Of a stretch of DNA of 64,000 nucleotides, positions 1 through 64,000 are shown piece after piece. Both the position numbers and the translations under genes were made by a program. The notes below the pieces were generated by a model. That model saw nothing but the letters and a program-made list of their open reading frames with translations, was not told the DNA's origin and ran no database searches. Origin of the DNA: Candidatus Krumholzibacteriota bacterium (GTDB lineage: Bacteria; Krumholzibacteriota; Krumholzibacteriia; JAJRXK01); the NCBI GenBank assembly GCA_963727455.1, contig CAVSGG010000009.1:416001-480000 (forward strand). The letters run 5' to 3'. The stretch's first letter is position 1. Each line of letters opens with the position of its first letter.

Positions 1-2
1 AC

Positions 3-827
3 GTGAAGGAAGCAATCCGGCGCCGCAAGTCGCGCGCCGATCACCCCTCGCGTCGCTTTCGCCGCCAGATTGCGGAGGGAACGATTCGCATCTCCACCAC
101 CGGCAAGCAGGTGGGGCAAGTCAACGGGCTTGCGGTGATTTCGGCCGGCAACATGACTTACGGATTCCCCGCCCGCATCACCGCGACCATCGGCCCGGGA
201 ACGGCGGGCATGATCAACATCGATCGTGAGTCCGCCCTCTCCGGCGCGATCCACACCAAGGGTTTCTACATTCTGGGTGGATTGCTGCGGCACCTCTTGC
301 GCACCGAGCATCCGCTGGCCTTCGATGCGAGCGTGGCCTTCGAACAGAGCTATGGAGGAATCGACGGCGATTCCGCATCCGGTGCGGAGACCTGCTGCCT
401 TCTGAGCGCCCTGACCGACATTCCCCTGCGTCAGGAAGTCGCCATGACCGGCGCCATCGACCAGATGGGGAACATCATGGCCATCGGGGCGGTGAACGAG
501 AAGATCGAGGGCTTCTTCGACACCTGCGCCGACCAGGGACTCAACGGTTCGCAAGGGGTGATCATTCCCCAGGCCAATGCAGACGACCTTCAGCTACGCG
601 AGGATGTCGTGAAGGCCTGCGCCGAGGGACGCTTCGCGGTTTGGGCGGTAAAGACCGTCCACGAGGCCTTGCAAGTCTTCACCGGAATGCCCGCCGGCAA
701 GCGCAATGCGAAGGGACGCTATCCGCAAGGAACCGTCCTCTACGAGGCCATGCAAAAGGCGCTCGAATTCTGGGAGAAGGCAGTCGGCGCCCCGAGCGCG
801 GCAGGCTCCTCGAAGGCGAAGAGCTGA
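3..827 (+). CDS. Lon-family (S16) ATP-dependent protease, C-terminal proteolytic domain; 5'-truncated by the window edge
   Basis: VGQVNGLAV, FEQSYGGIDGDSAS (catalytic Ser) and IGAVNEKIEGFF (catalytic Lys), typical of LonB/LonC/YcbZ-like proteases. Confidence 0.9.
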   Translation: MKEAIRRRKSRADHPSRRFRRQIAEGTIRISTTGKQVGQVNGLAVISAGNMTYGFPARITATIGPGTAGMINIDRESALSGAIHTKGFYILGGLLRHLLRTEHPLAFDASVAFEQSYGGIDGDSASGAETCCLLSALTDIPLRQEVAMTGAIDQMGNIMAIGAVNEKIEGFFDTCADQGLNGSQGVIIPQANADDLQLREDVVKACAEGRFAVWAVKTVHEALQVFTGMPAGKRNAKGRYPQGTVLYEAMQKALEFWEKAVGAPSAAGSSKAKS

Positions 828-834
828 TCGGCTC

Positions 835-3800
835 TCACTTCACCAGAGTCATCTTGCGGTGCTCGACCAACTCGCCGGCCTTCAGCTGGTACAGATACAC
901 TCCGCTAGACACTCTCATGCCGTCCTCGCTCCGTCCGTCCCAGACCACGGTCCGCTCTCCCGCCTCCTCCGCACCGTCCACCAGGGTGCGCACGAGTCGA
1001 CCCCTCTGGTCGTAAATCCTCAGACTCACCTTGCCGCTGCGAGGCAAGACGTAGCGGATCGAAGTCGAAGGATTGAAGGGATTGGGATAGTTCTGATCGA
1101 GCACGAAGCGCCGCCCGGGCGCGTCGTTCACTCCGGTGGGGCTCCCCACCTGAATGGATAGGTTGTCAACTGCCCAACCCCATCCGTGAACGCCCGCGTC
1201 GGCAAAGAGTCGGAAGCGCACCAATATGGTGTCGCCCCAGTCGAAGGTGTTCAGAAGATCGAGACTGCGATGGCGGAAGAGCGAGGAGTTGCCGCTCTGG
1301 GACGAATTCCAGGCGTTGAGCCAATCCGGATCGCTGCGGCTGTCGTAGCCATCCACCAGGGGTAGCCAGGTGCTGCCGTCCTTGGAGCCCTCCACGATCA
1401 CGTAATCCCAGAACGCCAGGTCACCGAACACCGTTCCCGGATCGCCCGGCTCCACCAGCACCACTTCATCGAATTCCATGATCGCGTCGGACTGAGCCAC
1501 CCGAATGGGTATGGTGAGAGTGGAAGTCGAGGTGGTGTTGTCCGCGTAGGGGTGGGCCGATTGGATCGCCTCGTCGCTAAACCCGGACGCCAGGCTCACG
1601 TTCAGTCCACTCCCTTCGAAATCAGGATTGCCGCCGTTGAAATCGGTGGCATAACTGAAAACGGGCGGGTTCAACGCATAGACATAGAGCGACTTGACCG
1701 GGGAAGAGTAGCTCGAGGCCCCCAGGTGGGAGACCAGCTGGATGTTGGCCATTTCCGAGTTCATGACGGACAGTTCCACCAGGGGACGGTCCCCCGCCGC
1801 ATTGGCGGGCAGGACGGTGGCCACCGCACCGTTCATCATGACCTCGGTGGAATCGTACGCGGAGCGCAGGGTCGTCTCCACGTCCAACTCTCCGGAGGGA
1901 ATCTGGTAGAGCTTCTCGATGAGGGGGGTGAAGGTTTTCCCCGCCACCATGCTGGGCCGCTTGACCGACCAGATGCCCAGTCCATGGGTGGCCACCACCA
2001 CTTCGTCTTCGACGGCGGTCAATTGCCAGATGCCCACGTTGGGCAGGCCGTTGTCGGCCAGATGCCAGGATGCTCCGTCGTCGGTCGACTCGAAGAGACC
2101 GATCTCGGTCCCCGCCCACAACGTGGTCGGCTGGTCGGGCAGTACGAGAAGGTCGTAGACCGCCACGTCGGGGAAGCCGTTGCTGCTCGGTGCGCCGGAT
2201 GCGAAGCCGGTGATGTCCTGCCAGCTCTGTCCCTGATCCTGGGTGCGGAGAATCTTGGGCCGGCCCGCGAAGGAGAAGAGGACGTAGGCCGTTTGATCGT
2301 CGCTCGGATGCGTGGCCAGGCCGGAAATTTGTCCCATGGTCACGCCAAGGAAGTCCGGAACCGGCGCGAAACTCAGGCCGCCGTTGGTCGAAAGGTAAAT
2401 TGAGCCGCCCACGTCCATGTGCGAGCCTGCCCACACCACGTCCGGATTGGCCTGCGAGACTCTCACGTCCAGGAAACTGGAGAACACCCAATCGGAGGTG
2501 TTCATGCTGGCGAGGCTCCAGTTCGCCGCAAAATCGTCGCTACGCCACACCCCAGATTTCCCCACTGCAAAGAGCAAGTCCGGCGCGTCGTTGGACTTTC
2601 CGAGCTTGGTGATGAAGGGTGCCGAACCACTTCCCGTGTCGCTCAGACCGCTGGTCGCCGCGTTCCAGGTGGTTCCGCCGTCAATCGAGCGCAAAATCCC
2701 GTTGTATTGATATCCTCCCGCCAGTTTGAGCGGATCGACGAAGTTCCACGAGGTCTCGTAGCCGTCGCCACCGATCTGAAACACCCAGGGGGTCAGGGCG
2801 TCGGGATTTTCAGGAGATCGCCAGGTGGAGTTGTCCTGCATGCCGCCAATATAGGCGCTGGCGCCCGGCTTCTTGTCCACTCCGTAGAATTGGGTCGTAT
2901 TCAAACCGAGGATGGGCATGCTCCAACCGGTGTCCATGTCGGAGGAAACGGCGATGCCACCGTCGTTCGCGTCGAGAAGCCGCCACGGGGTATTCAGGTT
3001 TCCAGGCAAGAGCACGAGATTGTGATGATCAACGTGCACTCCCGTCTGGGCGAGAAGCGTACTCTGCCGATGGCTCGCATCGAGCATGGTGATCTTCCAC
3101 AACTGGATCCCCCCCACGTAGACCACGTCGGGGTCGGTGGGATGACACAGTATGGTGTTGTCGTACCAGCCCTGCGCTCCCAGCCAATTCGGCTCGGTCC
3201 CCATCTCCGTAGTCTGAGCCCAGGTGGCTCCCGCGTCCGAGGAGATCCAGAGCTGGCTGGTTCCGGAAGCGCCCTGAGCCGCAGCGAAGATGCGGCTGGT
3301 ATTCACGGGAGAGATGGCCAACTCGAAGCGACCAGCGAAATCCGTAATTCCGCTGTTGGTGTAGGACCAGCTGTCCCCGCTATCGATAGACTTCAGGATT
3401 CCTCCCTGCCGTACTGTCGCGTAGAGCACGGTGAAATCCCCCGGGGTCGCTTTCAGGTCCTGCACGTCGTTCCCCGCGTCGGGTTGCGTGAAAACCGTGG
3501 TCCAGGTGGCGCCGCCATCGGTGGACTTGAAGATGTTCGAACTGATGTTGTAGTCCTGCTTGTAGCGACCGGTCGTGGCCGCGACGATCAGCACATCGGG
3601 GTCATTGGGATCGACCAGGATGCGCGAGATGTTGTTGAACTCGGGATCATCGAGGGTGCTCGCCAGCGGAGCCCAGCTTGCGCCATGGTCCACGGACTTC
3701 AGCATGCCGTTACCGTTCATTGCATCGATGTTGAAGAAGCTCTCCCCCGTCCCTGCATAAATGATGTCGGGCTGACTCTCGCACTGGGCCAGCGTAGAAG

Positions 3801-4335
3801 TGGCGAAGCTCTGCGGATCGGGCGTCACCAGCAGCCAGTTCGCCCCCGCGTCGGAGGTCTTCCACACGCCTCCGCCGACCGATCCCACGAACCAGGTGTT
3901 CCCCGTGGCGTCCGAGGGATCGACCAGCAGACCACGAGCTCGCCCCGCCACATTGCCCGGCCCCCGCTCCACCCAGGATAGAGGCGTGCTCGCGGCCTTG
4001 GCGCTCGACTTGGCCTTCTCGAGCTCGAGGATGCGGTATCCCTTTTGGTACCCGTCCTCGATCCGGTCGGCAGGAACTTTCATGTCGTGGAGAATCTTCA
4101 GGAAGAGGTCGGGGCGGTCGGTTTCCGGTTCCCCGCGCTCCTCGTTCCGGGCGTCCTCGATCTTGGAATCGAGGTGGAAGGCGGTGGGCGAGCCACTCCC
4201 GAAATGCTGCCGCAGATGAATCAAGCGCGCCAATTGCTCACGATAGTGGCTGGAATCCTCCCGGGGAAGGAAGACAAAGAGAAGTCCAGTGGCCGCGAGA
4301 AGGAGAAGCACCTGAAGTCGTCGAGTCGGTCGCAT
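835..4335 (-). CDS. Secreted BNR/Asp-box beta-propeller protein (VPS10/GH74-like) with C-terminal FlgD-Ig/Por-type secretion domain
   Basis: N-terminal signal/TM; many SxDxGxxW Asp-box repeats; WVERGPGNVAGRAR; C-terminus LDQNYPNPFNPST...WDG...SSGVYLYQL...RKMTLVK. Confidence 0.85.
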   Translation of the reverse strand: MRPTRRLQVLLLLAATGLLFVFLPREDSSHYREQLARLIHLRQHFGSGSPTAFHLDSKIEDARNEERGEPETDRPDLFLKILHDMKVPADRIEDGYQKGYRILELEKAKSSAKAASTPLSWVERGPGNVAGRARGLLVDPSDATGNTWFVGSVGGGVWKTSDAGANWLLVTPDPQSFATSTLAQCESQPDIIYAGTGESFFNIDAMNGNGMLKSVDHGASWAPLASTLDDPEFNNISRILVDPNDPDVLIVAATTGRYKQDYNISSNIFKSTDGGATWTTVFTQPDAGNDVQDLKATPGDFTVLYATVRQGGILKSIDSGDSWSYTNSGITDFAGRFELAISPVNTSRIFAAAQGASGTSQLWISSDAGATWAQTTEMGTEPNWLGAQGWYDNTILCHPTDPDVVYVGGIQLWKITMLDASHRQSTLLAQTGVHVDHHNLVLLPGNLNTPWRLLDANDGGIAVSSDMDTGWSMPILGLNTTQFYGVDKKPGASAYIGGMQDNSTWRSPENPDALTPWVFQIGGDGYETSWNFVDPLKLAGGYQYNGILRSIDGGTTWNAATSGLSDTGSGSAPFITKLGKSNDAPDLLFAVGKSGVWRSDDFAANWSLASMNTSDWVFSSFLDVRVSQANPDVVWAGSHMDVGGSIYLSTNGGLSFAPVPDFLGVTMGQISGLATHPSDDQTAYVLFSFAGRPKILRTQDQGQSWQDITGFASGAPSSNGFPDVAVYDLLVLPDQPTTLWAGTEIGLFESTDDGASWHLADNGLPNVGIWQLTAVEDEVVVATHGLGIWSVKRPSMVAGKTFTPLIEKLYQIPSGELDVETTLRSAYDSTEVMMNGAVATVLPANAAGDRPLVELSVMNSEMANIQLVSHLGASSYSSPVKSLYVYALNPPVFSYATDFNGGNPDFEGSGLNVSLASGFSDEAIQSAHPYADNTTSTSTLTIPIRVAQSDAIMEFDEVVLVEPGDPGTVFGDLAFWDYVIVEGSKDGSTWLPLVDGYDSRSDPDWLNAWNSSQSGNSSLFRHRSLDLLNTFDWGDTILVRFRLFADAGVHGWGWAVDNLSIQVGSPTGVNDAPGRRFVLDQNYPNPFNPSTSIRYVLPRSGKVSLRIYDQRGRLVRTLVDGAEEAGERTVVWDGRSEDGMRVSSGVYLYQLKAGELVEHRKMTLVK

Positions 4336-4455
4336 TGTCGCGCTTTCTGCGGGATTCTAGTAAGAAGGAGCCAAGACACGATGCCCCCATAGGTGATATT
4401 TACCCGCAACGAAGCGATACTGACAATCCCCCTGCCCGAAAGGCCGAACAGAACG

Positions 4456-5445
4456 ATGCAATATCGCAGATTGGGCAATAGTGGCCTGAAAGTCTCAGCT
4501 CTCTCCTTTGGTTCCTGGGTGACCTTCGACCTCCAGCTCGGCGACGAGTCGGCACAAGAATGCATGGAGGTGGCGTACGAGGCCGGGGTCAATTACTTCG
4601 ACAACGCCGAAGCCTACGCCGCGGGCCATTCCGAAGAGATCATGGGACGAGTTCTGAAGAAGCTGGGATGGGGCCGCGATACTTACTGCGTCTCTTCGAA
4701 GGTCTTCTGGGGCGGCGAGAAGCCGACGCAACGCGGACTCTCCGCGAAGCACGTGCACGACGCCTGCCACGCCGCCCTGCGCCGTTTCCAACTGGATTAT
4801 CTCGACCTATTTTTCTGTCACCGTCCCGACGCGGAGACTCCCATCGTGGAAACGGTCCGCGCCATGGACACCCTCATTCGGCAGGGCAAGGTGCTCTACT
4901 GGGGAACCAGCGAGTGGAGTGCAGTGGAGATCATGGAGGCGCACAAGGTCGCGCGCGAGTGGGGACTCATTCCTCCGGTGATGGAGCAACCGCAGTACAA
5001 CATGTACTCGCGCCAACGGGTGGAGGCCGAGTATCGCCATCTTTACGAAACGGTGGGATTGGGAACGACGATTTGGTCGCCCCTGGCCTCGGGAATTTTG
5101 ACTGGAAAGTACAAGGACGGCGCTCCCGAAGGCTCACGGGTGAATCTGCCCGGTTACGACTGGCTCAAGGAGATCATCTTTTCCGAGGAGGGGAAGGAGA
5201 AGATCCGCAAGACGGTCCATCTGGAACCTGTGGCCCAAGAACTCGGGATGAGCCTGGCTCAGCTCGCTATCGCCTGGTGTCTGAAGAACGAACGGGTAAG
5301 CACGGTCATCCTCGGCGCCTCGAATGTGGATCAGTTGCGGGAGAATCTGAAAACTATGGCTCTCGTGTCCAAGCTGGACGAGACGGTGATGGAACGCATC
5401 GAGAAGATCCTGGATAACAAGCCGCCGGCTCCGCCGCGCTACTGA
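4456..5445 (+). CDS. Aldo/keto reductase, Kv-beta-like family
   Basis: MQYRRLGNSGLKVSALSFGSW, FDNAEAY, CHRPD, WGTSEW, WSPLASG; start placed at ATG 4456. Confidence 0.92.
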   Translation: MQYRRLGNSGLKVSALSFGSWVTFDLQLGDESAQECMEVAYEAGVNYFDNAEAYAAGHSEEIMGRVLKKLGWGRDTYCVSSKVFWGGEKPTQRGLSAKHVHDACHAALRRFQLDYLDLFFCHRPDAETPIVETVRAMDTLIRQGKVLYWGTSEWSAVEIMEAHKVAREWGLIPPVMEQPQYNMYSRQRVEAEYRHLYETVGLGTTIWSPLASGILTGKYKDGAPEGSRVNLPGYDWLKEIIFSEEGKEKIRKTVHLEPVAQELGMSLAQLAIAWCLKNERVSTVILGASNVDQLRENLKTMALVSKLDETVMERIEKILDNKPPAPPRY

Positions 5446-6329
5446 ACCGCAGCCTGTGACCAGCGCCAGAATTCCTCCTGCAGCCTCTCGTCCCGGCTGA
5501 GCGGGGAAGACTCCACGCGCTCCTTCAGGTAGAAGTAGGCGCCGCTGACTCCTGCGAGCTGGGGCGCGGTGGCCAAGTGCACCACCGCGTCGCTTCCCTC
5601 GCTGACTTTCTTGAAGAAGGGGGCTCCAGCGCGCCACAGCCAGCCCGCAAGCCTGGAGTGGCCAGTCGCGATTCCCGTAGGAAGCGTGCCCGGATGCAGA
5701 CAATTCACGTCGACACGACGTTCTGCGAGCCGCCGCGCCAAGGAATAGGTGAAGAGGATGTTGGCCAGCTTGGACCGGGCGTAAGCTTCCCAGAAGGAAT
5801 AGTGCCTGGACAGGGTCATGTCGTCGAAGTCGATGCGGCCGCGGGTATGCGCAACGGAGGCCACGTTCACGACGCGCGCGCCGGGAGGTAGAAGGCCCAA
5901 GAGCTGGTTCGTGAGCAAGAAGGGGCCGAGGTGGTTGACGGCCAGAGTCCACTCGTGGCCCTGTGGACTGAGCCGGTGGGTGCGCGAGATGAGGCCGGCG
6001 TTGTTCACGAGAACATCGAGGACCTCATGCATCTCCTCCACGACCGCAACCGCGCGTCGAACTTGCTCGAGGTCACCCAGATCGCAGAGGAGGAGTTCCG
6101 TCTTGTCGCTCTCGGCGGTGTTGCGAATCCACTCCTGCGCGCGGCGACCGCGATTCTCATCGCGTACCAGAAGTACGACCCAAAAATTTTGCAGGGCCAA
6201 ATCGCGCGCCACCAGACGTCCGATTCCCGAACTCGCGCCGGTAACGAGCGCCACTCTCTGGCGCCGCGCATCTCCCTTCCGCTCGACCTGAGGCCGAGTC
6301 ACAGTTTTCAGATCAACGGCCTTGGACAT
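5439..6329 (-). CDS. Short-chain dehydrogenase/reductase (retinol dehydrogenase-like)
   Basis: TGASSGIG, NNAG, VNHLG, YARSK, HPG motifs. Confidence 0.92.
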   Translation of the reverse strand: MSKAVDLKTVTRPQVERKGDARRQRVALVTGASSGIGRLVARDLALQNFWVVLLVRDENRGRRAQEWIRNTAESDKTELLLCDLGDLEQVRRAVAVVEEMHEVLDVLVNNAGLISRTHRLSPQGHEWTLAVNHLGPFLLTNQLLGLLPPGARVVNVASVAHTRGRIDFDDMTLSRHYSFWEAYARSKLANILFTYSLARRLAERRVDVNCLHPGTLPTGIATGHSRLAGWLWRAGAPFFKKVSEGSDAVVHLATAPQLAGVSGAYFYLKERVESSPLSRDERLQEEFWRWSQAAVQ

Positions 6330-6334
6330 CTCTC

Positions 6335-8982
6335 TTATCGGGCGGCCGACCGGTGCATCAACCGCTCCATCTCCGCGGGGACGTTCATCATCAGGTGAAA
6401 CGCTCTCTGCCCTTGGGTATCTCGATTGTACACGATAGCCAAACGCTCACCGCCGGGGTACACGTCATAGTCCTCGACGTAGCCACCGAGTTCTTCGTGC
6501 GAGAGGATTTTCTCTGGTCGGCCCACTCGAAACCGAGGACTGAGGCTCAGCTCGACCCGATACAAAGCCTCACCTTGAGGCCCTGAATAGAAGAGGGCTT
6601 TCCCGTCACTTGCCCAGCGAGCTCCGATCCCCCCGTCGACAGAGACCTGAGTGCGGCCCCCGCCCTCCATTCGTGAGACATAGACCTCGCTCCGGTTGGA
6701 ACTCACGGCACCATACGCCAACCAACGCCCATCCGGAGAGACCTTGGCCCCCGTCTCGTTGAAGGGGGACTGGACGAGCGGGACTCACCTTCTGATCCTC
6801 CAGAGAGAACTTCATGATGTCCATTCCCGTTCCCTTGTCGAAACTTCCGAACAGGAGAGCCTCCCCATCCGGAGTCCAGTCAAAGGCATTCAGGTCCCTC
6901 GCGCTGGGAAAGAGGAGCCGCGGAGTCGCCCCTCCCTGGGCGGCAATCGAATAGAGCTCGAAGGGGCCTCGTCGCATGCTCGCGAAGGTAATGGTCCGTC
7001 CATCCGGCGAGTAAATCGCGCTCTGGTTGGTGCCATCGACGGTGAGCTGCGTTAGAGATTGGCGTACCGAATCCAGTACCCAAACATCGCTCTTACCCGC
7101 CTCCTCGATACAGAGGACCATGTGCCTTCCGTCTGGCGCAATCGAGACCCGATCATAGTCGCGCTCTTCGGGGACGATCGGCTCGACCTTGCCCTCCAGA
7201 TCCGCCCACACCAGGCGCCCATGCGACGCAAAATCGGGCAGGTAGCAGAGATTGGTGCCCCCTACCGTGACGTTCGAAGAACCATCGGTGATACTCACCC
7301 GCACCGGATCGATCAGTGGAACGGGATCCCCCGTGACTTTGGCCCGATCGGGATCGAAGGGCGCGCACATGAGCGTGGCGCCCTGCACATAGAGGAGATA
7401 GCCGGGCTCCATGTACATGGGAGAAACTCCGTTCTCCACCACAACGTGAGCTTCTTTGCTCTTGCGGCTCACCACCTTGATGCGCGCATCGTCCAAGCGC
7501 GTACTCCAGGCCGTGAACAAGACATGGTCGTCGTCGGGAAGAACCCAAGGTTGCCAATGACCCAGCTCCCCCGCGCTGCTGTCGGGATGTGTGAGCGCAA
7601 CGGGAGAACCACCCACGGCCGGGATGGATACGAGTCCCGAGCTGAGGCTCGTGGGGCAGATGATCTGGCCGTCCTTGGTCCACGCGACTCCCGCAGGACC
7701 TCCCACGTCTTTCGAGATGAGCAAGGGCGTGCCACCCTCGACGGAAACGCGCATCAGACGACCATTTTCGCCTTGGCTTCGGAAAGCGACCCAACGGCCA
7801 TCTGGGGAGAAGCAGGGGCTGGTTGCGCCCATTTCGGTGAGTTTGCGCGAGTCCCAAGAATCAAGATTGCGCAGGAAGAGACGCGGTCCCTCCGGAGTTC
7901 TTGCGCTAAAGGCCAGCATCCGCCCATCGCGCGATAGGGCCGGGGCAAGCGAGAGGGGAACGGTATCCACGTTGGGTTTGAGGGCGACCCTCGTCTGCCG
8001 CAAAGACTCCGGTTCTTGATGACCGCTGACCCGGAGCACTGCAAAGCTCAGCAGGGCCCCCACGACGAGACCCAGGCCCAGCCACAGGAGCCGGGACTGA
8101 CGACGGGGACTGGCGATCTGGGGGGCTACCATCATTCTCGAATCGGCAATCACGTCCTCGAGCTCGATGCGCGCATCGCCGATATCGCGCAGACGCCGCT
8201 TCAGGTCCTTTTCCAGACACCGTTCGAGCAGCCGCTTTACGCTCGGTGGTGACATTGGCGGGCAGAAGCTCCCAGGCAGGTGCACGCTCGAGGATCTTCG
8301 CGATGGTGTCCGATACCGTCTCGGCCTGAAACAGTTGGTGCGCCGTCAACATCTCGAAGAGCACGCAACCGAAGGCCCAGATGTCGGCCCGCTTGTCCAC
8401 CATCTTGCCCCTGGCCTGCTCGGGGCTCATGTAGGCCGCGGTGCCCAGGATCACTCCGGCGGTGCTCACGTCGACGATGGTGGGCGAGTGGTCGATGTCG
8501 CTGTCAGTGCTTTCGATCGCCTTGGCCAGACCGAAGTCCAGCACCTTGACCTTGCCGTCGGCCGCGAAGCGGATGTTGGCGGGCTTGAGGTCACGGTGCA
8601 CTACGCCATTCTCGTGCGCTACTTCGAGCGCCTCGGCCACCTGGGCGGCCACGCGCGCTGCCTCGTCGACCGGCATGGGTCCGCGCGCGAGCCGGGTGGA
8701 GAGGTCCTCTCCCTCGACCAATTCCATGGCCAAAAAGTACACGCCTTCGTGCTGGGAAAAATCGTAGAGCGTGGCGATGTGGGGATGATTGAGCGAGGCA
8801 AGGAGGCGCGCCTCTCGTTCGAAACGTGCCACGCGCTCCCGGTCGGCAGCGAACTGCTCGGGGAGGATTTTGACGGCGACAGTGCGTCCCAGGCGTATGT
8901 CGCGCGCGCGATACACCTCGCCCATGCCGCCGACGCCGACCCGCGCTTCGATTTCGTAGTGGCCGAGAGTCTTCCCGATCAT
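6335..8982 (-). CDS. Hanks-type Ser/Thr kinase with TM and TolB/PD40 beta-propellers; two apparent frameshifts (~8248, ~6781)
   Basis: [26 protein letters not shown] in ORF 7906-8982; continues SVKRLLERCLEKD, TM and SPDG repeats in ORF 6606-8285; continues LVQSPFNETGAKVSPDGRWLAY into ORF 6335-6721. Confidence 0.85.
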
Positions 8983-9100
8983 CGTGGATTCCAGTACTTG
9001 TTGCGCATGCGGAGACGTCCCGGCTTTGTGCCGGGACGTCGCTGGGAGAATGACTTGGATGATACCCGGATTCTCTCCGGGGCCAAAGACAAACCCTGGT

Positions 9101-10112
9101 TCAGCTCTTGACCGCGATGGTCACCGCTCCCTCCTTCGGGGCTTCGCTGCGTGCCTGCGTCATGATCTTGAGCCTGATGGGCGAGCCGGCCAAATGCCGC
9201 GCCAGCTGCTCCTGGACCACAGCACCCATGGCCTCGGCAATCTCGTGGCTGCGCGCGAAGACATGGATCTCGATCGGCTCCTTCGCGTTCGCGTACTGGT
9301 TCAACCAGGAGGCGGCCTCCACCAGCCAGGGATCGTCCACCCCCGCCGGCCGCTGCGCCACCTCGGGCCCCATGAGCGACTTCCCCGAGAAGACCAGGCG
9401 GAATGCGTGGTCGGTCGCGAGACGATAGGGAGACACCTGAAATCCCTCACCCACGAAATTGCGCCGATTTCCCGCCTTGTCCTTGGCCGTAAGCACGTAC
9501 GAGTAGACGAGTCCGGGCAGAGCCAGCTCTCCCGAATCGTAGACTCCATTCCAGACGATCTCCTTGGGGAGCGATCCCTTTCCATTGAAGACACGCACCG
9601 TGTCGCCTTTGGAGTCGGCGATGATGAGCTGCCAGCTGGCCACGTCATCGAGCTCGGGGTGAAAGCGTGCCACCGAACCCTCGCGGAATTGCCGCAACCA
9701 GGGATGGCCCAGCGATTGGGCTCGATCCGCAGTGGAGGTGTTCACCAGGGGCGAGAGTAGGTCCACCTCCCGTCGCTGTACGACGTCCAGCGCGCTGCCC
9801 CAGCTCAGACCCTCGATGGCGTAACCGTCGATCTTCAGGTCGAGCTTGCGGACGATCGAATTCGATCTGGATCTTGTCCTCGCCTTCCACGGTGAGGGAA
9901 CGCAAGACCGTGGTCTTCTCGTCTCCCTTCAAAGTCATCGAGTCCGGCGCGGCATTGATCGCGTTCTGCTTCGCGGGATCCGAAGAGGGATCGGAAGTGG
10001 AATTCGCCGCGCTGCGTGCCGTCGCGGAGAGGGGCAAAAGCACGAGCGCCAGGATTCCGCTGGCAGCGGCGATCGCGATTCTTCGCGTCTTGCGGAAGCT
10101 TCGGGGTTTCAT
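9101..10112 (-). CDS. Exported hypothetical protein with FlgD/CTD-like Ig domain and degenerate OmpA-like C-terminus; one apparent frameshift (~9848)
   Basis: ATG 10112 with GAAAGG RBS, signal peptide MKPRSFRKTRRIAIAAASGILALVLLPLSATA; frame switches IEFDRP to KLDLKIDGYAIEGLSWG and joins ORF 9101-9766. Confidence 0.7.
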
Positions 10113-10129
10113 GATCGGCGACCCTTTCA

Positions 10130-11077
10130 CTAGCTGGTCAATCTGAAGTGGATGGTGATGCTGCCCCATTGCTCCTGGTTCGAGCCGGCGGGGAGCGCCT
10201 CGAAACGCCACAGCCGTAGGGCCTGCTGCGCTCTGAGATCGAAGTCTTGATAACCTGAAGTGCGGTGCACCATGACGTTCTTCTTCACGCTGCCGTCGGG
10301 CAACACCACGAAACTCAGCATCACGGTGCCCTCCACGCCCTCCTTCTTCGCCCACTCGGGATAGGCCGGCATGATGTACTTACGGATCGGCCGGTCCGCC
10401 GCCGGTCCGGCCAGGGACGCACCCGAGAGAGTGCGCCGCACCGTGAGGTCGGCGTTTTTGGGGATGATGGCGCTGGGCGCGGTGGCGACCTCGGTCGGCT
10501 TCACGTTTGCGAGCGACGGGGTGCGACTCAAAGTTCGTTCCCTTCGCAACTCGGAAGGAGCCGCGGTCGGCACGCCAGATTCGCGAATGAGTTTCTTCTC
10601 GTCCACGGCGCCCGTCTTGGCAAGCTCGGTTGCGGGGGCCTTGAGCAGCGCGGAACTGTGGGGTGTCTCCACCGCCAGCGTGGGTTTGCTGTCGCGGAGC
10701 GCGGCCAACCGTTCGCTGAGCCGATCGTCGCGCGCGGTGAGGCTCTGCGGCTTCGGTTCGACCTCGGCCTTTTCGTTCTCCACCCGCTCGAAACGAGCCT
10801 GGGTGGTCGGCTGCGGTGAGGGTTTCTCCTTCAGCTTCGGCTTTTCGGTCGCCGCCTGCACCGGCGGCGCCGCCACCTCGACGGGATTCTTGGTTGTTCC
10901 CGAATCTTCCAGCCAGGTGAACTCCGTCAGCGCGGCCGGTGGTGGCGCGATCTTCGGTGCCATGAGCAGAAGCATGATGAGCAGCGCGTGGACGATCAGA
11001 CTGCTGATCCATCCTTTCTGCTTCAGCTCGTGCTCTTCACGAAGCTCCAGAGTTTGCGCGTAGGCGATGGCATTCAT
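10130..11077 (-). CDS. tonB: TonB-family energy transducer
   Basis: TM with SSLIVH (SxxxH), Pro/Lys/Glu-rich linker, C-terminal PAYPEWAKKEGVEGTVMLSFVV...SGYQDFD...WRFEA; start ATG 11077 overlaps the upstream stop (ATGA). Confidence 0.88.
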   Translation of the reverse strand: MNAIAYAQTLELREEHELKQKGWISSLIVHALLIMLLLMAPKIAPPPAALTEFTWLEDSGTTKNPVEVAAPPVQAATEKPKLKEKPSPQPTTQARFERVENEKAEVEPKPQSLTARDDRLSERLAALRDSKPTLAVETPHSSALLKAPATELAKTGAVDEKKLIRESGVPTAAPSELRRERTLSRTPSLANVKPTEVATAPSAIIPKNADLTVRRTLSGASLAGPAADRPIRKYIMPAYPEWAKKEGVEGTVMLSFVVLPDGSVKKNVMVHRTSGYQDFDLRAQQALRLWRFEALPAGSNQEQWGSITIHFRLTS

Positions 11078-11501
11078 GGCTTCTCGCTCCCGCTTTGATT
11101 GGTGGCCACCGCGACGCGACGCGCGCCGGACTTCTTCGACAGCCTTCCATGATGGCCCGAACCTCTCCGTGGGTGGCCCTGGCATCCGCGCGCACGACCA
11201 CGAGCGTCTTGTCCCCATTCGCCGTCATCAGTCGCCTTTGGATGGCTTGCGCGAGTGAGGGGAGGGTCACCATCTGCTCATCGACCGCGAGCTGCCCCTC
11301 GGAGCTGTAGCTCACGCTGATCCGATGTTCGTCCTCGGCTCCGCGCGTGTGGGCCGTGGGCAGTTTGATGTCCAGATCGGCCACCGTGATCATCGGAGCG
11401 GTGACCAAAAGGATGATCACCAACACCAGCGCCACGTCGATGATCGGCGTCACGTTGATCTTGACGAAGCAAGGAAGCTCCTCGAACAGCGGCTTCTTCA
11501 T
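11074..11501 (-). CDS. exbD: ExbD/TolR biopolymer transporter (copy 2); apparent frameshift near 11138
   Basis: INVTPIIDVALVLVII, VVVRAD; canonical ending KKSGARRVAVAT lies in another frame and stops at a TGA overlapping the tonB ATG. Confidence 0.85.
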
Positions 11502-11504
11502 GAT

Positions 11505-11912
11505 CTACTCCTTCACCGCGATCTTCCGAGCTCCACACAACTTCGCCCGGTCCAGAACGTTGACGAAACGACCGTGGCTGACGGCGTCAGCGCACTCCAC
11601 GACCACTTCGCTCTCTCCGGCGTTCGCCAGGAGCGGGGTCAAGATCTCCTCCAGCTGCTGCTGGTCGATGCGCTCGCGATTCACCGTGAGTGCCTCGTCG
11701 CTGAGAATCTTGATCTCCACCCTCTCCTGCTTGGTCTTCTCGGTGGCTTTCCTGCCGCTGGCGGCGGCCTGTCTGAGCGCGATGCTCGACTCGAAGGCCA
11801 GTGGGGTCGCCAGCAGCAGGATCACCACCAGAACCAAGGAGACGTCGATGAGCGGGGTCACGTTGATTTCGTGACTTCCGCCGCCGCCAGGTGAGTATTC
11901 TGACTTGCGCAT
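11505..11912 (-). CDS. exbD: ExbD/TolR biopolymer transporter (copy 1)
   Basis: EINVTPLIDVSLVLVVILL with conserved Asp; HGRFVNVLDRAKLCGARKIAV. Confidence 0.9.
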   Translation of the reverse strand: MRKSEYSPGGGGSHEINVTPLIDVSLVLVVILLLATPLAFESSIALRQAAASGRKATEKTKQERVEIKILSDEALTVNRERIDQQQLEEILTPLLANAGESEVVVECADAVSHGRFVNVLDRAKLCGARKIAVKE

Positions 11913-11924
11913 GGATATCCTCGC

Positions 11925-12639
11925 TTAGGGATGCGTGCTCGCGACCGGTTCTCCGCTAGGCTCGCCGATCACCGAACGAATGCGATCCACCGTCGGATTC
12001 AGGTCCTCAGCCGGCGCTTGATCCTCTGCACCGAGGGAGGCTCTGAGCGAGCGCGTGTGATTCTCCGCGATCGTCAGCATCACCGACATCCGCCGCGAGA
12101 AGTGGTTGTAGAGCAAGACCGCGGGCACCGCGATGATCAGACCGGCAGCGGTCGTCAGCAGTGCCTCGGCCACTCCCGCCGCCACCACCGACGGCGCGGC
12201 CGATCCCACCTGCGCCATGTCGTGGAAGGCCCGCATGATGCCCCAGACCGTTCCGAAGAGACCGATCAGAGGCGCCACCGCGGCCATGCTGCCCAGGACG
12301 GAGAGGTTCTTCTCCAGAGAGGAGCTTCTGGCGGCTCAGAGCGACTTGCAGCCGCTCTTCGAACTCGGCCGGAAGTTCCCTGGACCTCGACAGAACCTGG
12401 GCGGCCACTCTGCCCATGGGGTGATTGCAGTGCTCACACTGCAAGAGAGCTTCCGAGGTCTTCCCCCGACGCAAGCACTCGAGGGCCTTGTGCAGTGTCT
12501 GCTCGGGATCTCCGGAGCGTCGCCGGTAGTAGAGAAACCGTTCTATGGTCACGGCCAGGGTGACGATGCTCAAGACGAGCAGGAGGAGCATGATTGGGCT
12601 TGAGCGTGTGGCTCCCACCCAGTCGAATTCGGCAAACAT
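11925..12639 (-). CDS. exbB: ExbB/TolQ/MotA proton channel; apparent frameshift near 12318
   Basis: ATG 12639 with AAAGGAG RBS; TM1 and IERFLYY, then frame switch to LEKNLSVLGSMAAVAPLIGLFGTVWGIMRAF...GVAEALLTTAAGLIIAVPA. Confidence 0.9.
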
Positions 12640-12676
12640 CGAGCGTTCTCCTTTGCTTTCGGGAAATCCCCGTGAA

Positions 12677-15600
12677 CTAGTGAATGACGGACTTGAGCTC
12701 TTCGACGCGGTTCTGCGCCACCGCGACCAGCTCCGGGTCATCAGCGTTCTGAATCAGGTCTCGATAGGCGGCCACGGCGTTGGTGTAATCCTCGCGGTCC
12801 TCGTAGATGGCGGCACAGCGCGCGATCGCCGACAGACGATAGGAATCCTTGGCATCGCCGGATTTCATCGAGCGCCTGTAAGCGGCGAGAGCCTTGTCCG
12901 TTTCCGTCAGCTTCTCGCGGCATTGCCCGAGTCGGTACAACACCTCGCAAATCGCGTCCTTGCTCACTCCCGCATTCAGCGCGCTCTCGTACTCGCCGGC
13001 CGCCGCGTCCCACTCACCCTGGGACTCGTCGATCTTTCCCAGCTGCAGGGAGACTTCGACGCTGCGCTCGTCCTGCGGGTACAGGCTGCGATAGCGCTGA
13101 AGGCTGGTCTTCGCGTCCGCCAGCTGACCCAGGAGCTGTTGGGCCATGGCCAGATTGAACAACCCGGCTCTCTGCAGTTCCTTGTCGTCGCTCTGATCCA
13201 CCACCGCGGTGAATTTCACGGCGGCTTCCATGTAGTCTTTCTTTTGGAAGAGCTGGAGCCCGAGACGGAACTGGACGGTCGGTCTGAGCTCGCTCTCGGG
13301 GAAGAAGAGCAAGAACTGCTGGTAGGCCTGAATCGAGCGCTCGGTCTCGTTTGCCTTCGCCCAGGCCTCCCCACTCAGGAACTGAGCGCGGTCGACCTCG
13401 TCGTAGCTGGGGAAGCGGCTGACCACTCTGCGGAAGGCCTCGGCTGCTTCTGCGTACTGCTCCTTCTTGTAGAGTCCGCTGGCAATCTGGAATTGCGCAT
13501 CGGCGGCAAAGCTGCTCTCGGGGTACTTCTCGATCAGCTCGGACAAGACCTCGCTGCCCGAATCCTCTTGGCCCAGGCGGTAGAGCGCCAGCTCCATGCC
13601 CCTCTTGGCCTCCTTGGCGCTCATCGTGTGCGGATACTGCGCGATGACGGTGGAATAGCCCTGTAGAGCATCCGCGTCGCGCCCGCGTTGAAGTCGCACT
13701 GGGCCATGCGCAGGAGCCCGGTAGCCCCCGCGCTACTGCTCTCGAAGTTCTCCAGGAGACCCTGGTAACAGCGCTTGGCATCCTCGTAGTGGCCGCTCTG
13801 GAAGTACAGATCGCCCGCGCGGGCCCAGGCCTTCTCCGCGATGGGAGCGCTGGGCTCGCGAGCCACCAGCTCCTCCCATCGATCCACGGCGTCTCCGCTG
13901 CGCCCCAAGCGCTGGTAACAGACACCAGCCTGATAGGTCGCCAGGGCGAACTGCGGAGAATCACCAAAGCGGTGCCGGTAATCCTCGTAGATTTCGGCTG
14001 CTTTCTCGTAGTGCTTCTGGTTGAAGTGTACGTGCGCCATGCGCAGGTAGGCCGAGCGGACCGAGTCGCTGGACTCATCGGGCGAGAAGCGTTGCAGCAT
14101 CTTCTTCTCGGTGGCGATGGCCAGATCGTCCATGCCCTGCTGCGCGAAGGTCCAGGCCAAAAGCTGCGTGGCGGGCAGCGCGATGTCGTGCTCCTTGAAG
14201 ACACCCAGGAGCTTCTGCAGCGAAGCTTGCGCATCCTGGTAGCGGCCCTGTGAAGCCAGAGCATCCGCATCGATGAGAAGTGCATAGCCGCGCCAGCTCG
14301 TTTGGCTTGGAGGCATGGCTTGCAACATCAAATGCGGCGCGCCACTGAGCTGACCCAGATCGCCGGCCTGATGATAGGAGAGCAACAGCAGACACAGCGC
14401 AGCCTCGACCACTTCTTTCTGCTTATCGTCCTTGAAGATGAGGAAACCACCACTCCCTTTTTGTCCCGCATAGCGGTCCAGCACCAATTGGAAGTAGGGC
14501 GCGGCCGCGAGCGGACGATCCATCTCTAAGAGCCCGACACCGGCCAGGTACGCCGCCGGCGGAGCCTCGGCCTCCAGCGGATAACCGCGCACCACGGTTT
14601 CGTAGGCCCCCACCGCTTCGGCCCGGCGCCCCAGAGTCTCGTAGCATCGGCCAATGCGGTACTGCGCGCTGGCCGCCACTTGATGTTCGAAATAATTGCG
14701 CAGGACCAGGTTGTACTGGACGATCGCGCCCTGGGGATCGTCTTGCGCGACACTGATCTCACCCAGGAGGAACTGACCGCGCGCGGCGGCGTCCGCTTTG
14801 GGGAAACGACTGACGAGACCTTTGAGGACCGGAGTCGCCTCCTCGAGACTACCTTCCGCGAATAGCGCGGCCCCCTGCCTCAGGAGCGCTTCCGCCTGCA
14901 ACTCGGGATTCTTGCTCTCCTTGGCGACCGTGGCGAAACCCTCGGCCGCACTGCGATACGCCTTGCCGTTCAGGAAAGAGTTCGCCTTGGCGTACAGACC
15001 CAGGTAACGCAGCGGAGAATCCGGATAGCGCTCATAGACTTCCTGATAGGCTGCCGCGGCGTGCAGCACTTCAGCTTGCTCATCGTAGCAGAGAGCATTC
15101 AAGTAACTCACCGCGGCCGAGTGGGCGGGGGCATTTGCCAGCTCGCTCAGGCATGCCGCGGGATCACCCTGCGCATATTCAATCGTTGCGTGAGCCACGA
15201 CCACCCTCTGCATCCCGCTGGTCCAGGGCGCGATCGACTTCAGCTGGTTCAGCGTCTTCTCCGCCTTGTCCCACTTGGACTGCCTCAACTCGTTCCACGC
15301 TCGAGCGATCCAGGCTTGCGCCAGGAGCGGACTGTGGGGATGCTCCTCTTCCCACTTCTTCCACTGCTTCAAGGCCTCTTCGTTCTGGCCCTCGGCTTCG
15401 AGCGCACGGATGGCGGCGAACTCTGCGTCGTCCACGAAGGGGCCCTTCTTGTCCTCTTTCGCGGCCTTCTCAAAAAGCTCGCGCGCTTTGGCGGGCCGAT
15501 TCAACTCGCCTTCCATTTCCGCAAAGAGGAAAGTGGCAGCCGCCTTTTCAGCGTCATCCAGATCGGATTGGAGAACGCTCTGCAGCGGCTGCTCCAGCGA

Positions 15601-15816
15601 GTTGATCGCTCCTTTGCGGGCGACGCCGGTCAAGGCGCTCGCAAACTCGAACTGAATCCCGAGTCCGGTGAGCGTCTTCGGAGTTTGCGCACTCGCATCC
15701 TTGCTTTGGCTGGAATCGCTGGGATCGTCCTCCGCTCTCGATGTTCCCGGAAGGAGAAACACCAGAAGGACGGCTACGAGCAACTCCGATATGCGCCTTC
15801 GCGCTCTGATCTTCAT
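12677..15816 (-). CDS. Large exported TPR protein (~1050 aa, CpoB/BamD-like repeats); apparent frameshift near 13680
   Basis: Signal peptide MKIRARRRISELLVAVLLVFLLPGTSRA; many TPR pairs with YPxS/FPxS turns; QCDFNAG joins RDADALQGY in ORF 12677-13699. Confidence 0.85.
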
Positions 15817-15839
15817 GCGAACTCTGCTCCTGATTCGCG

Positions 15840-17096
15840 TCAATTGACTTCCACCGGAATTTTGCCCGAAGGACCGGATGTGGAGATCTCCACTGTTTGC
15901 TCCTTGGCGGAGATTTCTACGCCCTCGTCGTCGGTGACCGAGAAGCGATAGCGGTAGCTGCCGTCGGGCAGCGGCATACCGGATTCGTCGGTTCCATCCC
16001 ACAGCACCAGAGCCGGAGGATTACCCTTGCCGCCGAAACGGCGAACCAGTTGATCATCCTTGTCGATGATGTCGAGCGACCACTCGACGGCCTCGCCGCG
16101 GGTGCGGGTCTTAAGGTGGAAGGTAGTGACCGAGTTCTCACCACTGGGCGAGAAGATCTCGGGTCTGGCTTGCGAGGTGGCGTGGAATCCGCCGAAGTCG
16201 TAGACGATACCCACGCGATGCAGGACGTCCAATTCGTTGTCCTGCGCACTGTAATCCAGGCGCATGTTGTGGGACACGCGCACGCTGAGCCCGCCTGCAA
16301 CGCGTTGATCGCGGTACCCGGCTCTCAACGCGAGCACGCGGTGCACCCAGAATTCGGCGCCCGTGGAAACAATCGCCCCCGGTCCCTTTTGCGCTTCAAC
16401 TTGTGCGGTGACTAACGCGCGGCCCTTCATTCCGTTCCACGCCAGACCACCCCGAAAATTCACGGGATAGCTTTCATCGGCTTCCCGGTAGGTTACATTC
16501 GGTCCACCGATGTTGAGAACGCTGGCACCGGCCTTCCACTCTCGGGTGATATCGGCAATGAGTCCCAAGTCCAACCCCACGCCACCACCGTTGAAATCTT
16601 CCAGCGACTCGCGGACCATCTTGAAGTTCGCACCCATGGAGACCTTCTCCGAGACTCTCTTGGCGGCAGTCAGATAGACTCCGAGATTTCCCGCACTGAA
16701 GGTCCCGAGGTGGTCGTTCAGTTCGTTGGTGCGTTCGAAGTCGCCCGAATTGAGGGTCACGAAGCTGATGCCGACGCTCGGGAAGGTTTGACCCGGTAGG
16801 GCGAAACTGAACGCGTTCATGCGCGACTCGCCGAAGAGGGAAACGGTTTCGAATTGCGTCTGGTTTTGCAGCAAGTGACTCAGTCCCGCAGGATTCCACA
16901 AGCTGCCAAGGGCGCCGTCTGCGTTAGCCACGAAGGACCCGCCCATGCCGGCAGTTCGCGCGGTCTGATAGCTGGTGAGCCAGTCCCCGGGTTGCCCGTA
17001 GACCGGATCCTGTGCCCGGACGGCGGAAGTTCCACCCAGAGCGATGAACAGGACACTGATACAGAAAATAGCGGTCGTTGATTTCATGAATTTCAT
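15840..17096 (-). CDS. PorV/PorQ-like outer-membrane beta-barrel fused to a C-terminal FlgD/CTD-like Ig domain
   Basis: Signal peptide; ARTAGMGGSFVA...SLWNPAGL motif of FadL-fold PorV/PorQ-family barrels; amphipathic strands ending HRVGIVYDF; then IFSPSG...WSLDI...WDGTDESG...DGSYRY. Confidence 0.8.
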   Translation of the reverse strand: MKFMKSTTAIFCISVLFIALGGTSAVRAQDPVYGQPGDWLTSYQTARTAGMGGSFVANADGALGSLWNPAGLSHLLQNQTQFETVSLFGESRMNAFSFALPGQTFPSVGISFVTLNSGDFERTNELNDHLGTFSAGNLGVYLTAAKRVSEKVSMGANFKMVRESLEDFNGGGVGLDLGLIADITREWKAGASVLNIGGPNVTYREADESYPVNFRGGLAWNGMKGRALVTAQVEAQKGPGAIVSTGAEFWVHRVLALRAGYRDQRVAGGLSVRVSHNMRLDYSAQDNELDVLHRVGIVYDFGGFHATSQARPEIFSPSGENSVTTFHLKTRTRGEAVEWSLDIIDKDDQLVRRFGGKGNPPALVLWDGTDESGMPLPDGSYRYRFSVTDDEGVEISAKEQTVEISTSGPSGKIPVEVN

Positions 17097-17109
17097 CCTG
17101 CTTCCTCCC

Positions 17110-20100
17110 CTATCGGACCACGCCGACTTTGCGGCGCATCACGTGGAGAGTCTGACCGTTGCCTTCCGCCCGTACTTCGACGATGTATCCACCGCTGGCC
17201 ACGATCTCGCCGTCCCCATTGCGGCCGTCCCACACGACCTCGTTCAGACCGACCGTCCCCCCTTCCCCAGCGGGAAGGAAGTTTTTCTCGAGCACGAGGT
17301 TTCCGCTCAGGGTGTAGATCCGCATGCGCACCGAGGCGTTGTCGGCCAGCTTGTAGGCGATCGTGGTCGGACTCTCGTTGGGGTGGAAGGGATTGGGATA
17401 GTTGGCGATGGTCCCACCAGGCGCGTCGGGATCGACGAGCGCCGTCTCGACCTGCAGATCCTGGCTCAAAGAACCGGAGCTGGCTTGGATGGTGTCCATC
17501 TCGGGTTCACGCGGACTCAGGAAGTCGGCCCTCGCGATGCCAGCGTCATCGGTTTCTGCGTCCAGGGGTGTGAGCGTTCCCATCCCTTGCGTGAGGGTGA
17601 AGACCACTCCTTGCATGGGAACGCCGTTCTCGTATTGGTCGAGGACCCGGGCATATACGGTTGAGTGTTTGTTCCCCTTCAACCATGTGGGATCCGAAAC
17701 CAAGTCGATGTGATCGGGGGTGCCCGGCACCACGCTGATCACATCGGTCGTTGCGGGTTCGTGGCCCAGGTCGTCGGTAGCGGTGATCTGAATGTCCTCC
17801 GCGTAGGTGTAATACATGTCCACCGTTGTCGAACCCTGGAGGATCTGGAACTGCGTGGTACGAAGCTCACCCGCTCCGGGGTCGCCGGAAGAGGCATTTC
17901 GTACGCTGAGGTTCACGCCGGTATTGATCTCCTGAATGACGCTTCCCGCGTCGTTGGTGACCTTGACCGTCAGATGGAAGTTCCCGCCTGCCATCACGTG
18001 CGTGCTGTCGACCTCCGCCTCGAGATGGAAACCGCTCGAGATCGCGCGCACTTGGGTGGTGCTCGTGGGCATGCTGGGTTGCGTCACGTTTGCGACGGTG
18101 ATCTGCTGATAACCGCCCGTGGAAAGACGCATGGAGAGTTCCGCGACGCCATCCTGCATTGCGGTGTCGCCAGGAAGCTCAGCCATGGCGTCCGAAGAAC
18201 TCAGACGAACCACATCGTTCACGCCTTGAACCGGATTCCACCATTGGTCCGTCGCATACACGGTGACGGTGAAGGCGTAGTTGATGGATTGATCAGTCGC
18301 CAAGCCGGTGCGGCCATTCTCGGTTCCCGGTGCCGGAAATTCGCCAGGCGCTAGAATGAGTACTCGAGAGTAGGTTCCCGGCAGCACAAGAACCTGGCTG
18401 GAGGTGTGGGAGGCGATCTGAGAAGAATCGGCGTCACTCGCGCTCACCGTTTGATAGCCCGCCTTGAAGAGAGTCGCGGGCACGGTGGCCTCTCCATTGA
18501 GCAGCGCGACGTTTGCCGGGAAGCTGGCGAAGGGGTCGCTCGAACTCAGAGTCACCGTATCGCTGATCCCCGGAACCCGGTTCCAGTAGGCGTCGACGGC
18601 GCGCACTGTAAGATTGAAGCTGCTCCCCGCGTTTTGATCCTGCGGTGCGCCACTCACCCCGGTTTCGGTTCCGCCCTGTGCAATTTCGCCGGGCAGCCGG
18701 ACCTGGAGTTTCTCGAAGGGACCCGGAAGCACCACGAAGTTCGCGCTCGTTCCCGTGTGGGGCGGCGCAGCATAGTCGGAGCAGGTGAAAGAGACCGCGC
18801 CACCGGCTCCACGGAAGACCATCTTGCCGTTCCACACACCGGCGGTGAAGGTGATGCGATCCGGCGAGATGCTTCCCGGTCCGGTATTCGCGGCCAGATT
18901 GGCTTCACCGAAATAGCCAGGCACCGTGTTGCCAGAACCATCTACCGCGCGGATGTTCACGGTGACCGAGTCCCCTGCCTGCACCGGAGTGGGAAAGGAG
19001 TCCACTGCAAAGCCGGCAATCGCGTTGGGAATCACCGGAATCCCCACCGTGGTCATCCCCGCGATACTGCCGTTGGTCTGGTCCGAAACGCTGAGATTCT
19101 GCGAACCGACCGTTCCCAAAGAGAGAGTGAACTGACGGAAGCCATTGCTCAACGCGCCGCTCACTGGCGTGCTCGCCAGTGGGTCGTTGGAGATAATTCG
19201 TACGGTGTCCCCGCTGGGCAGGGGATTCCAGTAGTCGTCCGTGGCATAGACCTCGACGGTGAAGTCCTGCCCTGCGCCCTGGGTCGCGGCCTCTCCACTG
19301 AGCCCGCTCACGCTTCCCGGCTCCGCGGACTGGCCGGGAACTACGATTTGAACACGCGAGAAATTTCCGGGGTGGACCGAGAACGGATCGCTCGTGCCAT
19401 TGCGGGACGGATCACTGTCCAGAAGAGCGTAGATGTTCACGTTTCCGCGGTTGATGGCCGTCTCATCCGCGCGATACATCGTCACCTGACCCGACCACTG
19501 GCCGTTCACCAGGTCGACCGTGGCCGGCTCGATGCGGCCCTCTCCGTAGCTCGTCAATTCGCGCAAGCGCACCGGGCCGTCGTAGTTGTTCAGTTGCTGA
19601 CCGTTGGTATCCACAGCCCACAACGAGATCGACATCGCTTGTCCGGCGTACTGGTTCTTCTGGTTGATCCGCGCGAACTCGAATCCCTGCAGCAGGACCG
19701 AGCCCACCTGGCTCGAGCTGGCATCGGGAATCGTGGTGTCGGTCAAATCGCTCGCCTGGAAGTCGAATTGTCCGTCGGCGTTGAGCGTGACGGTGAATTG
19801 CAGTTCTCCGTCACTCATCACGGCGCTCGGAGGCAGCGTAGCTGTCTCGTCGCTGCTGGTGATCTGAATCTGACTCGTGATGGAAGTTTGCGTATTCCAC
19901 GAGGAATCGCAGGCCCTGACCAGGATGTTGAAAGGAACACCCACCGTCTGCGTATCGGGCTGACCGGATTTACCATTCACCGTTCCCGGTGCGGGCGTCT
20001 CCCCGGGAAGAAGAACCTGGAGCTGCGTGTAGCTCTGCGCCAAAGCAGAAGAAGTGCTCCACGGTCCGAGGGAAAGTCCTGCCACGATCGACAAGATCGC

Positions 20101-20133
20101 CAGGAGGAACCGTCTTTTGGGAAACTTCGACAC
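17110..20133 (-). CDS. Secreted multi-Ig-domain protein (adhesin-like) with C-terminal FlgD-Ig/secretion CTD
   Basis: GTG 20133 gives signal peptide MSKFPKRRFLLAILSIVAGLSLGPWSTSSALA; internal ~110-aa repeats; invasin/Big_1-like domain; C-terminal NYPNPF...WDGRNGDG...ASGGY...RKVGVVR. Confidence 0.82.
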   Translation of the reverse strand: MSKFPKRRFLLAILSIVAGLSLGPWSTSSALAQSYTQLQVLLPGETPAPGTVNGKSGQPDTQTVGVPFNILVRACDSSWNTQTSITSQIQITSSDETATLPPSAVMSDGELQFTVTLNADGQFDFQASDLTDTTIPDASSSQVGSVLLQGFEFARINQKNQYAGQAMSISLWAVDTNGQQLNNYDGPVRLRELTSYGEGRIEPATVDLVNGQWSGQVTMYRADETAINRGNVNIYALLDSDPSRNGTSDPFSVHPGNFSRVQIVVPGQSAEPGSVSGLSGEAATQGAGQDFTVEVYATDDYWNPLPSGDTVRIISNDPLASTPVSGALSNGFRQFTLSLGTVGSQNLSVSDQTNGSIAGMTTVGIPVIPNAIAGFAVDSFPTPVQAGDSVTVNIRAVDGSGNTVPGYFGEANLAANTGPGSISPDRITFTAGVWNGKMVFRGAGGAVSFTCSDYAAPPHTGTSANFVVLPGPFEKLQVRLPGEIAQGGTETGVSGAPQDQNAGSSFNLTVRAVDAYWNRVPGISDTVTLSSSDPFASFPANVALLNGEATVPATLFKAGYQTVSASDADSSQIASHTSSQVLVLPGTYSRVLILAPGEFPAPGTENGRTGLATDQSINYAFTVTVYATDQWWNPVQGVNDVVRLSSSDAMAELPGDTAMQDGVAELSMRLSTGGYQQITVANVTQPSMPTSTTQVRAISSGFHLEAEVDSTHVMAGGNFHLTVKVTNDAGSVIQEINTGVNLSVRNASSGDPGAGELRTTQFQILQGSTTVDMYYTYAEDIQITATDDLGHEPATTDVISVVPGTPDHIDLVSDPTWLKGNKHSTVYARVLDQYENGVPMQGVVFTLTQGMGTLTPLDAETDDAGIARADFLSPREPEMDTIQASSGSLSQDLQVETALVDPDAPGGTIANYPNPFHPNESPTTIAYKLADNASVRMRIYTLSGNLVLEKNFLPAGEGGTVGLNEVVWDGRNGDGEIVASGGYIVEVRAEGNGQTLHVMRRKVGVVR

Positions 20134-20635
20134 GTCAATCGCCTCTGCTCTGCGCTCTGGACAATCATCCGGAGCTGGGAACGGCCAGGCAGCAAAAGCT
20201 ACTGCAAGCTGGCCGGAGGGATTCTGGATCGCTCGGTGACTAGAAGGTTGCGTGCCATTCCCCAGAGCGTGAAGAAAGGCGGACTCCCGAAGGTGAGTTA
20301 GTGCTGATGAGGGTCGATGGCAGTGCGACTTTCCGGATGACAGTTCATCTTGATTCGTTTCGTACGAGGAGAACGTACTCGATCCCGGATGTGAATGACC
20401 GTTACTCATCGAGGCGGATACCGCGCACGATACATGCAAGCGAGTTGCAAAACGTGCCTTGATTTGCCCGATCTGAAGAACACTGCGGACATGAGGAAAC
20501 GAGGGGAGCCGAGGAATTGCGGGTGACCTGACTCTCTCGGCGTGGCAGACTTCCTACTCTCATCTAGCTTGGGCTTGTCGACGAGCTTCAGAGCTCACTG
20601 GATTTTTCGAGAAACCACGAAGGAGAGAACGGAGC

Positions 20636-21196
20636 ATGGAGGACTTGCATCCTGAGAATCCGAGAGAGAACATCGCCGTGCGTCAACGCCAAGAGCCCTT
20701 ACGCGAACGCTACAAGACGATGCCCGAGGAGGCCCGTATCACCGACCGTGCTCGGTCGGTCGCAGGAGTACAAACCGATCCCTTCCACGGGTCTTTCGCG
20801 CCAGGAAGCCAGGATTATGGCATCACCTGGCCCTTTGGGATCCATAGCGCCGTGGGCGGGTTTCACGATGGTCCCAACCCTGGAGACCTCTTGTGTGCGG
20901 CGCTCGCGACCTGTCTCGACTCCACGCTGAGAATGATTGCGGAACGACTGGGAGTGAGCTTGACTTCGCTGGAGGTCGATGTAAAAGGGGAGATCGACGT
21001 ACGCGGAACTTTGGCCGTCGACCGCGAGGTCCCGGTCGGAATGCAATCCATGCACTGCGATGTCAATCTGTCGACGGCCGAGGGCACCGACCCGCAACTC
21101 GTGAAGCGCCTCTTGGCTGCGGCTGAACGCAGTTGTGTCAATCTGCAGACATTGCGTCATGGTGTCCCAGTGGAGACGAGTTTGCATTCGCACTGA
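20636..21196 (+). CDS. OsmC/Ohr-family protein
   Basis: GPNPGDLLCAALATC and AERSCV cysteine motifs. Confidence 0.85.
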   Translation: MEDLHPENPRENIAVRQRQEPLRERYKTMPEEARITDRARSVAGVQTDPFHGSFAPGSQDYGITWPFGIHSAVGGFHDGPNPGDLLCAALATCLDSTLRMIAERLGVSLTSLEVDVKGEIDVRGTLAVDREVPVGMQSMHCDVNLSTAEGTDPQLVKRLLAAAERSCVNLQTLRHGVPVETSLHSH

Positions 21197-21212
21197 CCCG
21201 CAGTAGGTGCCC

Positions 21213-23098
21213 ATGACGTTTCTTGATCCGGCGCTCTTCTTCTTGGCACGGCGCTCTCGGTTGCAGTTTCCGTCCTCTGGGTGAGACGCAATCTAGCGCG
21301 CGGTCTCGCCACAGCTCTATGTTCGGGCATCGTCGGCTGGGTAGGCCTGGTCGTTTCCGCCCAGCTCCTACTCTCCTTCTTCGGCCAATTGCACCCCTTT
21401 GAAGCGCATGGCCTCGTGACGCTGGCTGCAGCCGGGATGTTCTGGAGGCTGGCGCGTTCGCAGAGTACCGCGCCCAAGGACGAGATGATCCCGCGGGAGA
21501 GCTTCTCACTGGAGAGTGGGGTCGTGGCGTTGGGCGCCATCCTCATCGCCGTTCCACTGGCCCAGGAACTGATCAAATCACTCGCAAGAGCGCCCTGGGA
21601 CGGAGACAGCCTCCTCTATCACCTCCCCCTTCTGCTGGATACCTATATAAAGGGGCACATCTTCGACCTCTCAGCACCCTTCGGACACAGTCCACCCTAT
21701 GCCGAGCTTGCGGGCGGTTGGTGGTGGAGCACGAAGTGGCACGACGCGCTGATGGCCCTTCAGAACCCCCTTGCGTATCTGCTCCTGGCCTTCGCGCTGG
21801 TCAGACTTTGTGAAGTACTCGAGATACGCAGAGGAGTAGCCTGGCTCACGGTGGGGGTGTACTTCGAAACTGCGCGCGCGATTCAGCGCCAGGCTACGAC
21901 GCAGGAGAGCGATCTGTGGGTGGCGGCTCTCCTGCTCGCGGGCTTGGCGTGGTGCCTGGGACCGCTCGACAGCCGCCGCGATCGAATCATGGCTGGGATG
22001 AGCCTGGGCCTGGCCATGGGCTGTAAGCACCTCGGTCCCTTTTTCGTAATCGTGGTGCTGGTCTCGAGCCTCCTTGCGCGCAGCCTGCGTGGTCAGGAGG
22101 CCGTTTCCCTCAAACGACTGATTCCCGTTGCCGGGATCGCGTTAGCCCTGGGGTGCATTCCCTTCGCCCGCAATTGGATCCTCACGCAGAACCCGTTCTA
22201 TCCCGGGAGAGTAGGCATTTTCGGATTCACTATCTTTCCCGCCTCGAGTCACAGCAGCATTTACGGGGTCCACGATTTCACCTCGGTGTGGCCGTATCTG
22301 CGTGACTCGGCGCAAGGACGCGCTCTGTACCTGCATGCCCTAAAGGACCATCTAGGGATCCTCCCGCTCCTCGGTCTCGTCCTTGTTCCACTGGTGCTGT
22401 TCGCCCGGCAGGAAAGAAGAACGTCTCTCGCGCTCGTCGTGAGCATCATCCTCATGGTGGCGATCCTCTTCAACATTCCGGCATTCTTGAAGGACCCGCT
22501 TGGAGAGACGCCTGATTGGCTTCGCGAGGGCTACTCGCTAGCTCGCTTCGGCCTAGCGCCCTACAGCTTGCTGGTGGTCTTCGTGGCCTTCGGCGTCGAG
22601 CTGATCGTACGGCGTTTCGGAAACAAGGAGCGCACCATCGAAAGCCGGGCTCTTCTGCGCATGGGGACAGTCCCCGCGCTGCTGGCCGGAGGGTTCGTCG
22701 CCCTGGCGTGCACGGTGATCGCATTCAGTCCCGCTCTGCAGGCCGCCAGGGAACACTCCCGCGCGGAAAGACTCCAGGAGCTTACCGGATGTACGCCCGA
22801 GGAGCTCGCGGCGTGGAGGACATGGAATCAGAACTTGTCTCACCGAGAGCTGGTCGTTCACGGAGTGTATCCATGGTTTTTTGCCGGCAGCGATTTTTCC
22901 AATTACCTGCGTCGCCCCGACGCTTCGCGAGTTCCTCTCGCTCGGATAGAACTACCGGCTGCAACGAGGGCCTTGGTCTACTTCCAGACTCCGAGAAGTG
23001 CAGCGCGCCTTCCCCGCGTACTCAGGGAACTTGGAATTCCCTCCACCTCGAAGGCCGCACTGACTCAGGGGCGCTTCAAGCTATGGAATTTTCGATAG
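21213..23098 (+). CDS. Polytopic membrane protein, GT-C/ArnT-like glycosyltransferase; probable frameshift near 21225
   Basis: Many hydrophobic segments; WDGDSLLYHLP, LAMGCK, RNWILTQNPFYP motifs; the ORF frame extends upstream as a hydrophobic SGALLLGTALSVAVSVLW toward an out-of-frame ATG at 21213. Confidence 0.65.
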
Positions 23099-23143
23099 GA
23101 ATTTGAAAGCGGGCAGGCGCAGCGCGGCGGTGGTAGCTCAAAG

Positions 23144-24181
23144 CTATTGAATGTCGTCTCCCCCATCACCGTAGAACTTCACGACCATCTTGCCGCCGGA
23201 CTTCACAAAGCCACGGTACATTCCAGGTGTATTGAAAACCATCGCGATGTTACCATTCTTGTCCAAGGCGATCAATCCGCCCTCAGCGTGCTGCTGCATG
23301 AGTTCTCCATGAACGATGCTCTTGGCGGCCTCTTTCAAACTCATCCCTCGATATTTCATCAGAGCCGCAAGGTCGTAAGCGACTACGTTTCGGATGAAGT
23401 ACTCCCCCTGCCCGGTGCAGGACACGCCACAGGTCTCGTTGCTCGCGTAAGTTCCGGCGCCGATGATGGGCGAGTCCCCGATACGCCCCCAGAGCTTTCC
23501 CGTCAGGCCTCCCGTGGAGGTACCCGCGGCGATGTTTCCATTTTTGTCCAGGGCAACGCAGCCCACGGTTCCGTGCTCCTTCACTTCACCGCCTGATTCC
23601 GTCTCACTCTTCTCTTTCATCCGCTGGAGCGCGTCCCAGCGCCTCTGCGTCCAGAAGTAGACCGGTGACACGATTTCGAGGCCGTGCTGGGCCGCGAAGG
23701 TCTCGGCTCCCCTTCCCGAAAGCATGACGTGCTTGGACTGCACCATCACGGCTCGCGCAGCCGCGATGGGGTGCTTGATCGTCGTCACGCCCGCGACCGC
23801 CCCCGCGTTGCGGTTGCTGCCATCCATGATCGAGGCATCCATCTCGTTCTTTCCCTCGGCCGTGAACACGGCGCCGCGTCCCGCGTTGAAGAGGGGAGAA
23901 TCCTCCAGCACCTCGATGACCGCCTGCACCGCGTCCAAACTCGACCCGCCGTCCTTCAAAATCCCCTCACCCGTCTTCAGGGCCTCGGTGAGTTTGTCGC
24001 GATAGGCCTTCTCCTTCGCCGCATCCATGTTCTTCTTGAGAATGGTGCCCGCACCGCCATGGAGTACCAGAGCATAGTCGGGAGCTTCGGGAGACTTTGC
24101 GCAGGCGCAGAGGCAGAGCATGGCGAGGAGCAAGAGAATGCTCCACCTGGGTACAACTCGACCGTTTGCGAGATTGGTCAT
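23144..24181 (-). CDS. iaaA: Isoaspartyl peptidase/L-asparaginase (Ntn hydrolase), probable lipoprotein
   Basis: LHGGAG, FNAGRGA, HGTVGCVA (catalytic Thr), TSTGG, GRIGDSP; hydrophobic N-terminus ending CLCAC. Confidence 0.9.
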   Translation of the reverse strand: MTNLANGRVVPRWSILLLLAMLCLCACAKSPEAPDYALVLHGGAGTILKKNMDAAKEKAYRDKLTEALKTGEGILKDGGSSLDAVQAVIEVLEDSPLFNAGRGAVFTAEGKNEMDASIMDGSNRNAGAVAGVTTIKHPIAAARAVMVQSKHVMLSGRGAETFAAQHGLEIVSPVYFWTQRRWDALQRMKEKSETESGGEVKEHGTVGCVALDKNGNIAAGTSTGGLTGKLWGRIGDSPIIGAGTYASNETCGVSCTGQGEYFIRNVVAYDLAALMKYRGMSLKEAAKSIVHGELMQQHAEGGLIALDKNGNIAMVFNTPGMYRGFVKSGGKMVVKFYGDGGDDIQ

Positions 24182-24198
24182 GGTCTCACCCTCGCCTT

Positions 24199-25578
24199 CT
24201 AGGCGTCATTTACCCAAACCGTGTGCACGTTCACGAACTCACGGATGCCGTGGATCGAGAGTTCACGCCCATAGCCCGAATCGCGCACACCACCGAATGG
24301 CATTCGCGGATCCGACTTCGACATCTCGTTCACGAAGGCAGCTCCGGTGCGCAGCTCCTCGTTCGCGATGCGTTCCCCTCGGCTCAGATCCCTGGTCCAT
24401 ACCGAGGCGCTCAGACCGAACTCGCTGTCGTTGGCGAAGTCGATGGCCTCCTGTTCGCTCTCGGCTCGGATCAGCACGGCCACCGGGCCGAAGATCTCCT
24501 CGCGCCAGGCCGGCATCTCCGGACGCACTCCACCCAAAACCGTCACCGGATAGAAGGCGCCGGGGCCTTCCGGTATCTCTCCACCCAAGATCAGCTGTGC
24601 CCCCGCCTCGACACTACGCTCGACCTGGTCATGGAGCGCGTCGCGCAAATCCAGCCGCGCCAATGGGCCGATGGCAGTGTCTTCCAGCTCGGGATCGCCC
24701 ACTTTCAAGGAGCGCGCCGCCTTCATGAACTTCTTCACGAATTCCTCGTAGACTTCCTCGACGATGATGAAGCGCTTGGCGGCGATGCAACTCTGTGCGC
24801 TGTTCTGATAGCGGCTTGCGATTCCGACCTCGACCGCCCGGTCGATGTCCGCATCGTGGAGCACGATGAAGGGATCGGAGCCACCCAGTTCGAGCACGCA
24901 TTTCTTCAGCGCTCTTCCCGCCTCGGCCGCGATGGCTCGCCCGGCTCTCACGCTGGCGGTGACGCTGACAGCGGCAATTTGGGGATCATGAACGAGAGCG
25001 TTGGTCAGGGGAATGTCCAGAATGAGCGAGCGGAAGAGATGCTCGGGAAAACCCGCATCCCGCATGAGTTTCTCGATCGCGAGTGCGCAGCCGAAGACAC
25101 TGGGAGCATGCTTCAGGAGGATCCCGTTGCCCGCCATCAAGGCCGGAGCCGCACAGCGAAACACTTGCCATAAGGGATAGTTCCAGGGCATGACGGCCAA
25201 GACGAGGCCCAGAGGCTGGTAGGAGACGAAGCTATGCCGCGCATCGGTTTCCACCTCGTCCGGTGCGAGGAAACCCTCGGCGTGCTCCGCGTAATACTCG
25301 CAGACCCAGGCGCACTTCTTAGCCTCGGCCACCGCCTGGCTGCGGGGCTTGCCCATTTCGTGGGTCATCAAGTCGGCGAGTTCATCGCTGCGGGAACGCA
25401 GTAGCTCAGCAAGCGCGCGCATGGGCTTCGCGCGCTGCGCGACCGGTGTCTCGGCCCATGAGCTCTGGGCGCGCGTACACTGTTTCAGAAGGTGCCGGAG
25501 AGTGTCTGCCGACATCTCCTCGTACTGGCCGATCATCTCACCCGTGACCGGATTGATGCTGTCGAACACCGTGCTCAA
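24199..25578 (-). CDS. NAD(P)-dependent succinate-semialdehyde dehydrogenase (Sad/GabD1-like)
   Basis: MPWNYP, LELGGSDP, QSCIAAKR, EEIFGP, PFGG. Confidence 0.9.
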   Translation of the reverse strand: MSTVFDSINPVTGEMIGQYEEMSADTLRHLLKQCTRAQSSWAETPVAQRAKPMRALAELLRSRSDELADLMTHEMGKPRSQAVAEAKKCAWVCEYYAEHAEGFLAPDEVETDARHSFVSYQPLGLVLAVMPWNYPLWQVFRCAAPALMAGNGILLKHAPSVFGCALAIEKLMRDAGFPEHLFRSLILDIPLTNALVHDPQIAAVSVTASVRAGRAIAAEAGRALKKCVLELGGSDPFIVLHDADIDRAVEVGIASRYQNSAQSCIAAKRFIIVEEVYEEFVKKFMKAARSLKVGDPELEDTAIGPLARLDLRDALHDQVERSVEAGAQLILGGEIPEGPGAFYPVTVLGGVRPEMPAWREEIFGPVAVLIRAESEQEAIDFANDSEFGLSASVWTRDLSRGERIANEELRTGAAFVNEMSKSDPRMPFGGVRDSGYGRELSIHGIREFVNVHTVWVNDA

Positions 25579-25592
25579 TTACCCCACCAGCT

Positions 25593-27800
25593 TCATTCAG
25601 TGTCTGGAAACATCTCCTCGAATTCGGGTTCCCCGTGGAGCGAAGTCAGCTCCGGATCGTGCCGGGCCCACACCGGATCCTTGAACCCGGCGTCGGTTGC
25701 CTTACGCAGAGCCTGCAAGGCTTTGGGCTTGTTCTCCAGGATCGCAAAGACACAGCCGACGTTGTAGAGCACCATGGCGTCGTTGGGGCGCAAGGCCATG
25801 GCGAGGCTGGCCTCGCGCTCCGCCTCCTCGGACCTCTTCAGGTCTGCATAGTCTCCTGCGAGGAGAGTGCGAACCCGGGCATCTTCCGGCACGGTCTTCA
25901 AGTGCTTCTCGTAGATTTGTACTTCTCTCTGAACATGATTGTGCAGTCCCTCCTTCTTCCCCAACGCACCGAGAGCATTTCGGATGGGCACGTACACGTT
26001 GTAATTTTCCCCGGAGTGAGCGATCGCTGTCTCTGCCAGATCGACCAGCTCCTGGTAGCGTCCGGCTGCGAACAAGGCCCGTCCCAACAAGTAGTAGGCG
26101 CCCTCGCAATCGGGCTTGATTTCGATGGCCGCGCTCACCCGGGTCGCGGCCTCGGCGTAATTGTTCTCGACATAGGCTACCCAGGCCTGCGCCACGAGGA
26201 TCTCCGGAAGATCCTTGCCCTGCGCGCTGGCTTTCTCGGTGGCCGTGATGGCCCTCTGCAGCCAGGACTGGGCCCGATCAAAGTGATAGTGGTACTGCGC
26301 ACAGACGTTGGCGATGGCAGCGTGAGCCAGTGCGAACTGGGGATCCAGCGCGACCGCGTTCTCGTACATCTGCAACGCGAATTCCAGGTCCTGTCGCGAG
26401 AGACGGCGGGCGAAGTTCCGGCCCCGCAGGTAAAGGTCGTAGGCCTGCAGGTCGTCGGTGGGCTTGGCAGCCAGCGCCTTCTGCTCCTGGGGTGACAGCG
26501 TCACGCGCAAAGCCTCGGCGATCTTGCGCGCGATCTCGTCCTGAACTTCGAAGACGTCCTTCATCTCGCGATCGTAGCGCTCGGACCAAAGCGGAAAGTC
26601 GGTTTGGGTATCCACCAGCTGGGTGTTGATGCGCAAGCGCGTCCCGGCACGACGGACGCTGCCCATCAAGACGTACGCCGCGCTGAGCTGCTGCCCGATT
26701 TGCGCCGGCGTCACTTGCTTGTCGCGGAAGGCGAGCACCGTTGCCCGTGAAAAGATCTTCAGGCCCTTGATCTTGGAGAGTTCGGTTACGATGTCCTCGG
26801 TGATGCCGTCGCGGAAGTACTCGTCCTCCTTGATCCCGCTCAGATTTTCGAAGTACAGCACAGCAACCGATTTTTCAGCCAATCCAGACGTAGTACCCGC
26901 ATGGGAATCGCTCAGAGAGGGCACGCTCCGCGTTCCCGATTCGAAATCGCGCTTGAGCCGGCGCAGGTCCGTCTTGAGATCGGTGGCGGTCTGGTAGCGC
27001 AGGTTGCGGTCCTTCTCCAGAGCCTTGCCGATGATACGGCTCAGCTCGGGGGGAAGGCCCGGATTGATCTGATCCAGATCCTCGGGCTCGCGATTCAAAA
27101 TGGCGTCGAAAACGACCGCCGAGGTGTCTCCCTGGAAGGGCAACTTGCCGGAGGCCATCTCGTACATGACCGCGCCCAGAGAAAACAGATCCGTGCGCGC
27201 ATCGGTGAGCTGTCCGCGCGCCTGCTCGGGGGACATGTAGGAGACCGTGCCCAAAGTCGAACCGGCCATCGTGAGCTCGTCGGAACGCACCACGGTCGCT
27301 GCCGCCGAACCTTCCGGCGTATTGCGTAGTTGGTCGATCTTGGCCAGCCCGAAGTCGAGGATCTTGGCCTGGCCGCGCGAGCTGATGAAGATGTTGGCCG
27401 GTTTGAGGTCGCGATGCACGATGCCCTTGGCATGCGCCGATTCGAGGGCGTCGGTGATTTCGATCGAGATCTGCAGGAGCCTCTCGAGCGGAAATCTCTC
27501 TTTGCGGATGCGATCGGCGAGGGTCTCTCCCTCCAAGAGTTCCATCACGATGAATTGCTCGCCATCGTGCTGTTCGATGGCGAAGACAGTGCAGATGCCG
27601 GGATGATTGAGGGCCGAGGCGGCGCGCGCTTCGCGCTGGAAGCGCTGCAGGGTGGAATCATCCTTCGCCAATTCGCTCGGGAGGAACTTGAGCGCTACCT
27701 GGCGCCCTAACTGTTCGTCCTTCGCCTCGTATACGATCCCCATCCCACCACTCCCCAACTTGGCGGTGATGAGGTAATGCGAAACCCGCTGACCGATCAT
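25593..27800 (-). CDS. Cytoplasmic Hanks-type Ser/Thr kinase with TolB-N-like domain and TPRs
   Basis: [26 protein letters not shown]; [11 protein letters not shown]...[11 protein letters not shown]; AYDLYLRG TPRs. Confidence 0.9.
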
Positions 27801-27985
27801 CGAGTGTCCCTTTTTCAAAGAGTGAATCGGACTCGCGAGTCGTTTGCCTCGCAGGATAAAAAGACAATCAAAGGGTGCGCGTACTCGGGCGCCATACTCC
27901 CGATCGAAGAGATTAGGTCAAATTTCGTCCCGAGGGAAGCGCTCGCCTCCTAGGCTGCGGAGAGTCGGAGGCGAAACGCCGCTGA

Positions 27986-28558
27986 TCAGCCGATCGGACT
28001 GGAGCGCTCCTCGAGGTCCGCCCTCAGTGCCGCCCTTTGCTCCGGGCTGAGTGCGGCCTCCACCTTCAGCGCATCGTAGTCCGATCCGATGGCCACCGGG
28101 GGGCGACCCTTCAGATCGAATTTCAGATACTGCACCGCACTCAGCCGATCCTCGCCCACCTGTGAGGGGTCGAATTCAGCGTAGACTTTGCTTCCATCCT
28201 CGAGCTTTAGATAGATGTGGCCGGGAAGCTCCAGCCACTGCTCCAGCTTTTTCCGGCGCTCAACGGGATCGTCGATCGTGACGAGGAGCGCGCAAGCCAG
28301 TTGTCCCTCGTCGCCGAGCAGGGCGTTGTAGGTCTCCATCTCCTCGAGAATGGCCGACTCCTTGACGATCTGCTCGGCACGCATCATCTCCTGGATCTGG
28401 TAACGAATGGTATCGGCATTCTCGAAGAGGAAGACGAGGTTCTCTCCCACCGCGATTCGGCGCGGCTTCTTGACCGGTAGAATCTTCTCCCGCATTTCAT
28501 CACGCACATCGGTGTAGCTCTGGTAATCGAGTAATTCCTCACGCTTCACTTTTCGCAT
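27986..28558 (-). CDS. DUF3501 family protein
   Basis: FLFENADTIRYQIQEMMRAE, SAVQYLKF; last gene of a rubrerythrin cluster. Confidence 0.85.
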   Translation of the reverse strand: MRKVKREELLDYQSYTDVRDEMREKILPVKKPRRIAVGENLVFLFENADTIRYQIQEMMRAEQIVKESAILEEMETYNALLGDEGQLACALLVTIDDPVERRKKLEQWLELPGHIYLKLEDGSKVYAEFDPSQVGEDRLSAVQYLKFDLKGRPPVAIGSDYDALKVEAALSPEQRAALRADLEERSSPIG

Positions 28559-28607
28559 TTCGTCCGCACCTCTTCTCTTGCTTCACGATCAATCGCAGGA
28601 TCCACCG

Positions 28608-29969
28608 TCATTCTGCTTCCTTTTTGTCGTCAATCGGCTGCGAAAATCCATCCTCCTCGTAGGCGCGCGCCAGAATCGTCATGGGATGCATCGGTTTGCG
28701 GCCAGCGTGCTGCGCGAATTGGATCGCGGCCAAGGGGCAGTCGGTGCTCCAGACCTCCGCCGATTCCTGTTGGACTCCGTCGAACGCACGCTGCCCGATC
28801 CGCTTCGACGGCTCGAATCCATGGGTCGTCATCGCGAACGTCCCGTCGTGCCCGCAGCACTCCATGGTGGTCGTGGGTTTGACGCCGGGAATCTTGCGCA
28901 AGAGGTCGCGCCCCTTGAAACCGATGCCCTGAGCTCGTAGATGGCAAGGTGCGTGGTAGGCCACGGTCTCGCCCGGGCTGGACTTGAAGTCGCTGTTGAA
29001 GCGCTCCTCGTCGCGAAGGCTCCACAGATACTCGCTCGGATCCATGACCACTTCGGCCAGCTTCTTGGCCCGCTCGCGATCCTCGCCCTCGAGCAGTTCC
29101 GGATACTCGCGGCGCATCATCATGGAACAGGTGGGATTGATCGCGAGGACTTTTGCGCCCTTCTCCACGTAGGGCATGAGAAGGTCCAGGTTCACGTGCG
29201 CTTGCTTTCGCACCGATTCCAGATCACCGCGCTCCCAGGCCGGCATGCCGCAGCATTGCAGCCCTTCCACACAGCGCAGATCGACCTGGTTGCGCTGGAA
29301 AACCGCGACGGTGTCCTGTCCGATTTCCGGTTCGTTGTTTTGCACGTAGCAGGTTTGGAAGAGTACTGCCTCTCCCCCCGGCCCCTTCGAGCTGAGCCCT
29401 CTCGACTTCGCCCAGGCCTCGAAGGTGCGCGAGGCGAAGTCGGGAAGCAGTTTGCGGCGATCGACACCCAGCACCTTCTCCATGAACCAGCGATGGAGCC
29501 CCACCCGGTTCATGATGTTGGCCAGTCCGAAACTGGCTCTGGCCATGCTGCCGGCCCGATCCGGTTGAGAAAGAAGCTTGTCGCTGAGCGAAAGTCCCCT
29601 GCGCCGCGCCCGCTGCGCCTTGTAGCGGTGGACGAGCTTGGGAAAGTCGAGTTGGTATTCGTGGCCGTCACGCACCGTGTAGGGGCACTGAACCTCGCAG
29701 AGCTTACACTGGAAACAGTCGTCCATGACCGCTTCGGTATCGCTCTCGCTCAGACCGCGCACATCACCGTCGTAATTTTTGTCGATGAGTTCGAACAAAC
29801 GCGGGAAAGCATCGCAGTACTTGAAGCAGAGTCGGCAGCCATGACAGATCTCGAAGGTGCGCGTGACCTCACCCTTCAGGCCGTCTTCATCCCAGTAGCG
29901 GGGATCGGAGGGGTCGTAACAGAGTCCTTCGGTGGGTTGATAAGAGATCGGAGTGGCTGCATCGCCCAT
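28608..29969 (-). CDS. Fe-S oxidoreductase (GlpC/heterodisulfide reductase-like, CCG domains)
   Basis: CHGCRLCFKYC, CFQCKLCEVQCP, CCGMP, CCGHDG. Confidence 0.88.
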   Translation of the reverse strand: MGDAATPISYQPTEGLCYDPSDPRYWDEDGLKGEVTRTFEICHGCRLCFKYCDAFPRLFELIDKNYDGDVRGLSESDTEAVMDDCFQCKLCEVQCPYTVRDGHEYQLDFPKLVHRYKAQRARRRGLSLSDKLLSQPDRAGSMARASFGLANIMNRVGLHRWFMEKVLGVDRRKLLPDFASRTFEAWAKSRGLSSKGPGGEAVLFQTCYVQNNEPEIGQDTVAVFQRNQVDLRCVEGLQCCGMPAWERGDLESVRKQAHVNLDLLMPYVEKGAKVLAINPTCSMMMRREYPELLEGEDRERAKKLAEVVMDPSEYLWSLRDEERFNSDFKSSPGETVAYHAPCHLRAQGIGFKGRDLLRKIPGVKPTTTMECCGHDGTFAMTTHGFEPSKRIGQRAFDGVQQESAEVWSTDCPLAAIQFAQHAGRKPMHPMTILARAYEEDGFSQPIDDKKEAE

Positions 29970-29992
29970 CGACTCGCTCCCTTGCTCAGACG

Positions 29993-30025
29993 AGCGGAGC
30001 CGAAATGCATAATTCCGGCTCCGCT
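29993..30025. other. Intergenic stem-loop between rubrerythrin and the Fe-S oxidoreductase
   Basis: AGCGGAGCCG / CGGCTCCGCT perfect 10-bp inverted repeat, no U-tract. Confidence 0.5.
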
Positions 30026-30046
30026 ACACAACGATCGGTTTGAACT

Positions 30047-30466
30047 TCAGCTGATGCTCTTGAGCATCTTCTCGAAACGTCCCGCGTGAGACTTCTCCGC
30101 CTTGGCCAGGGTCTCGAACCAGTCCGCGATCTCGTTGAAGCCCTCTTCGTGAGCGGTCTTCGCCATGCTCGGATACATCTCGGTGTACTCGTGAGTCTCG
30201 CCCGCGATCGCCGACTTCAGATTGTCCATCGTATCGCCGATCGGAGCATCGGTGGCCGGGTCGCCGGCGGGCTTGAGATAGTCGAGGTGGCCGTGCGCGT
30301 GACCCGTCTCACCCTCGGCGGTGTCACGGAAATTCCCCGCGACCTCGGGATAGCCCTCGACGTCGGCAACCTTGGCCATCCAAAGGTAACGCCGATTGGC
30401 CTGGGACTCGCCCGCGAACGCGGCTTTCAGATTTTCATGGGTCTTGCTCCCCTTGAGCTGTGCCAT
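30047..30466 (-). CDS. rbr: Rubrerythrin (short, no rubredoxin domain)
   Basis: NLKAAFAGESQANRRY, ETGHAHGH, GETHEYTEMYP, AEKSHA; ATG 30466 with AAGGAG RBS. Confidence 0.93.
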   Translation of the reverse strand: MAQLKGSKTHENLKAAFAGESQANRRYLWMAKVADVEGYPEVAGNFRDTAEGETGHAHGHLDYLKPAGDPATDAPIGDTMDNLKSAIAGETHEYTEMYPSMAKTAHEEGFNEIADWFETLAKAEKSHAGRFEKMLKSIS

Positions 30467-30547
30467 GGAACACTCTCCTTCATGATTATGGATGCGCTTG
30501 CATCCGAACCTCGTTGTGAGTGCAGCAGCACCCGCGAACAACACTCT

Positions 30548-31006
30548 CTACTTTCGGGAAACGATCCCATCCCCGCGTTCACGACACGAGGAGCATATCA
30601 CTTCGTACTCGATGTGCAGATCCACGAACTCGAATTCCTCACTCTCAAACGGCGAGGCCACCGGCCGCGGCATGAGGGTCTGCGGGATGTCGAAGACCTC
30701 GCCGCAGACCTTGCAGATGGCGTGATCGTGGTCCTGTAGGGTGCCATCAACCCTCAGCTTCTCGCGCGCTCCGCGAATGCGCCGGATCATGCCGGCCTGG
30801 AGGAAAGCCTCCAGGTTGGCGTAGACCGTGGAGAGGGAGAGCGATGGCATTCTGGGTGCGAGTGCATCCAGCACCATCTCCGCAGTGGGATGACGCCGGT
30901 CCTCCTCGAGAACTTCCAAGATCGCCACGCGCGACGCGGTGGGCTTGAGGCCCGCGGCGCGTAGTCGTGTAGCGCGATCAGGGCTTTGGGGCTGGTGGTG
31001 TTTCAT
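30548..31006 (-). CDS. perR: Fur-family transcriptional regulator, PerR-like
   Basis: GLKPTASR, HPTAE, SLSTVY, HDHAICKVCG, CSSC; heads the rubrerythrin operon. Confidence 0.85.
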   Translation of the reverse strand: MKHHQPQSPDRATRLRAAGLKPTASRVAILEVLEEDRRHPTAEMVLDALAPRMPSLSLSTVYANLEAFLQAGMIRRIRGAREKLRVDGTLQDHDHAICKVCGEVFDIPQTLMPRPVASPFESEEFEFVDLHIEYEVICSSCRERGDGIVSRK

Positions 31007-31037
31007 AGGAATACTTCCGACTTAGGAATCATTCCTA
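31006..31037. promoter_or_regulatory. Tandem Fur/PerR-type 7-1-7 operator boxes
   Basis: Perfect TAGGAAT-C-ATTCCTA at 31023-31037 and imperfect TAGGAAT-A-CTTCCGA at 31006-31020 abutting the perR start. Confidence 0.7.
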
Positions 31038-31263
31038 TAAATAATCGCAGCTCCCCTTTCCGTCAAGGGCCCGCGAGGGCCCCGGGCGCGCTTTCGTGCC
31101 TCGCAGCCTAGGACAGGATGCAAAGAAAATAAAGGAGTTACGGATATTATTGGGGAATTGCAGAAAAAATCCTCAAGTTCTTGATCAAACGGTCGATCTC
31201 TCTTCATGAAGGACAATTGGCTTCCAGCACCGAGCACCCTCCAAGGCGGGGAGTGGGTTCGCG

Positions 31264-31725
31264 ATGCTGGTATTGCCCCATGCGCTGCAGACACTTGGCA
31301 GCTACCGGCGGGCCCTCGGGGCATCGCGAATCCCCCTTCCCAGTGGTTTTGATCTCCGATGTGCCCTGGCTTGGATCCTGGGGGCATTCTGCTTGCTTTC
31401 TTTTCTCGAGGAATTTTCGGGAACCTCCTGGGCGTCTGAAACGCCCACTCGCGGAACCACTCTCGCGCGGGCCCGTGTCCTTCCCCTGCCTTCCGCGCAA
31501 GGGAACAAAGCGGTGGAGGACGATTGGGAAGAGCTCGCGCTCAGGCTGCGCACGGAGGTTCTGCGAGGAGGGATCACGAGCCTCGGTTTGCAAGGCCAGC
31601 TCGAGAACTTCGTGGAACGCTGCAACGAGGAACGGATGAGAAACGGTGACTGCGCTCGCTTCGAGCTGGTCACGCCACCGGGGGAGACGACCCCCATCCT
31701 TCAGCTAGAATGGACAGGCAATTGA
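31264..31725 (+). CDS. Hypothetical protein with one hydrophobic segment; start uncertain
   Basis: ORF overlapping the start of the next gene; no recognisable motif. Confidence 0.3.
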   Translation: MLVLPHALQTLGSYRRALGASRIPLPSGFDLRCALAWILGAFCLLSFLEEFSGTSWASETPTRGTTLARARVLPLPSAQGNKAVEDDWEELALRLRTEVLRGGITSLGLQGQLENFVERCNEERMRNGDCARFELVTPPGETTPILQLEWTGN

Positions 31726-32606
31726 ATACTCCACACGAACACGATCCGAAGCAGTTCGAGGATAATTACTTCGATCGCCAATTCTGGAGGCTCTGGTTCC
31801 TCATGGTCGGAGTCTCGGTATTCACCACCGGTGCCTTGGCCATGACCATGCGAAGCCTGCGAGGCATCATCCACCGGCAGTGGCCCTGGGGTGGGACCGA
31901 GGTGGTCCTACTGGTGGGGCTCTTCCTCATGGTCGCGCTCCTCGCCAGCTACCTCACCTACCAGCAGAAGCGGATCCTCGCCCTGCGTTCCTCCCTCGAG
32001 CAGGTTCGTCTGAAGAATGCCGAGGCGAGCCGCCGTCACCGCAGCCGTCTCGTGGCGTTCTATAGCGTGAGCCAGGTCTTGGCGGACACCAACGACCCCC
32101 AGATGGTCTTCGACCGTATCACGGGAATGTGCAAGCACGTCTTCGAGAGCGAGCGCGTTTCCTTGATGCTGCTGGACGCGCGCACCCAGGAACTGGTGGT
32201 GCAATCCGCGATCGGGCATCCGAATCTCGATGAGGTCATCGGCTCGCGCAAGAAGCTCGGCTGCGGGATCTCCGGAATCGTGGCGCGCAAGAAGGAGGCA
32301 ATCCTCCTGTCCGACGAAGTCTCAGCCGAGGAATTCCCGGGCCACGAGAGGAATCAGGACAGCATTTCCACCTCGATGATCGCGCCCCTGATCGTGCGCG
32401 ACGAGGTGGCGGGAATTCTCAGCGTCGCCAATCACAGCTCGGGCATGCGGTACGATGCCGAGGACCTCGCGGCCTTGAAGATCTTCGCGGAGATCGCGGA
32501 ATACTCGATTCGCCACTACGAGCAGGCGCAGTGGATGCGCCAGACGATCGAGAGTCTGCGCGGTAAATCCAAAGCGGAATCCGAACCCGAGTCTGCCGTG
32601 AGCTGA
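31710..32606 (+). CDS. Two-TM membrane protein with C-terminal GAF domain and no output domain
   Basis: Two TM segments, coiled coil, then GAF (RVSLMLLD...LGCGISGIVA...MIAPLIVRDEVAGILSV...YDAEDL). Confidence 0.8.
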   Translation: MDRQLNTPHEHDPKQFEDNYFDRQFWRLWFLMVGVSVFTTGALAMTMRSLRGIIHRQWPWGGTEVVLLVGLFLMVALLASYLTYQQKRILALRSSLEQVRLKNAEASRRHRSRLVAFYSVSQVLADTNDPQMVFDRITGMCKHVFESERVSLMLLDARTQELVVQSAIGHPNLDEVIGSRKKLGCGISGIVARKKEAILLSDEVSAEEFPGHERNQDSISTSMIAPLIVRDEVAGILSVANHSSGMRYDAEDLAALKIFAEIAEYSIRHYEQAQWMRQTIESLRGKSKAESEPESAVS

Positions 32607-32624
32607 AGCGTCTCCGGATCCGCC

Positions 32625-33002
32625 TCAGTGATTGCGCTGCTTTAAGAGCTTATCGATCGCGTCGAGGAGTTCTCGCGGCGCGAGTGGTTTGGAAAACGCG
32701 AGGTCGGCGCCCAGAATCTTTGCGGGGCGCAGGTAACCCTCCGCACTGGCGCGACCCCCACCGGAGATCGCGATGATCTTCGCGTTCGGAAATTCTCTCC
32801 TCAAATCCAGAATCGTCTCCAATCCATCTTGTTCTGGCATGATGATGTCGAGCACCACCAGGTCCGCAGGCTTTTCCCGGTAGGCAGCCACTGCAGCACG
32901 GCCATCACCTGCTTCCACGACTAGGTGGCCATGAGACTCGAGCGTACGTTTGAATACCTCACGCACCTGTTGGTCGTCATCCACCACGAGAATGCGCGCC
33001 AT
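32625..33002 (-). CDS. Single-domain response regulator
   Basis: MARILVVDDD, DLVVLDIIMPEQDG, IIAISGG, KP. Confidence 0.92.
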   Translation of the reverse strand: MARILVVDDDQQVREVFKRTLESHGHLVVEAGDGRAAVAAYREKPADLVVLDIIMPEQDGLETILDLRREFPNAKIIAISGGGRASAEGYLRPAKILGADLAFSKPLAPRELLDAIDKLLKQRNH

Positions 33003-34104
33003 GGAGTTCCTCCTCCCTGAGCGGAATCTGTATTTCGAATTCCGTCCCTTCTCCCAATGCGCTTCGGACTTGAATCGTGCCACCGTGCTGCTGAACAATG
33101 CCATAAACCGTCGCCAGGCCCAAGCCCGTACCGCCACCGATTCGCTTCGTCGTGAAAAATGGGTCGAAAATGTGCTCCTGGGTCACACGATCCATCCCGA
33201 TACCCTCATCCCTGACTCGCAGGAATGCGTGCCGTACGGGGCGAGTCGTGGTGGTCTCCTCTTCACTCTTCGCGATGATAGTCCCGGTACTGACTTCAAT
33301 GCGCCCGCCCTTGGGCATCGCGTCCTGAGCGTTCAAGGCCAAATTCAGAATGAGCTGTTGCAGCTGATTGGGGTCCGCGATCACCTCTGCCATTGCTTCA
33401 CCGGGAACGAAGTCGACACGCGTGTTCTCGCGCAGCACGCGTCGTAACAGACCCAGCGATTCTTCGACCACACGATTCAGCTGGATCTTCTCGAAGCTGT
33501 TGATCTGACTGCGGCCAAAGGCCATGAGACGACTCGTCAGTTCCGCGGCGGATTCGGTCGCCCTGCGAATCTTCTCCAGATCCGCGAATTCTTGGGAAGC
33601 GGGATCCAGCTCATCCTCGACGAAGTGAACGTGACCCAGGATGATCTGCAGGATGTTGTTGAAGTCGTGGGTGATTCCCTCGGCCATCTGCCCCAGCGCT
33701 TCCATTTTCTGGGCGTGATGGAGTTCGTTCTGCAGCTTGAGCTCCCGGCTCAAATCGAACTTTACCGCCGCGTAGTTGGTAATCCGGCCCGTTGCGTCCA
33801 TCACCGGCGAAATCGTGGCCTTCTCCTCGTAGAGCGTGCCGTCCTTCTTGCGGTTGATCATCCGTCCGCGCCAGACGTCCCCCTTGGAAATGGTGGCCCA
33901 CAGCGCCTCGTAGAAGGCGCTGGAATGCTGCCCGCTCTTGAGAATCCTGGTGCTCTGACCCAGGACTTCGGCACGCGTATAGCCGGTGATCGCCTCGAAG
34001 GCCGGGTTCACGTACTCGATGATTCCCGCCGGGTCCGTAATGACGACGGATTCGTCCAGGGCCTCGACGGCTGTCAGCATCTGATTGGAAGAAATCTCCG
34101 GCAT
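32977..34104 (-). CDS. PAS sensor histidine kinase (CckA/NtrB-type, cytoplasmic)
   Basis: PAS/PAC (YVNPAF...NRKKDG), THDFNN H-box, NLALNAQDA, DEGIGM, FFTTK, GTGLGL. Confidence 0.92.
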   Translation of the reverse strand: MPEISSNQMLTAVEALDESVVITDPAGIIEYVNPAFEAITGYTRAEVLGQSTRILKSGQHSSAFYEALWATISKGDVWRGRMINRKKDGTLYEEKATISPVMDATGRITNYAAVKFDLSRELKLQNELHHAQKMEALGQMAEGITHDFNNILQIILGHVHFVEDELDPASQEFADLEKIRRATESAAELTSRLMAFGRSQINSFEKIQLNRVVEESLGLLRRVLRENTRVDFVPGEAMAEVIADPNQLQQLILNLALNAQDAMPKGGRIEVSTGTIIAKSEEETTTTRPVRHAFLRVRDEGIGMDRVTQEHIFDPFFTTKRIGGGTGLGLATVYGIVQQHGGTIQVRSALGEGTEFEIQIPLREEELHGAHSRGG

Positions 34105-34708
34105 ACGACTCTTCTCAGGGGTGGGGGATTCTCAAGCGGACCGCAGCGGATTGATTCGTGCTGCCCACATCTTGTCCAACGAAGCCGCGCCAGGCAAGCG
34201 GGCGTTCGGTCCAGGGGCCCAACAAAAAAGCTCGGGGCAACCAAAGGATGCCCCGAGCGGAGGAGACCTGAAGGGTGATGACAGGCCCGTAGTTTGCACC
34301 ACGCAGCGATGGCCCGCGCCCTATCCTCCCATCCCGCCGGTGGAAGAACTTCGAGGGGGAAAGCACGGTGGTCAGGTGGAACTCCAAGGCTTCCAGCACT
34401 CGAGAACACCCAGTGCTCCGTGCTCCCCCCTCAAGAATCGGCGGTTGTCCGTTTACATTGCACAGCGGATGCCATGGGGGACGGAGCATGAACACAATTG
34501 TAACTCGCTTGTTGGCAATATATTATGGAGACAGCCTGAGTGAGAAAAATGGCGCAGATGAAAAAAGGGCGATATTTCGCACGATCTCAGGTTGATATTT
34601 CGTCTTTACCGCTGCGCTTGCCCGTTGTTTCCTGCGGAAGAAATCTCCACCCCACGACGGAGGCTCGGCCGGGCGGGCGGTCGATCCTGAGAACCACGGG
34701 AGGATGGC

Positions 34709-36391
34709 GTGAACACTCCAGCGGCTGAGCTGAATGCTCCCACCCCTGGGCCGGACGCGACCCTTGCGAGCCCTGAGCAAGAGCTCCAGCAACTCCTGGT
34801 GGAGACCGCACTGGAGTTCGTGGGGATGTCCGCCGAGGAAACGCCGCGTGGCATCGAATTCGCCCTGAAGAGGACTGCGCGCGCCCTGGGCTGTGACGCG
34901 GGATTCGTCTGCCTCTATCCCCCCGACAAGCAAAGGCTGGTGCTGCGCTATCTGTATCGCGGCGCGAATGTGCCGATCCGGAGATCTTTGCAGCGCGACC
35001 TCAAGTCCAGGTGGTTTCCCTGGGGGATGCAGCTCCACAGTAGTTTGAAGCCGGTCGTCGTGGATGACACACGCCGCATGCCCAAGGAGGCGACAGTCGA
35101 CCGGCGACTCATCGAGACCCTGGGTCTGGTTTCGTTCGTGGCCATTCCCATGTCCGTGGAAGGCGAGCTGATCGGCTCTTTGGGATTCGGCAGCTCCCAG
35201 GCCGACCACGACTGGCTCGAGCTGGAGATCGAGCTTCTGGGCAAGTTGGGCCGGCTGATCACCGGCGCACTTCAGCAACAGCAGGCCGTCGAAGCGCTGA
35301 AAGAGAGCGAGGGGCGGTTTCGCACCGTGGCCTCCTACGCGGCCGAGCTGGTTTTCGATGCCGATCTGGAAGCCCTGGAGGAACTCGCCGTGATGCGCAA
35401 CCGCCATCGAGTCGAGTCCCTCTACGAGCGCGAACAGGAGTCTCACGCGCGCGCCACCCAGGAGCTCGTGGGAGAGAGTCAGGTTCTCACCGCCATCCAT
35501 CATCACATTTCGCGGGTCGCCCCCACCCATTCCACCGTCCTCATCCTGGGCGAGACCGGGACCGGTAAGGAACTCGTGGCGCGCGCGGTGCATCGCGCCA
35601 GTTTACGAGCGGACCGGATCATGGTGAAAGTCGATTGCGGCGCGCTCCCGCCGACCTTGATCGAGAGTGAACTGTTTGGACACGAAAAGGGCTCCTTTAC
35701 CGGCGCGATCCAACGCAAGCTGGGACTCTTCGAACTCGCCGACGGCGGGACCATCTTCCTCGACGAGATCGGCGATCTCCCCATCGAGCTGCAGGCAAAG
35801 TTACTACGAGTGCTTCAGGAGGGTGAGTTCGTGAGGATCGGCTCCACAAATCTGCAGCGAGTCGACGTGCGAGTCATCGCGGCTACCAACCGTCCCCTGG
35901 ACGAGGCGATGAGGGCGGGGGAGTTTCGGCCCGATCTGTTCTACCGTTTGAGTGTCTTTCCCATCGAGATCCCCCCTCTGCGCAATCGCCAGGAGGACAT
36001 CCCGGTCCTGGTGCACCATTTCCTGAAGAAGACCTCGCGCAAGCTCTCGCGGGATGTGTTGAAGGTACCGCGGGAGCTCATGGAGTCCTTCATCGCCTAT
36101 GACTGGCCGGGGAACGTGCGGGAACTCGAGAACCTGATCGAGTGCGCGGCAGTGTTTTCCTCGGGAAACACACTTTCTCTGCCTTACGCTCTCATCTCCC
36201 GCTTGGGCGCCGCAAGCGGGAACGCATCCATCGAGAGTCTTCAGGACATGGAGCGCAAGCACATCGCGGGGGTGCTTCATGCATGCAATTGGCGCGTGAA
36301 GGGTAAGGGAAACGCGGCCGAGCGCCTGCAGCTCAACCCCAGTACTCTCTATTCGCGCATGCGGAAGCTGGGATTGAAGCGACCCCGCTGA
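34709..36391 (+). CDS. Sigma-54-dependent activator (GAF-AAA+-HTH, FhlA-like)
   Basis: [38 protein letters not shown]-terminal [14 protein letters not shown]. Confidence 0.93.
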
Positions 36392-36436
36392 GGCGAGGCC
36401 ACCGCTTCAGAATTGAGGAAAGCTCCTGCTTCAGTA

Positions 36437-37225
36437 CTAAAGCAAGACGCCGAGTCGGGATTTCAGTTTCCGCAGCGCCTGTGCGTGCAATTGCGAGACG
36501 CGGCTTTCGCTCAAATGTAGCATCTGTCCAATTTCTCTCAGCTTCTGACCCTCGAAGTAATGAAGCCGCAGCACGGTCTCTTCCTTGGGTGAAAGCGAAG
36601 GAAGTGCCTGTTCGAGAGCCTCCCACAGGCTCTTACGCTCCATCTCAGCTTGACCGTCGATGGGACTGAGTTTGGCCAAGTCCTTCAGGCTCTGCTCCTT
36701 TTGACTCTCAACCTCACCGCTCTGCATGAGATCGATGAGTGTGGCGATCTCGGTGACGCGCCAGTACTCTCCGAGTCCCATCTTCAGCTCCTCGGCGACC
36801 TCTTCCTCTCGAACTGGCCTGCCCCGTTCTTGCTCGAGTCGACGAGTGGCACGTGTGATTTCCGAGAGAGTCCTGCGGACCGAGCGCGGCACCCAGTCCA
36901 TCTTGCGCAGTTCGTCCCGAATCGCGCCCTGAATCCGGATGCGCGCATAGGACTCGAAGTGGAGGCTTTTTGTGGGATCGTATTTCGCGGCCGCGCTCAG
37001 CAAGCCCAACCAGGCCGCGCTCATCAGGTCGGAGGTTTCGATGTTGGCCGGCAGACACCAGGCGACTTTTCGAACTACGCGGCTGACGAGAGAGGAGTAC
37101 TCGCCAACTAGGGCCTCGCGCCAATCGCCGCCAGAGCTATGGCGCGGATCCTCCTGTTCGAACGAGCCGGTCGGTGTCCGCGGAAGATTTGGTTTCGTCA
37201 AGACTGCCAAGGTTCTTGCACACAT
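36437..37225 (-). CDS. fliA: FliA/WhiG (sigma-28) family RNA polymerase sigma factor; start uncertain
   Basis: YARIRIQGAIRDELRKMDWVPRSVR, LREIG...LSESRVSQLH; start must lie downstream of the sigma-54 promoter. Confidence 0.88.
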   Translation of the reverse strand: MCARTLAVLTKPNLPRTPTGSFEQEDPRHSSGGDWREALVGEYSSLVSRVVRKVAWCLPANIETSDLMSAAWLGLLSAAAKYDPTKSLHFESYARIRIQGAIRDELRKMDWVPRSVRRTLSEITRATRRLEQERGRPVREEEVAEELKMGLGEYWRVTEIATLIDLMQSGEVESQKEQSLKDLAKLSPIDGQAEMERKSLWEALEQALPSLSPKEETVLRLHYFEGQKLREIGQMLHLSESRVSQLHAQALRKLKSRLGVLL

Positions 37226-37257
37226 CCCTCTGGCCAGGGAAAACTTCGAGCAAGAAC

Positions 37258-37274
37258 ATGCAATCTCGGTGCCA
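37258..37274 (-). promoter_or_regulatory. Sigma-54 (-24/-12) promoter upstream of the sigma-28 gene
   Basis: Minus strand TGGCACCGAGATTGCAT = TGGCAC-N5-TTGCA with exact GG-N10-GC spacing. Confidence 0.75.
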
Positions 37275-37364
37275 CGCACGGGCGGGGCACAATCCGTAGA
37301 TTTGGGCGGATTCGTGGCGATTTGACGGCATTTGTCCAGGACCGATGCTAAAGGGAAGAGGAGA

Positions 37365-38405
37365 TCACAGCAGCGTGGAGCCTTCGAATCCCTCCCAGTG
37401 ATGCGAACGCAGAGCGCGCACGACTTGTTCGGCGACGTTCACCGCCGCGCGTCCCGCCTCCGCGTCCACCTGGGGTTTCTCGTGTTTCCGCACGCAGTTC
37501 AGGAAGTGAGACAGCTCCGCTTTCAGGGGTTCCTCTTCTTCCATCGCCAAGGGCTGCATTTTCACCAGGGACATGTAGTCCAGACTGGAGAGATCCTCTC
37601 CGCGTCGCAGCTTCTCACGCACCGATTGGAGCGCCTCCCGATTCTCCACCATGGACATCAAGAGACCGGTGCGCTTCGCGAAATCCATGGTGAGATAGAC
37701 GGATTCACTGAACACTCGCAGTTTGCGTTCGGTCTTGAGTGCCAGCCGCGAGACTGTCAGATTGGCGACACAGCCATCCTCGAAGATGAGCCGTGCGTTC
37801 GCCACGTCTTCCCGCTCAGTGATGACCCCTACCCCAACCGCGTGGACTTCTTTGAGGGGCGAAGCGCACATCATCAGCACGATGTCCAGATCGTGGATCA
37901 TCAGGTCGAAGACCACACCTACGTCCACCGAACGGAAGCTCATGGGCGCCACTCGATCGATCTCGATAAAGCGCGGACGGAGCTTCAACTCGGATACAGC
38001 ACGGACGGCGGGATTGAAGCGCTCGGTATGTCCGACCTGACAGATCACCGCATTATCCGCCGCCAAGCGCGCAATGGCAGCCGCTTCGCTCGAGGACGAA
38101 GCCAGGGGCTTCTCGATGAGACAGGCGATCTTTCGCGGCAGGAGTTTGGCCGCGACCTCGCCGTGGTGAATGGTGGGAGTCACCACGCTTACCGCCTCGA
38201 TCGACTCCGACGAGTTGAGCAGCTCCTCCAAACTCCCGTAGGCGGCGCACTCGAAATCACTCGCCACTGCGCGCGCTCGCGCCGCATCACTGTCCACGAC
38301 TGCCACCAGCCGCGCATCGCTCAGCTCGTGGTAGATCCTGGCATGGTGACGGCCCATCCGTCCCGTACCGACCACCGCGACCGCAAGGGCTTCGCTCTTG
38401 GACAT
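37365..38405 (-). CDS. Gfo/Idh/MocA oxidoreductase (GnnA-like)
   Basis: GTGRMG, IEKP, GHTERFNPA, DLMIHDLD. Confidence 0.88.
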   Translation of the reverse strand: MSKSEALAVAVVGTGRMGRHHARIYHELSDARLVAVVDSDAARARAVASDFECAAYGSLEELLNSSESIEAVSVVTPTIHHGEVAAKLLPRKIACLIEKPLASSSSEAAAIARLAADNAVICQVGHTERFNPAVRAVSELKLRPRFIEIDRVAPMSFRSVDVGVVFDLMIHDLDIVLMMCASPLKEVHAVGVGVITEREDVANARLIFEDGCVANLTVSRLALKTERKLRVFSESVYLTMDFAKRTGLLMSMVENREALQSVREKLRRGEDLSSLDYMSLVKMQPLAMEEEEPLKAELSHFLNCVRKHEKPQVDAEAGRAAVNVAEQVVRALRSHHWEGFEGSTLL

Positions 38406-38485
38406 CGAAACACACTCCACGGGAATACTGCAGCGAGACTGGCACGGCGCCCGTTGCAGCGCAATGCTTTCCCCTACCCTGGCTC

Positions 38486-39412
38486 TCAGCCTCGCGGCGA
38501 GCCCTGGCGCAACTCCTCCAGCGCAGCCTGAAAATCGGCGGGAAGTCCGCTTTCGACCAGGATTTCGTCCAGATGAAGAAGACTCGCGTGGAGAAGGTGC
38601 CGTGAAAAACTTCCACGGGGGCCTCCATAGGTATCGTCTCCCAACAGGGGATGCCCGAGGTGTGCCAGGGAAACGCGAATTTGGTGCAAGAAGCCGCTGA
38701 CCGGCCGCGCTTCCACCAGCGTGGCCGAGGCAAAGATCTCCAAGGGCTTCAGGTAGCTCAGGCAGCGCCGGCTGACGCTCAGCTTGGTTCCTTCCGGCAC
38801 CACCTCCACGCGGGCAGGACGGTGTCGCGCCACTCTCAGATTCAGTCGCGCTTTGGCCGGCCGTTCGAAGCGTCCTTCGACCAGGGCCTGGTAGACTTTC
38901 TCCGTGCGGTGTGCGCTGAACGCGGCGCGCAGGTGCTTCCAGTTGCGTTCCTCGGTGGCAAAGAGGAGCACGCCCGAGGTGTCCACGTCCAAGCGGTGCA
39001 CGACTCCGCTGCGCAGCCCTCCCTCACCCACCCCGTAGATCTTGGGAAAACGGGAAGCCACGAAATTCAGGGCGGTCGCACTCTCGTCCTCCTTGAGCGG
39101 GTGCACCGGCATTCCCGCCGGCTTGTCCACTGCGATCCAGCCGCTTCCCTCGGCCAGGATTTCCAGTTCCTCGCCCGTGTAGGGCAAGATTTCCTCCGAG
39201 CCGGGGGGCTGGAAGGCCGCCACTTCCACACTCCATCCATCCTTGAGCGCCAGACCCTTGGAGGCGCGCTTACCTTCCACGCGCACGTTCTGCTCCTCGA
39301 GCAAACGCTGCGCGGCGCGGCGCGAGATTCCCAGATGGCGGGTGAGAAACAGATCGAGACGAAGTCCATCGTCGGCCTTCAATACGCGGAAAATCTGTGA
39401 ACTCTGAGACAT
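38486..39412 (-). CDS. RluA/RluD-family pseudouridine synthase with S4 domain
   Basis: RLDLFL S4, DKPAGMPVHP, VHRLDVDTSG, HQIRV...GHPLLGD. Confidence 0.9.
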   Translation of the reverse strand: MSQSSQIFRVLKADDGLRLDLFLTRHLGISRRAAQRLLEEQNVRVEGKRASKGLALKDGWSVEVAAFQPPGSEEILPYTGEELEILAEGSGWIAVDKPAGMPVHPLKEDESATALNFVASRFPKIYGVGEGGLRSGVVHRLDVDTSGVLLFATEERNWKHLRAAFSAHRTEKVYQALVEGRFERPAKARLNLRVARHRPARVEVVPEGTKLSVSRRCLSYLKPLEIFASATLVEARPVSGFLHQIRVSLAHLGHPLLGDDTYGGPRGSFSRHLLHASLLHLDEILVESGLPADFQAALEELRQGSPRG

Positions 39413-39535
39413 CGCGGCACCGTCCTCGCGTCGCGGCATGACAAACCCGTCAACTGGTCCAAGGAGCCCGGAAGCGCTCCACACTCCTTCGGCTTACGAA
39501 GGAAGTGTAGCGCATGCTCCGTCCTACGGCACCGT

Positions 39536-40201
39536 CTAGAGAGAAAGCGAGCGCGGGGAGGCAGTCGTCAGAAAGGAGACCAGCGCGAGAACCAGCGATT
39601 CCAGAAGTTCCTCGTCGCTCATGGACTTCAGCTCGGCGCGCCGCGTTTCGGGAAAGACCACCAGCTCGCTCAGCGCAGCCAGGGTGAACGAGAGTCCGAT
39701 CTGCACGGCGCGCAGGCGGTCGGGGCGCTCGGCGAGCTCGGGGCTCTCGCTCAGCCAGTTGTCCAGAAGTTGCATCGGCTTCTCGAAGTCGTCTCCCTCG
39801 GCCCCTTTGTACCAGCCGCCGTGCCCGCTGAAGGTGCGCAGAGCCCGCGCGCGGGCGAAGCCCAGTTCCTTGCGGTGCATTTTCAGCACGGCCGAGAAGA
39901 AGATCCGGGCCCGCTCCGACAGGGAGACGCCGCCCCAATCGCGCTCTTGGATGCGCCTGACCACCATCGAGATTCGCTGCTCTGCCTCTCTTTCGATGAG
40001 AGCGTCGAAGAGCTCGTCCTTGTCCTTGAAGTAGTAGTGGAAAGAGCCGGTGGAGGTACCCGCCCTGCGCGTCAAATCGACGATCCTGATGTCATCGAAG
40101 TTGTGCCGCTCCATCAGGGCAAGTGCGGCGTCCAGCAGTTTTCGGCGCGTCCTCTGGCCGTGCGGGCTGCGCTGGCGTTGGGGAAGGGATTGCCCTGACA
40201 T
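39536..40201 (-). CDS. TetR/AcrR-family regulator
   Basis: TRRKLLDAALAL...RAGTSTGSFHYYFKDKDELF helix-turn-helix. Confidence 0.9.
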   Translation of the reverse strand: MSGQSLPQRQRSPHGQRTRRKLLDAALALMERHNFDDIRIVDLTRRAGTSTGSFHYYFKDKDELFDALIEREAEQRISMVVRRIQERDWGGVSLSERARIFFSAVLKMHRKELGFARARALRTFSGHGGWYKGAEGDDFEKPMQLLDNWLSESPELAERPDRLRAVQIGLSFTLAALSELVVFPETRRAELKSMSDEELLESLVLALVSFLTTASPRSLSL

Positions 40202-40370
40202 AAACCGATGGGGATTGAGGGTGAATCACGCTGCTCCCACGTTGGTCGCACTCGCCCTGAGGTCAAGGCGAAACCGCGCCAGGCTTGTGGAGAATGGCGG
40301 GGAGGACTAGCATGGAGTGCCACTTTGCTTGGCACCTCCCTCAGCAATCGAGTTTCTCAAGGAGGATCTC

Positions 40371-42242
40371 GTGAGACGCAGCAGTTTGATCATTCTCTGT
40401 CTGATCCTGGCCTTGACGAGCTTCTCGGCCCAATCCGCAGTGGCCGAGAAGATCCCCGTGAAGAGCCTGACCGATCTCCCCGTCCGCTCCTATCCAGTGG
40501 AAGGGTCCGTAAGCGAGATGCTCGCCTCCGATGGGGCGATGACCGCCCTCGGGGATGCCGTCCGCAAGGACATCGAGTCCATTTTGCAGAACTACGATCT
40601 GCAGGATCCGGCGATGCTGAAGGGTTACTACGGAATCCTGATGACCCTGGATCTATTGGCCCAGCACGACGAGCAGGCGCTCTCGTGGATCGACAAGATC
40701 AAGAACCTGGAAGACAAGGCTTCGGCGAAGCTTCTCACCGGAATGACGGCGCGGGCCCTGGTGGCCGCTCGTAAGGCGGGGGAAAAGGGATCGCCTGCTT
40801 ACAGGAAGGCCTTTCAGGACCAGCTCAGCAAGCAGCTGCAGGCCCTCCCCTGGGACGTGGTGCAGGACGACATTCAGCAGCAGAGGGGAATGGCGGAGAT
40901 TCTCTCCGAAAACGTGATCATGGGCATGGTGCAGTCCCAGATCGATCCTGTGGTCGCCAACTCCCACGAGCTGAGCGGCGAGATGGCGGATCGGGTGATC
41001 GGGCTGTACTTCGCTCTGAAGGACATTCTGCCGCTGAAGGATGAACGGATCGCCGCCCTCACCACGATCGTTGATGCCCACAAGGAGGCCAAGAAAGACA
41101 TCTGGCCCCAACGGGAGCTGACCCTCGCGCCGGGAAAAAACTATACACCGGTCGTGGTGGGCATTTGGGACTCGGGTGTCGACACGAGTGTCTATGAGAA
41201 CTCCCTCTGGACGAACCCAAACGAGAAACTCGACGGCAAAGATGACGATGGCAACGGTTTCGTAGATGATCTCCACGGGATCGCCTACGACCTCCAGGGC
41301 AATCCGAACCCCAACCTCCTACACCCTCTGGGGGACCAGGAGGGTAAAGTCGCGGACGCGATGCACTACATGAAGGGGATCATGGACCTCCAAGCCGCGA
41401 TCCAGAGCGACGCGGCCAGCGAGGTTCGCCAGCACCTGTCCACGATTCCGGCCGATCAGATGAAGAATTTCATGACCTCGCTGGGATTCGTCGGACTGTA
41501 CGCGCACGGCACTCACGTCGCGGGGATCGCCACCAGGGGCAATCCCTACGCGAAGATCCTCATCTCGCGAATCACCTTCGATTACCATACCCTTCCGGCT
41601 GCGATCACCAAGGAAATCGCCCAGCGGGATGCGGCCTCCTACGCGGCTTCGGCCAAGTACTTCCGGGCCGCCAAGGTGAGAGTGGTCAACATGAGCTGGG
41701 GCTGGACCTTCCGTGAGATCGAGTCGAGTCTCGAGGCGAACGGCATCGGAAAGACCGCCGAAGAGCGCAAGGCGATCGCCGAGGAGAATTTCAATATCCT
41801 CGACGAGGGGCTCAGGAAGGCGATCGCGAGTTGTCCGAACATTCTCTTCGTGGTCGCTGCCGGCAACGACGATTCCGACGTCAGCTTTCATCGCACCATT
41901 CCCTCTTCCTACGAGATGCCGAACGTTCTGGTGGTGGGTGCGGTCGATCAGGAAGGCAAGCGCACGAGCTTCACCAGTATGGGTGATAAGGTGGTGGTGT
42001 ATTCCAACGGCTTCGAGGTGGAGAGTTACGTGCCGGGAGGAGAGAAGATGGCCCTGTCCGGAACCTCGATGGCCTCTCCGAACGTGATGAATCTCGCGGC
42101 AAAACTGGTGGCCATGAAGCCGGATCTGACCCCGCCGGAGATCATTGCGTTGATCGAGAGGGGCGCCGACAATTTGCCGGACCAGCCCAAGCTGAAACTC
42201 ATCAACCCCAAGGCGACGGCGGCTCTGCTCGCAGAGCAATAG
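40371..42242 (+). CDS. Secreted S8 (subtilisin-like) serine peptidase
   Basis: GTG with AAGGAGG RBS, signal peptide; WDSGVD, HGTHVAG, AAGN, GTSMASP. Confidence 0.92.
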   Translation: MRRSSLIILCLILALTSFSAQSAVAEKIPVKSLTDLPVRSYPVEGSVSEMLASDGAMTALGDAVRKDIESILQNYDLQDPAMLKGYYGILMTLDLLAQHDEQALSWIDKIKNLEDKASAKLLTGMTARALVAARKAGEKGSPAYRKAFQDQLSKQLQALPWDVVQDDIQQQRGMAEILSENVIMGMVQSQIDPVVANSHELSGEMADRVIGLYFALKDILPLKDERIAALTTIVDAHKEAKKDIWPQRELTLAPGKNYTPVVVGIWDSGVDTSVYENSLWTNPNEKLDGKDDDGNGFVDDLHGIAYDLQGNPNPNLLHPLGDQEGKVADAMHYMKGIMDLQAAIQSDAASEVRQHLSTIPADQMKNFMTSLGFVGLYAHGTHVAGIATRGNPYAKILISRITFDYHTLPAAITKEIAQRDAASYAASAKYFRAAKVRVVNMSWGWTFREIESSLEANGIGKTAEERKAIAEENFNILDEGLRKAIASCPNILFVVAAGNDDSDVSFHRTIPSSYEMPNVLVVGAVDQEGKRTSFTSMGDKVVVYSNGFEVESYVPGGEKMALSGTSMASPNVMNLAAKLVAMKPDLTPPEIIALIERGADNLPDQPKLKLINPKATAALLAEQ

Positions 42243-42254
42243 ACCCAACGAGCG

Positions 42255-42290
42255 CAAGAGGAGGGATGGGCCCGGCGGCCCACCCTCTTG
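42255..42290 (+). terminator. GC-rich hairpin after the S8 peptidase (possible terminator)
   Basis: GAGGG-A-TGGGCC...GGCCCA-CCCTC stem; lacks a clear U-tract. Confidence 0.35.
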
Positions 42291-42422
42291 CCTCGCCCTA
42301 GGGATTGACCGGGCCGGGGCAGGAATGGTCTACTTCTGGGCGTTGTTCGGGAGACTCTCCTGGATGCTCCCGCCACTCTCTTCGGTCCTGCTGAGCAGGG
42401 CGTTTGATGGAGCAAAGGACGG

Positions 42423-43103
42423 ATGATGCGACGCGTACTTGCAGCTGTGACCCTGGGAATTCTCCTGATGACCGCGAACCTAGTGCTCGGAGCCGAGCTG
42501 CGCCAAGGCGCGACGATCGTCACCATGGACGGCAGCTTCGTGAGCATGGTGACGGATCCAGCCGCGCAGACCAGCTACGGCAGTGGGGGCGTCTTCAGCT
42601 ACGAGAAACTCAGCTCCAATGCGAATTGGACCGCCGGCTTCCGCTTCCACTACTTCAAAGTCAAAGAGGACTACAAGGGGCCGGAGGAGCAGGACGTACA
42701 CGGGGAGTACAACGACATTTTGCTGCAGCTCAAGGCTCGCTACTTTCTCGAGCTGCACCCCCGACTCAAGGGCTATGCGGGCGTAGGCATGGGCTTCAAA
42801 TTTACGACCTTCACCATCACGACCGATGGCTCGCCCTTCGAAGACAACGAGAGCAACTTCAGCCTGTCTCTACCGGTTGGCGTCGACGCCTACCTCACGG
42901 ATAAGATCTTCATCAACCTGGACTACACCTTCAATTTCCTGGCAACCACCAGCTATCTGCGGCACGACATCGTCAACAGTTTTCAGGCCGGGATAGGTTT
43001 TCAATTCGGTGGAGGCGGGTCGCCCGAGGAGAAAGCTCCCAAGGACGAGGGGGCGAGCGATAGAAACGAAGAAGCGCCCACCGACGAGGGCGGCGGGCGC
43101 TGA
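42423..43103 (+). CDS. Small outer-membrane beta-barrel protein (OmpA/OmpW-like membrane domain)
   Basis: Signal peptide, alternating aromatic strands, YAGVGMG, FQAGIGFQF followed by an acidic tail. Confidence 0.75.
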   Translation: MMRRVLAAVTLGILLMTANLVLGAELRQGATIVTMDGSFVSMVTDPAAQTSYGSGGVFSYEKLSSNANWTAGFRFHYFKVKEDYKGPEEQDVHGEYNDILLQLKARYFLELHPRLKGYAGVGMGFKFTTFTITTDGSPFEDNESNFSLSLPVGVDAYLTDKIFINLDYTFNFLATTSYLRHDIVNSFQAGIGFQFGGGGSPEEKAPKDEGASDRNEEAPTDEGGGR

Positions 43104-43128
43104 TCGAGACCGATGCGATTTCCTTCGC

Positions 43129-44307
43129 TCAGCCGGCGTTCTTCTCGGCTAGCTCTCGGAAGCGCTTGAGCTGCTTGGTGTAGTAGTCGTTCTGAGGATC
43201 GTTCTCCTTGGCCCGCTCTGCGAGACTCACTGCGTCGTCGCAGTTGCCCCGCGCATTGCACAGTTCGGCGGCCGTGTCCAGGATCGCGGCGCGCTGTGGG
43301 CCCGCTTCCGCTAGCTCGGCCCCCTTCCGTGCGAGTTGCTCCGCGCGTTCGAGGTCGACCTCGTTCTCGAAGCACCACCAGGCGTACTGGTTGAGCCGAT
43401 CGGGGTTCTCGAGCCACCCTTCGGGCATCGTGTCGTATTTCAGATCCGCGGCCTTCTTTCGATCTTTCTCCACGTAGAGCGCGTAATCGACAGCGATGTA
43501 ATCGCGCATGCTCTTCGCCTCAGGCGAGTCGTTGTCCTTCACGAGCTTCCATGCATCCTCGACATAACGATGGCGGAGCGCAGGATCCCCCGTCGCATCG
43601 GCCAAACCCGGCTGGGTCTGATAGACCATCATCTTGTCTTCGAATTTATCACCCGCCATGACCGCATCGGCGGCAGCAACCACTTGGTCCTTGGTGAAGA
43701 GCCCGGCCCTGAGTCCGTAATACTTGGCCATGTAGATCGCGCCCTCGTAGCCTCCTCCCTGCAGCTTGGCGGCCTTCTCGTACCAGCTGGCCGCCTTGCT
43801 CATATCGCTCGCGGCGAGGGCAGCGTCGGCGATTGCCGCTGCGTCTTCTACCTTGGGCGTTTTCTCGAATCTCATCTCCTTGTCCACCAAAGTGGTCGGA
43901 TCGGACAGGCCCTTGTTCATGTTCTTCAAGAAGCCGTCCGCGTCGCCGTATCCTACCCATCGGTACACTGGATTCCCTTCGGCGTTCGCCAGGAGGAAAT
44001 TGGGATAGGAGCGCACGCCGTAGCGCCGGGCAAGCTCGATACCGTCGCCCTTCTCGGCATCGATGCTGAAGAATACGACCGACTTCAGGCCCTTTTTCAA
44101 TTCGGGAACGGCAGTGGCATCCGCCTTGAAGTGTTTACAGGGTCCACACCAATCGGCGTAGAAATCGACGAGTACCAGTTTCCCCTGCGTCTTGGCCATA
44201 CCGAGCGCTTCGTCGAAAGTGGCGGCTTCCTCGGCCTTCGCGGTGACGCTGGCGACCAGGCTCAGCGCACACACCACCAGTGCAATGCGTAGTTTCCGGA
44301 AAAACAT
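43129..44307 (-). CDS. Exported thioredoxin-domain protein with C-terminal TPR-like helices
   Basis: Signal peptide; VDFYADWCGPC; YGVRSYP; LNQYAW...LDTAA TPR. Confidence 0.85.
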   Translation of the reverse strand: MFFRKLRIALVVCALSLVASVTAKAEEAATFDEALGMAKTQGKLVLVDFYADWCGPCKHFKADATAVPELKKGLKSVVFFSIDAEKGDGIELARRYGVRSYPNFLLANAEGNPVYRWVGYGDADGFLKNMNKGLSDPTTLVDKEMRFEKTPKVEDAAAIADAALAASDMSKAASWYEKAAKLQGGGYEGAIYMAKYYGLRAGLFTKDQVVAAADAVMAGDKFEDKMMVYQTQPGLADATGDPALRHRYVEDAWKLVKDNDSPEAKSMRDYIAVDYALYVEKDRKKAADLKYDTMPEGWLENPDRLNQYAWWCFENEVDLERAEQLARKGAELAEAGPQRAAILDTAAELCNARGNCDDAVSLAERAKENDPQNDYYTKQLKRFRELAEKNAG

Positions 44308-44416
44308 CCTGAGGTTCCTTTCTGAGAGCTTTCTCGCGGGGTCAAACAAACGATAGTTCGTGGATCGGGAGAAAACCAGCCGACTCCCGCCCTTCCCGCC
44401 GATTCTACGTTTCCAC

Positions 44417-45622
44417 TCAGTCGATCGTGACCATTTCGGCCAGATAGGCCCGGATGATGCGCGCCATTCTCTCCACTCCGATCCGGATTCTCTCCGGGGA
44501 GGAAACCGAGTAATTGACCCGCATCGTATTCTCATGCCCTCCGTTGGGATAGAAGGAAGAGCCGGGTACGAACGCCACCTTTTCCTTCAGACAGCGCTCG
44601 AGCACCTCCCGTGTCTCGGCCCCCTCGGGCAATTCGACCCACAGGAACATCCCTCCCTGGGGCCGCGTGTAACTCACTCCTTCGGGCATGAATTCGTCCA
44701 TGGCAGCAAGCATCACGTCATGGCGCTCCCGATAAAGCTCGCGAATTCCGCGGATATTCTCGTCCAGGTCGTGGTCCCTCATGTACTGGAGAATGTCCAG
44801 CTGCGCGATGGTCGAGGTGTGTAGATCCACTCCCTGCTTGACCAACTCGTATTTCCTTCTGAGTTCGGGAGCGGCAGCCAACCAGGCGACGCGGAGGCCC
44901 GGGCAGAAAATTTTCGAAAAGGTGCCCAGGTGGATGACCATACCCTCTTTGTCCATGGACTTGATCGAGGGAATATCCTCGCCCTCGAAACGCAGCTCGG
45001 CGTAAGGACTGTCCTCGAGCACCGGCACCTGGAATCGATTCGCGAGCTCGATCAGTTTTTGGCGCCGCTGCAGCGACCAGGTGCGTCCCGAGGGGTTCTG
45101 GAAGTCGGGAATGACGTAGATCATTCTCGCGCGTTCTTCGGTGCTCAGGACCCTCTCGAGCTCAACCATGTCCATACCCTGATCGTCGGTGCTGATTTCG
45201 ACAAAACGCGGGGCGTAGGGCACGAAGGCCTGGATGGCGCCCAAATAGGTTGGAGACTCGCAGAGGACCACGTCGCCCTCGTCCAGCAGGATCTTCGCCG
45301 ACATGTCGAGCCCCTGTTGCGACCCGCTGGTGATGAGAATCTCCTCCGGCGTGACATTCGTGCCACGCCCGGAGTTCATGCGATTGGCGATCATCTCGCG
45401 CAGATCCTTGTCCCCGTCGGTGGGGGAATACTGCAGAGCGCGTCGACCCTGTTCGCTGAGAACGGTATCCGCGGCCTTCCGGAGATCTTCTACGGGGAAG
45501 GTCTCTGGAGCGGGAAGCCCGCCGGCAAATGAGATCATCTCGGGGTGCTGGGTGAGTTTCAGCAGCTCGCGGATTTCGGAAGCCTTGATCTTCTCCATCC
45601 GCTTGGCGAGTTTGATGTTCAT
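44417..45622 (-). CDS. PLP-dependent aminotransferase class I/II (LysN/2-aminoadipate-like)
   Basis: SFAGGLP, SGSQQGLD, DFQNPSG, EDSPY, GTFSKIFCPGLR. Confidence 0.9.
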   Translation of the reverse strand: MNIKLAKRMEKIKASEIRELLKLTQHPEMISFAGGLPAPETFPVEDLRKAADTVLSEQGRRALQYSPTDGDKDLREMIANRMNSGRGTNVTPEEILITSGSQQGLDMSAKILLDEGDVVLCESPTYLGAIQAFVPYAPRFVEISTDDQGMDMVELERVLSTEERARMIYVIPDFQNPSGRTWSLQRRQKLIELANRFQVPVLEDSPYAELRFEGEDIPSIKSMDKEGMVIHLGTFSKIFCPGLRVAWLAAAPELRRKYELVKQGVDLHTSTIAQLDILQYMRDHDLDENIRGIRELYRERHDVMLAAMDEFMPEGVSYTRPQGGMFLWVELPEGAETREVLERCLKEKVAFVPGSSFYPNGGHENTMRVNYSVSSPERIRIGVERMARIIRAYLAEMVTID

Positions 45623-45661
45623 GCTAGACCACCTGAGCTAAGGGAGATGCCCGAGAACCCG

Positions 45662-47176
45662 TTAAACGATGGGATGGGTTCCCACGCCTTCGGCGACGTT
45701 CAATCGCGCTCCGGCAGAACTGCGAGCTACCGCATCCATGAGCCGGGTCACCCCCGGCACGATTTGGTCCTCACGGGAAAAAGAAAAATTGAGTCTGATG
45801 AAGGGCGTGCCTGGATCTTCCACATAGCACGACCAACCGGGCAGAAACGAAACTCCGGCTTCGGCGGCCGTACTCACCAGACGCGAGCGTTCGACCTCCA
45901 CGGGAAGGCGGCACCACAGATAGAATCCACCCTCCGGACGGGCCCATCGCACACCGGCCGGAGCACAATTCTGCAAAGTCTCGTGCATGAGATCCCTGCG
46001 GCGTGCGTAATGACCCCGCACCATCCGGACGTGCTCGTCCAGTCCACCCTCGCGAATCAGCGCGTCGACCACCCACTGTCCCGGAGTATCACTGTGCAGG
46101 TCGATAGCCTGCTTCAGGAGCGCGAATTGTCGCACCACGGTCCGGTCGGCCACCAGCCAGCCCAGGCGCAGCCCGGGAAAGAGAATCTTGGAGAAGGTGG
46201 AGAGGTAGATCACACCACCGTGGCGATCCAAGGCCTTCAAGCTGGGCAAGTTCTCCCCGTCGTAGCGCAGCTCGGAGTAGGGATCGTCCTCCAACACTGG
46301 AATGGAATAACGCCACGCCAACTCCAGGAGGTGCTGGCGCCGCGGCAGACTCATCACGGTTCCCGCCGGATTCTTGAAAGTGGGCAGGGTATAGATCAGC
46401 TTCGGCCGTTGCCGTTCCAGGACGGTGGCCAAGACATCGGTGACCATCCCCTGTTCGTCACTGGGTACGGGAATGATCCGGGCCCGCGCTCCGCGGAAAG
46501 CTTGGAGCGCTCCGAAGTAGGTGGGCTCATCCACCACCACCAGATCTCCCGGATCCAAAAAGACGCGCGCCGCCAGATCCAGGCCCTGCTGCGAACCCGA
46601 GAGAACGAGAACCTCCTCGGCGCCACACTCCACGCCACGGGAGCGCATTCTTTCGGCCAGCGATTCGCGAAACGGCCGTACTCCTTCGGTCGGACATTGC
46701 AGCAGAGAAGCCGAGCCCAGCTTGCCCGAGAGATCCCGCATGACACGCTCGACCATCTCCGCGGGCAGAAGCTCCGGGGCGGGCAGTCCCACCGAGAGAG
46801 GAATGACATCCTCGCGGCCGGCCATTTCCAAGAGATCGCGCACGAGCGGATCGCTGTCCTGTCGGACGGATTCCGCGAAGAGCTGACGCCAGGGAAGCGA
46901 AGCGGTCGTATCCGCCGCACTATCCTCGCGCCCAAAGGCGAGGACCGAGGTACCGCGGCCCACGTGGGCACGGGCGAGTCCACTGCGCTTGAGCTCGCGG
47001 TAAGCGCTCACCACCGTGCTGCGATTCACTCCCAGCTGCTGCGCCAGGGAGCGTTCGGGCGGCAAGAGGGTTCCCTCGCTCACCTCGCCACTGGCGATTC
47101 TCTCGCGCAGCTGCTGCACGATTTGCAGATAGATGGGAACTGCGCTGTCATGCTCGACTTCGATGCGCAGGCTCAT
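45662..47176 (-). CDS. MocR/GntR-family regulator (wHTH plus aminotransferase domain)
   Basis: PIYLQIV...LPPERSLA...VNRSTVVSAY, then STFSKILFPGLR. Confidence 0.92.
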   Translation of the reverse strand: MSLRIEVEHDSAVPIYLQIVQQLRERIASGEVSEGTLLPPERSLAQQLGVNRSTVVSAYRELKRSGLARAHVGRGTSVLAFGREDSAADTTASLPWRQLFAESVRQDSDPLVRDLLEMAGREDVIPLSVGLPAPELLPAEMVERVMRDLSGKLGSASLLQCPTEGVRPFRESLAERMRSRGVECGAEEVLVLSGSQQGLDLAARVFLDPGDLVVVDEPTYFGALQAFRGARARIIPVPSDEQGMVTDVLATVLERQRPKLIYTLPTFKNPAGTVMSLPRRQHLLELAWRYSIPVLEDDPYSELRYDGENLPSLKALDRHGGVIYLSTFSKILFPGLRLGWLVADRTVVRQFALLKQAIDLHSDTPGQWVVDALIREGGLDEHVRMVRGHYARRRDLMHETLQNCAPAGVRWARPEGGFYLWCRLPVEVERSRLVSTAAEAGVSFLPGWSCYVEDPGTPFIRLNFSFSREDQIVPGVTRLMDAVARSSAGARLNVAEGVGTHPIV

Positions 47177-47284
47177 GAGACCTTCCCGGAAGAAGCGGCG
47201 GGGGCAGAGACGCACTGCGTCCGATTCCCAATTGGAGGGGTCCTTTGGAGAAGATAGGGCTTCTCAGACGCGAGTCAAGCCCAT

Positions 47285-47330
47285 TTGGATGGGAAATTTC
47301 ACCATCCAATCAGGATGTTGCTCATCCAAT
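47285..47330. promoter_or_regulatory. Candidate MocR operator (inverted plus direct repeats)
   Basis: TTGGATGG (47285-92) / CCATCCAA (47302-09) inverted repeat; CATCCAAT direct repeat at 47303 and 47323. Confidence 0.65.
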
Positions 47331-47374
47331 TACAGCGTTTCACGAAGAGAGGGCGACCGGGCGAGGGTGTGGGC

Positions 47375-48241
47375 TCAAGGTTGGGCGCGGTAGGCGAAGA
47401 GCCAGTCCAAGAGAGCGGCGCTCGTGAGAGTGGACACCGCGCTCCAGGCCAAATCGCCACTGCGCCAGGCGAGTCCCTGGTATCCCCAACTCTGACCCTG
47501 GTAGAGGGGTCCCTGCGGGGTTGGATGTTCTTTGGCTTTTGTGAAGTCGATCTGTGCCGCTGGCACCGCAAACAGCAGGACGACCGCCCCCTGACCGTCA
47601 CGGTATTCGACCAGAGCTGACAGCCGGCTCACGGTATGCCAGATGCGGGCTCCCTGAAGCTGCCAACCCGGCGGTCCGTTGCCCACGGCGGGACTGAAGG
47701 GCAATCCCCGGTCGAGCCAGGTGGACGCTTCGTGGGGATCATGGCTGAGCAGTTCCAGTGGTCGCTGCAGTTGCGTGATCAGATATCCATCGTGGGTGAC
47801 GTCCTGGAGATAGTCTTGCACGGTGGCCGGAACCTGACCCCCGGAGGAGGGATGACTCGGCAACCAATTCGCCAGCGCGAAGCCCAGGAGGATCCCGGCG
47901 GCCAGCGTGGTGCTGGGGACGAGCCACCTCCAGCGCCAAGGGGCTCTCGCCACCCTCCCCTGCTCGGCGCTACGCTGTGCCGGCCCTAGAGGCTCGTGCC
48001 CCGCCCTGTCCACTGCCTCCGCGAGCGCTTCGCGCAGACCTACTCGCAGGGAAGGGGGCGCGCTCGCCCGCGAACTCTCGAGCCTTGGCAGGCGTTCTCG
48101 CAGGAGCTGAAAGGACTCCGCCGCGGCGCGGCAGCGGGCACAGTGTGCAAGGTGCGCGCGCGTCCCCTCATCCCACGAGGCAGGCTCGGGATTCAGTTGG
48201 ATCTTCTCGAAGATCCGCGCGTGCTCGGAATTGGAGCTCAA
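47375..48241 (-). CDS. Zinc-binding transmembrane anti-sigma factor
   Basis: HLAHCARC (HxxxCxxC), single TM, directly downstream of an ECF sigma. Confidence 0.8.
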   Translation of the reverse strand: MSSNSEHARIFEKIQLNPEPASWDEGTRAHLAHCARCRAAAESFQLLRERLPRLESSRASAPPSLRVGLREALAEAVDRAGHEPLGPAQRSAEQGRVARAPWRWRWLVPSTTLAAGILLGFALANWLPSHPSSGGQVPATVQDYLQDVTHDGYLITQLQRPLELLSHDPHEASTWLDRGLPFSPAVGNGPPGWQLQGARIWHTVSRLSALVEYRDGQGAVVLLFAVPAAQIDFTKAKEHPTPQGPLYQGQSWGYQGLAWRSGDLAWSAVSTLTSAALLDWLFAYRAQP

Positions 48242-48256
48242 GTCTCTTGCGGCCTC

Positions 48257-48823
48257 CTAGCCATTCCCGTCGCCGGTCTTCGGACGGTCCTGGGCTTGAA
48301 GAAGCGAAACCAAGCGTCGCCGCGCTCGGTACAATCGCGATCGAATGGTGCCCACCGGCACCTCGAAGCTGGCCGCGGCCTCCTCGTAGGAGAAGCCCTC
48401 GGCATCCACCAACAGCAGCATCGCCTTCCATTGCGGAGGAAGCGCATTCAAAGCCTCTTCCCAATCGTCATCGAAAGTCTGGCGGAGAATTTCGGGCTCG
48501 AAAGAGGCAGGATCGTCGATCGCACCATCGGGCAGCGTTTCGTCGAAGCTCTCCTCCCAGAATCCAGCGGGACGGCGCGCCTCCTTGCGCAGTTGATCCA
48601 GCCAAGTGGTGTGAACCACGCGTGCCAACCACGAACGAAGTTGCGAGCCATCCTTCAGCCCACCGATTCCTCGCATGGCCCGCAGCAGAGCATCCTGCAC
48701 CAGATCTTCCGCTGTATTGGGGTCCCGGGTCAGGGAAAGTCCCATCCTCCACAGAAGGTCGAGCTGAGGCAAAACCTGGCTCTCGAAGCGGCGGGCGAGG
48801 TCCTCGGAAAGTGGTAGATTCAT
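48257..48823 (-). CDS. ECF RNA polymerase sigma factor
   Basis: AEDLVQDALLRA, LRSWL, GFSYEEAA...VGTIRSRLYRAR. Confidence 0.92.
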   Translation of the reverse strand: MNLPLSEDLARRFESQVLPQLDLLWRMGLSLTRDPNTAEDLVQDALLRAMRGIGGLKDGSQLRSWLARVVHTTWLDQLRKEARRPAGFWEESFDETLPDGAIDDPASFEPEILRQTFDDDWEEALNALPPQWKAMLLLVDAEGFSYEEAAASFEVPVGTIRSRLYRARRRLVSLLQAQDRPKTGDGNG

Positions 48824-49191
48824 GGAGAAGGTCACCGCCGGTGGATGCGGGTACGAGCCACTCCATTCTAGCGCCGGATCTCCTTCCTGTCTCGCAGCGA
48901 GCCTTTGGACTCACTGGGGACTGACGCCCCCAGTGAGCCGCTGCCACCCGACACGAAAATCGCCGACGGGCGAGGGCACATTGGGCTCCACCCAAGCTTC
49001 GCCGGAGATCCGTGCTGGGCAGGAACTCCTGGGGTCTCTCCACTGGCCGGAATACGAGGGTCCCGGTCGATGCTCGTTCATGAGTTCAAAGGGAGAACGT
49101 CTCGGGGGACGCTGAAAGTTCCCTTCCCGAGTCTTTTGGGCGAATTTTTCCCGGCGGGGCCGACGGTCGGCGTGTGCTAGGCTGCGCCACT

Positions 49192-50109
49192 GTGAAGTAC
49201 GAACCTCAGGCCCGACTCTACGCCCTCGCCGCGGTCCTCTTGTGGTCCACGGTGGCGACTGCCTTCAAGCTCGCACTGCGGCAGCTGGACCCCGCGCAAC
49301 TTCTGTTCTGGGCGAACGGAGCCTCGCTGGTGGTGCTCGGACTCGTGCTGGCGGCGCGGCGGCAGCTCGGTCTAATCTTCCGCGCCAGCCGCGCCCAGTA
49401 CCTGCACGCCGCGATCCTGGGTTTCCTCAATCCCTTCCTCTACTACACCGTCCTCTTCACCGCCTACGACCGTCTGCCCGCGCAAGTGGCCCAACCCCTC
49501 AACTACACCTGGGCCCTGACGCTCTCATGGCTTTCGATCCCCCTGCTCCACCATCGTCTGCGCTGGCGCGATCTCGTGGCGGGACTCGTGTGTTACGGGG
49601 GTGTCGTCGTCATCTCCACCGGAGGCAATCTGCACGGCCTGAGTTATGACGGCCTGGGCATCGGACTGGCCCTCGCGAGTACGCTCATCTGGGCCCTCTA
49701 TTGGATTTTCCATACCCGCGGAGATTTGCCGCCGGTGGTCGGTTTGTTCCTGGGTTTCCTCTTCGCCGTCCCGTGGGTCACCCTCGCAGCCTCCCTGGAC
49801 GGCGGCCTCCTGCCCCACGAGGGCGGCCGGGCTTGGAGCTGGATTTTGGGCGCCATCTACGTCGGCACCTTCGAAATGGGCATCACCTTCGTTCTGTGGC
49901 TCGCCGCGATGAAACGCACCAGCAACGCGTCGAAAGTGGCGAACCTCATCTTCCTCTCCCCCTTCTTGAGCCTCGTGTTCATCGGGATCGTGCTCGGGGA
50001 GACCATCCATCGCTCGACCGTCGTGGGACTCTTCCTGATCGTCGCGGGACTTCTCACCCAGCGGGAGCAGAAACAGTTGGAGATTTCCCCGGATGCAGCA
50101 CCCAGTTGA
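49192..50109 (+). CDS. DMT/EamA-family transporter
   Basis: About ten TMs; LWSTVATAFK, AQPLNYTW, LIFLSPFLSL. Confidence 0.88.
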   Translation: MKYEPQARLYALAAVLLWSTVATAFKLALRQLDPAQLLFWANGASLVVLGLVLAARRQLGLIFRASRAQYLHAAILGFLNPFLYYTVLFTAYDRLPAQVAQPLNYTWALTLSWLSIPLLHHRLRWRDLVAGLVCYGGVVVISTGGNLHGLSYDGLGIGLALASTLIWALYWIFHTRGDLPPVVGLFLGFLFAVPWVTLAASLDGGLLPHEGGRAWSWILGAIYVGTFEMGITFVLWLAAMKRTSNASKVANLIFLSPFLSLVFIGIVLGETIHRSTVVGLFLIVAGLLTQREQKQLEISPDAAPS

Positions 50110-50191
50110 TGCACTGCTCGACGCGGCCCGATTCCGGGCCTAAACTATGGGTTACGCCTCTTTTCGAGATTTTCCATTCAGGAGCAATCCC

Positions 50192-51805
50192 TTGGAAGTC
50201 CATTTGAACTATGGGGGAACGAGTCATTCGCTCGATTTGAACGACGGGTCCTTCACTTTGGGACGAGCGGAAAACTCGCAGATCCGCATTCCGGTCATGA
50301 GCGTGAGCCGGCAGCATGCAATTTTGCGGGTGGAGGGCGAAAAGCTCTACGTCCGTAATCTGAGCACCACGAGCGGGACGCTCCTGGATGGCCGTCAAAT
50401 CGAGACCGAGGAAGAACTCGAGATTCCCAAGCAGAGCCGTCTCACCTTTGGCGAAGCCGAACTCTGGCGCGACGACGCGGTTACCTCCTTCGGCGCTCCC
50501 CTATCCGAACACGGTGAGTTGCGCTCCCGCTTCTCCTTCTCGCCAAACCGCGAGACCACCGGCATGGCCCGCGATCGCATTTTGCAGATGCTCTCCAGCC
50601 TCTTCGATTTGATCGCCGCCGCGCCGGATGACGAGAGCTTCGAAAAGAACGCCTGCCAATTCGTGGGGAAAGTCGTACACGCCGATCGGGTCCTCATTCT
50701 GGAGGACGATGGCTTGGGGACTCCTTTCCTGCGGCGCGGCGCGTGGTTCTCCTCTCCCGATCACGCCGAGAAATATCGTCTCAGCGCGCATTTCATCGAG
50801 GAGGTTTGCCGCACGAAGTCCTCTCTTTTGATCGAGGACGCCATGAACACCGGACCGGCGGCCGCCTATCAGAGCGTGCAGGACCTCCGTGTCCGGTCGG
50901 CCATCATCGCCCCCCTGCTCGACGGTGATCGCGTGCGCGGAATCCTCTACGCAGACAACCTCATCAGCCGTCGCCGCTACGAGGAAGACGATCTCCAGGT
51001 TCTCACCGCGATCGCGCGCGCGGTCGGAGTGAAGCGTCAACGCGACGACGAACAGCGCGAGCGGCGTCGCGCGGCTCGCGTTCAGGAGAGCCTGCTGCCG
51101 CGCGAACTTCCCCAGGTCGGGGGACTCGACATCCACGGCCATCTCGAGATGTGTCAAGGCGTCGGAGGCGATCTCTATCTCTGTGTCCGCCGTCCCTCGG
51201 GTCGCATCCTCCTCGCGGTCGGCGACGTATCGGGAAAGGGAATGGCGGCCGCCCTATCCATGGGGGCAGCCACGATGCTCCTGAGGATCCTGGCCAGATT
51301 GGGCGGAGAGCCCATGCACGTACTCGAAGAAATGCACGAACATCTGCGCGAGACTCTGCCCGTCGAGCGCTTCGTCACCCTCTTCGTGGCCGAATACGAA
51401 CCCAAGACGGGAAAACTCCTGTATGCGAGCGCGGGACACGAAGACGCTCTGGTAATCCGGGGGAACGGCAGCGTGGATCGACTTCGCTCCACCGGTCTCC
51501 CCTCTGGTTTCGATTTCGACTGCGAATACGGCCAGGGCGACGCCACGCTCGAGGAAGGTGACTTGCTCGTCATCTACACCGACGGGGTCACCGAAGCGAC
51601 CACCGACGGAGACCGCTTTTACGGTAGTGAAGGCGCAGAGAGAGTTCTCGTGGCCGCGCGGCACGAAACTCTGGATCGCATCCAGACCCTTCTCCTCGAG
51701 GACATCCACGAGTTCTTGGCGCACCAGCACGCCTCGGACGACATCACGCTGCTCTTGATGAGACGCGCGCCCTCCGAGGCACCCGCGCGCGCCGCACGCG
51801 AATGA
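50192..51805 (+). CDS. FHA-GAF-SpoIIE (PP2C) Ser/Thr phosphatase
   Basis: FHA (LGR...SVSRQHA), GAF, VGGDLY, GDVSGKG, SAGH, YTDGVTE, DDIT; TTG start after AGGAG. Confidence 0.9.
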   Translation: MEVHLNYGGTSHSLDLNDGSFTLGRAENSQIRIPVMSVSRQHAILRVEGEKLYVRNLSTTSGTLLDGRQIETEEELEIPKQSRLTFGEAELWRDDAVTSFGAPLSEHGELRSRFSFSPNRETTGMARDRILQMLSSLFDLIAAAPDDESFEKNACQFVGKVVHADRVLILEDDGLGTPFLRRGAWFSSPDHAEKYRLSAHFIEEVCRTKSSLLIEDAMNTGPAAAYQSVQDLRVRSAIIAPLLDGDRVRGILYADNLISRRRYEEDDLQVLTAIARAVGVKRQRDDEQRERRRAARVQESLLPRELPQVGGLDIHGHLEMCQGVGGDLYLCVRRPSGRILLAVGDVSGKGMAAALSMGAATMLLRILARLGGEPMHVLEEMHEHLRETLPVERFVTLFVAEYEPKTGKLLYASAGHEDALVIRGNGSVDRLRSTGLPSGFDFDCEYGQGDATLEEGDLLVIYTDGVTEATTDGDRFYGSEGAERVLVAARHETLDRIQTLLLEDIHEFLAHQHASDDITLLLMRRAPSEAPARAARE

Positions 51806-52320
51806 CGATGCGAGTTCTCAAGAGTTCCAGTTTCTACTTCACTCTCATGATCGTGATACTCGCGGTAGTTTATTGGTTTCACTACGCCCCAAGCATGCCC
51901 GACAAGATTCCCACCCATTTCAACGGACACGGCAGCGCCGATGCGTGGTCCTCTCCCGAGGACTTCGCTCGCATCTACTGGGAAGTGATCCTGGGGCTCT
52001 TCCTCTTGTTCACCGGGCTCGCGGTGGCCCTGCAGCGCATTCCCAGCCGCCTCATCAACCTCCCCCGGCGCGACTATTGGCTCGGCGAAAGGCGGGGGAT
52101 TGCGACCCGGCTCAAGTTGGGAGAGACTCTCCTGAGCTTCTGTTCGGTCACCATTATCTTCTTCCTCTTGGTCTTCCACCTGCAGGTACGGGCGGCGATC
52201 GAGGAAAGTGAGCGCCTGACAGGCGAGTTCAACTGGATTTTGGGGGGATACCTCGCCTTCGTGGGCATCTGGACTGGGAGCATCCTCTGGCGCTACTCGC
52301 GCGCACCGGGCGAGGAGTAA
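51802..52320 (+). CDS. DUF1648-containing membrane protein
   Basis: MPDKIPTHFNGHGSADAW, INLPRRDYW, four TMs; ATGA overlap with the upstream stop. Confidence 0.8.
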   Translation: MTMRVLKSSSFYFTLMIVILAVVYWFHYAPSMPDKIPTHFNGHGSADAWSSPEDFARIYWEVILGLFLLFTGLAVALQRIPSRLINLPRRDYWLGERRGIATRLKLGETLLSFCSVTIIFFLLVFHLQVRAAIEESERLTGEFNWILGGYLAFVGIWTGSILWRYSRAPGEE

Positions 52321-52404
52321 ATTCCATCCTGGGCTGGCGCGGGCCCATTTCCTATCTTCTTGCGGAAACAAGCCAAAATTGACGTGAATTCGAAGGAGCT
52401 GGAA

Positions 52405-53748
<1,344 letters not shown>

Positions 53749-53778
53749 AGACCGGGTCAGCGCGGCCGGAGGAAATCG

Positions 53779-54786
53779 ATGGTTTCGGACTTCTCGAGAT
53801 CTCCTTCCGAGATGCCCCTGGTATCGGTCGTCACCCCTTTTTACAACACCGTGGATCACCTGCGCGAGTGCATCGAGAGTGTGCTCGCGCAGGATTATCC
53901 CAATCTCGAGTACATCCTACACGACAACCAGAGCACGGACGGCTCCGAGCGGATCGCCCGCGAATATGCCGAGCGTTATGCGAGAATTCGCTATGTGCGT
54001 AGTGAGCGGTTTCGAACTCAGGTCGCCAATTACAACAAGGCGCTGGAATACCTGAATCCATCGAGCGTCTACTGCAAAATCGTGCAGGCGGACGACTGGA
54101 TCTATCCCGGGTGTCTGAGCGAGATGGTTTCGCTCGGAGAAAAAAACCCGCGGGTGGGATTGTTCTCCTCCTACTATCTGCAGGGCATGACGCTATGTGG
54201 CATGGGGCTTCCCTACAGTCAGGCCGTCATCTCTGGCAAAGACATCGCGGCGCGTCATCTGCTCAGCCAGATGTTTCTCTTCGGATCGCCCTCGACGGTC
54301 ATGATGCGCAGCGAGATCGTGCGCGCCACGACACCTTTTTACCACGAAGGGCGCATGCACGAAGACACCGAAGCTTGTTACGAAATCCTCTCGCAGTGGG
54401 ATTTCGGCTTCGTCCATCAAATCTTGAGCTACTTGCGCGTGGACCCGAATTCGATCTACGGGAAGATCCTCAACTACGACAACAGTCAGCTGGACAGTCT
54501 CATCGTGCTGCACCGCTATGGGGAGCGGTTTCTCTCGCCGGAGGAGTTTCTCGAGGAATGGAGATTTCGCCGGACCCGCCACTACCGGCGACTCGCTCGC
54601 TCCTTTTTCATGGGCCGAGGCAGGGACTACTGGCATTACCAGAAAAACGGGCTCGCGAGCGAAGGCCTCAAGATCGAGAATTTCGAACTCTTCAAGGCCC
54701 TCTGTGTGGAGTTTTTCGATCTCGTTCTGAATCCCAAGCAGACTATCGAGGATTCCTGGCGCTACTTCCGCTCTCGCCAGCGCTGA
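53779..54786 (+). CDS. GT2-family glycosyltransferase
   Basis: PLVSVVTPFYN, ESVLAQ, DNQSTDGS, ADD, ED. Confidence 0.9.
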   Translation: MVSDFSRSPSEMPLVSVVTPFYNTVDHLRECIESVLAQDYPNLEYILHDNQSTDGSERIAREYAERYARIRYVRSERFRTQVANYNKALEYLNPSSVYCKIVQADDWIYPGCLSEMVSLGEKNPRVGLFSSYYLQGMTLCGMGLPYSQAVISGKDIAARHLLSQMFLFGSPSTVMMRSEIVRATTPFYHEGRMHEDTEACYEILSQWDFGFVHQILSYLRVDPNSIYGKILNYDNSQLDSLIVLHRYGERFLSPEEFLEEWRFRRTRHYRRLARSFFMGRGRDYWHYQKNGLASEGLKIENFELFKALCVEFFDLVLNPKQTIEDSWRYFRSRQR

Positions 54787-54789
54787 ACC

Positions 54790-57495
54790 TCATTCTTCCA
54801 AGCGCTTCTGAAGCGCTTTCAACTCGGGCTCCCAGAACTCGCCGGAGGCCTCTTGCAGGGCAAGACCAAGGTAACGCCGCGCCTCTTCTTTCCGGCCCAG
54901 GCGTGAGAGGGTTGCCGCGATGTGGAAGTGGTTCTCCGCCCGCATCGAGCGGTCCGCCTGCGGCAGCTCGCCTTCCGCCCTTTGGAGATAGCTCAAGGCC
55001 TCGCTTGGATCGTCCTCGCGGTAGCAAATCCATCCCAGAGTGTCCAGGAGATAGGGATGAAGATCCTTCGAATCGGGGAGGACCGAAAGGACGCTCCGCT
55101 TCGCCTCCTGCAGATGCACCCCCATCACCGCCTCGGTGTAGGCAAGAGCGTTGATCCCGTTCACCGAGTTGGGATCGAGCTTGAGCATCCGCTTGAATAC
55201 ACGCGCCGCCTCCTCGAAGCTCTGATTTTCCAGCAGCGTGTAGCCCATCCCGTAGAGAACGCGGCTGTCGTCGGGGGCAGCGCGCAGAGCGCGCTCGAAG
55301 AGATCGCGCGCACGCTGGTATTCGCCCTTTTCCAACTGCAGCCGAGCCGCCTGTAGGGTCCAGTCCACGCGCAAGTTCTCCACCCGATCCCGGATGGCGG
55401 CGACACCCTTCGACTTGCCCAGGCTCTCTCCCTCGCGAGCCAGATCGAGCAGGGTCTTGGCGGCGTCGAGAGAGGAGTCGAGCGAGAGCGCGCGCTGGGC
55501 GGCCCGAATCGCCGAGGGGAACTCCCCTTGCAGAGCCAAGAGGGTCCCGTATTGCATGTAGACCTCGGGCGCCGGGACCTTCAGCTTATCCAACTCTCTC
55601 AGGGTTCTAAGAGCGTCGGATTCCTTCCCGTTCGCCAACTGCAAGTTGGCGATCGCATAAAGTGCTGCCGAATCGGTGGGATTGAGGGCCAGTGCGCGAT
55701 GCAGGCACTCCCACGCACTCGTCTCGTCTCCCAGCCGAGCGAATGCCTCGCCGACCACCACCTGAATGTCTGCGGATTTGATTCCGTAGGAACGCGCGCT
55801 CTCAAAGTAAGGTCGCGCCTGTTCGCGATCCCTGTAGGCTTGTGCCCAGAGGCCGGTCCGATATTGGATGGATGCGGCCAAAACGCTTTCCAGGCAGTCA
55901 TCGGAATCGACCGGGGGGAAGGAATCGATCGTCGCGGAAATCTGCGCAGGTTTCTCCGACGGCCTGAGCAGCTGAAAGATCATGTGATTGGGCACCATGG
56001 TGCATCCCGCGAATCCCTCGGTCGACGCGCGCTCCGTGTAGAAGATGGTCCTTTCGGGTTCGTCGAGAGCGAACTGGATTTCCCGCTCGACTCGCTTTGC
56101 CTTGCGCTGGGATCGGTCCATCGCGACGAAGTCCTCGCCGTAGTTCCTCACCAGCAGGTTGAGGTACGAATCGTGGAGGATCACGTCGGGCCGCACCCCC
56201 TTCACCTCGTGCTCGTAAATGAGGGAAAACACCTCTGCGTCGCCGGCGTTGGCGTAGAGTCGAGCCCCCTTGGGCAGGGACCTCAGTACCGTGTCCGCGT
56301 AGTCGCGGGCCAAAGTCGACCGGCTGCGGTCACACACGGGATAGTTGGTCCATCCTTCCAGGAGCACGGCGCCTGCGGTCAAGACCGCGGCCACTCCCCA
56401 GAGAACCCTCCAGTGGGCGGCAAAGCTCGCACGCAGGAACTCGAGAATCTCAGCCAAACCGATTCCCGCCAGGAGGTAGGCAGCGAGGTCGGCGCCGAGG
56501 AAATACACCTTCACGACCGTGCGGTCACGGAAGCTGTCCTGGAAATCGAGGCTCCCTGCCAGCACGGGACCGCTGACCAGCCAGAGCCCCAGGATGCCGA
56601 GCACCAAGGTCCTGCGATCGGCGCGCCGCAGAGCGAGTAGACCGGCCACCGCCAACGCACAGGCAAGGGGTGGTACGTCTTGCAGAAAGAGCTGGGCGAA
56701 CACCAACAGGCGCTTCTCGAGGGAAGCCACTCCCTCGTGCGCAAACGGCTCTCCGTACTGCTGGCGAAAGAGGTGATTGAGTACGTCCTGCAAGCCGTGC
56801 ATTCCTCCCCATTCGATGAGAGGATTTTGGGCCTGACGCAAAGGAATGTAGAGATAGACGCTTGCTCCCAACACGAAGAGAAGCAGCGGTGCGAGAAAAG
56901 GCGCCCGCTTGGAATCCGCGCGGCGCGTGTGTACCCACCACAAGAGCAGCGGCAATCCCGTCAGCAGGACCAGAGGATGGTTGCCCAGGCCCAGGCCCAG
57001 AAGAAGTGCCGCCACGGGATAGCCCCAAGCTCTCCCTTCGTGCCCGGCCACCGCGGCCCATAGGATCGAGGCGCTCAGCGCCATGTTCAGAGCGTAGACC
57101 TCGGTGATGACCGACTGACTCCAGGGACCGACCGCGAATGCGTAAGCCAGGCCGGCCGAAATCGACGCCAGCGCCGTCACGCGTAGTCGAAACAGGAAGC
57201 CGGTGAGCATGGCGGCGGCAGTCGCGCCGCAGAGGGCCGAAAGCACGTTCAGACCCAGCGCGGGTTCGTGCGGGCTGAGAAGTGCCGGCCAGTGCCCCAA
57301 GAGCACCCACAGGGGATAACCCGGAGGATGGGCGATTCCCAGTGTTGCCGCCGCTGCCGCCAGCTCCCCCGAATCGCCCACGAAGATCGTCGGACAGAGA
57401 GTTTTCAGGTAGACGGCGAGAGAGAGAGCCGCGACAAAGAGCGCGGGCCACAGGGCAAAGGTGTTCTCTGCTCTGTTGGAGGCGGGTGTGACCAA
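54790..57495 (-). CDS. DUF2723 (TMEM260-like) membrane glycosyltransferase with C-terminal TPRs
   Basis: PTIFVGDSGEL...LGIAHPPGYPL, WSQSVITEVY, GNH, YLYIPLR; C-terminal TPR array. Confidence 0.85.
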   Translation of the reverse strand: MVTPASNRAENTFALWPALFVAALSLAVYLKTLCPTIFVGDSGELAAAAATLGIAHPPGYPLWVLLGHWPALLSPHEPALGLNVLSALCGATAAAMLTGFLFRLRVTALASISAGLAYAFAVGPWSQSVITEVYALNMALSASILWAAVAGHEGRAWGYPVAALLLGLGLGNHPLVLLTGLPLLLWWVHTRRADSKRAPFLAPLLLFVLGASVYLYIPLRQAQNPLIEWGGMHGLQDVLNHLFRQQYGEPFAHEGVASLEKRLLVFAQLFLQDVPPLACALAVAGLLALRRADRRTLVLGILGLWLVSGPVLAGSLDFQDSFRDRTVVKVYFLGADLAAYLLAGIGLAEILEFLRASFAAHWRVLWGVAAVLTAGAVLLEGWTNYPVCDRSRSTLARDYADTVLRSLPKGARLYANAGDAEVFSLIYEHEVKGVRPDVILHDSYLNLLVRNYGEDFVAMDRSQRKAKRVEREIQFALDEPERTIFYTERASTEGFAGCTMVPNHMIFQLLRPSEKPAQISATIDSFPPVDSDDCLESVLAASIQYRTGLWAQAYRDREQARPYFESARSYGIKSADIQVVVGEAFARLGDETSAWECLHRALALNPTDSAALYAIANLQLANGKESDALRTLRELDKLKVPAPEVYMQYGTLLALQGEFPSAIRAAQRALSLDSSLDAAKTLLDLAREGESLGKSKGVAAIRDRVENLRVDWTLQAARLQLEKGEYQRARDLFERALRAAPDDSRVLYGMGYTLLENQSFEEAARVFKRMLKLDPNSVNGINALAYTEAVMGVHLQEAKRSVLSVLPDSKDLHPYLLDTLGWICYREDDPSEALSYLQRAEGELPQADRSMRAENHFHIAATLSRLGRKEEARRYLGLALQEASGEFWEPELKALQKRLEE

Positions 57496-57618
57496 GGAAC
57501 TTCTCTCCGGAACGGTGGATTGCTTCTTCGGCCCAGTGAGTATAGACCATGGCCGCCCTTGCAGAAATCAGTACAATCCCCTACGACTCTTGAGAGCTAA
57601 AGCGTCTTGAAGCGTATC

Positions 57619-58395
57619 ATGACGACCCAACCCAAAGACGAGCGCGCGCCGGGAAAGGCGAATCAGAGGCAAGATCCTGCCACGAACTCGTCGCATTCCA
57701 GCTTCTACAAGTCACCCGGCTTTTTCGGCCTCTTGCTCGCGCTGATTGTCCTGGGAGGGCTCGGTTTTCTTCTCGGCCACAATTTCCCGCGATTGCGGCT
57801 CTTCATCGAGGGCCTGGGCCCGTGGGCCCCGCTCGCGTTCGTTGCCCTCTACCTGGCGCTGGCCCCGTGCTTCTTTCCCCTCTCCATTCTCGATCTCAGC
57901 TGTGGCGCGATGTTCGGGGTGACCAGGGGATTCGAAATTTTGGCCCTGGCCAACGCGCTCGCCGCCTTGGAGATGTATGTCGGCTCGCGTTGGCTGTTCG
58001 CCCAGCGCGTGGGGCGATTCATCCAGGCCCGGCCACGGTGGCGCCGCTTCTACGCACTGGCTGGACTGAAGGACTGGAAGATCCTCGCCCTGCTTCGACT
58101 CTCCCCCACCAACTTCGCGGTGGTCAACTACATGCTGGGCGCGGCTCACGTGAGCTTCACGCGCTACATGGTTACCTGGCTGATTCTGGTGCCCAAGGCG
58201 CTCCTCCACGCCGCAATTGGGCATGCGCTCTATCGCCTTGGACAATCAGCGCCAAGCTCGAACGCTCTCGCGAAATCCGAGACGGCGCTCCTCGTTCTGG
58301 GCCTGGTCAGCATTCTCTTGCTCGCCGCCATTCTGAGCCGGCGAATACGGCGCGCCCTGGAGGAGATCGCGCAACGCAGGAAAATCTCCTCCTGA
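57619..58395 (+). CDS. TVP38/TMEM64 (VTT/DedA) membrane protein
   Basis: GAMFG, LLRLSP..FAVVNYMLG motifs. Confidence 0.85.
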   Translation: MTTQPKDERAPGKANQRQDPATNSSHSSFYKSPGFFGLLLALIVLGGLGFLLGHNFPRLRLFIEGLGPWAPLAFVALYLALAPCFFPLSILDLSCGAMFGVTRGFEILALANALAALEMYVGSRWLFAQRVGRFIQARPRWRRFYALAGLKDWKILALLRLSPTNFAVVNYMLGAAHVSFTRYMVTWLILVPKALLHAAIGHALYRLGQSAPSSNALAKSETALLVLGLVSILLLAAILSRRIRRALEEIAQRRKISS

Positions 58396-58436
58396 GACTC
58401 TCGTGCATCGGCGGCGCCAAAGCGTGGTAACAGCAA

Positions 58437-59465
58437 CTATCGCCGTCTCCACTGTGCGCGGTGCTGGAGCCCCAGATTCAGGATCCGGGTCAGGAGTGTG
58501 TCGTACTTGATTCCCGCCTGGAGAGCAGACTCGGCCAGGAGGTCGTCGTAGGCGAGGTCGGGGTTGGGATTGACCTCGATGAGGTGAACTCCGCCCTGAT
58601 CGTCCAAACGCAGGTCGAGCCGGGCGTAGCCGGAGAGCCCGAGGATGCGATAGACCCGCTTGCCCAAACGAGACATCTTCTCGGCGAGTTCGGGTGGAAT
58701 ATTGCGAGCGGCCTTGATGGCAATTCCCATCTTCTTCTGGTAGGGAACGTCCCATTTCGCTTTGGAGGTCGCAATCCGGTAGATACCCTCCGGCACTTTC
58801 TTGAACACCATCTCCCACAGAGGAAAAGTCTGGAGACGCTGATTGCCGAGCACTCCCAAGTAGAGTTCACGTCCATCCACGTATTCCTCGACGATCGCAT
58901 CCGTGCCCACGCTCTCATGAATGAAGTGCACGCGTTCCTTTAGCCTCGCCTCATCCTCGACCACCGAGGCCTGGGCGATGCCGAGCGATGCGTCTTCCAC
59001 CTGGGATTTCACGAAGAGGGGATAGCGCAACTTGCGCGGTGGACGAACCTTCCGGTTCATGGGAAAGACCTCGAAACGCGGACCCGGCACGCGATGGTAG
59101 GCGAGGATCTTCCGGCACAGTCCCTTGTCGTGGGCCAACATGAGACCGCGCGGATTACAGCCGGTGTAAGGCATCCTTCGAAGTTCCAGGTAGCTCACGA
59201 CGTGTTGATCGTATACGGCCTCGCCGTGGAACTCCTCGGTCAGATTGAACGCGATGTGCGGTCGATGTTCGTCGATGGACTGCCGGATTACGCCCAAGTC
59301 GTCGCGCACTCCGACCACGAAAACCTCGTGGCCCATCTTACGCAGGTTGGAGACGACGTCGTACTCGGTGCGCCACGGTTCCATGGCATCGCTGTCGTCC
59401 TCGGGCAGAGTATCCGGAGGGACGAGATCCTCGTGGCAGAGGACGATGATCCTGAGGCGTTTCAT
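58437..59465 (-). CDS. D-Ala-D-Ala ligase-like ATP-grasp enzyme
   Basis: PYTG, HDK, YPLFVK...EDASLGI, VEEYVDGRE, GYARLD, IEVNPNP; lacks the Ddl N-terminal GGxSxE motif. Confidence 0.85.
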   Translation of the reverse strand: MKRLRIIVLCHEDLVPPDTLPEDDSDAMEPWRTEYDVVSNLRKMGHEVFVVGVRDDLGVIRQSIDEHRPHIAFNLTEEFHGEAVYDQHVVSYLELRRMPYTGCNPRGLMLAHDKGLCRKILAYHRVPGPRFEVFPMNRKVRPPRKLRYPLFVKSQVEDASLGIAQASVVEDEARLKERVHFIHESVGTDAIVEEYVDGRELYLGVLGNQRLQTFPLWEMVFKKVPEGIYRIATSKAKWDVPYQKKMGIAIKAARNIPPELAEKMSRLGKRVYRILGLSGYARLDLRLDDQGGVHLIEVNPNPDLAYDDLLAESALQAGIKYDTLLTRILNLGLQHRAQWRRR

Positions 59466-60571
59466 ACCAGTATTCTATGCGGAACCCGGTGTAAAAAGTT
59501 CATGGTCTGTACGGTGACGAGAGTCGTGGCGTCGCTCAGAGTCTTCTTCTCGGATTCTCGAAGCCGCAACCTCTCGCTCTTGCAGCGATCGATCATGTCC
59601 CGCAGGACGAGATCGACGGTGTACTGATACTCTCCGGTCCAGCGCGAAACCTGCTCACGAATCCGGCGCCTATGGCGTCGCAAGAACACCGCGGCGGACA
59701 TACGGCGCGCATGCCGCGGTTCTTCGGAAAACAACCTTCTCAGATCGCGCGTGTAGACGTCGGGGCTCTGACTGCCGTAGGTCTCCCTCTTGGCCTCGTA
59801 GTACTCCCGCAGCGTATACCGCAACGACTTCAATGGCTCGACATGCCGTTTGGAGCGCACGAGAGCTGGCCTTCCCTGGATCTTCGCCATGGTATCGTGC
59901 ACATAGCGGAGTTTGAGGAGAGCGGGCCAGCCGCGGTAAGCTTTGCGCCAGCGCGAGTTCGGTTTCAACCAAACCGCAAAAGTCTCCGCGAAATCCTCGG
60001 CGGGATGAGCCTGGGCGTACCACCAGTCCAGATGCAAAACGTATCGCTTCGAATGGGCCCGAGGGAGATAGCTCTTGGGATAGGGCGTACCCATGGGACC
60101 GAATGTCTTGCGCCAGCGCCGCGAGTAATGAAGCCGATACGCAGTGCAGACACAATGACCCGTTTCGTGACGCATGAGTTTCATGCATTCACTGGCCGTG
60201 CCACCTTCAACCTCCAGCATCATCTTCAGTTCGAGACGCTTGAGGCGATCGTGGGCGAGATAGAAAGGTACGCCGAAACCCGGAATGCCGTCGGGACTGA
60301 ACCACTCGTGCGAAAACCATACGTGTGGCCTGAGCCGAATTTCTTTCTCGGCGAGCTCTTCGTAGAGTCTCTCGAGCCGCTCCTGGATGGGAGTGTCCTG
60401 GATTTTCAGGTCGAGATCGCAGAGACGGAGGTCCAAGAGTTCGCGATCGCTGCACTCGACCCACCACGGTTCGTGCCGGCGCCGCTTGCGACCACCGGCG
60501 CGCCTGCGCGCAGCTGCGTTAAGACCATCGAATCGGGCGGATGAATCTGCCATTTCGCCAGTCTGGGTCAT
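59462..60571 (-). CDS. Putative zinc metallopeptidase (Peptidase_Mx-like)
   Basis: RHETGH (HExxH) and YAQAHPAEDFAETFAVWL. Confidence 0.8.
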   Translation of the reverse strand: MTQTGEMADSSARFDGLNAAARRRAGGRKRRRHEPWWVECSDRELLDLRLCDLDLKIQDTPIQERLERLYEELAEKEIRLRPHVWFSHEWFSPDGIPGFGVPFYLAHDRLKRLELKMMLEVEGGTASECMKLMRHETGHCVCTAYRLHYSRRWRKTFGPMGTPYPKSYLPRAHSKRYVLHLDWWYAQAHPAEDFAETFAVWLKPNSRWRKAYRGWPALLKLRYVHDTMAKIQGRPALVRSKRHVEPLKSLRYTLREYYEAKRETYGSQSPDVYTRDLRRLFSEEPRHARRMSAAVFLRRHRRRIREQVSRWTGEYQYTVDLVLRDMIDRCKSERLRLRESEKKTLSDATTLVTVQTMNFLHRVPHRILV

Positions 60572-60695
60572 GACTTGCCGTCACGTCAAGCAGCATGGAT
60601 CTTTCCTACAGCGCAAAGAGATCTTGAGTTAAGATGAAGCAGTCGCGGTGGGCGGCGCAGTTCCCCGAAGATCCATGCAAGTTCAGGAGGTCGAG

Positions 60696-62651
60696 GTGTC
60701 CGAAGTCTACCCCGTAAAAGAGCATATTCGGGATTCAGCACACATTCAGAGCATGGATGAGTACGAGCGTCTCTATCGGCTATCACTCGATAATCCCCAG
60801 TGGTTCTGGTCCGAACAGGCCAAATTGCTGGATTGGTTCCATCCCTGGAATACCGTGTTCGACGCCGACTACGACGAAGTGGACTTCGCCTGGTTTTCGG
60901 GTGGACGGCTGAACGCCTGCTACAACTGCGTCGATCGTCATCTGGAAAAGAAGGGCGATCAGACCGCGATGATCTGGGCCAGCGATGAGGCCGGAACCTA
61001 TCGCCACATCACCTACCGCGAGCTCAAACACGAGGTGTGCCGCATCGCGAACGTGTTGAAGGCGCATGGAGTGAAAAAGGGCGATCGAGTCTGCATGTAC
61101 ATGCCGATGATTCCCGAGCTGGCCTTTTCGATGTTGGCCTGTGCGCGCATCGGTGCGGTCCATTCGGTGGTGTTCGGCGGATTCAGCGCCGAGGCCCTGC
61201 GCGACCGCATCGTCGACGCGCGAGCTCAGATCGTCATCACCGCCAACGAGGGCCTGAGGGGTGGCAAACACATCCCCTTGAAAAAGATCTGCGACCGAGC
61301 CATCGAGGGAATGGATTTCGTCAAGACGGTGCTGGTGGCGCGGCGCACCGAGGCGCAGACCCCCATGACGGTAGGACGCGATCTCTGGCTCGACGAGGAA
61401 GCCCACAAGCAGCGGGCTACCTGCACGGTGGAGTGGATGGGCGCCGAGGATCCGCTGTTCATCCTCTACACTTCCGGCAGCACGGGCCAGCCCAAGGGGG
61501 TCCTGCACACCACGGGCGGATATATGGTCTATGCCGCCATGACCCACAAGTACGTGTTCGACTATCACCCAGGAAACGTCTATTGCTGTGCCGCCGACAT
61601 CGGCTGGATCACGGGACACACCTACATCCTCTACGGACCTTTGGCCAACGCGGCCACCACCGTGCTCTTCGAATCGACTCCCACCTATCCCGATCCGGGA
61701 CGCTACTGGCGGCTGGTCCAGGATCTCAAGATCAACATCTTCTACACCGCGCCCACCGCGTTACGAGCCATCGCGCGGGCAGGCGACGAGTGGGTCAAGA
61801 AATATGATCTCCGCAGCCTGCGTGTACTCGGTTCAGTTGGAGAACCCATCAATCCCGAGATCTGGAAGTGGTATCACGACGTGGTGGGACAGAAGCGCTG
61901 CGCGGTCGTGGACACCTGGTGGCAGACCGAGACCGGAGGCATCCTCATCACTCCTCTCCCCGGAGTCACCCCCACCAAGCCGGGAGCCGCGATGCTCCCC
62001 TTCTTCGGGATCAAGCCCATCCTGCTGGCTCCGGAAAAGGCCACCATCTTGGAGGGCAACGGAGTCAAAGGAGCGCTGTGTCTGGCGACTCCCTGGCCTG
62101 GCCAGGCTCGCACCGTCTGGGGAGATCATCAGCGCTTCAAGCAGACCTATTTCACGCAGTATCCCGGTTACTATTTCACGGGCGATGGATGTACTCGCGA
62201 CGAAGACGGACACTACTGGATCACCGGACGCATCGATGACGTCCTCAACGTATCGGGCCACCGTCTGGGAACTGCGGAGATCGAGAGCGCACTGATCGCG
62301 CACGACATGGTCGCCGAGGCGGCAGTTGTGGGAATTCCGCACGAAATCAAGGGTACGGGAATCTACGCCTACGTGGTCCTGGGCGCCGGCGAAAGCGAGG
62401 TCAAGGCCGACGACATCAGCGGCGCACTGCGCGAGCAAGTCCGGCACGCGATTGGTGGTTTCGCCGCGCCTGACGTCATTCACATCGCGCGCGGTCTCCC
62501 CAAAACGCGAAGCGGCAAGATCATGCGACGTCTTCTGCGCAAGATCGCAGCGGCGGAATACGATGGGCTGGGAGACATCTCCACCCTGGCCGATCCGGAC
62601 GTGGTCAAGCATCTCATCGAGGAGCATCGCGCGCGGAAGGACATGTCCTAG
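60696..62651 (+). CDS. acs: Acetyl-CoA synthetase (AMP-forming)
   Basis: [42 protein letters not shown]; GTG after AGGAGG. Confidence 0.96.
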
Positions 62652-62998
62652 AAGAGACACCCTGAACGAGGCGTCCGCCCCTAAAGCTGGTGTCAGGGGC
62701 CTCTCCCGGCGCGGCTGGTGGCTTCCCGGGCGCGGCGAATTGGACTCGGGCTAGCTCGCAACTTTCTACCCGGGTACACTGGTCCGGATCAATACCTGCA
62801 TCCCCGGGGAGAAAGACCGGGCCTGGGGGGTACCCCTCGGCCCCAATTCCGTGGTGCCAAAATCAGCGTGGGTGCTATCCACCCACCCTCCCCGCCGATG
62901 CAGTACTGCGATTCTCTTGCGGGGCTCGTGAAACCACTTCCAAGCTCCTGTGGGCTGAGATCTGAGCTTCGTTGTTTTTTGAGAAGAAGGGCGAGGGC

Positions 62999-63889
62999 AT
63001 GAGAAGCTTCCATCACGCGACCCTTGCCCTCGCGATCTTCGGGTTGGTGACTCTCGGAGGCGCGTTCCTGGCTTGCGCCCCTTCGCCCCACTTCGTCCCC
63101 TCCCCCAACGACCTGGTCGAGGGACACTACGCCACCGCGGCGCGCATGAAGACACGGGACAGCGCGACTCCGGACTCTCTCATCGTGGCTTCCTACAACA
63201 TCCAATACGGGGAACGGATCGGCCTCGCCGCCAAAGACCTCAGCTCCAACCGACGGCTGCGCGCAGCCGACTTGATTTTCCTGCAGGAAATGGATCCCAT
63301 CGGGACCCGCACTCTGGCGCGCGAGCTGGGATACGACTTCGTCTACTATCCCGCTTCACGGCACCCCAAGCACCACCGTCTCTTCGGCAACGCCATCCTC
63401 TCGCGCTGGCGCATCTACGAGCCACGATTGGTGTTGTTGCGTCACGAGGGAATCTTTGCGGGAACGCAACGAGTGGCGGTCCTGGCCATCATCGGATTGG
63501 GCCAGAAGAGTTTACGAGTCGCCAACGTCCACACGACCACCATCCTCACCCCGCGCGAGCAACGCCTGGAGCAATTCGAAGAGATCCTACGAGAGTTCTC
63601 GCCCGGCGGTCCGCCAGCGTTGGTAGCAGGGGATTTCAATACCGTCGCCAGCAGCGACGTGGCGAAGCTCAAAGACATGTTCCGCCACAGCGGTTTTCGC
63701 ATGGCGCGCCTACCCGCAGGGTCTAGCCTTCGCACGCGACGCGCGGCCCTTCTGAACGCAGAGCCGGTTCTCGATCACATTTTCTACCGGGGACTTCGCT
63801 TCATATCGGCTGGTATCCAAAGCGCCGCAAAGGCGAGCGACCACTATCCAATTTGGGCGGTTTTCGCTCTCCCTACCACGGGGCACTAG
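62999..63889 (+). CDS. Endonuclease/exonuclease/phosphatase family protein, probable lipoprotein
   Basis: FLAC lipobox; SYNIQ, LQE, GNAILSR, GDFN, LDHIF, SDHYP. Confidence 0.88.
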   Translation: MRSFHHATLALAIFGLVTLGGAFLACAPSPHFVPSPNDLVEGHYATAARMKTRDSATPDSLIVASYNIQYGERIGLAAKDLSSNRRLRAADLIFLQEMDPIGTRTLARELGYDFVYYPASRHPKHHRLFGNAILSRWRIYEPRLVLLRHEGIFAGTQRVAVLAIIGLGQKSLRVANVHTTTILTPREQRLEQFEEILREFSPGGPPALVAGDFNTVASSDVAKLKDMFRHSGFRMARLPAGSSLRTRRAALLNAEPVLDHIFYRGLRFISAGIQSAAKASDHYPIWAVFALPTTGH

Positions 63890-64000
63890 GCGTGGTTGCG
63901 CTGGAAGATCGGCTCGGAGGAATTTTCCCGCGATTACTCGAGCGCGAGGCCAGCCTTGCGCAGAGTGAAACCCTCCGCGTAGCCGTGTTCCGCGCGACAC

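Follow-up and report, generated by a model that had tools for sequence, protein, structure and literature searches.

An Eight-Gene Operon Encoding a Proton-Driven Motor, a PorV/PorQ-Family Barrel, and a Putative Surface Protein in Candidatus Krumholzibacteriota

Results

Organization of the Locus

The locus lies in a window of 64,000 nucleotides (the whole stretch of DNA that was analyzed) from a Candidatus Krumholzibacteriota bacterium. Eight genes, all on the minus strand, follow one another from position 20133 to position 9101 of the window, with spacings from gene 1 to gene 8 of 13, 23, 37, 12, 3, -4, and 17 nt (Table 1); the -4 overlap, which joins the genes for ExbD2 and TonB, is taken from the intact orthologous locus L021. 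Family matches and these gaps confirmed the parts list and operon structure that had been put forward in an initial annotation of the sequence.

Table 1. Genes and promoter-like element of the operon (positions in the window)
Feature	Position	Strand	Description
Ig-repeat protein	17110..20133	-	Exported, 1007 aa; C-terminal FlgD_ig-type sorting domain; putative T9SS cargo/surface protein
PorV/PorQ-family barrel	15840..17096	-	Outer-membrane, 418 aa; N-terminal hatch and C-terminal Ig-like domain
Giant TPR protein	12677..15816	-	Exported, ~1046 aa in intact orthologues; frame break near 13681
ExbB/TolQ-family proton channel subunit	11925..12639	-	Frame break near 12318
ExbD/TolR-family subunit 1 (ExbD1)	11505..11912	-	135 aa; conserved transmembrane Asp
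ExbD/TolR-family subunit 2 (ExbD2)	about 11074..11501	-	141 aa in L021; frame break near 11134-11147; end coordinate inferred via the 4-nt overlap with TonB in L021
TonB-like transducer	10130..11077	-	315 aa; SxxxH-containing transmembrane helix, long spacer rich in Pro/Lys/Glu, TonB_C domain
Last gene	9101..10112	-	Exported, 342 aa in L021; N-terminal beta-strand segment (conserved) followed by Ig-like and OmpA_C/MotB-like domains; frame break near 9849
Sigma-54-like -24/-12 element, TGGCAC-N5-CTTC	20242..20257	-	124 nt upstream of the start of the Ig gene

Frame breaks, which the initial annotation had noticed, are real in this assembly and confined to it, and they interrupt four of the genes. 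Relative to L021, the gene for the TPR protein lacks one base, which is present in contigs of the public metagenome runs X1, X3, and X5, and the gene for ExbD2 has a net gain of two bases, with two single-base deletions at the same place in contigs of X1, X2, and X3. The ExbB gene and the last gene each have an extra base that contigs of X1, X2, and X3 lack. Because every covering contig from these four runs carries the frame-restoring indel at all four break sites, and because all other loci have intact single ORFs for the four genes, the breaks most likely arose in assembly or else are peculiar to this strain.

Upstream of the operon is a candidate promoter element with a -24/-12 consensus, which we take to be that of sigma-54. 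An element of the TGGCAC type is located 118-131 nt upstream of the start of the Ig gene in 12 of the 14 loci with enough upstream sequence, and it is this conserved position that suggests a promoter; the window's copy has a weak -12 half, and matches to the pattern are not enriched window-wide (28 versus 24.95 expected).

The Motor

The inferred product of the ExbB gene matches the Pfam family MotA_ExbB (90.5 bits) and, in the PDB, both TolQ (82.6 bits) and ExbB (75.6 bits). In trees made up solely of paralogues from this class, it groups with canonical TolQ and not with other ExbB paralogues (99/94 with 43 rows and 96/91 with 40 rows). The TolQ branch is long, and the grouping may therefore be a long-branch artefact. 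ExbD1 and ExbD2 match the Pfam family ExbD (74.5 and 72.1 bits, respectively), and both are nearer to solved ExbD than to TolR (45.5 and 24.4 bits in the case of ExbD1), which is at odds with the Tol-like placement of ExbB. The ExbD1 motif TPL(I/A)DV is present in 16 of 16 orthologues and the ExbD2 motif TPIIDV in 14 of 16, Asn replacing Asp in two distant "type 2" loci. The transducer has a Pfam TonB_C domain (65.7 bits) with a conserved YP(E/D)WA block, its S26 and H30 are invariant among 13 sequences, and it scores 24.4 bits against the NCBIfam model for the AgmX/PglI tail, below the cut-off of 40.

The operon thus encodes, in a TolQ-like channel, two ExbD/TolR-type subunits that each retain the transmembrane Asp, and a TonB-like rod bearing the SxxxH coupling motif, a complete 5:2-type motor with its transducer. 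An Agl/Ton-type proton motor had been proposed from the sequence, and of this proposal the set of ExbB, two ExbD subunits, and TonB stands; with ExbB grouping with canonical TolQ, the motor looks more Tol/Agl-like than Ton-like. No TonB-dependent receptor was found in any of 100 homologous loci, and the operon contains no gene for TolB or Pal, both as the initial annotation had stated for the locus. A canonical TolQ-TolR-TolB-Pal locus is located elsewhere in all five genomes checked, as are other Ton sets and 3-8 TonB-dependent receptors in these genomes.

The Barrel, the TPR Protein, and the Last Gene

The barrel belongs to the PorV/PorQ family, scoring 114 bits with NCBIfam NF033709 (cut-off 90). 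It has a conserved N-terminal region, and its C-terminus matches FlgD_ig (Pfam, 27.1 bits) within an Ig-like domain (residues about 320-405) that is presumed to be periplasmic. As to whether the protein is a plain FadL transporter, Foldseek searches with its AF2 model (mean pLDDT 83.4) gave as best matches 8gl6_F (E 4.3e-11) and 6h3i_F (6.2e-10), chain F in each of the two SprA-translocon entries, with FadL 2r89_A (1.9e-9) next; the barrel shares its fold with the transporters FadL and TodX (E 1.9e-9 to 3e-8). Judged by sequence, the Ig domain of the barrel is paralogous to that of the last gene (35% identity over 74 aa, E 4e-11); its match to the C-terminal domain of the cargo covers only 18 aa (E 0.007).

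The same genomes hold a second, core cluster, in which genes for a PorV/PorQ barrel and for a protein whose C-terminal domain is related lie immediately upstream of an ExbB-ExbD-ExbD-TonB set. The barrel of this cluster, which also adjoins a TonB-dependent receptor, was found in 40 of 41 relatives.

The two pieces of the TPR protein contain YbgF-type repeats (TIGR02795, 140.4 and 108.2 bits, above the cut-off) and also match TPR_6/TPR_14; single ORFs of 991-1050 aa represent it in 18 other loci. The product of the last gene matches FlgD_ig weakly (19 bits) and does not match Pfam OmpA at E 0.01, and no lipobox or lipoprotein signal was found in it. An AF2 model of its L021 orthologue (mean pLDDT 72.5, with residues about 150-342 at 84-95) was aligned using VIA-align to the T6SS wall anchor 4b62 (Z 10.6, rmsd 3.0, 110 aligned), to MotB 3s0h_B (Z 9.9), and to OmpA 4rha_A (Z 8.6), and its Ig part to residues 1068-1157 of PorU 6za2_B (Z 8.9). 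The model points to an OmpA_C-like, putatively wall-binding fold.

The Ig-Repeat Protein and the T9SS

The Ig-repeat protein, of 1000-1650 aa, matches the Pfam families Big_1 (47.3 bits) and, at residues 920-991, FlgD_ig (37.4 bits), and its C-terminal domain scores 20.7 bits with NCBIfam TIGR04183, just below the cut-off of 23. It has no sequence match in the PDB, and none of its matches is to a domain that would demonstrate adhesion. An HMM built from the orthologous C-terminal domains matches 66 ORFs in this genome, in 61 of which the domain lies no more than 15 aa from the C-terminus. A search for sprA found SprA in 41 of the 41 relatives, and PorU is above cut-off in four of five; this genome also has a PorU gene followed by one for a PorV-like barrel. 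Given the C-terminal position of the domain class and the presence of SprA and PorU, the T9SS-like cargo and shuttle parts recognized in the initial annotation are reasonably described as "T9SS-type cargo plus carrier barrel." GldL, GldM, and GldN were not found in searches of these genomes that had no positive control, and GldK gave sub-threshold matches only.

A TonB-energized secretion system had also been suggested. As a general secretion motor the operon is ruled out: SprA is present in all 41 relatives and the operon in 23, and the operon is therefore accessory and not a general energizer of the T9SS.

Conservation and Distribution

The order of the eight genes is widely kept. It is complete in 50 of 80 public loci, 28 others ending at contig ends (within 500 nt of the end of the locus) and two deviating; in an overlapping set of 20 loci from class relatives, all eight genes matched in order in 15, a single ExbD match was obtained in three (distant ones), and two were cut by contig ends. 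The arrangement is far from what chance would produce, as every related locus examined shows the same order. Conservation of the flanking genes stops at the genus level. The Ig-barrel pair is duplicated in tandem in one locus, and one (L065) has no Ig-repeat protein.

At E<=1e-30 the barrel was detected in 135 of 208 genomes of the host phylum (59 of 81 genera) and is absent from 73; in a second phylum it was found in 51 of 151 sampled genomes, a count that takes in the unpublished genome G227. The hosts of the operon are uncultured soil and wetland bacteria. Among relatives its genes are present or absent jointly; 18 of the 41 lack the operon, three of them members of the same genus, and the operon's function is therefore dispensable.

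Discussion

In the Bacteroidota, the T9SS includes pairs of a cargo and a cognate PorV-family barrel, namely PorU-PorV, PorZ-PorQ, and SprB-SprF. The locus resembles these pairs in that the gene for a sorting-domain protein immediately precedes that for a PorV/PorQ-family barrel in a genome with SprA and PorU, but it differs in the extra, presumably periplasmic Ig domain of the barrel, in the motor, giant TPR protein, and OmpA-like protein encoded in the same operon, and in that GldL, GldM, and GldN were not found (by the searches without a positive control). With Tol-Pal (TolQ-TolR-TolA-TolB-Pal-CpoB) it shares a TolQ-like channel, a TolA/TonB-like rod, CpoB-type TPR repeats, and an OmpA_C-like wall-binding fold; unlike Tol-Pal, the operon lacks TolB and a lipoprotein Pal, has two ExbD-like subunits, and adds a barrel and a secreted Ig protein.

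The core complex of the Agl-Glt gliding machinery consists of aglR, aglQ, aglS, gltC, gltD, gltE, and gltG and is of unknown function outside the Myxococcales, according to the part of Luciano et al. (2011; PMC3169522) available to us. On that description the likeness is one of component type: one TolQ-like and two TolR-like subunits, a TonB-like transducer, and a large exported TPR protein in a single operon. Our operon differs in having one TPR protein of 1046 aa, a PorV-family barrel, a T9SS-type cargo, and an OmpA-like protein, in having no cytoplasmic platform genes, and in its sub-threshold match to the AgmX/PglI tail. In Fibrobacter succinogenes S85, genes for an OmpA-family protein (FSU_2396), TPR proteins (FSU_2397/2398), and ExbB, ExbD, ExbD, and TonB (FSU_2400-2403) are clustered; the cluster's proteins increase on cellulose, and its TPR and OmpA proteins occur in vesicle complexes with T9SS-secreted cellulases (Raut et al. 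2019, PMC6851124, in excerpt). Compared by parts, this cluster from another FCB bacterium with a T9SS has the same OmpA, TPR, and motor components, but in a different order, and that excerpt mentions neither a PorV-like barrel nor an Ig cargo. Finally, TPR-tolQ-tolR-tolR-vWA clusters have, in the portion of Williams-Jones et al. (2025; PMC12204202) consulted, a transducer whose head is a vWA domain, where ours has TonB_C; the word PorV does not occur in that paper.

We consider it about an even chance that the products of the eight genes make up a single accessory apparatus, proton-driven and spanning the envelope, in which a surface protein with its carrier barrel is coupled to a Tol/Agl-type motor. 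In every case the motor genes are accompanied by those for a giant CpoB/BamD-like TPR protein, an Ig and OmpA-like protein, and a PorV/PorQ barrel with the paralogous Ig domain and, with one exception, by that for an Ig-repeat protein with a general T9SS-type C-terminal domain. We infer a physical coupling of the motor to the barrel, the last protein, and the TPR protein. The Ig-repeat protein would cross the outer membrane via the SprA translocon, and its cognate barrel would keep it at the cell surface, as in the three Bacteroidota pairs. The barrel's Ig domain and the Ig/OmpA-like protein would fasten this module of the outer membrane to peptidoglycan, with the TPR protein as a scaffold, and the TonB-like rod would pass proton-motive force from the Tol-like stator to the module. 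The output would be mechanical work on the surface protein (moving, tensioning, or releasing it), resembling that of Agl-Glt or Tol-Pal and not the gating of a TonB-dependent transporter.

A different, unlikely but possible reading is a new type of TonB-dependent uptake, with the Ig protein capturing a substrate and the PorV/FadL-like barrel acting as a gated channel whose N-terminal hatch TonB opens in the way it opens the plug of classical receptors. The complete ExbB-ExbD-TonB set with its canonical TonB_C domain, the closeness of both ExbD subunits to solved ExbD, the fold shared with FadL and TodX, the conserved N-terminal region of the barrel, and the second cluster, which sets a similar barrel beside a TonB-dependent receptor and a Ton set, are all consistent with it. 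However, no TonB box was identified, ExbB sides with TolQ, neither an OmpA-like wall anchor nor a TPR scaffold of 1046 aa plays a part in known Ton uptake, and, to our knowledge, PorV-family barrels are carriers and not importers.

We rank behind uptake, as improbable, a paralogous Tol-Pal-like system of envelope maintenance, whose motor would mobilize the Ig and OmpA-like protein as a Pal analogue that tethers the outer membrane to the wall, with the barrel and Ig protein as its outer-membrane anchor and not a working surface device. The TolQ-like ExbB, the TolA/TonB-like rod, the YbgF/CpoB-type repeats, and the OmpA_C-like domain would all fit, and Williams-Jones et al. (2025, PMC12204202, in part) argue that in PorE the TPR, Ig-like, and OmpA_C modules make up a compact tether of the Tol-Pal kind. 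Yet the genomes checked have their canonical Tol-Pal locus, the operon lacks TolB, its OmpA-like protein has no lipoprotein signal, 73 of the phylum's 208 genomes lack the system, and a secreted Ig-repeat protein of 1000-1650 aa is left unaccounted for.

More doubtful again is a dedicated helper of secretion or attachment, a local stand-in for GldLM that would power the export or release of this one large cargo from the SprA translocon or the barrel. Cargo and barrel are always neighbors, SprA and PorU are present, and searches for GldL, GldM, and GldN came up empty, with sub-threshold matches only for GldK, but those searches had no positive control; moreover, more than 60 other proteins with the same C-terminal domain class have no adjoining motor, and SprA occurs without the operon in 18 of 41 relatives. 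That an ordinary Ton system merely lies beside surface-protein genes is very improbable: all components come from common families and their interaction is putative, but every informative locus in the two phyla has the same order amid varying flanks, the gaps are only -4 to 37 nt, a promoter-like element is conserved upstream, the genes come and go jointly, and other Ton sets and receptors lie elsewhere in the genomes.

We found no published description of a proton motor combined with an outer-membrane barrel and a large surface protein. The operon, which joins a proton-driven inner-membrane motor to these two outer components, is thus apparently undescribed, and for its function we offer a hypothesis: the work of a motor-driven apparatus on its surface protein may serve adhesion, gliding, or substrate capture.

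The Operon and Its Neighbors

The window lies on contig 9 of the G000 assembly (3.46 Mb in 18 contigs, 88.9% complete, with 6.7% contamination). The initial annotation described eight co-directional genes separated by gaps of 13, 23, 37, 12, 3, -4, and 17 nt, and both the arrangement and the gaps were confirmed. The profile matches of the eight products are listed in the table, together with the coordinates of the other features considered here. PDB sequence searches with the Ig-repeat protein (referred to, for its putative role, as the cargo protein), the barrel, and the last protein gave no meaningful match.

The upstream neighbor of the operon is a divergent OsmC gene, and the downstream neighbor encodes a Ser/Thr kinase fused to PD40 beta-propeller repeats. 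The kinase gene is likewise frameshifted in the G000 assembly and is whole in L021, the locus of the closest relative. The flanking genes are conserved within the genus only, and we rejected the kinase as a ninth member of the operon because its conservation has the same limit. A TGGCAC-type, sigma-54-like element is found 118-131 nt upstream of the start of the cargo gene in 12 of 14 loci. Matches to the canonical sigma-54 pattern across the window are close to expectation (28 vs 24.95 expected), so it is the conserved position of the element that speaks for it.

Features of the operon, its frame breaks, and related loci in the genome that holds the window (G000) and its closest relative (G001); X1, X2, X3, and X5 are public metagenome runs
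Feature	Location	Evidence
Eight-gene operon	window 20133-9101, minus	
Cargo protein, 1007 aa, exported		Pfam: Big_1 47.3 bits; C-terminal FlgD_ig 37.4 bits, above the FlgD_ig cut-off
Barrel, 418 aa, PorV/PorQ family		NCBIfam: NF033709 114 bits (cut-off 90); another FlgD_ig domain at its end
TPR protein, two pieces in the window		YbgF/CpoB-type repeats, TIGR02795 140 and 108 bits
ExbB		MotA_ExbB PF01618 90.5 bits
ExbD1, ExbD2		PF02472 74.5 and 72.1 bits
TonB		TonB_C PF03544 65.7 bits
Last gene, exported protein		weak FlgD_ig match
Frame break	window 9845-9849	one base fewer in X1, X2, X3
Frame break	window 11134-11147	two bases fewer in X1, X2, X3
Frame break	window 12317-12319	one base fewer in X1, X2, X3
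Frame break	window 13681 or 13684	one base more in X1, X3, X5
Ser/Thr kinase-PD40 gene	window 6606-8982, minus	
Sortilin/BNR-repeat protein, 1166 aa	window 835-4335, minus	FlgD_ig C-terminal class
PorU-type sortase gene	G000:C5:368695-373239	449 bits
Second, core cluster	G000:C15:62879-74201, minus (locus L124 4874-16178); also L123, L121	
Type 2 operon of G001 (L122)	G001:C4:45000-63000	

Conservation and Distribution

Using the barrel as a probe, we found a full-length orthologue (E<1e-40) in 23 of 41 close relatives, which span eight families of one class; three genomes of the same genus lacked an orthologue at this threshold. Gene order was checked in 17-kb stretches from 20 of the barrel-positive relatives. 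In 15 of the 20, every one of the eight genes was matched and the order was unchanged; three more (a distant version of the operon that we call type 2) kept this order with just one ExbD above threshold, and the remaining two ended at contig ends. A wider sample came from a pattern scan of species genomes. Since an alignment of 18 barrel sequences (A1) held no stretch conserved enough for such a scan, the pattern was built on a closer, 8-sequence alignment (A2); it yielded 80 loci, and the scan therefore covers relatives of at least 43% identity, not distant phyla. Their titles name Candidatus Krumholzibacteriota, Eisenbacteria, Latescibacterota, and others. The eight-gene order was complete in 50 of these 80 public loci, a set that shares genomes with the 20 class loci; 28 stop within 500 nt of the locus end and two deviate. 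Conservation of the order, which the initial annotation had named as a check, is borne out in both sets.

Among the 50 complete loci, one (L113) has two tandem copies of the Ig-barrel pair before the TPR gene and one an extra Ig gene downstream. Of the two deviating loci, L065 keeps the other seven genes but has no Ig or sorting-domain gene upstream of them, and in L079 the TPR gene is broken off after its N-terminal part. Both versions of the operon occur in the closest relative, G001, where the type 2 version (L122) is fragmented, with the Ig gene in four pieces, the TPR gene in three, and a short barrel.

At E<=1e-30 the barrel is present in 135 of the 208 genomes of the phylum to which G000 belongs (86 of 125 high-quality genomes; 59 of 81 genera). 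It is also present in 51 of 151 sampled genomes of a second phylum, that of the genome holding locus L057 (G208, titled Candidatus Eisenbacteria), a count that takes in one unpublished genome, G227. We accept this phylum as separate since its places and scores show no overlap with those of the first. As a lead, the ESM Atlas look-alikes point to a 660-member cluster combining PorV/PorQ with FlgD_ig, commonest in candidate division WOR-3.

Frame Breaks in the Assembled Operon

Five genes are split in the window: those for the TPR protein, ExbB, ExbD2, and the last protein, and that for the kinase. The frameshifts that had been noted in the operon are indeed present in G000, as uncompensated indels at about 13681, about 12318, about 11141-11147, and about 9849 relative to L021, to which the DNA is 78% identical. 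In the remaining loci the genes are single open reading frames (TPR protein, 991-1050 aa; ExbB, 207-249 aa; last protein, 315-371 aa). We also aligned contigs from four public wetland and soil metagenome runs (X1, X2, X3, and X5) to positions 9000-14000 of the window. Every contig that spans a break site carries an indel that restores the frame, and all sites are restored, which argues that the breaks are most likely assembly errors or private to the strain. Pseudogenization was rejected as unlikely, given the single reading frames of the other loci and the in-frame metagenome contigs. Near-identical sequence to window 9000-14000 is found in wetland, soil, and salt-marsh metagenome runs from several studies; among the matching public runs listed, none is an RNA run. 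We regard the operon as genuine, highly conserved, accessory, and most likely intact in nature.

The Putative Cargo Protein and Its T9SS Context

The sorting-domain model TIGR04183 matches the C-terminus of the cargo protein at 20.7 bits, below its cut-off of 23. We built an HMM from the C-terminal domains of orthologous cargo proteins. It matched 66 open reading frames in G000, with the match in 61 of them lying within 15 aa of the C-terminus, and the domain therefore appears to be this organism's general sorting-type domain. One of the at least 61 putative cargo proteins of G000 is encoded within the window itself, a Sortilin/BNR-repeat protein with the same FlgD_ig C-terminal class.

Components of a type 9 secretion system (T9SS) occur elsewhere in these genomes. 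SprA (TIGR04189) exceeds its cut-off in all 41 relatives, and the PorU sortase (NF033707) does so in 4 of 5 genomes and is in pieces in G001. In G000 the PorU-type sortase gene is directly followed by that for a PorV-like barrel, together the classical attachment pair, here in a non-Bacteroidota genome. The GldL/GldM motor and the GldK/GldN ring were sought in profile searches that were run without a positive-control match: there was no match to GldL in 10 genomes (5 plus 5 further), to GldM in 5 (nor to PF12081 in the one genome searched), or to GldN in 5, and GldK gave sub-threshold matches only (<100 bits vs a cut-off of 350).

The Barrel and the Last Protein

The predicted structure of the barrel (mean pLDDT 83.4) finds its best fold matches in entries for the SprA translocon, namely, 8gl6_F (E 4.3e-11) and 6h3i_F (6.2e-10); we take chain F of both to be PorV. 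The model of the last protein is confident from residue 150 onward and places an FN3/FlgD-like Ig domain before an OmpA_C/MotB-like domain. Because the Foldseek matches of this model were weak (E 2.5e-3 or weaker), the fold assignment draws on VIA-align, which gave Z scores of 10.6 to 4b62, 9.9 to MotB, and 8.6 to OmpA. The protein has no Pfam OmpA match and no Cys lipobox. Its Ig domain and that of the barrel are paralogous, with 35% identity over 74 aa (E 4e-11). Both differ from the C-terminal domain of the cargo protein, whose HMM matches neither.

The Motor

The SxxxH motif of TonB (S26 and H30) is invariant in 13 of 13 sequences, and the transmembrane Asp is kept in both ExbD proteins of type 1 loci. 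In the type 2 operons L035, L039, and L122, ExbD2 has Asn at this site while ExbD1 keeps Asp, so a type 2 stator would have one protonatable and one non-protonatable subunit.

Compared with solved structures, the operon ExbB had similar scores against TolQ (82.6 bits) and ExbB (75.6 bits), and both ExbD proteins scored higher with ExbD (45-50 bits) than with TolR (24-27 bits). We built a tree from 43 rows, comprising ExbB/TolQ paralogues from five class genomes and the operon orthologues. The ExbB proteins of both operon types form one group (branch supports 92/89), and a branch supported at 99/94 separates this group and canonical TolQ from every other paralogue; the split holds at 96/91 after the three longest rows are left out (40 rows). 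The operon ExbB may thus group with TolQ, a placement that we treat as a lead because the TolQ stem is long and the reference sequences come from within the class.

A Second, Core Cluster

A second cluster in G000 and its relatives has the order TonB-dependent receptor, 927-aa protein, PorV/PorQ barrel, GWxTD protein, ExbB, ExbD, ExbD, TonB. The 927-aa protein has a C-terminal domain related to that of the operon's cargo protein, and 40 of 41 relatives have one orthologue each, in single copy, of the barrel (317 aa, 179 bits). The word GWxTD was absent from the literature searched. Taken with the operon, the cluster makes PorV-family barrels beside ExbB-type motors a recurrent arrangement in the class.

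Comparison with Published Systems

Three published arrangements come close. The Agl-Glt core complex combines, in one operon, TolQ-like, two TolR-like, TonB-like, and TPR proteins, and its function is reported as unknown outside Myxococcales (Luciano et al. 2011; PMC3169522). Our operon resembles it in architecture, having TolQ-like, two TolR-like, and TonB-like proteins and a large exported TPR protein. The one related model, NF033768 (AgmX/PglI tail), reaches 24.4 bits, short of its cut-off of 40. Williams-Jones et al. (2025; PMC12204202) describe TPR-tolQ-tolR-tolR-vWA clusters and put forward PorE as a compact Tol-Pal. Finally, Raut et al. (2019; PMC6851124) record that the TPR, OmpA, and ExbB/ExbD/TonB products of Fibrobacter succinogenes FSU_2396-2403 rise on cellulose and that the TPR and OmpA proteins of this cluster occur in vesicle complexes with T9SS-secreted cellulases. 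For none of the three do the available portions of these papers report that the cluster includes a sorting-domain cargo or a barrel of the PorV family. The literature searched, with subscription journals and supplements outside its scope, contained no description of an operon outside Bacteroidota that joins a PorV-type barrel to ExbB/ExbD/TonB or TolQR, and none of six terms sought for non-Bacteroidota phyla occurs in PMC7323717. The parts of the operon are individually ordinary; their combination is undescribed in the literature searched.

Possible Mechanism and Alternatives

The operon is best filed among the force-transduction systems of the Tol/Ton/Agl type, as one whose output would be an outer-membrane module of the T9SS type. 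The data establish that the operon encodes a complete motor with its transducer, that its genes are conserved together, what family and fold each product has, and that the C-terminal domain of the cargo protein is of a general class in the genome. That the eight products form one joint machine seems to us an evenly balanced proposition. In such a machine, the cargo protein would be exported through SprA, with its cognate barrel then retaining it; the TPR scaffold, the OmpA-like domain, and the paralogous Ig modules would link the barrel both to the wall and to the TonB-like rod; and the Tol-like stator would do mechanical work on the outer-membrane module. A single co-fold of the barrel, the last protein, and the TonB C-domain scored 0.00, which is evidence neither way.

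Foremost among the alternatives, though unlikely, is TonB-gated uptake through the barrel, whose fold matches continue, after the SprA-translocon entries, with FadL and TodX. The operon had been reported to hold no TonB-dependent receptor, and the same is true of its relatives: tblastn with six G000 receptors as queries (E<=1e-6) found one in 0 of 100 homologous loci. Receptors are encoded elsewhere, with 6, 6, 3, 6, and 8 Plug matches in five genomes, and we rejected the operon as a classical Ton uptake locus on the ground that its loci lack a receptor though each genome has 3-8. Next in rank, and quite unlikely in our judgment, is a Tol-Pal-like tether, a role for which the TolQ-like ExbB and the OmpA-like domain might serve. 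Pfam and NCBIfam searches upheld the reported lack of a TolB propeller gene inside the operon. TolQ, TolR, full-length TolB (295-320 bits), and an OmpA-domain gene stand together elsewhere in 5 of 5 genomes, and with this canonical locus present the operon was rejected as the genome's Tol-Pal. More improbable again is a dedicated helper for export or release. As a general energizer of the T9SS the operon was rejected, SprA being more widespread among the relatives than the operon, which is in 23 of 41. Coincidence, for eight genes whose order is so well conserved, is very improbable.

A broader proposal, doubtful but worth stating, is that phyla of the Krumholzibacteriota/Eisenbacteria type have T9SS-type secretion without GldLM/GldKN and that Tol/Ton-type 5:2 motors wired directly to PorV-family barrels, in the core second cluster and the accessory operon, energize the handling of surface proteins. 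On this view the operon would be a self-contained surface-adhesin device driven by its own motor, giving a third way, independent of GldLM-SprB and Agl-Glt, to move an adhesin or put it under tension.

To our knowledge, proton-driven 5:2 motors (Ton, Tol, Mot, GldLM, and Agl) are the only way in which work is done at the Gram-negative outer membrane, and every output module that we know of has led to new cell biology. In this operon a complete Tol/Ton-type motor is encoded with what would be a new output for such a motor: a T9SS-type surface protein together with a carrier barrel of the PorV family. The conservation of this arrangement extends over two uncultured phyla, both common in soils and wetlands. 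Should the motor and this output prove to be coupled, the operon would offer a compact, eight-protein system in which to study the transfer of force to a surface protein, a candidate energizer of adhesin movement or T9SS-like secretion in genomes in which GldLM goes undetected, and a link connecting the envelope machines of the Tol-Pal, Agl-Glt, and T9SS lineages.
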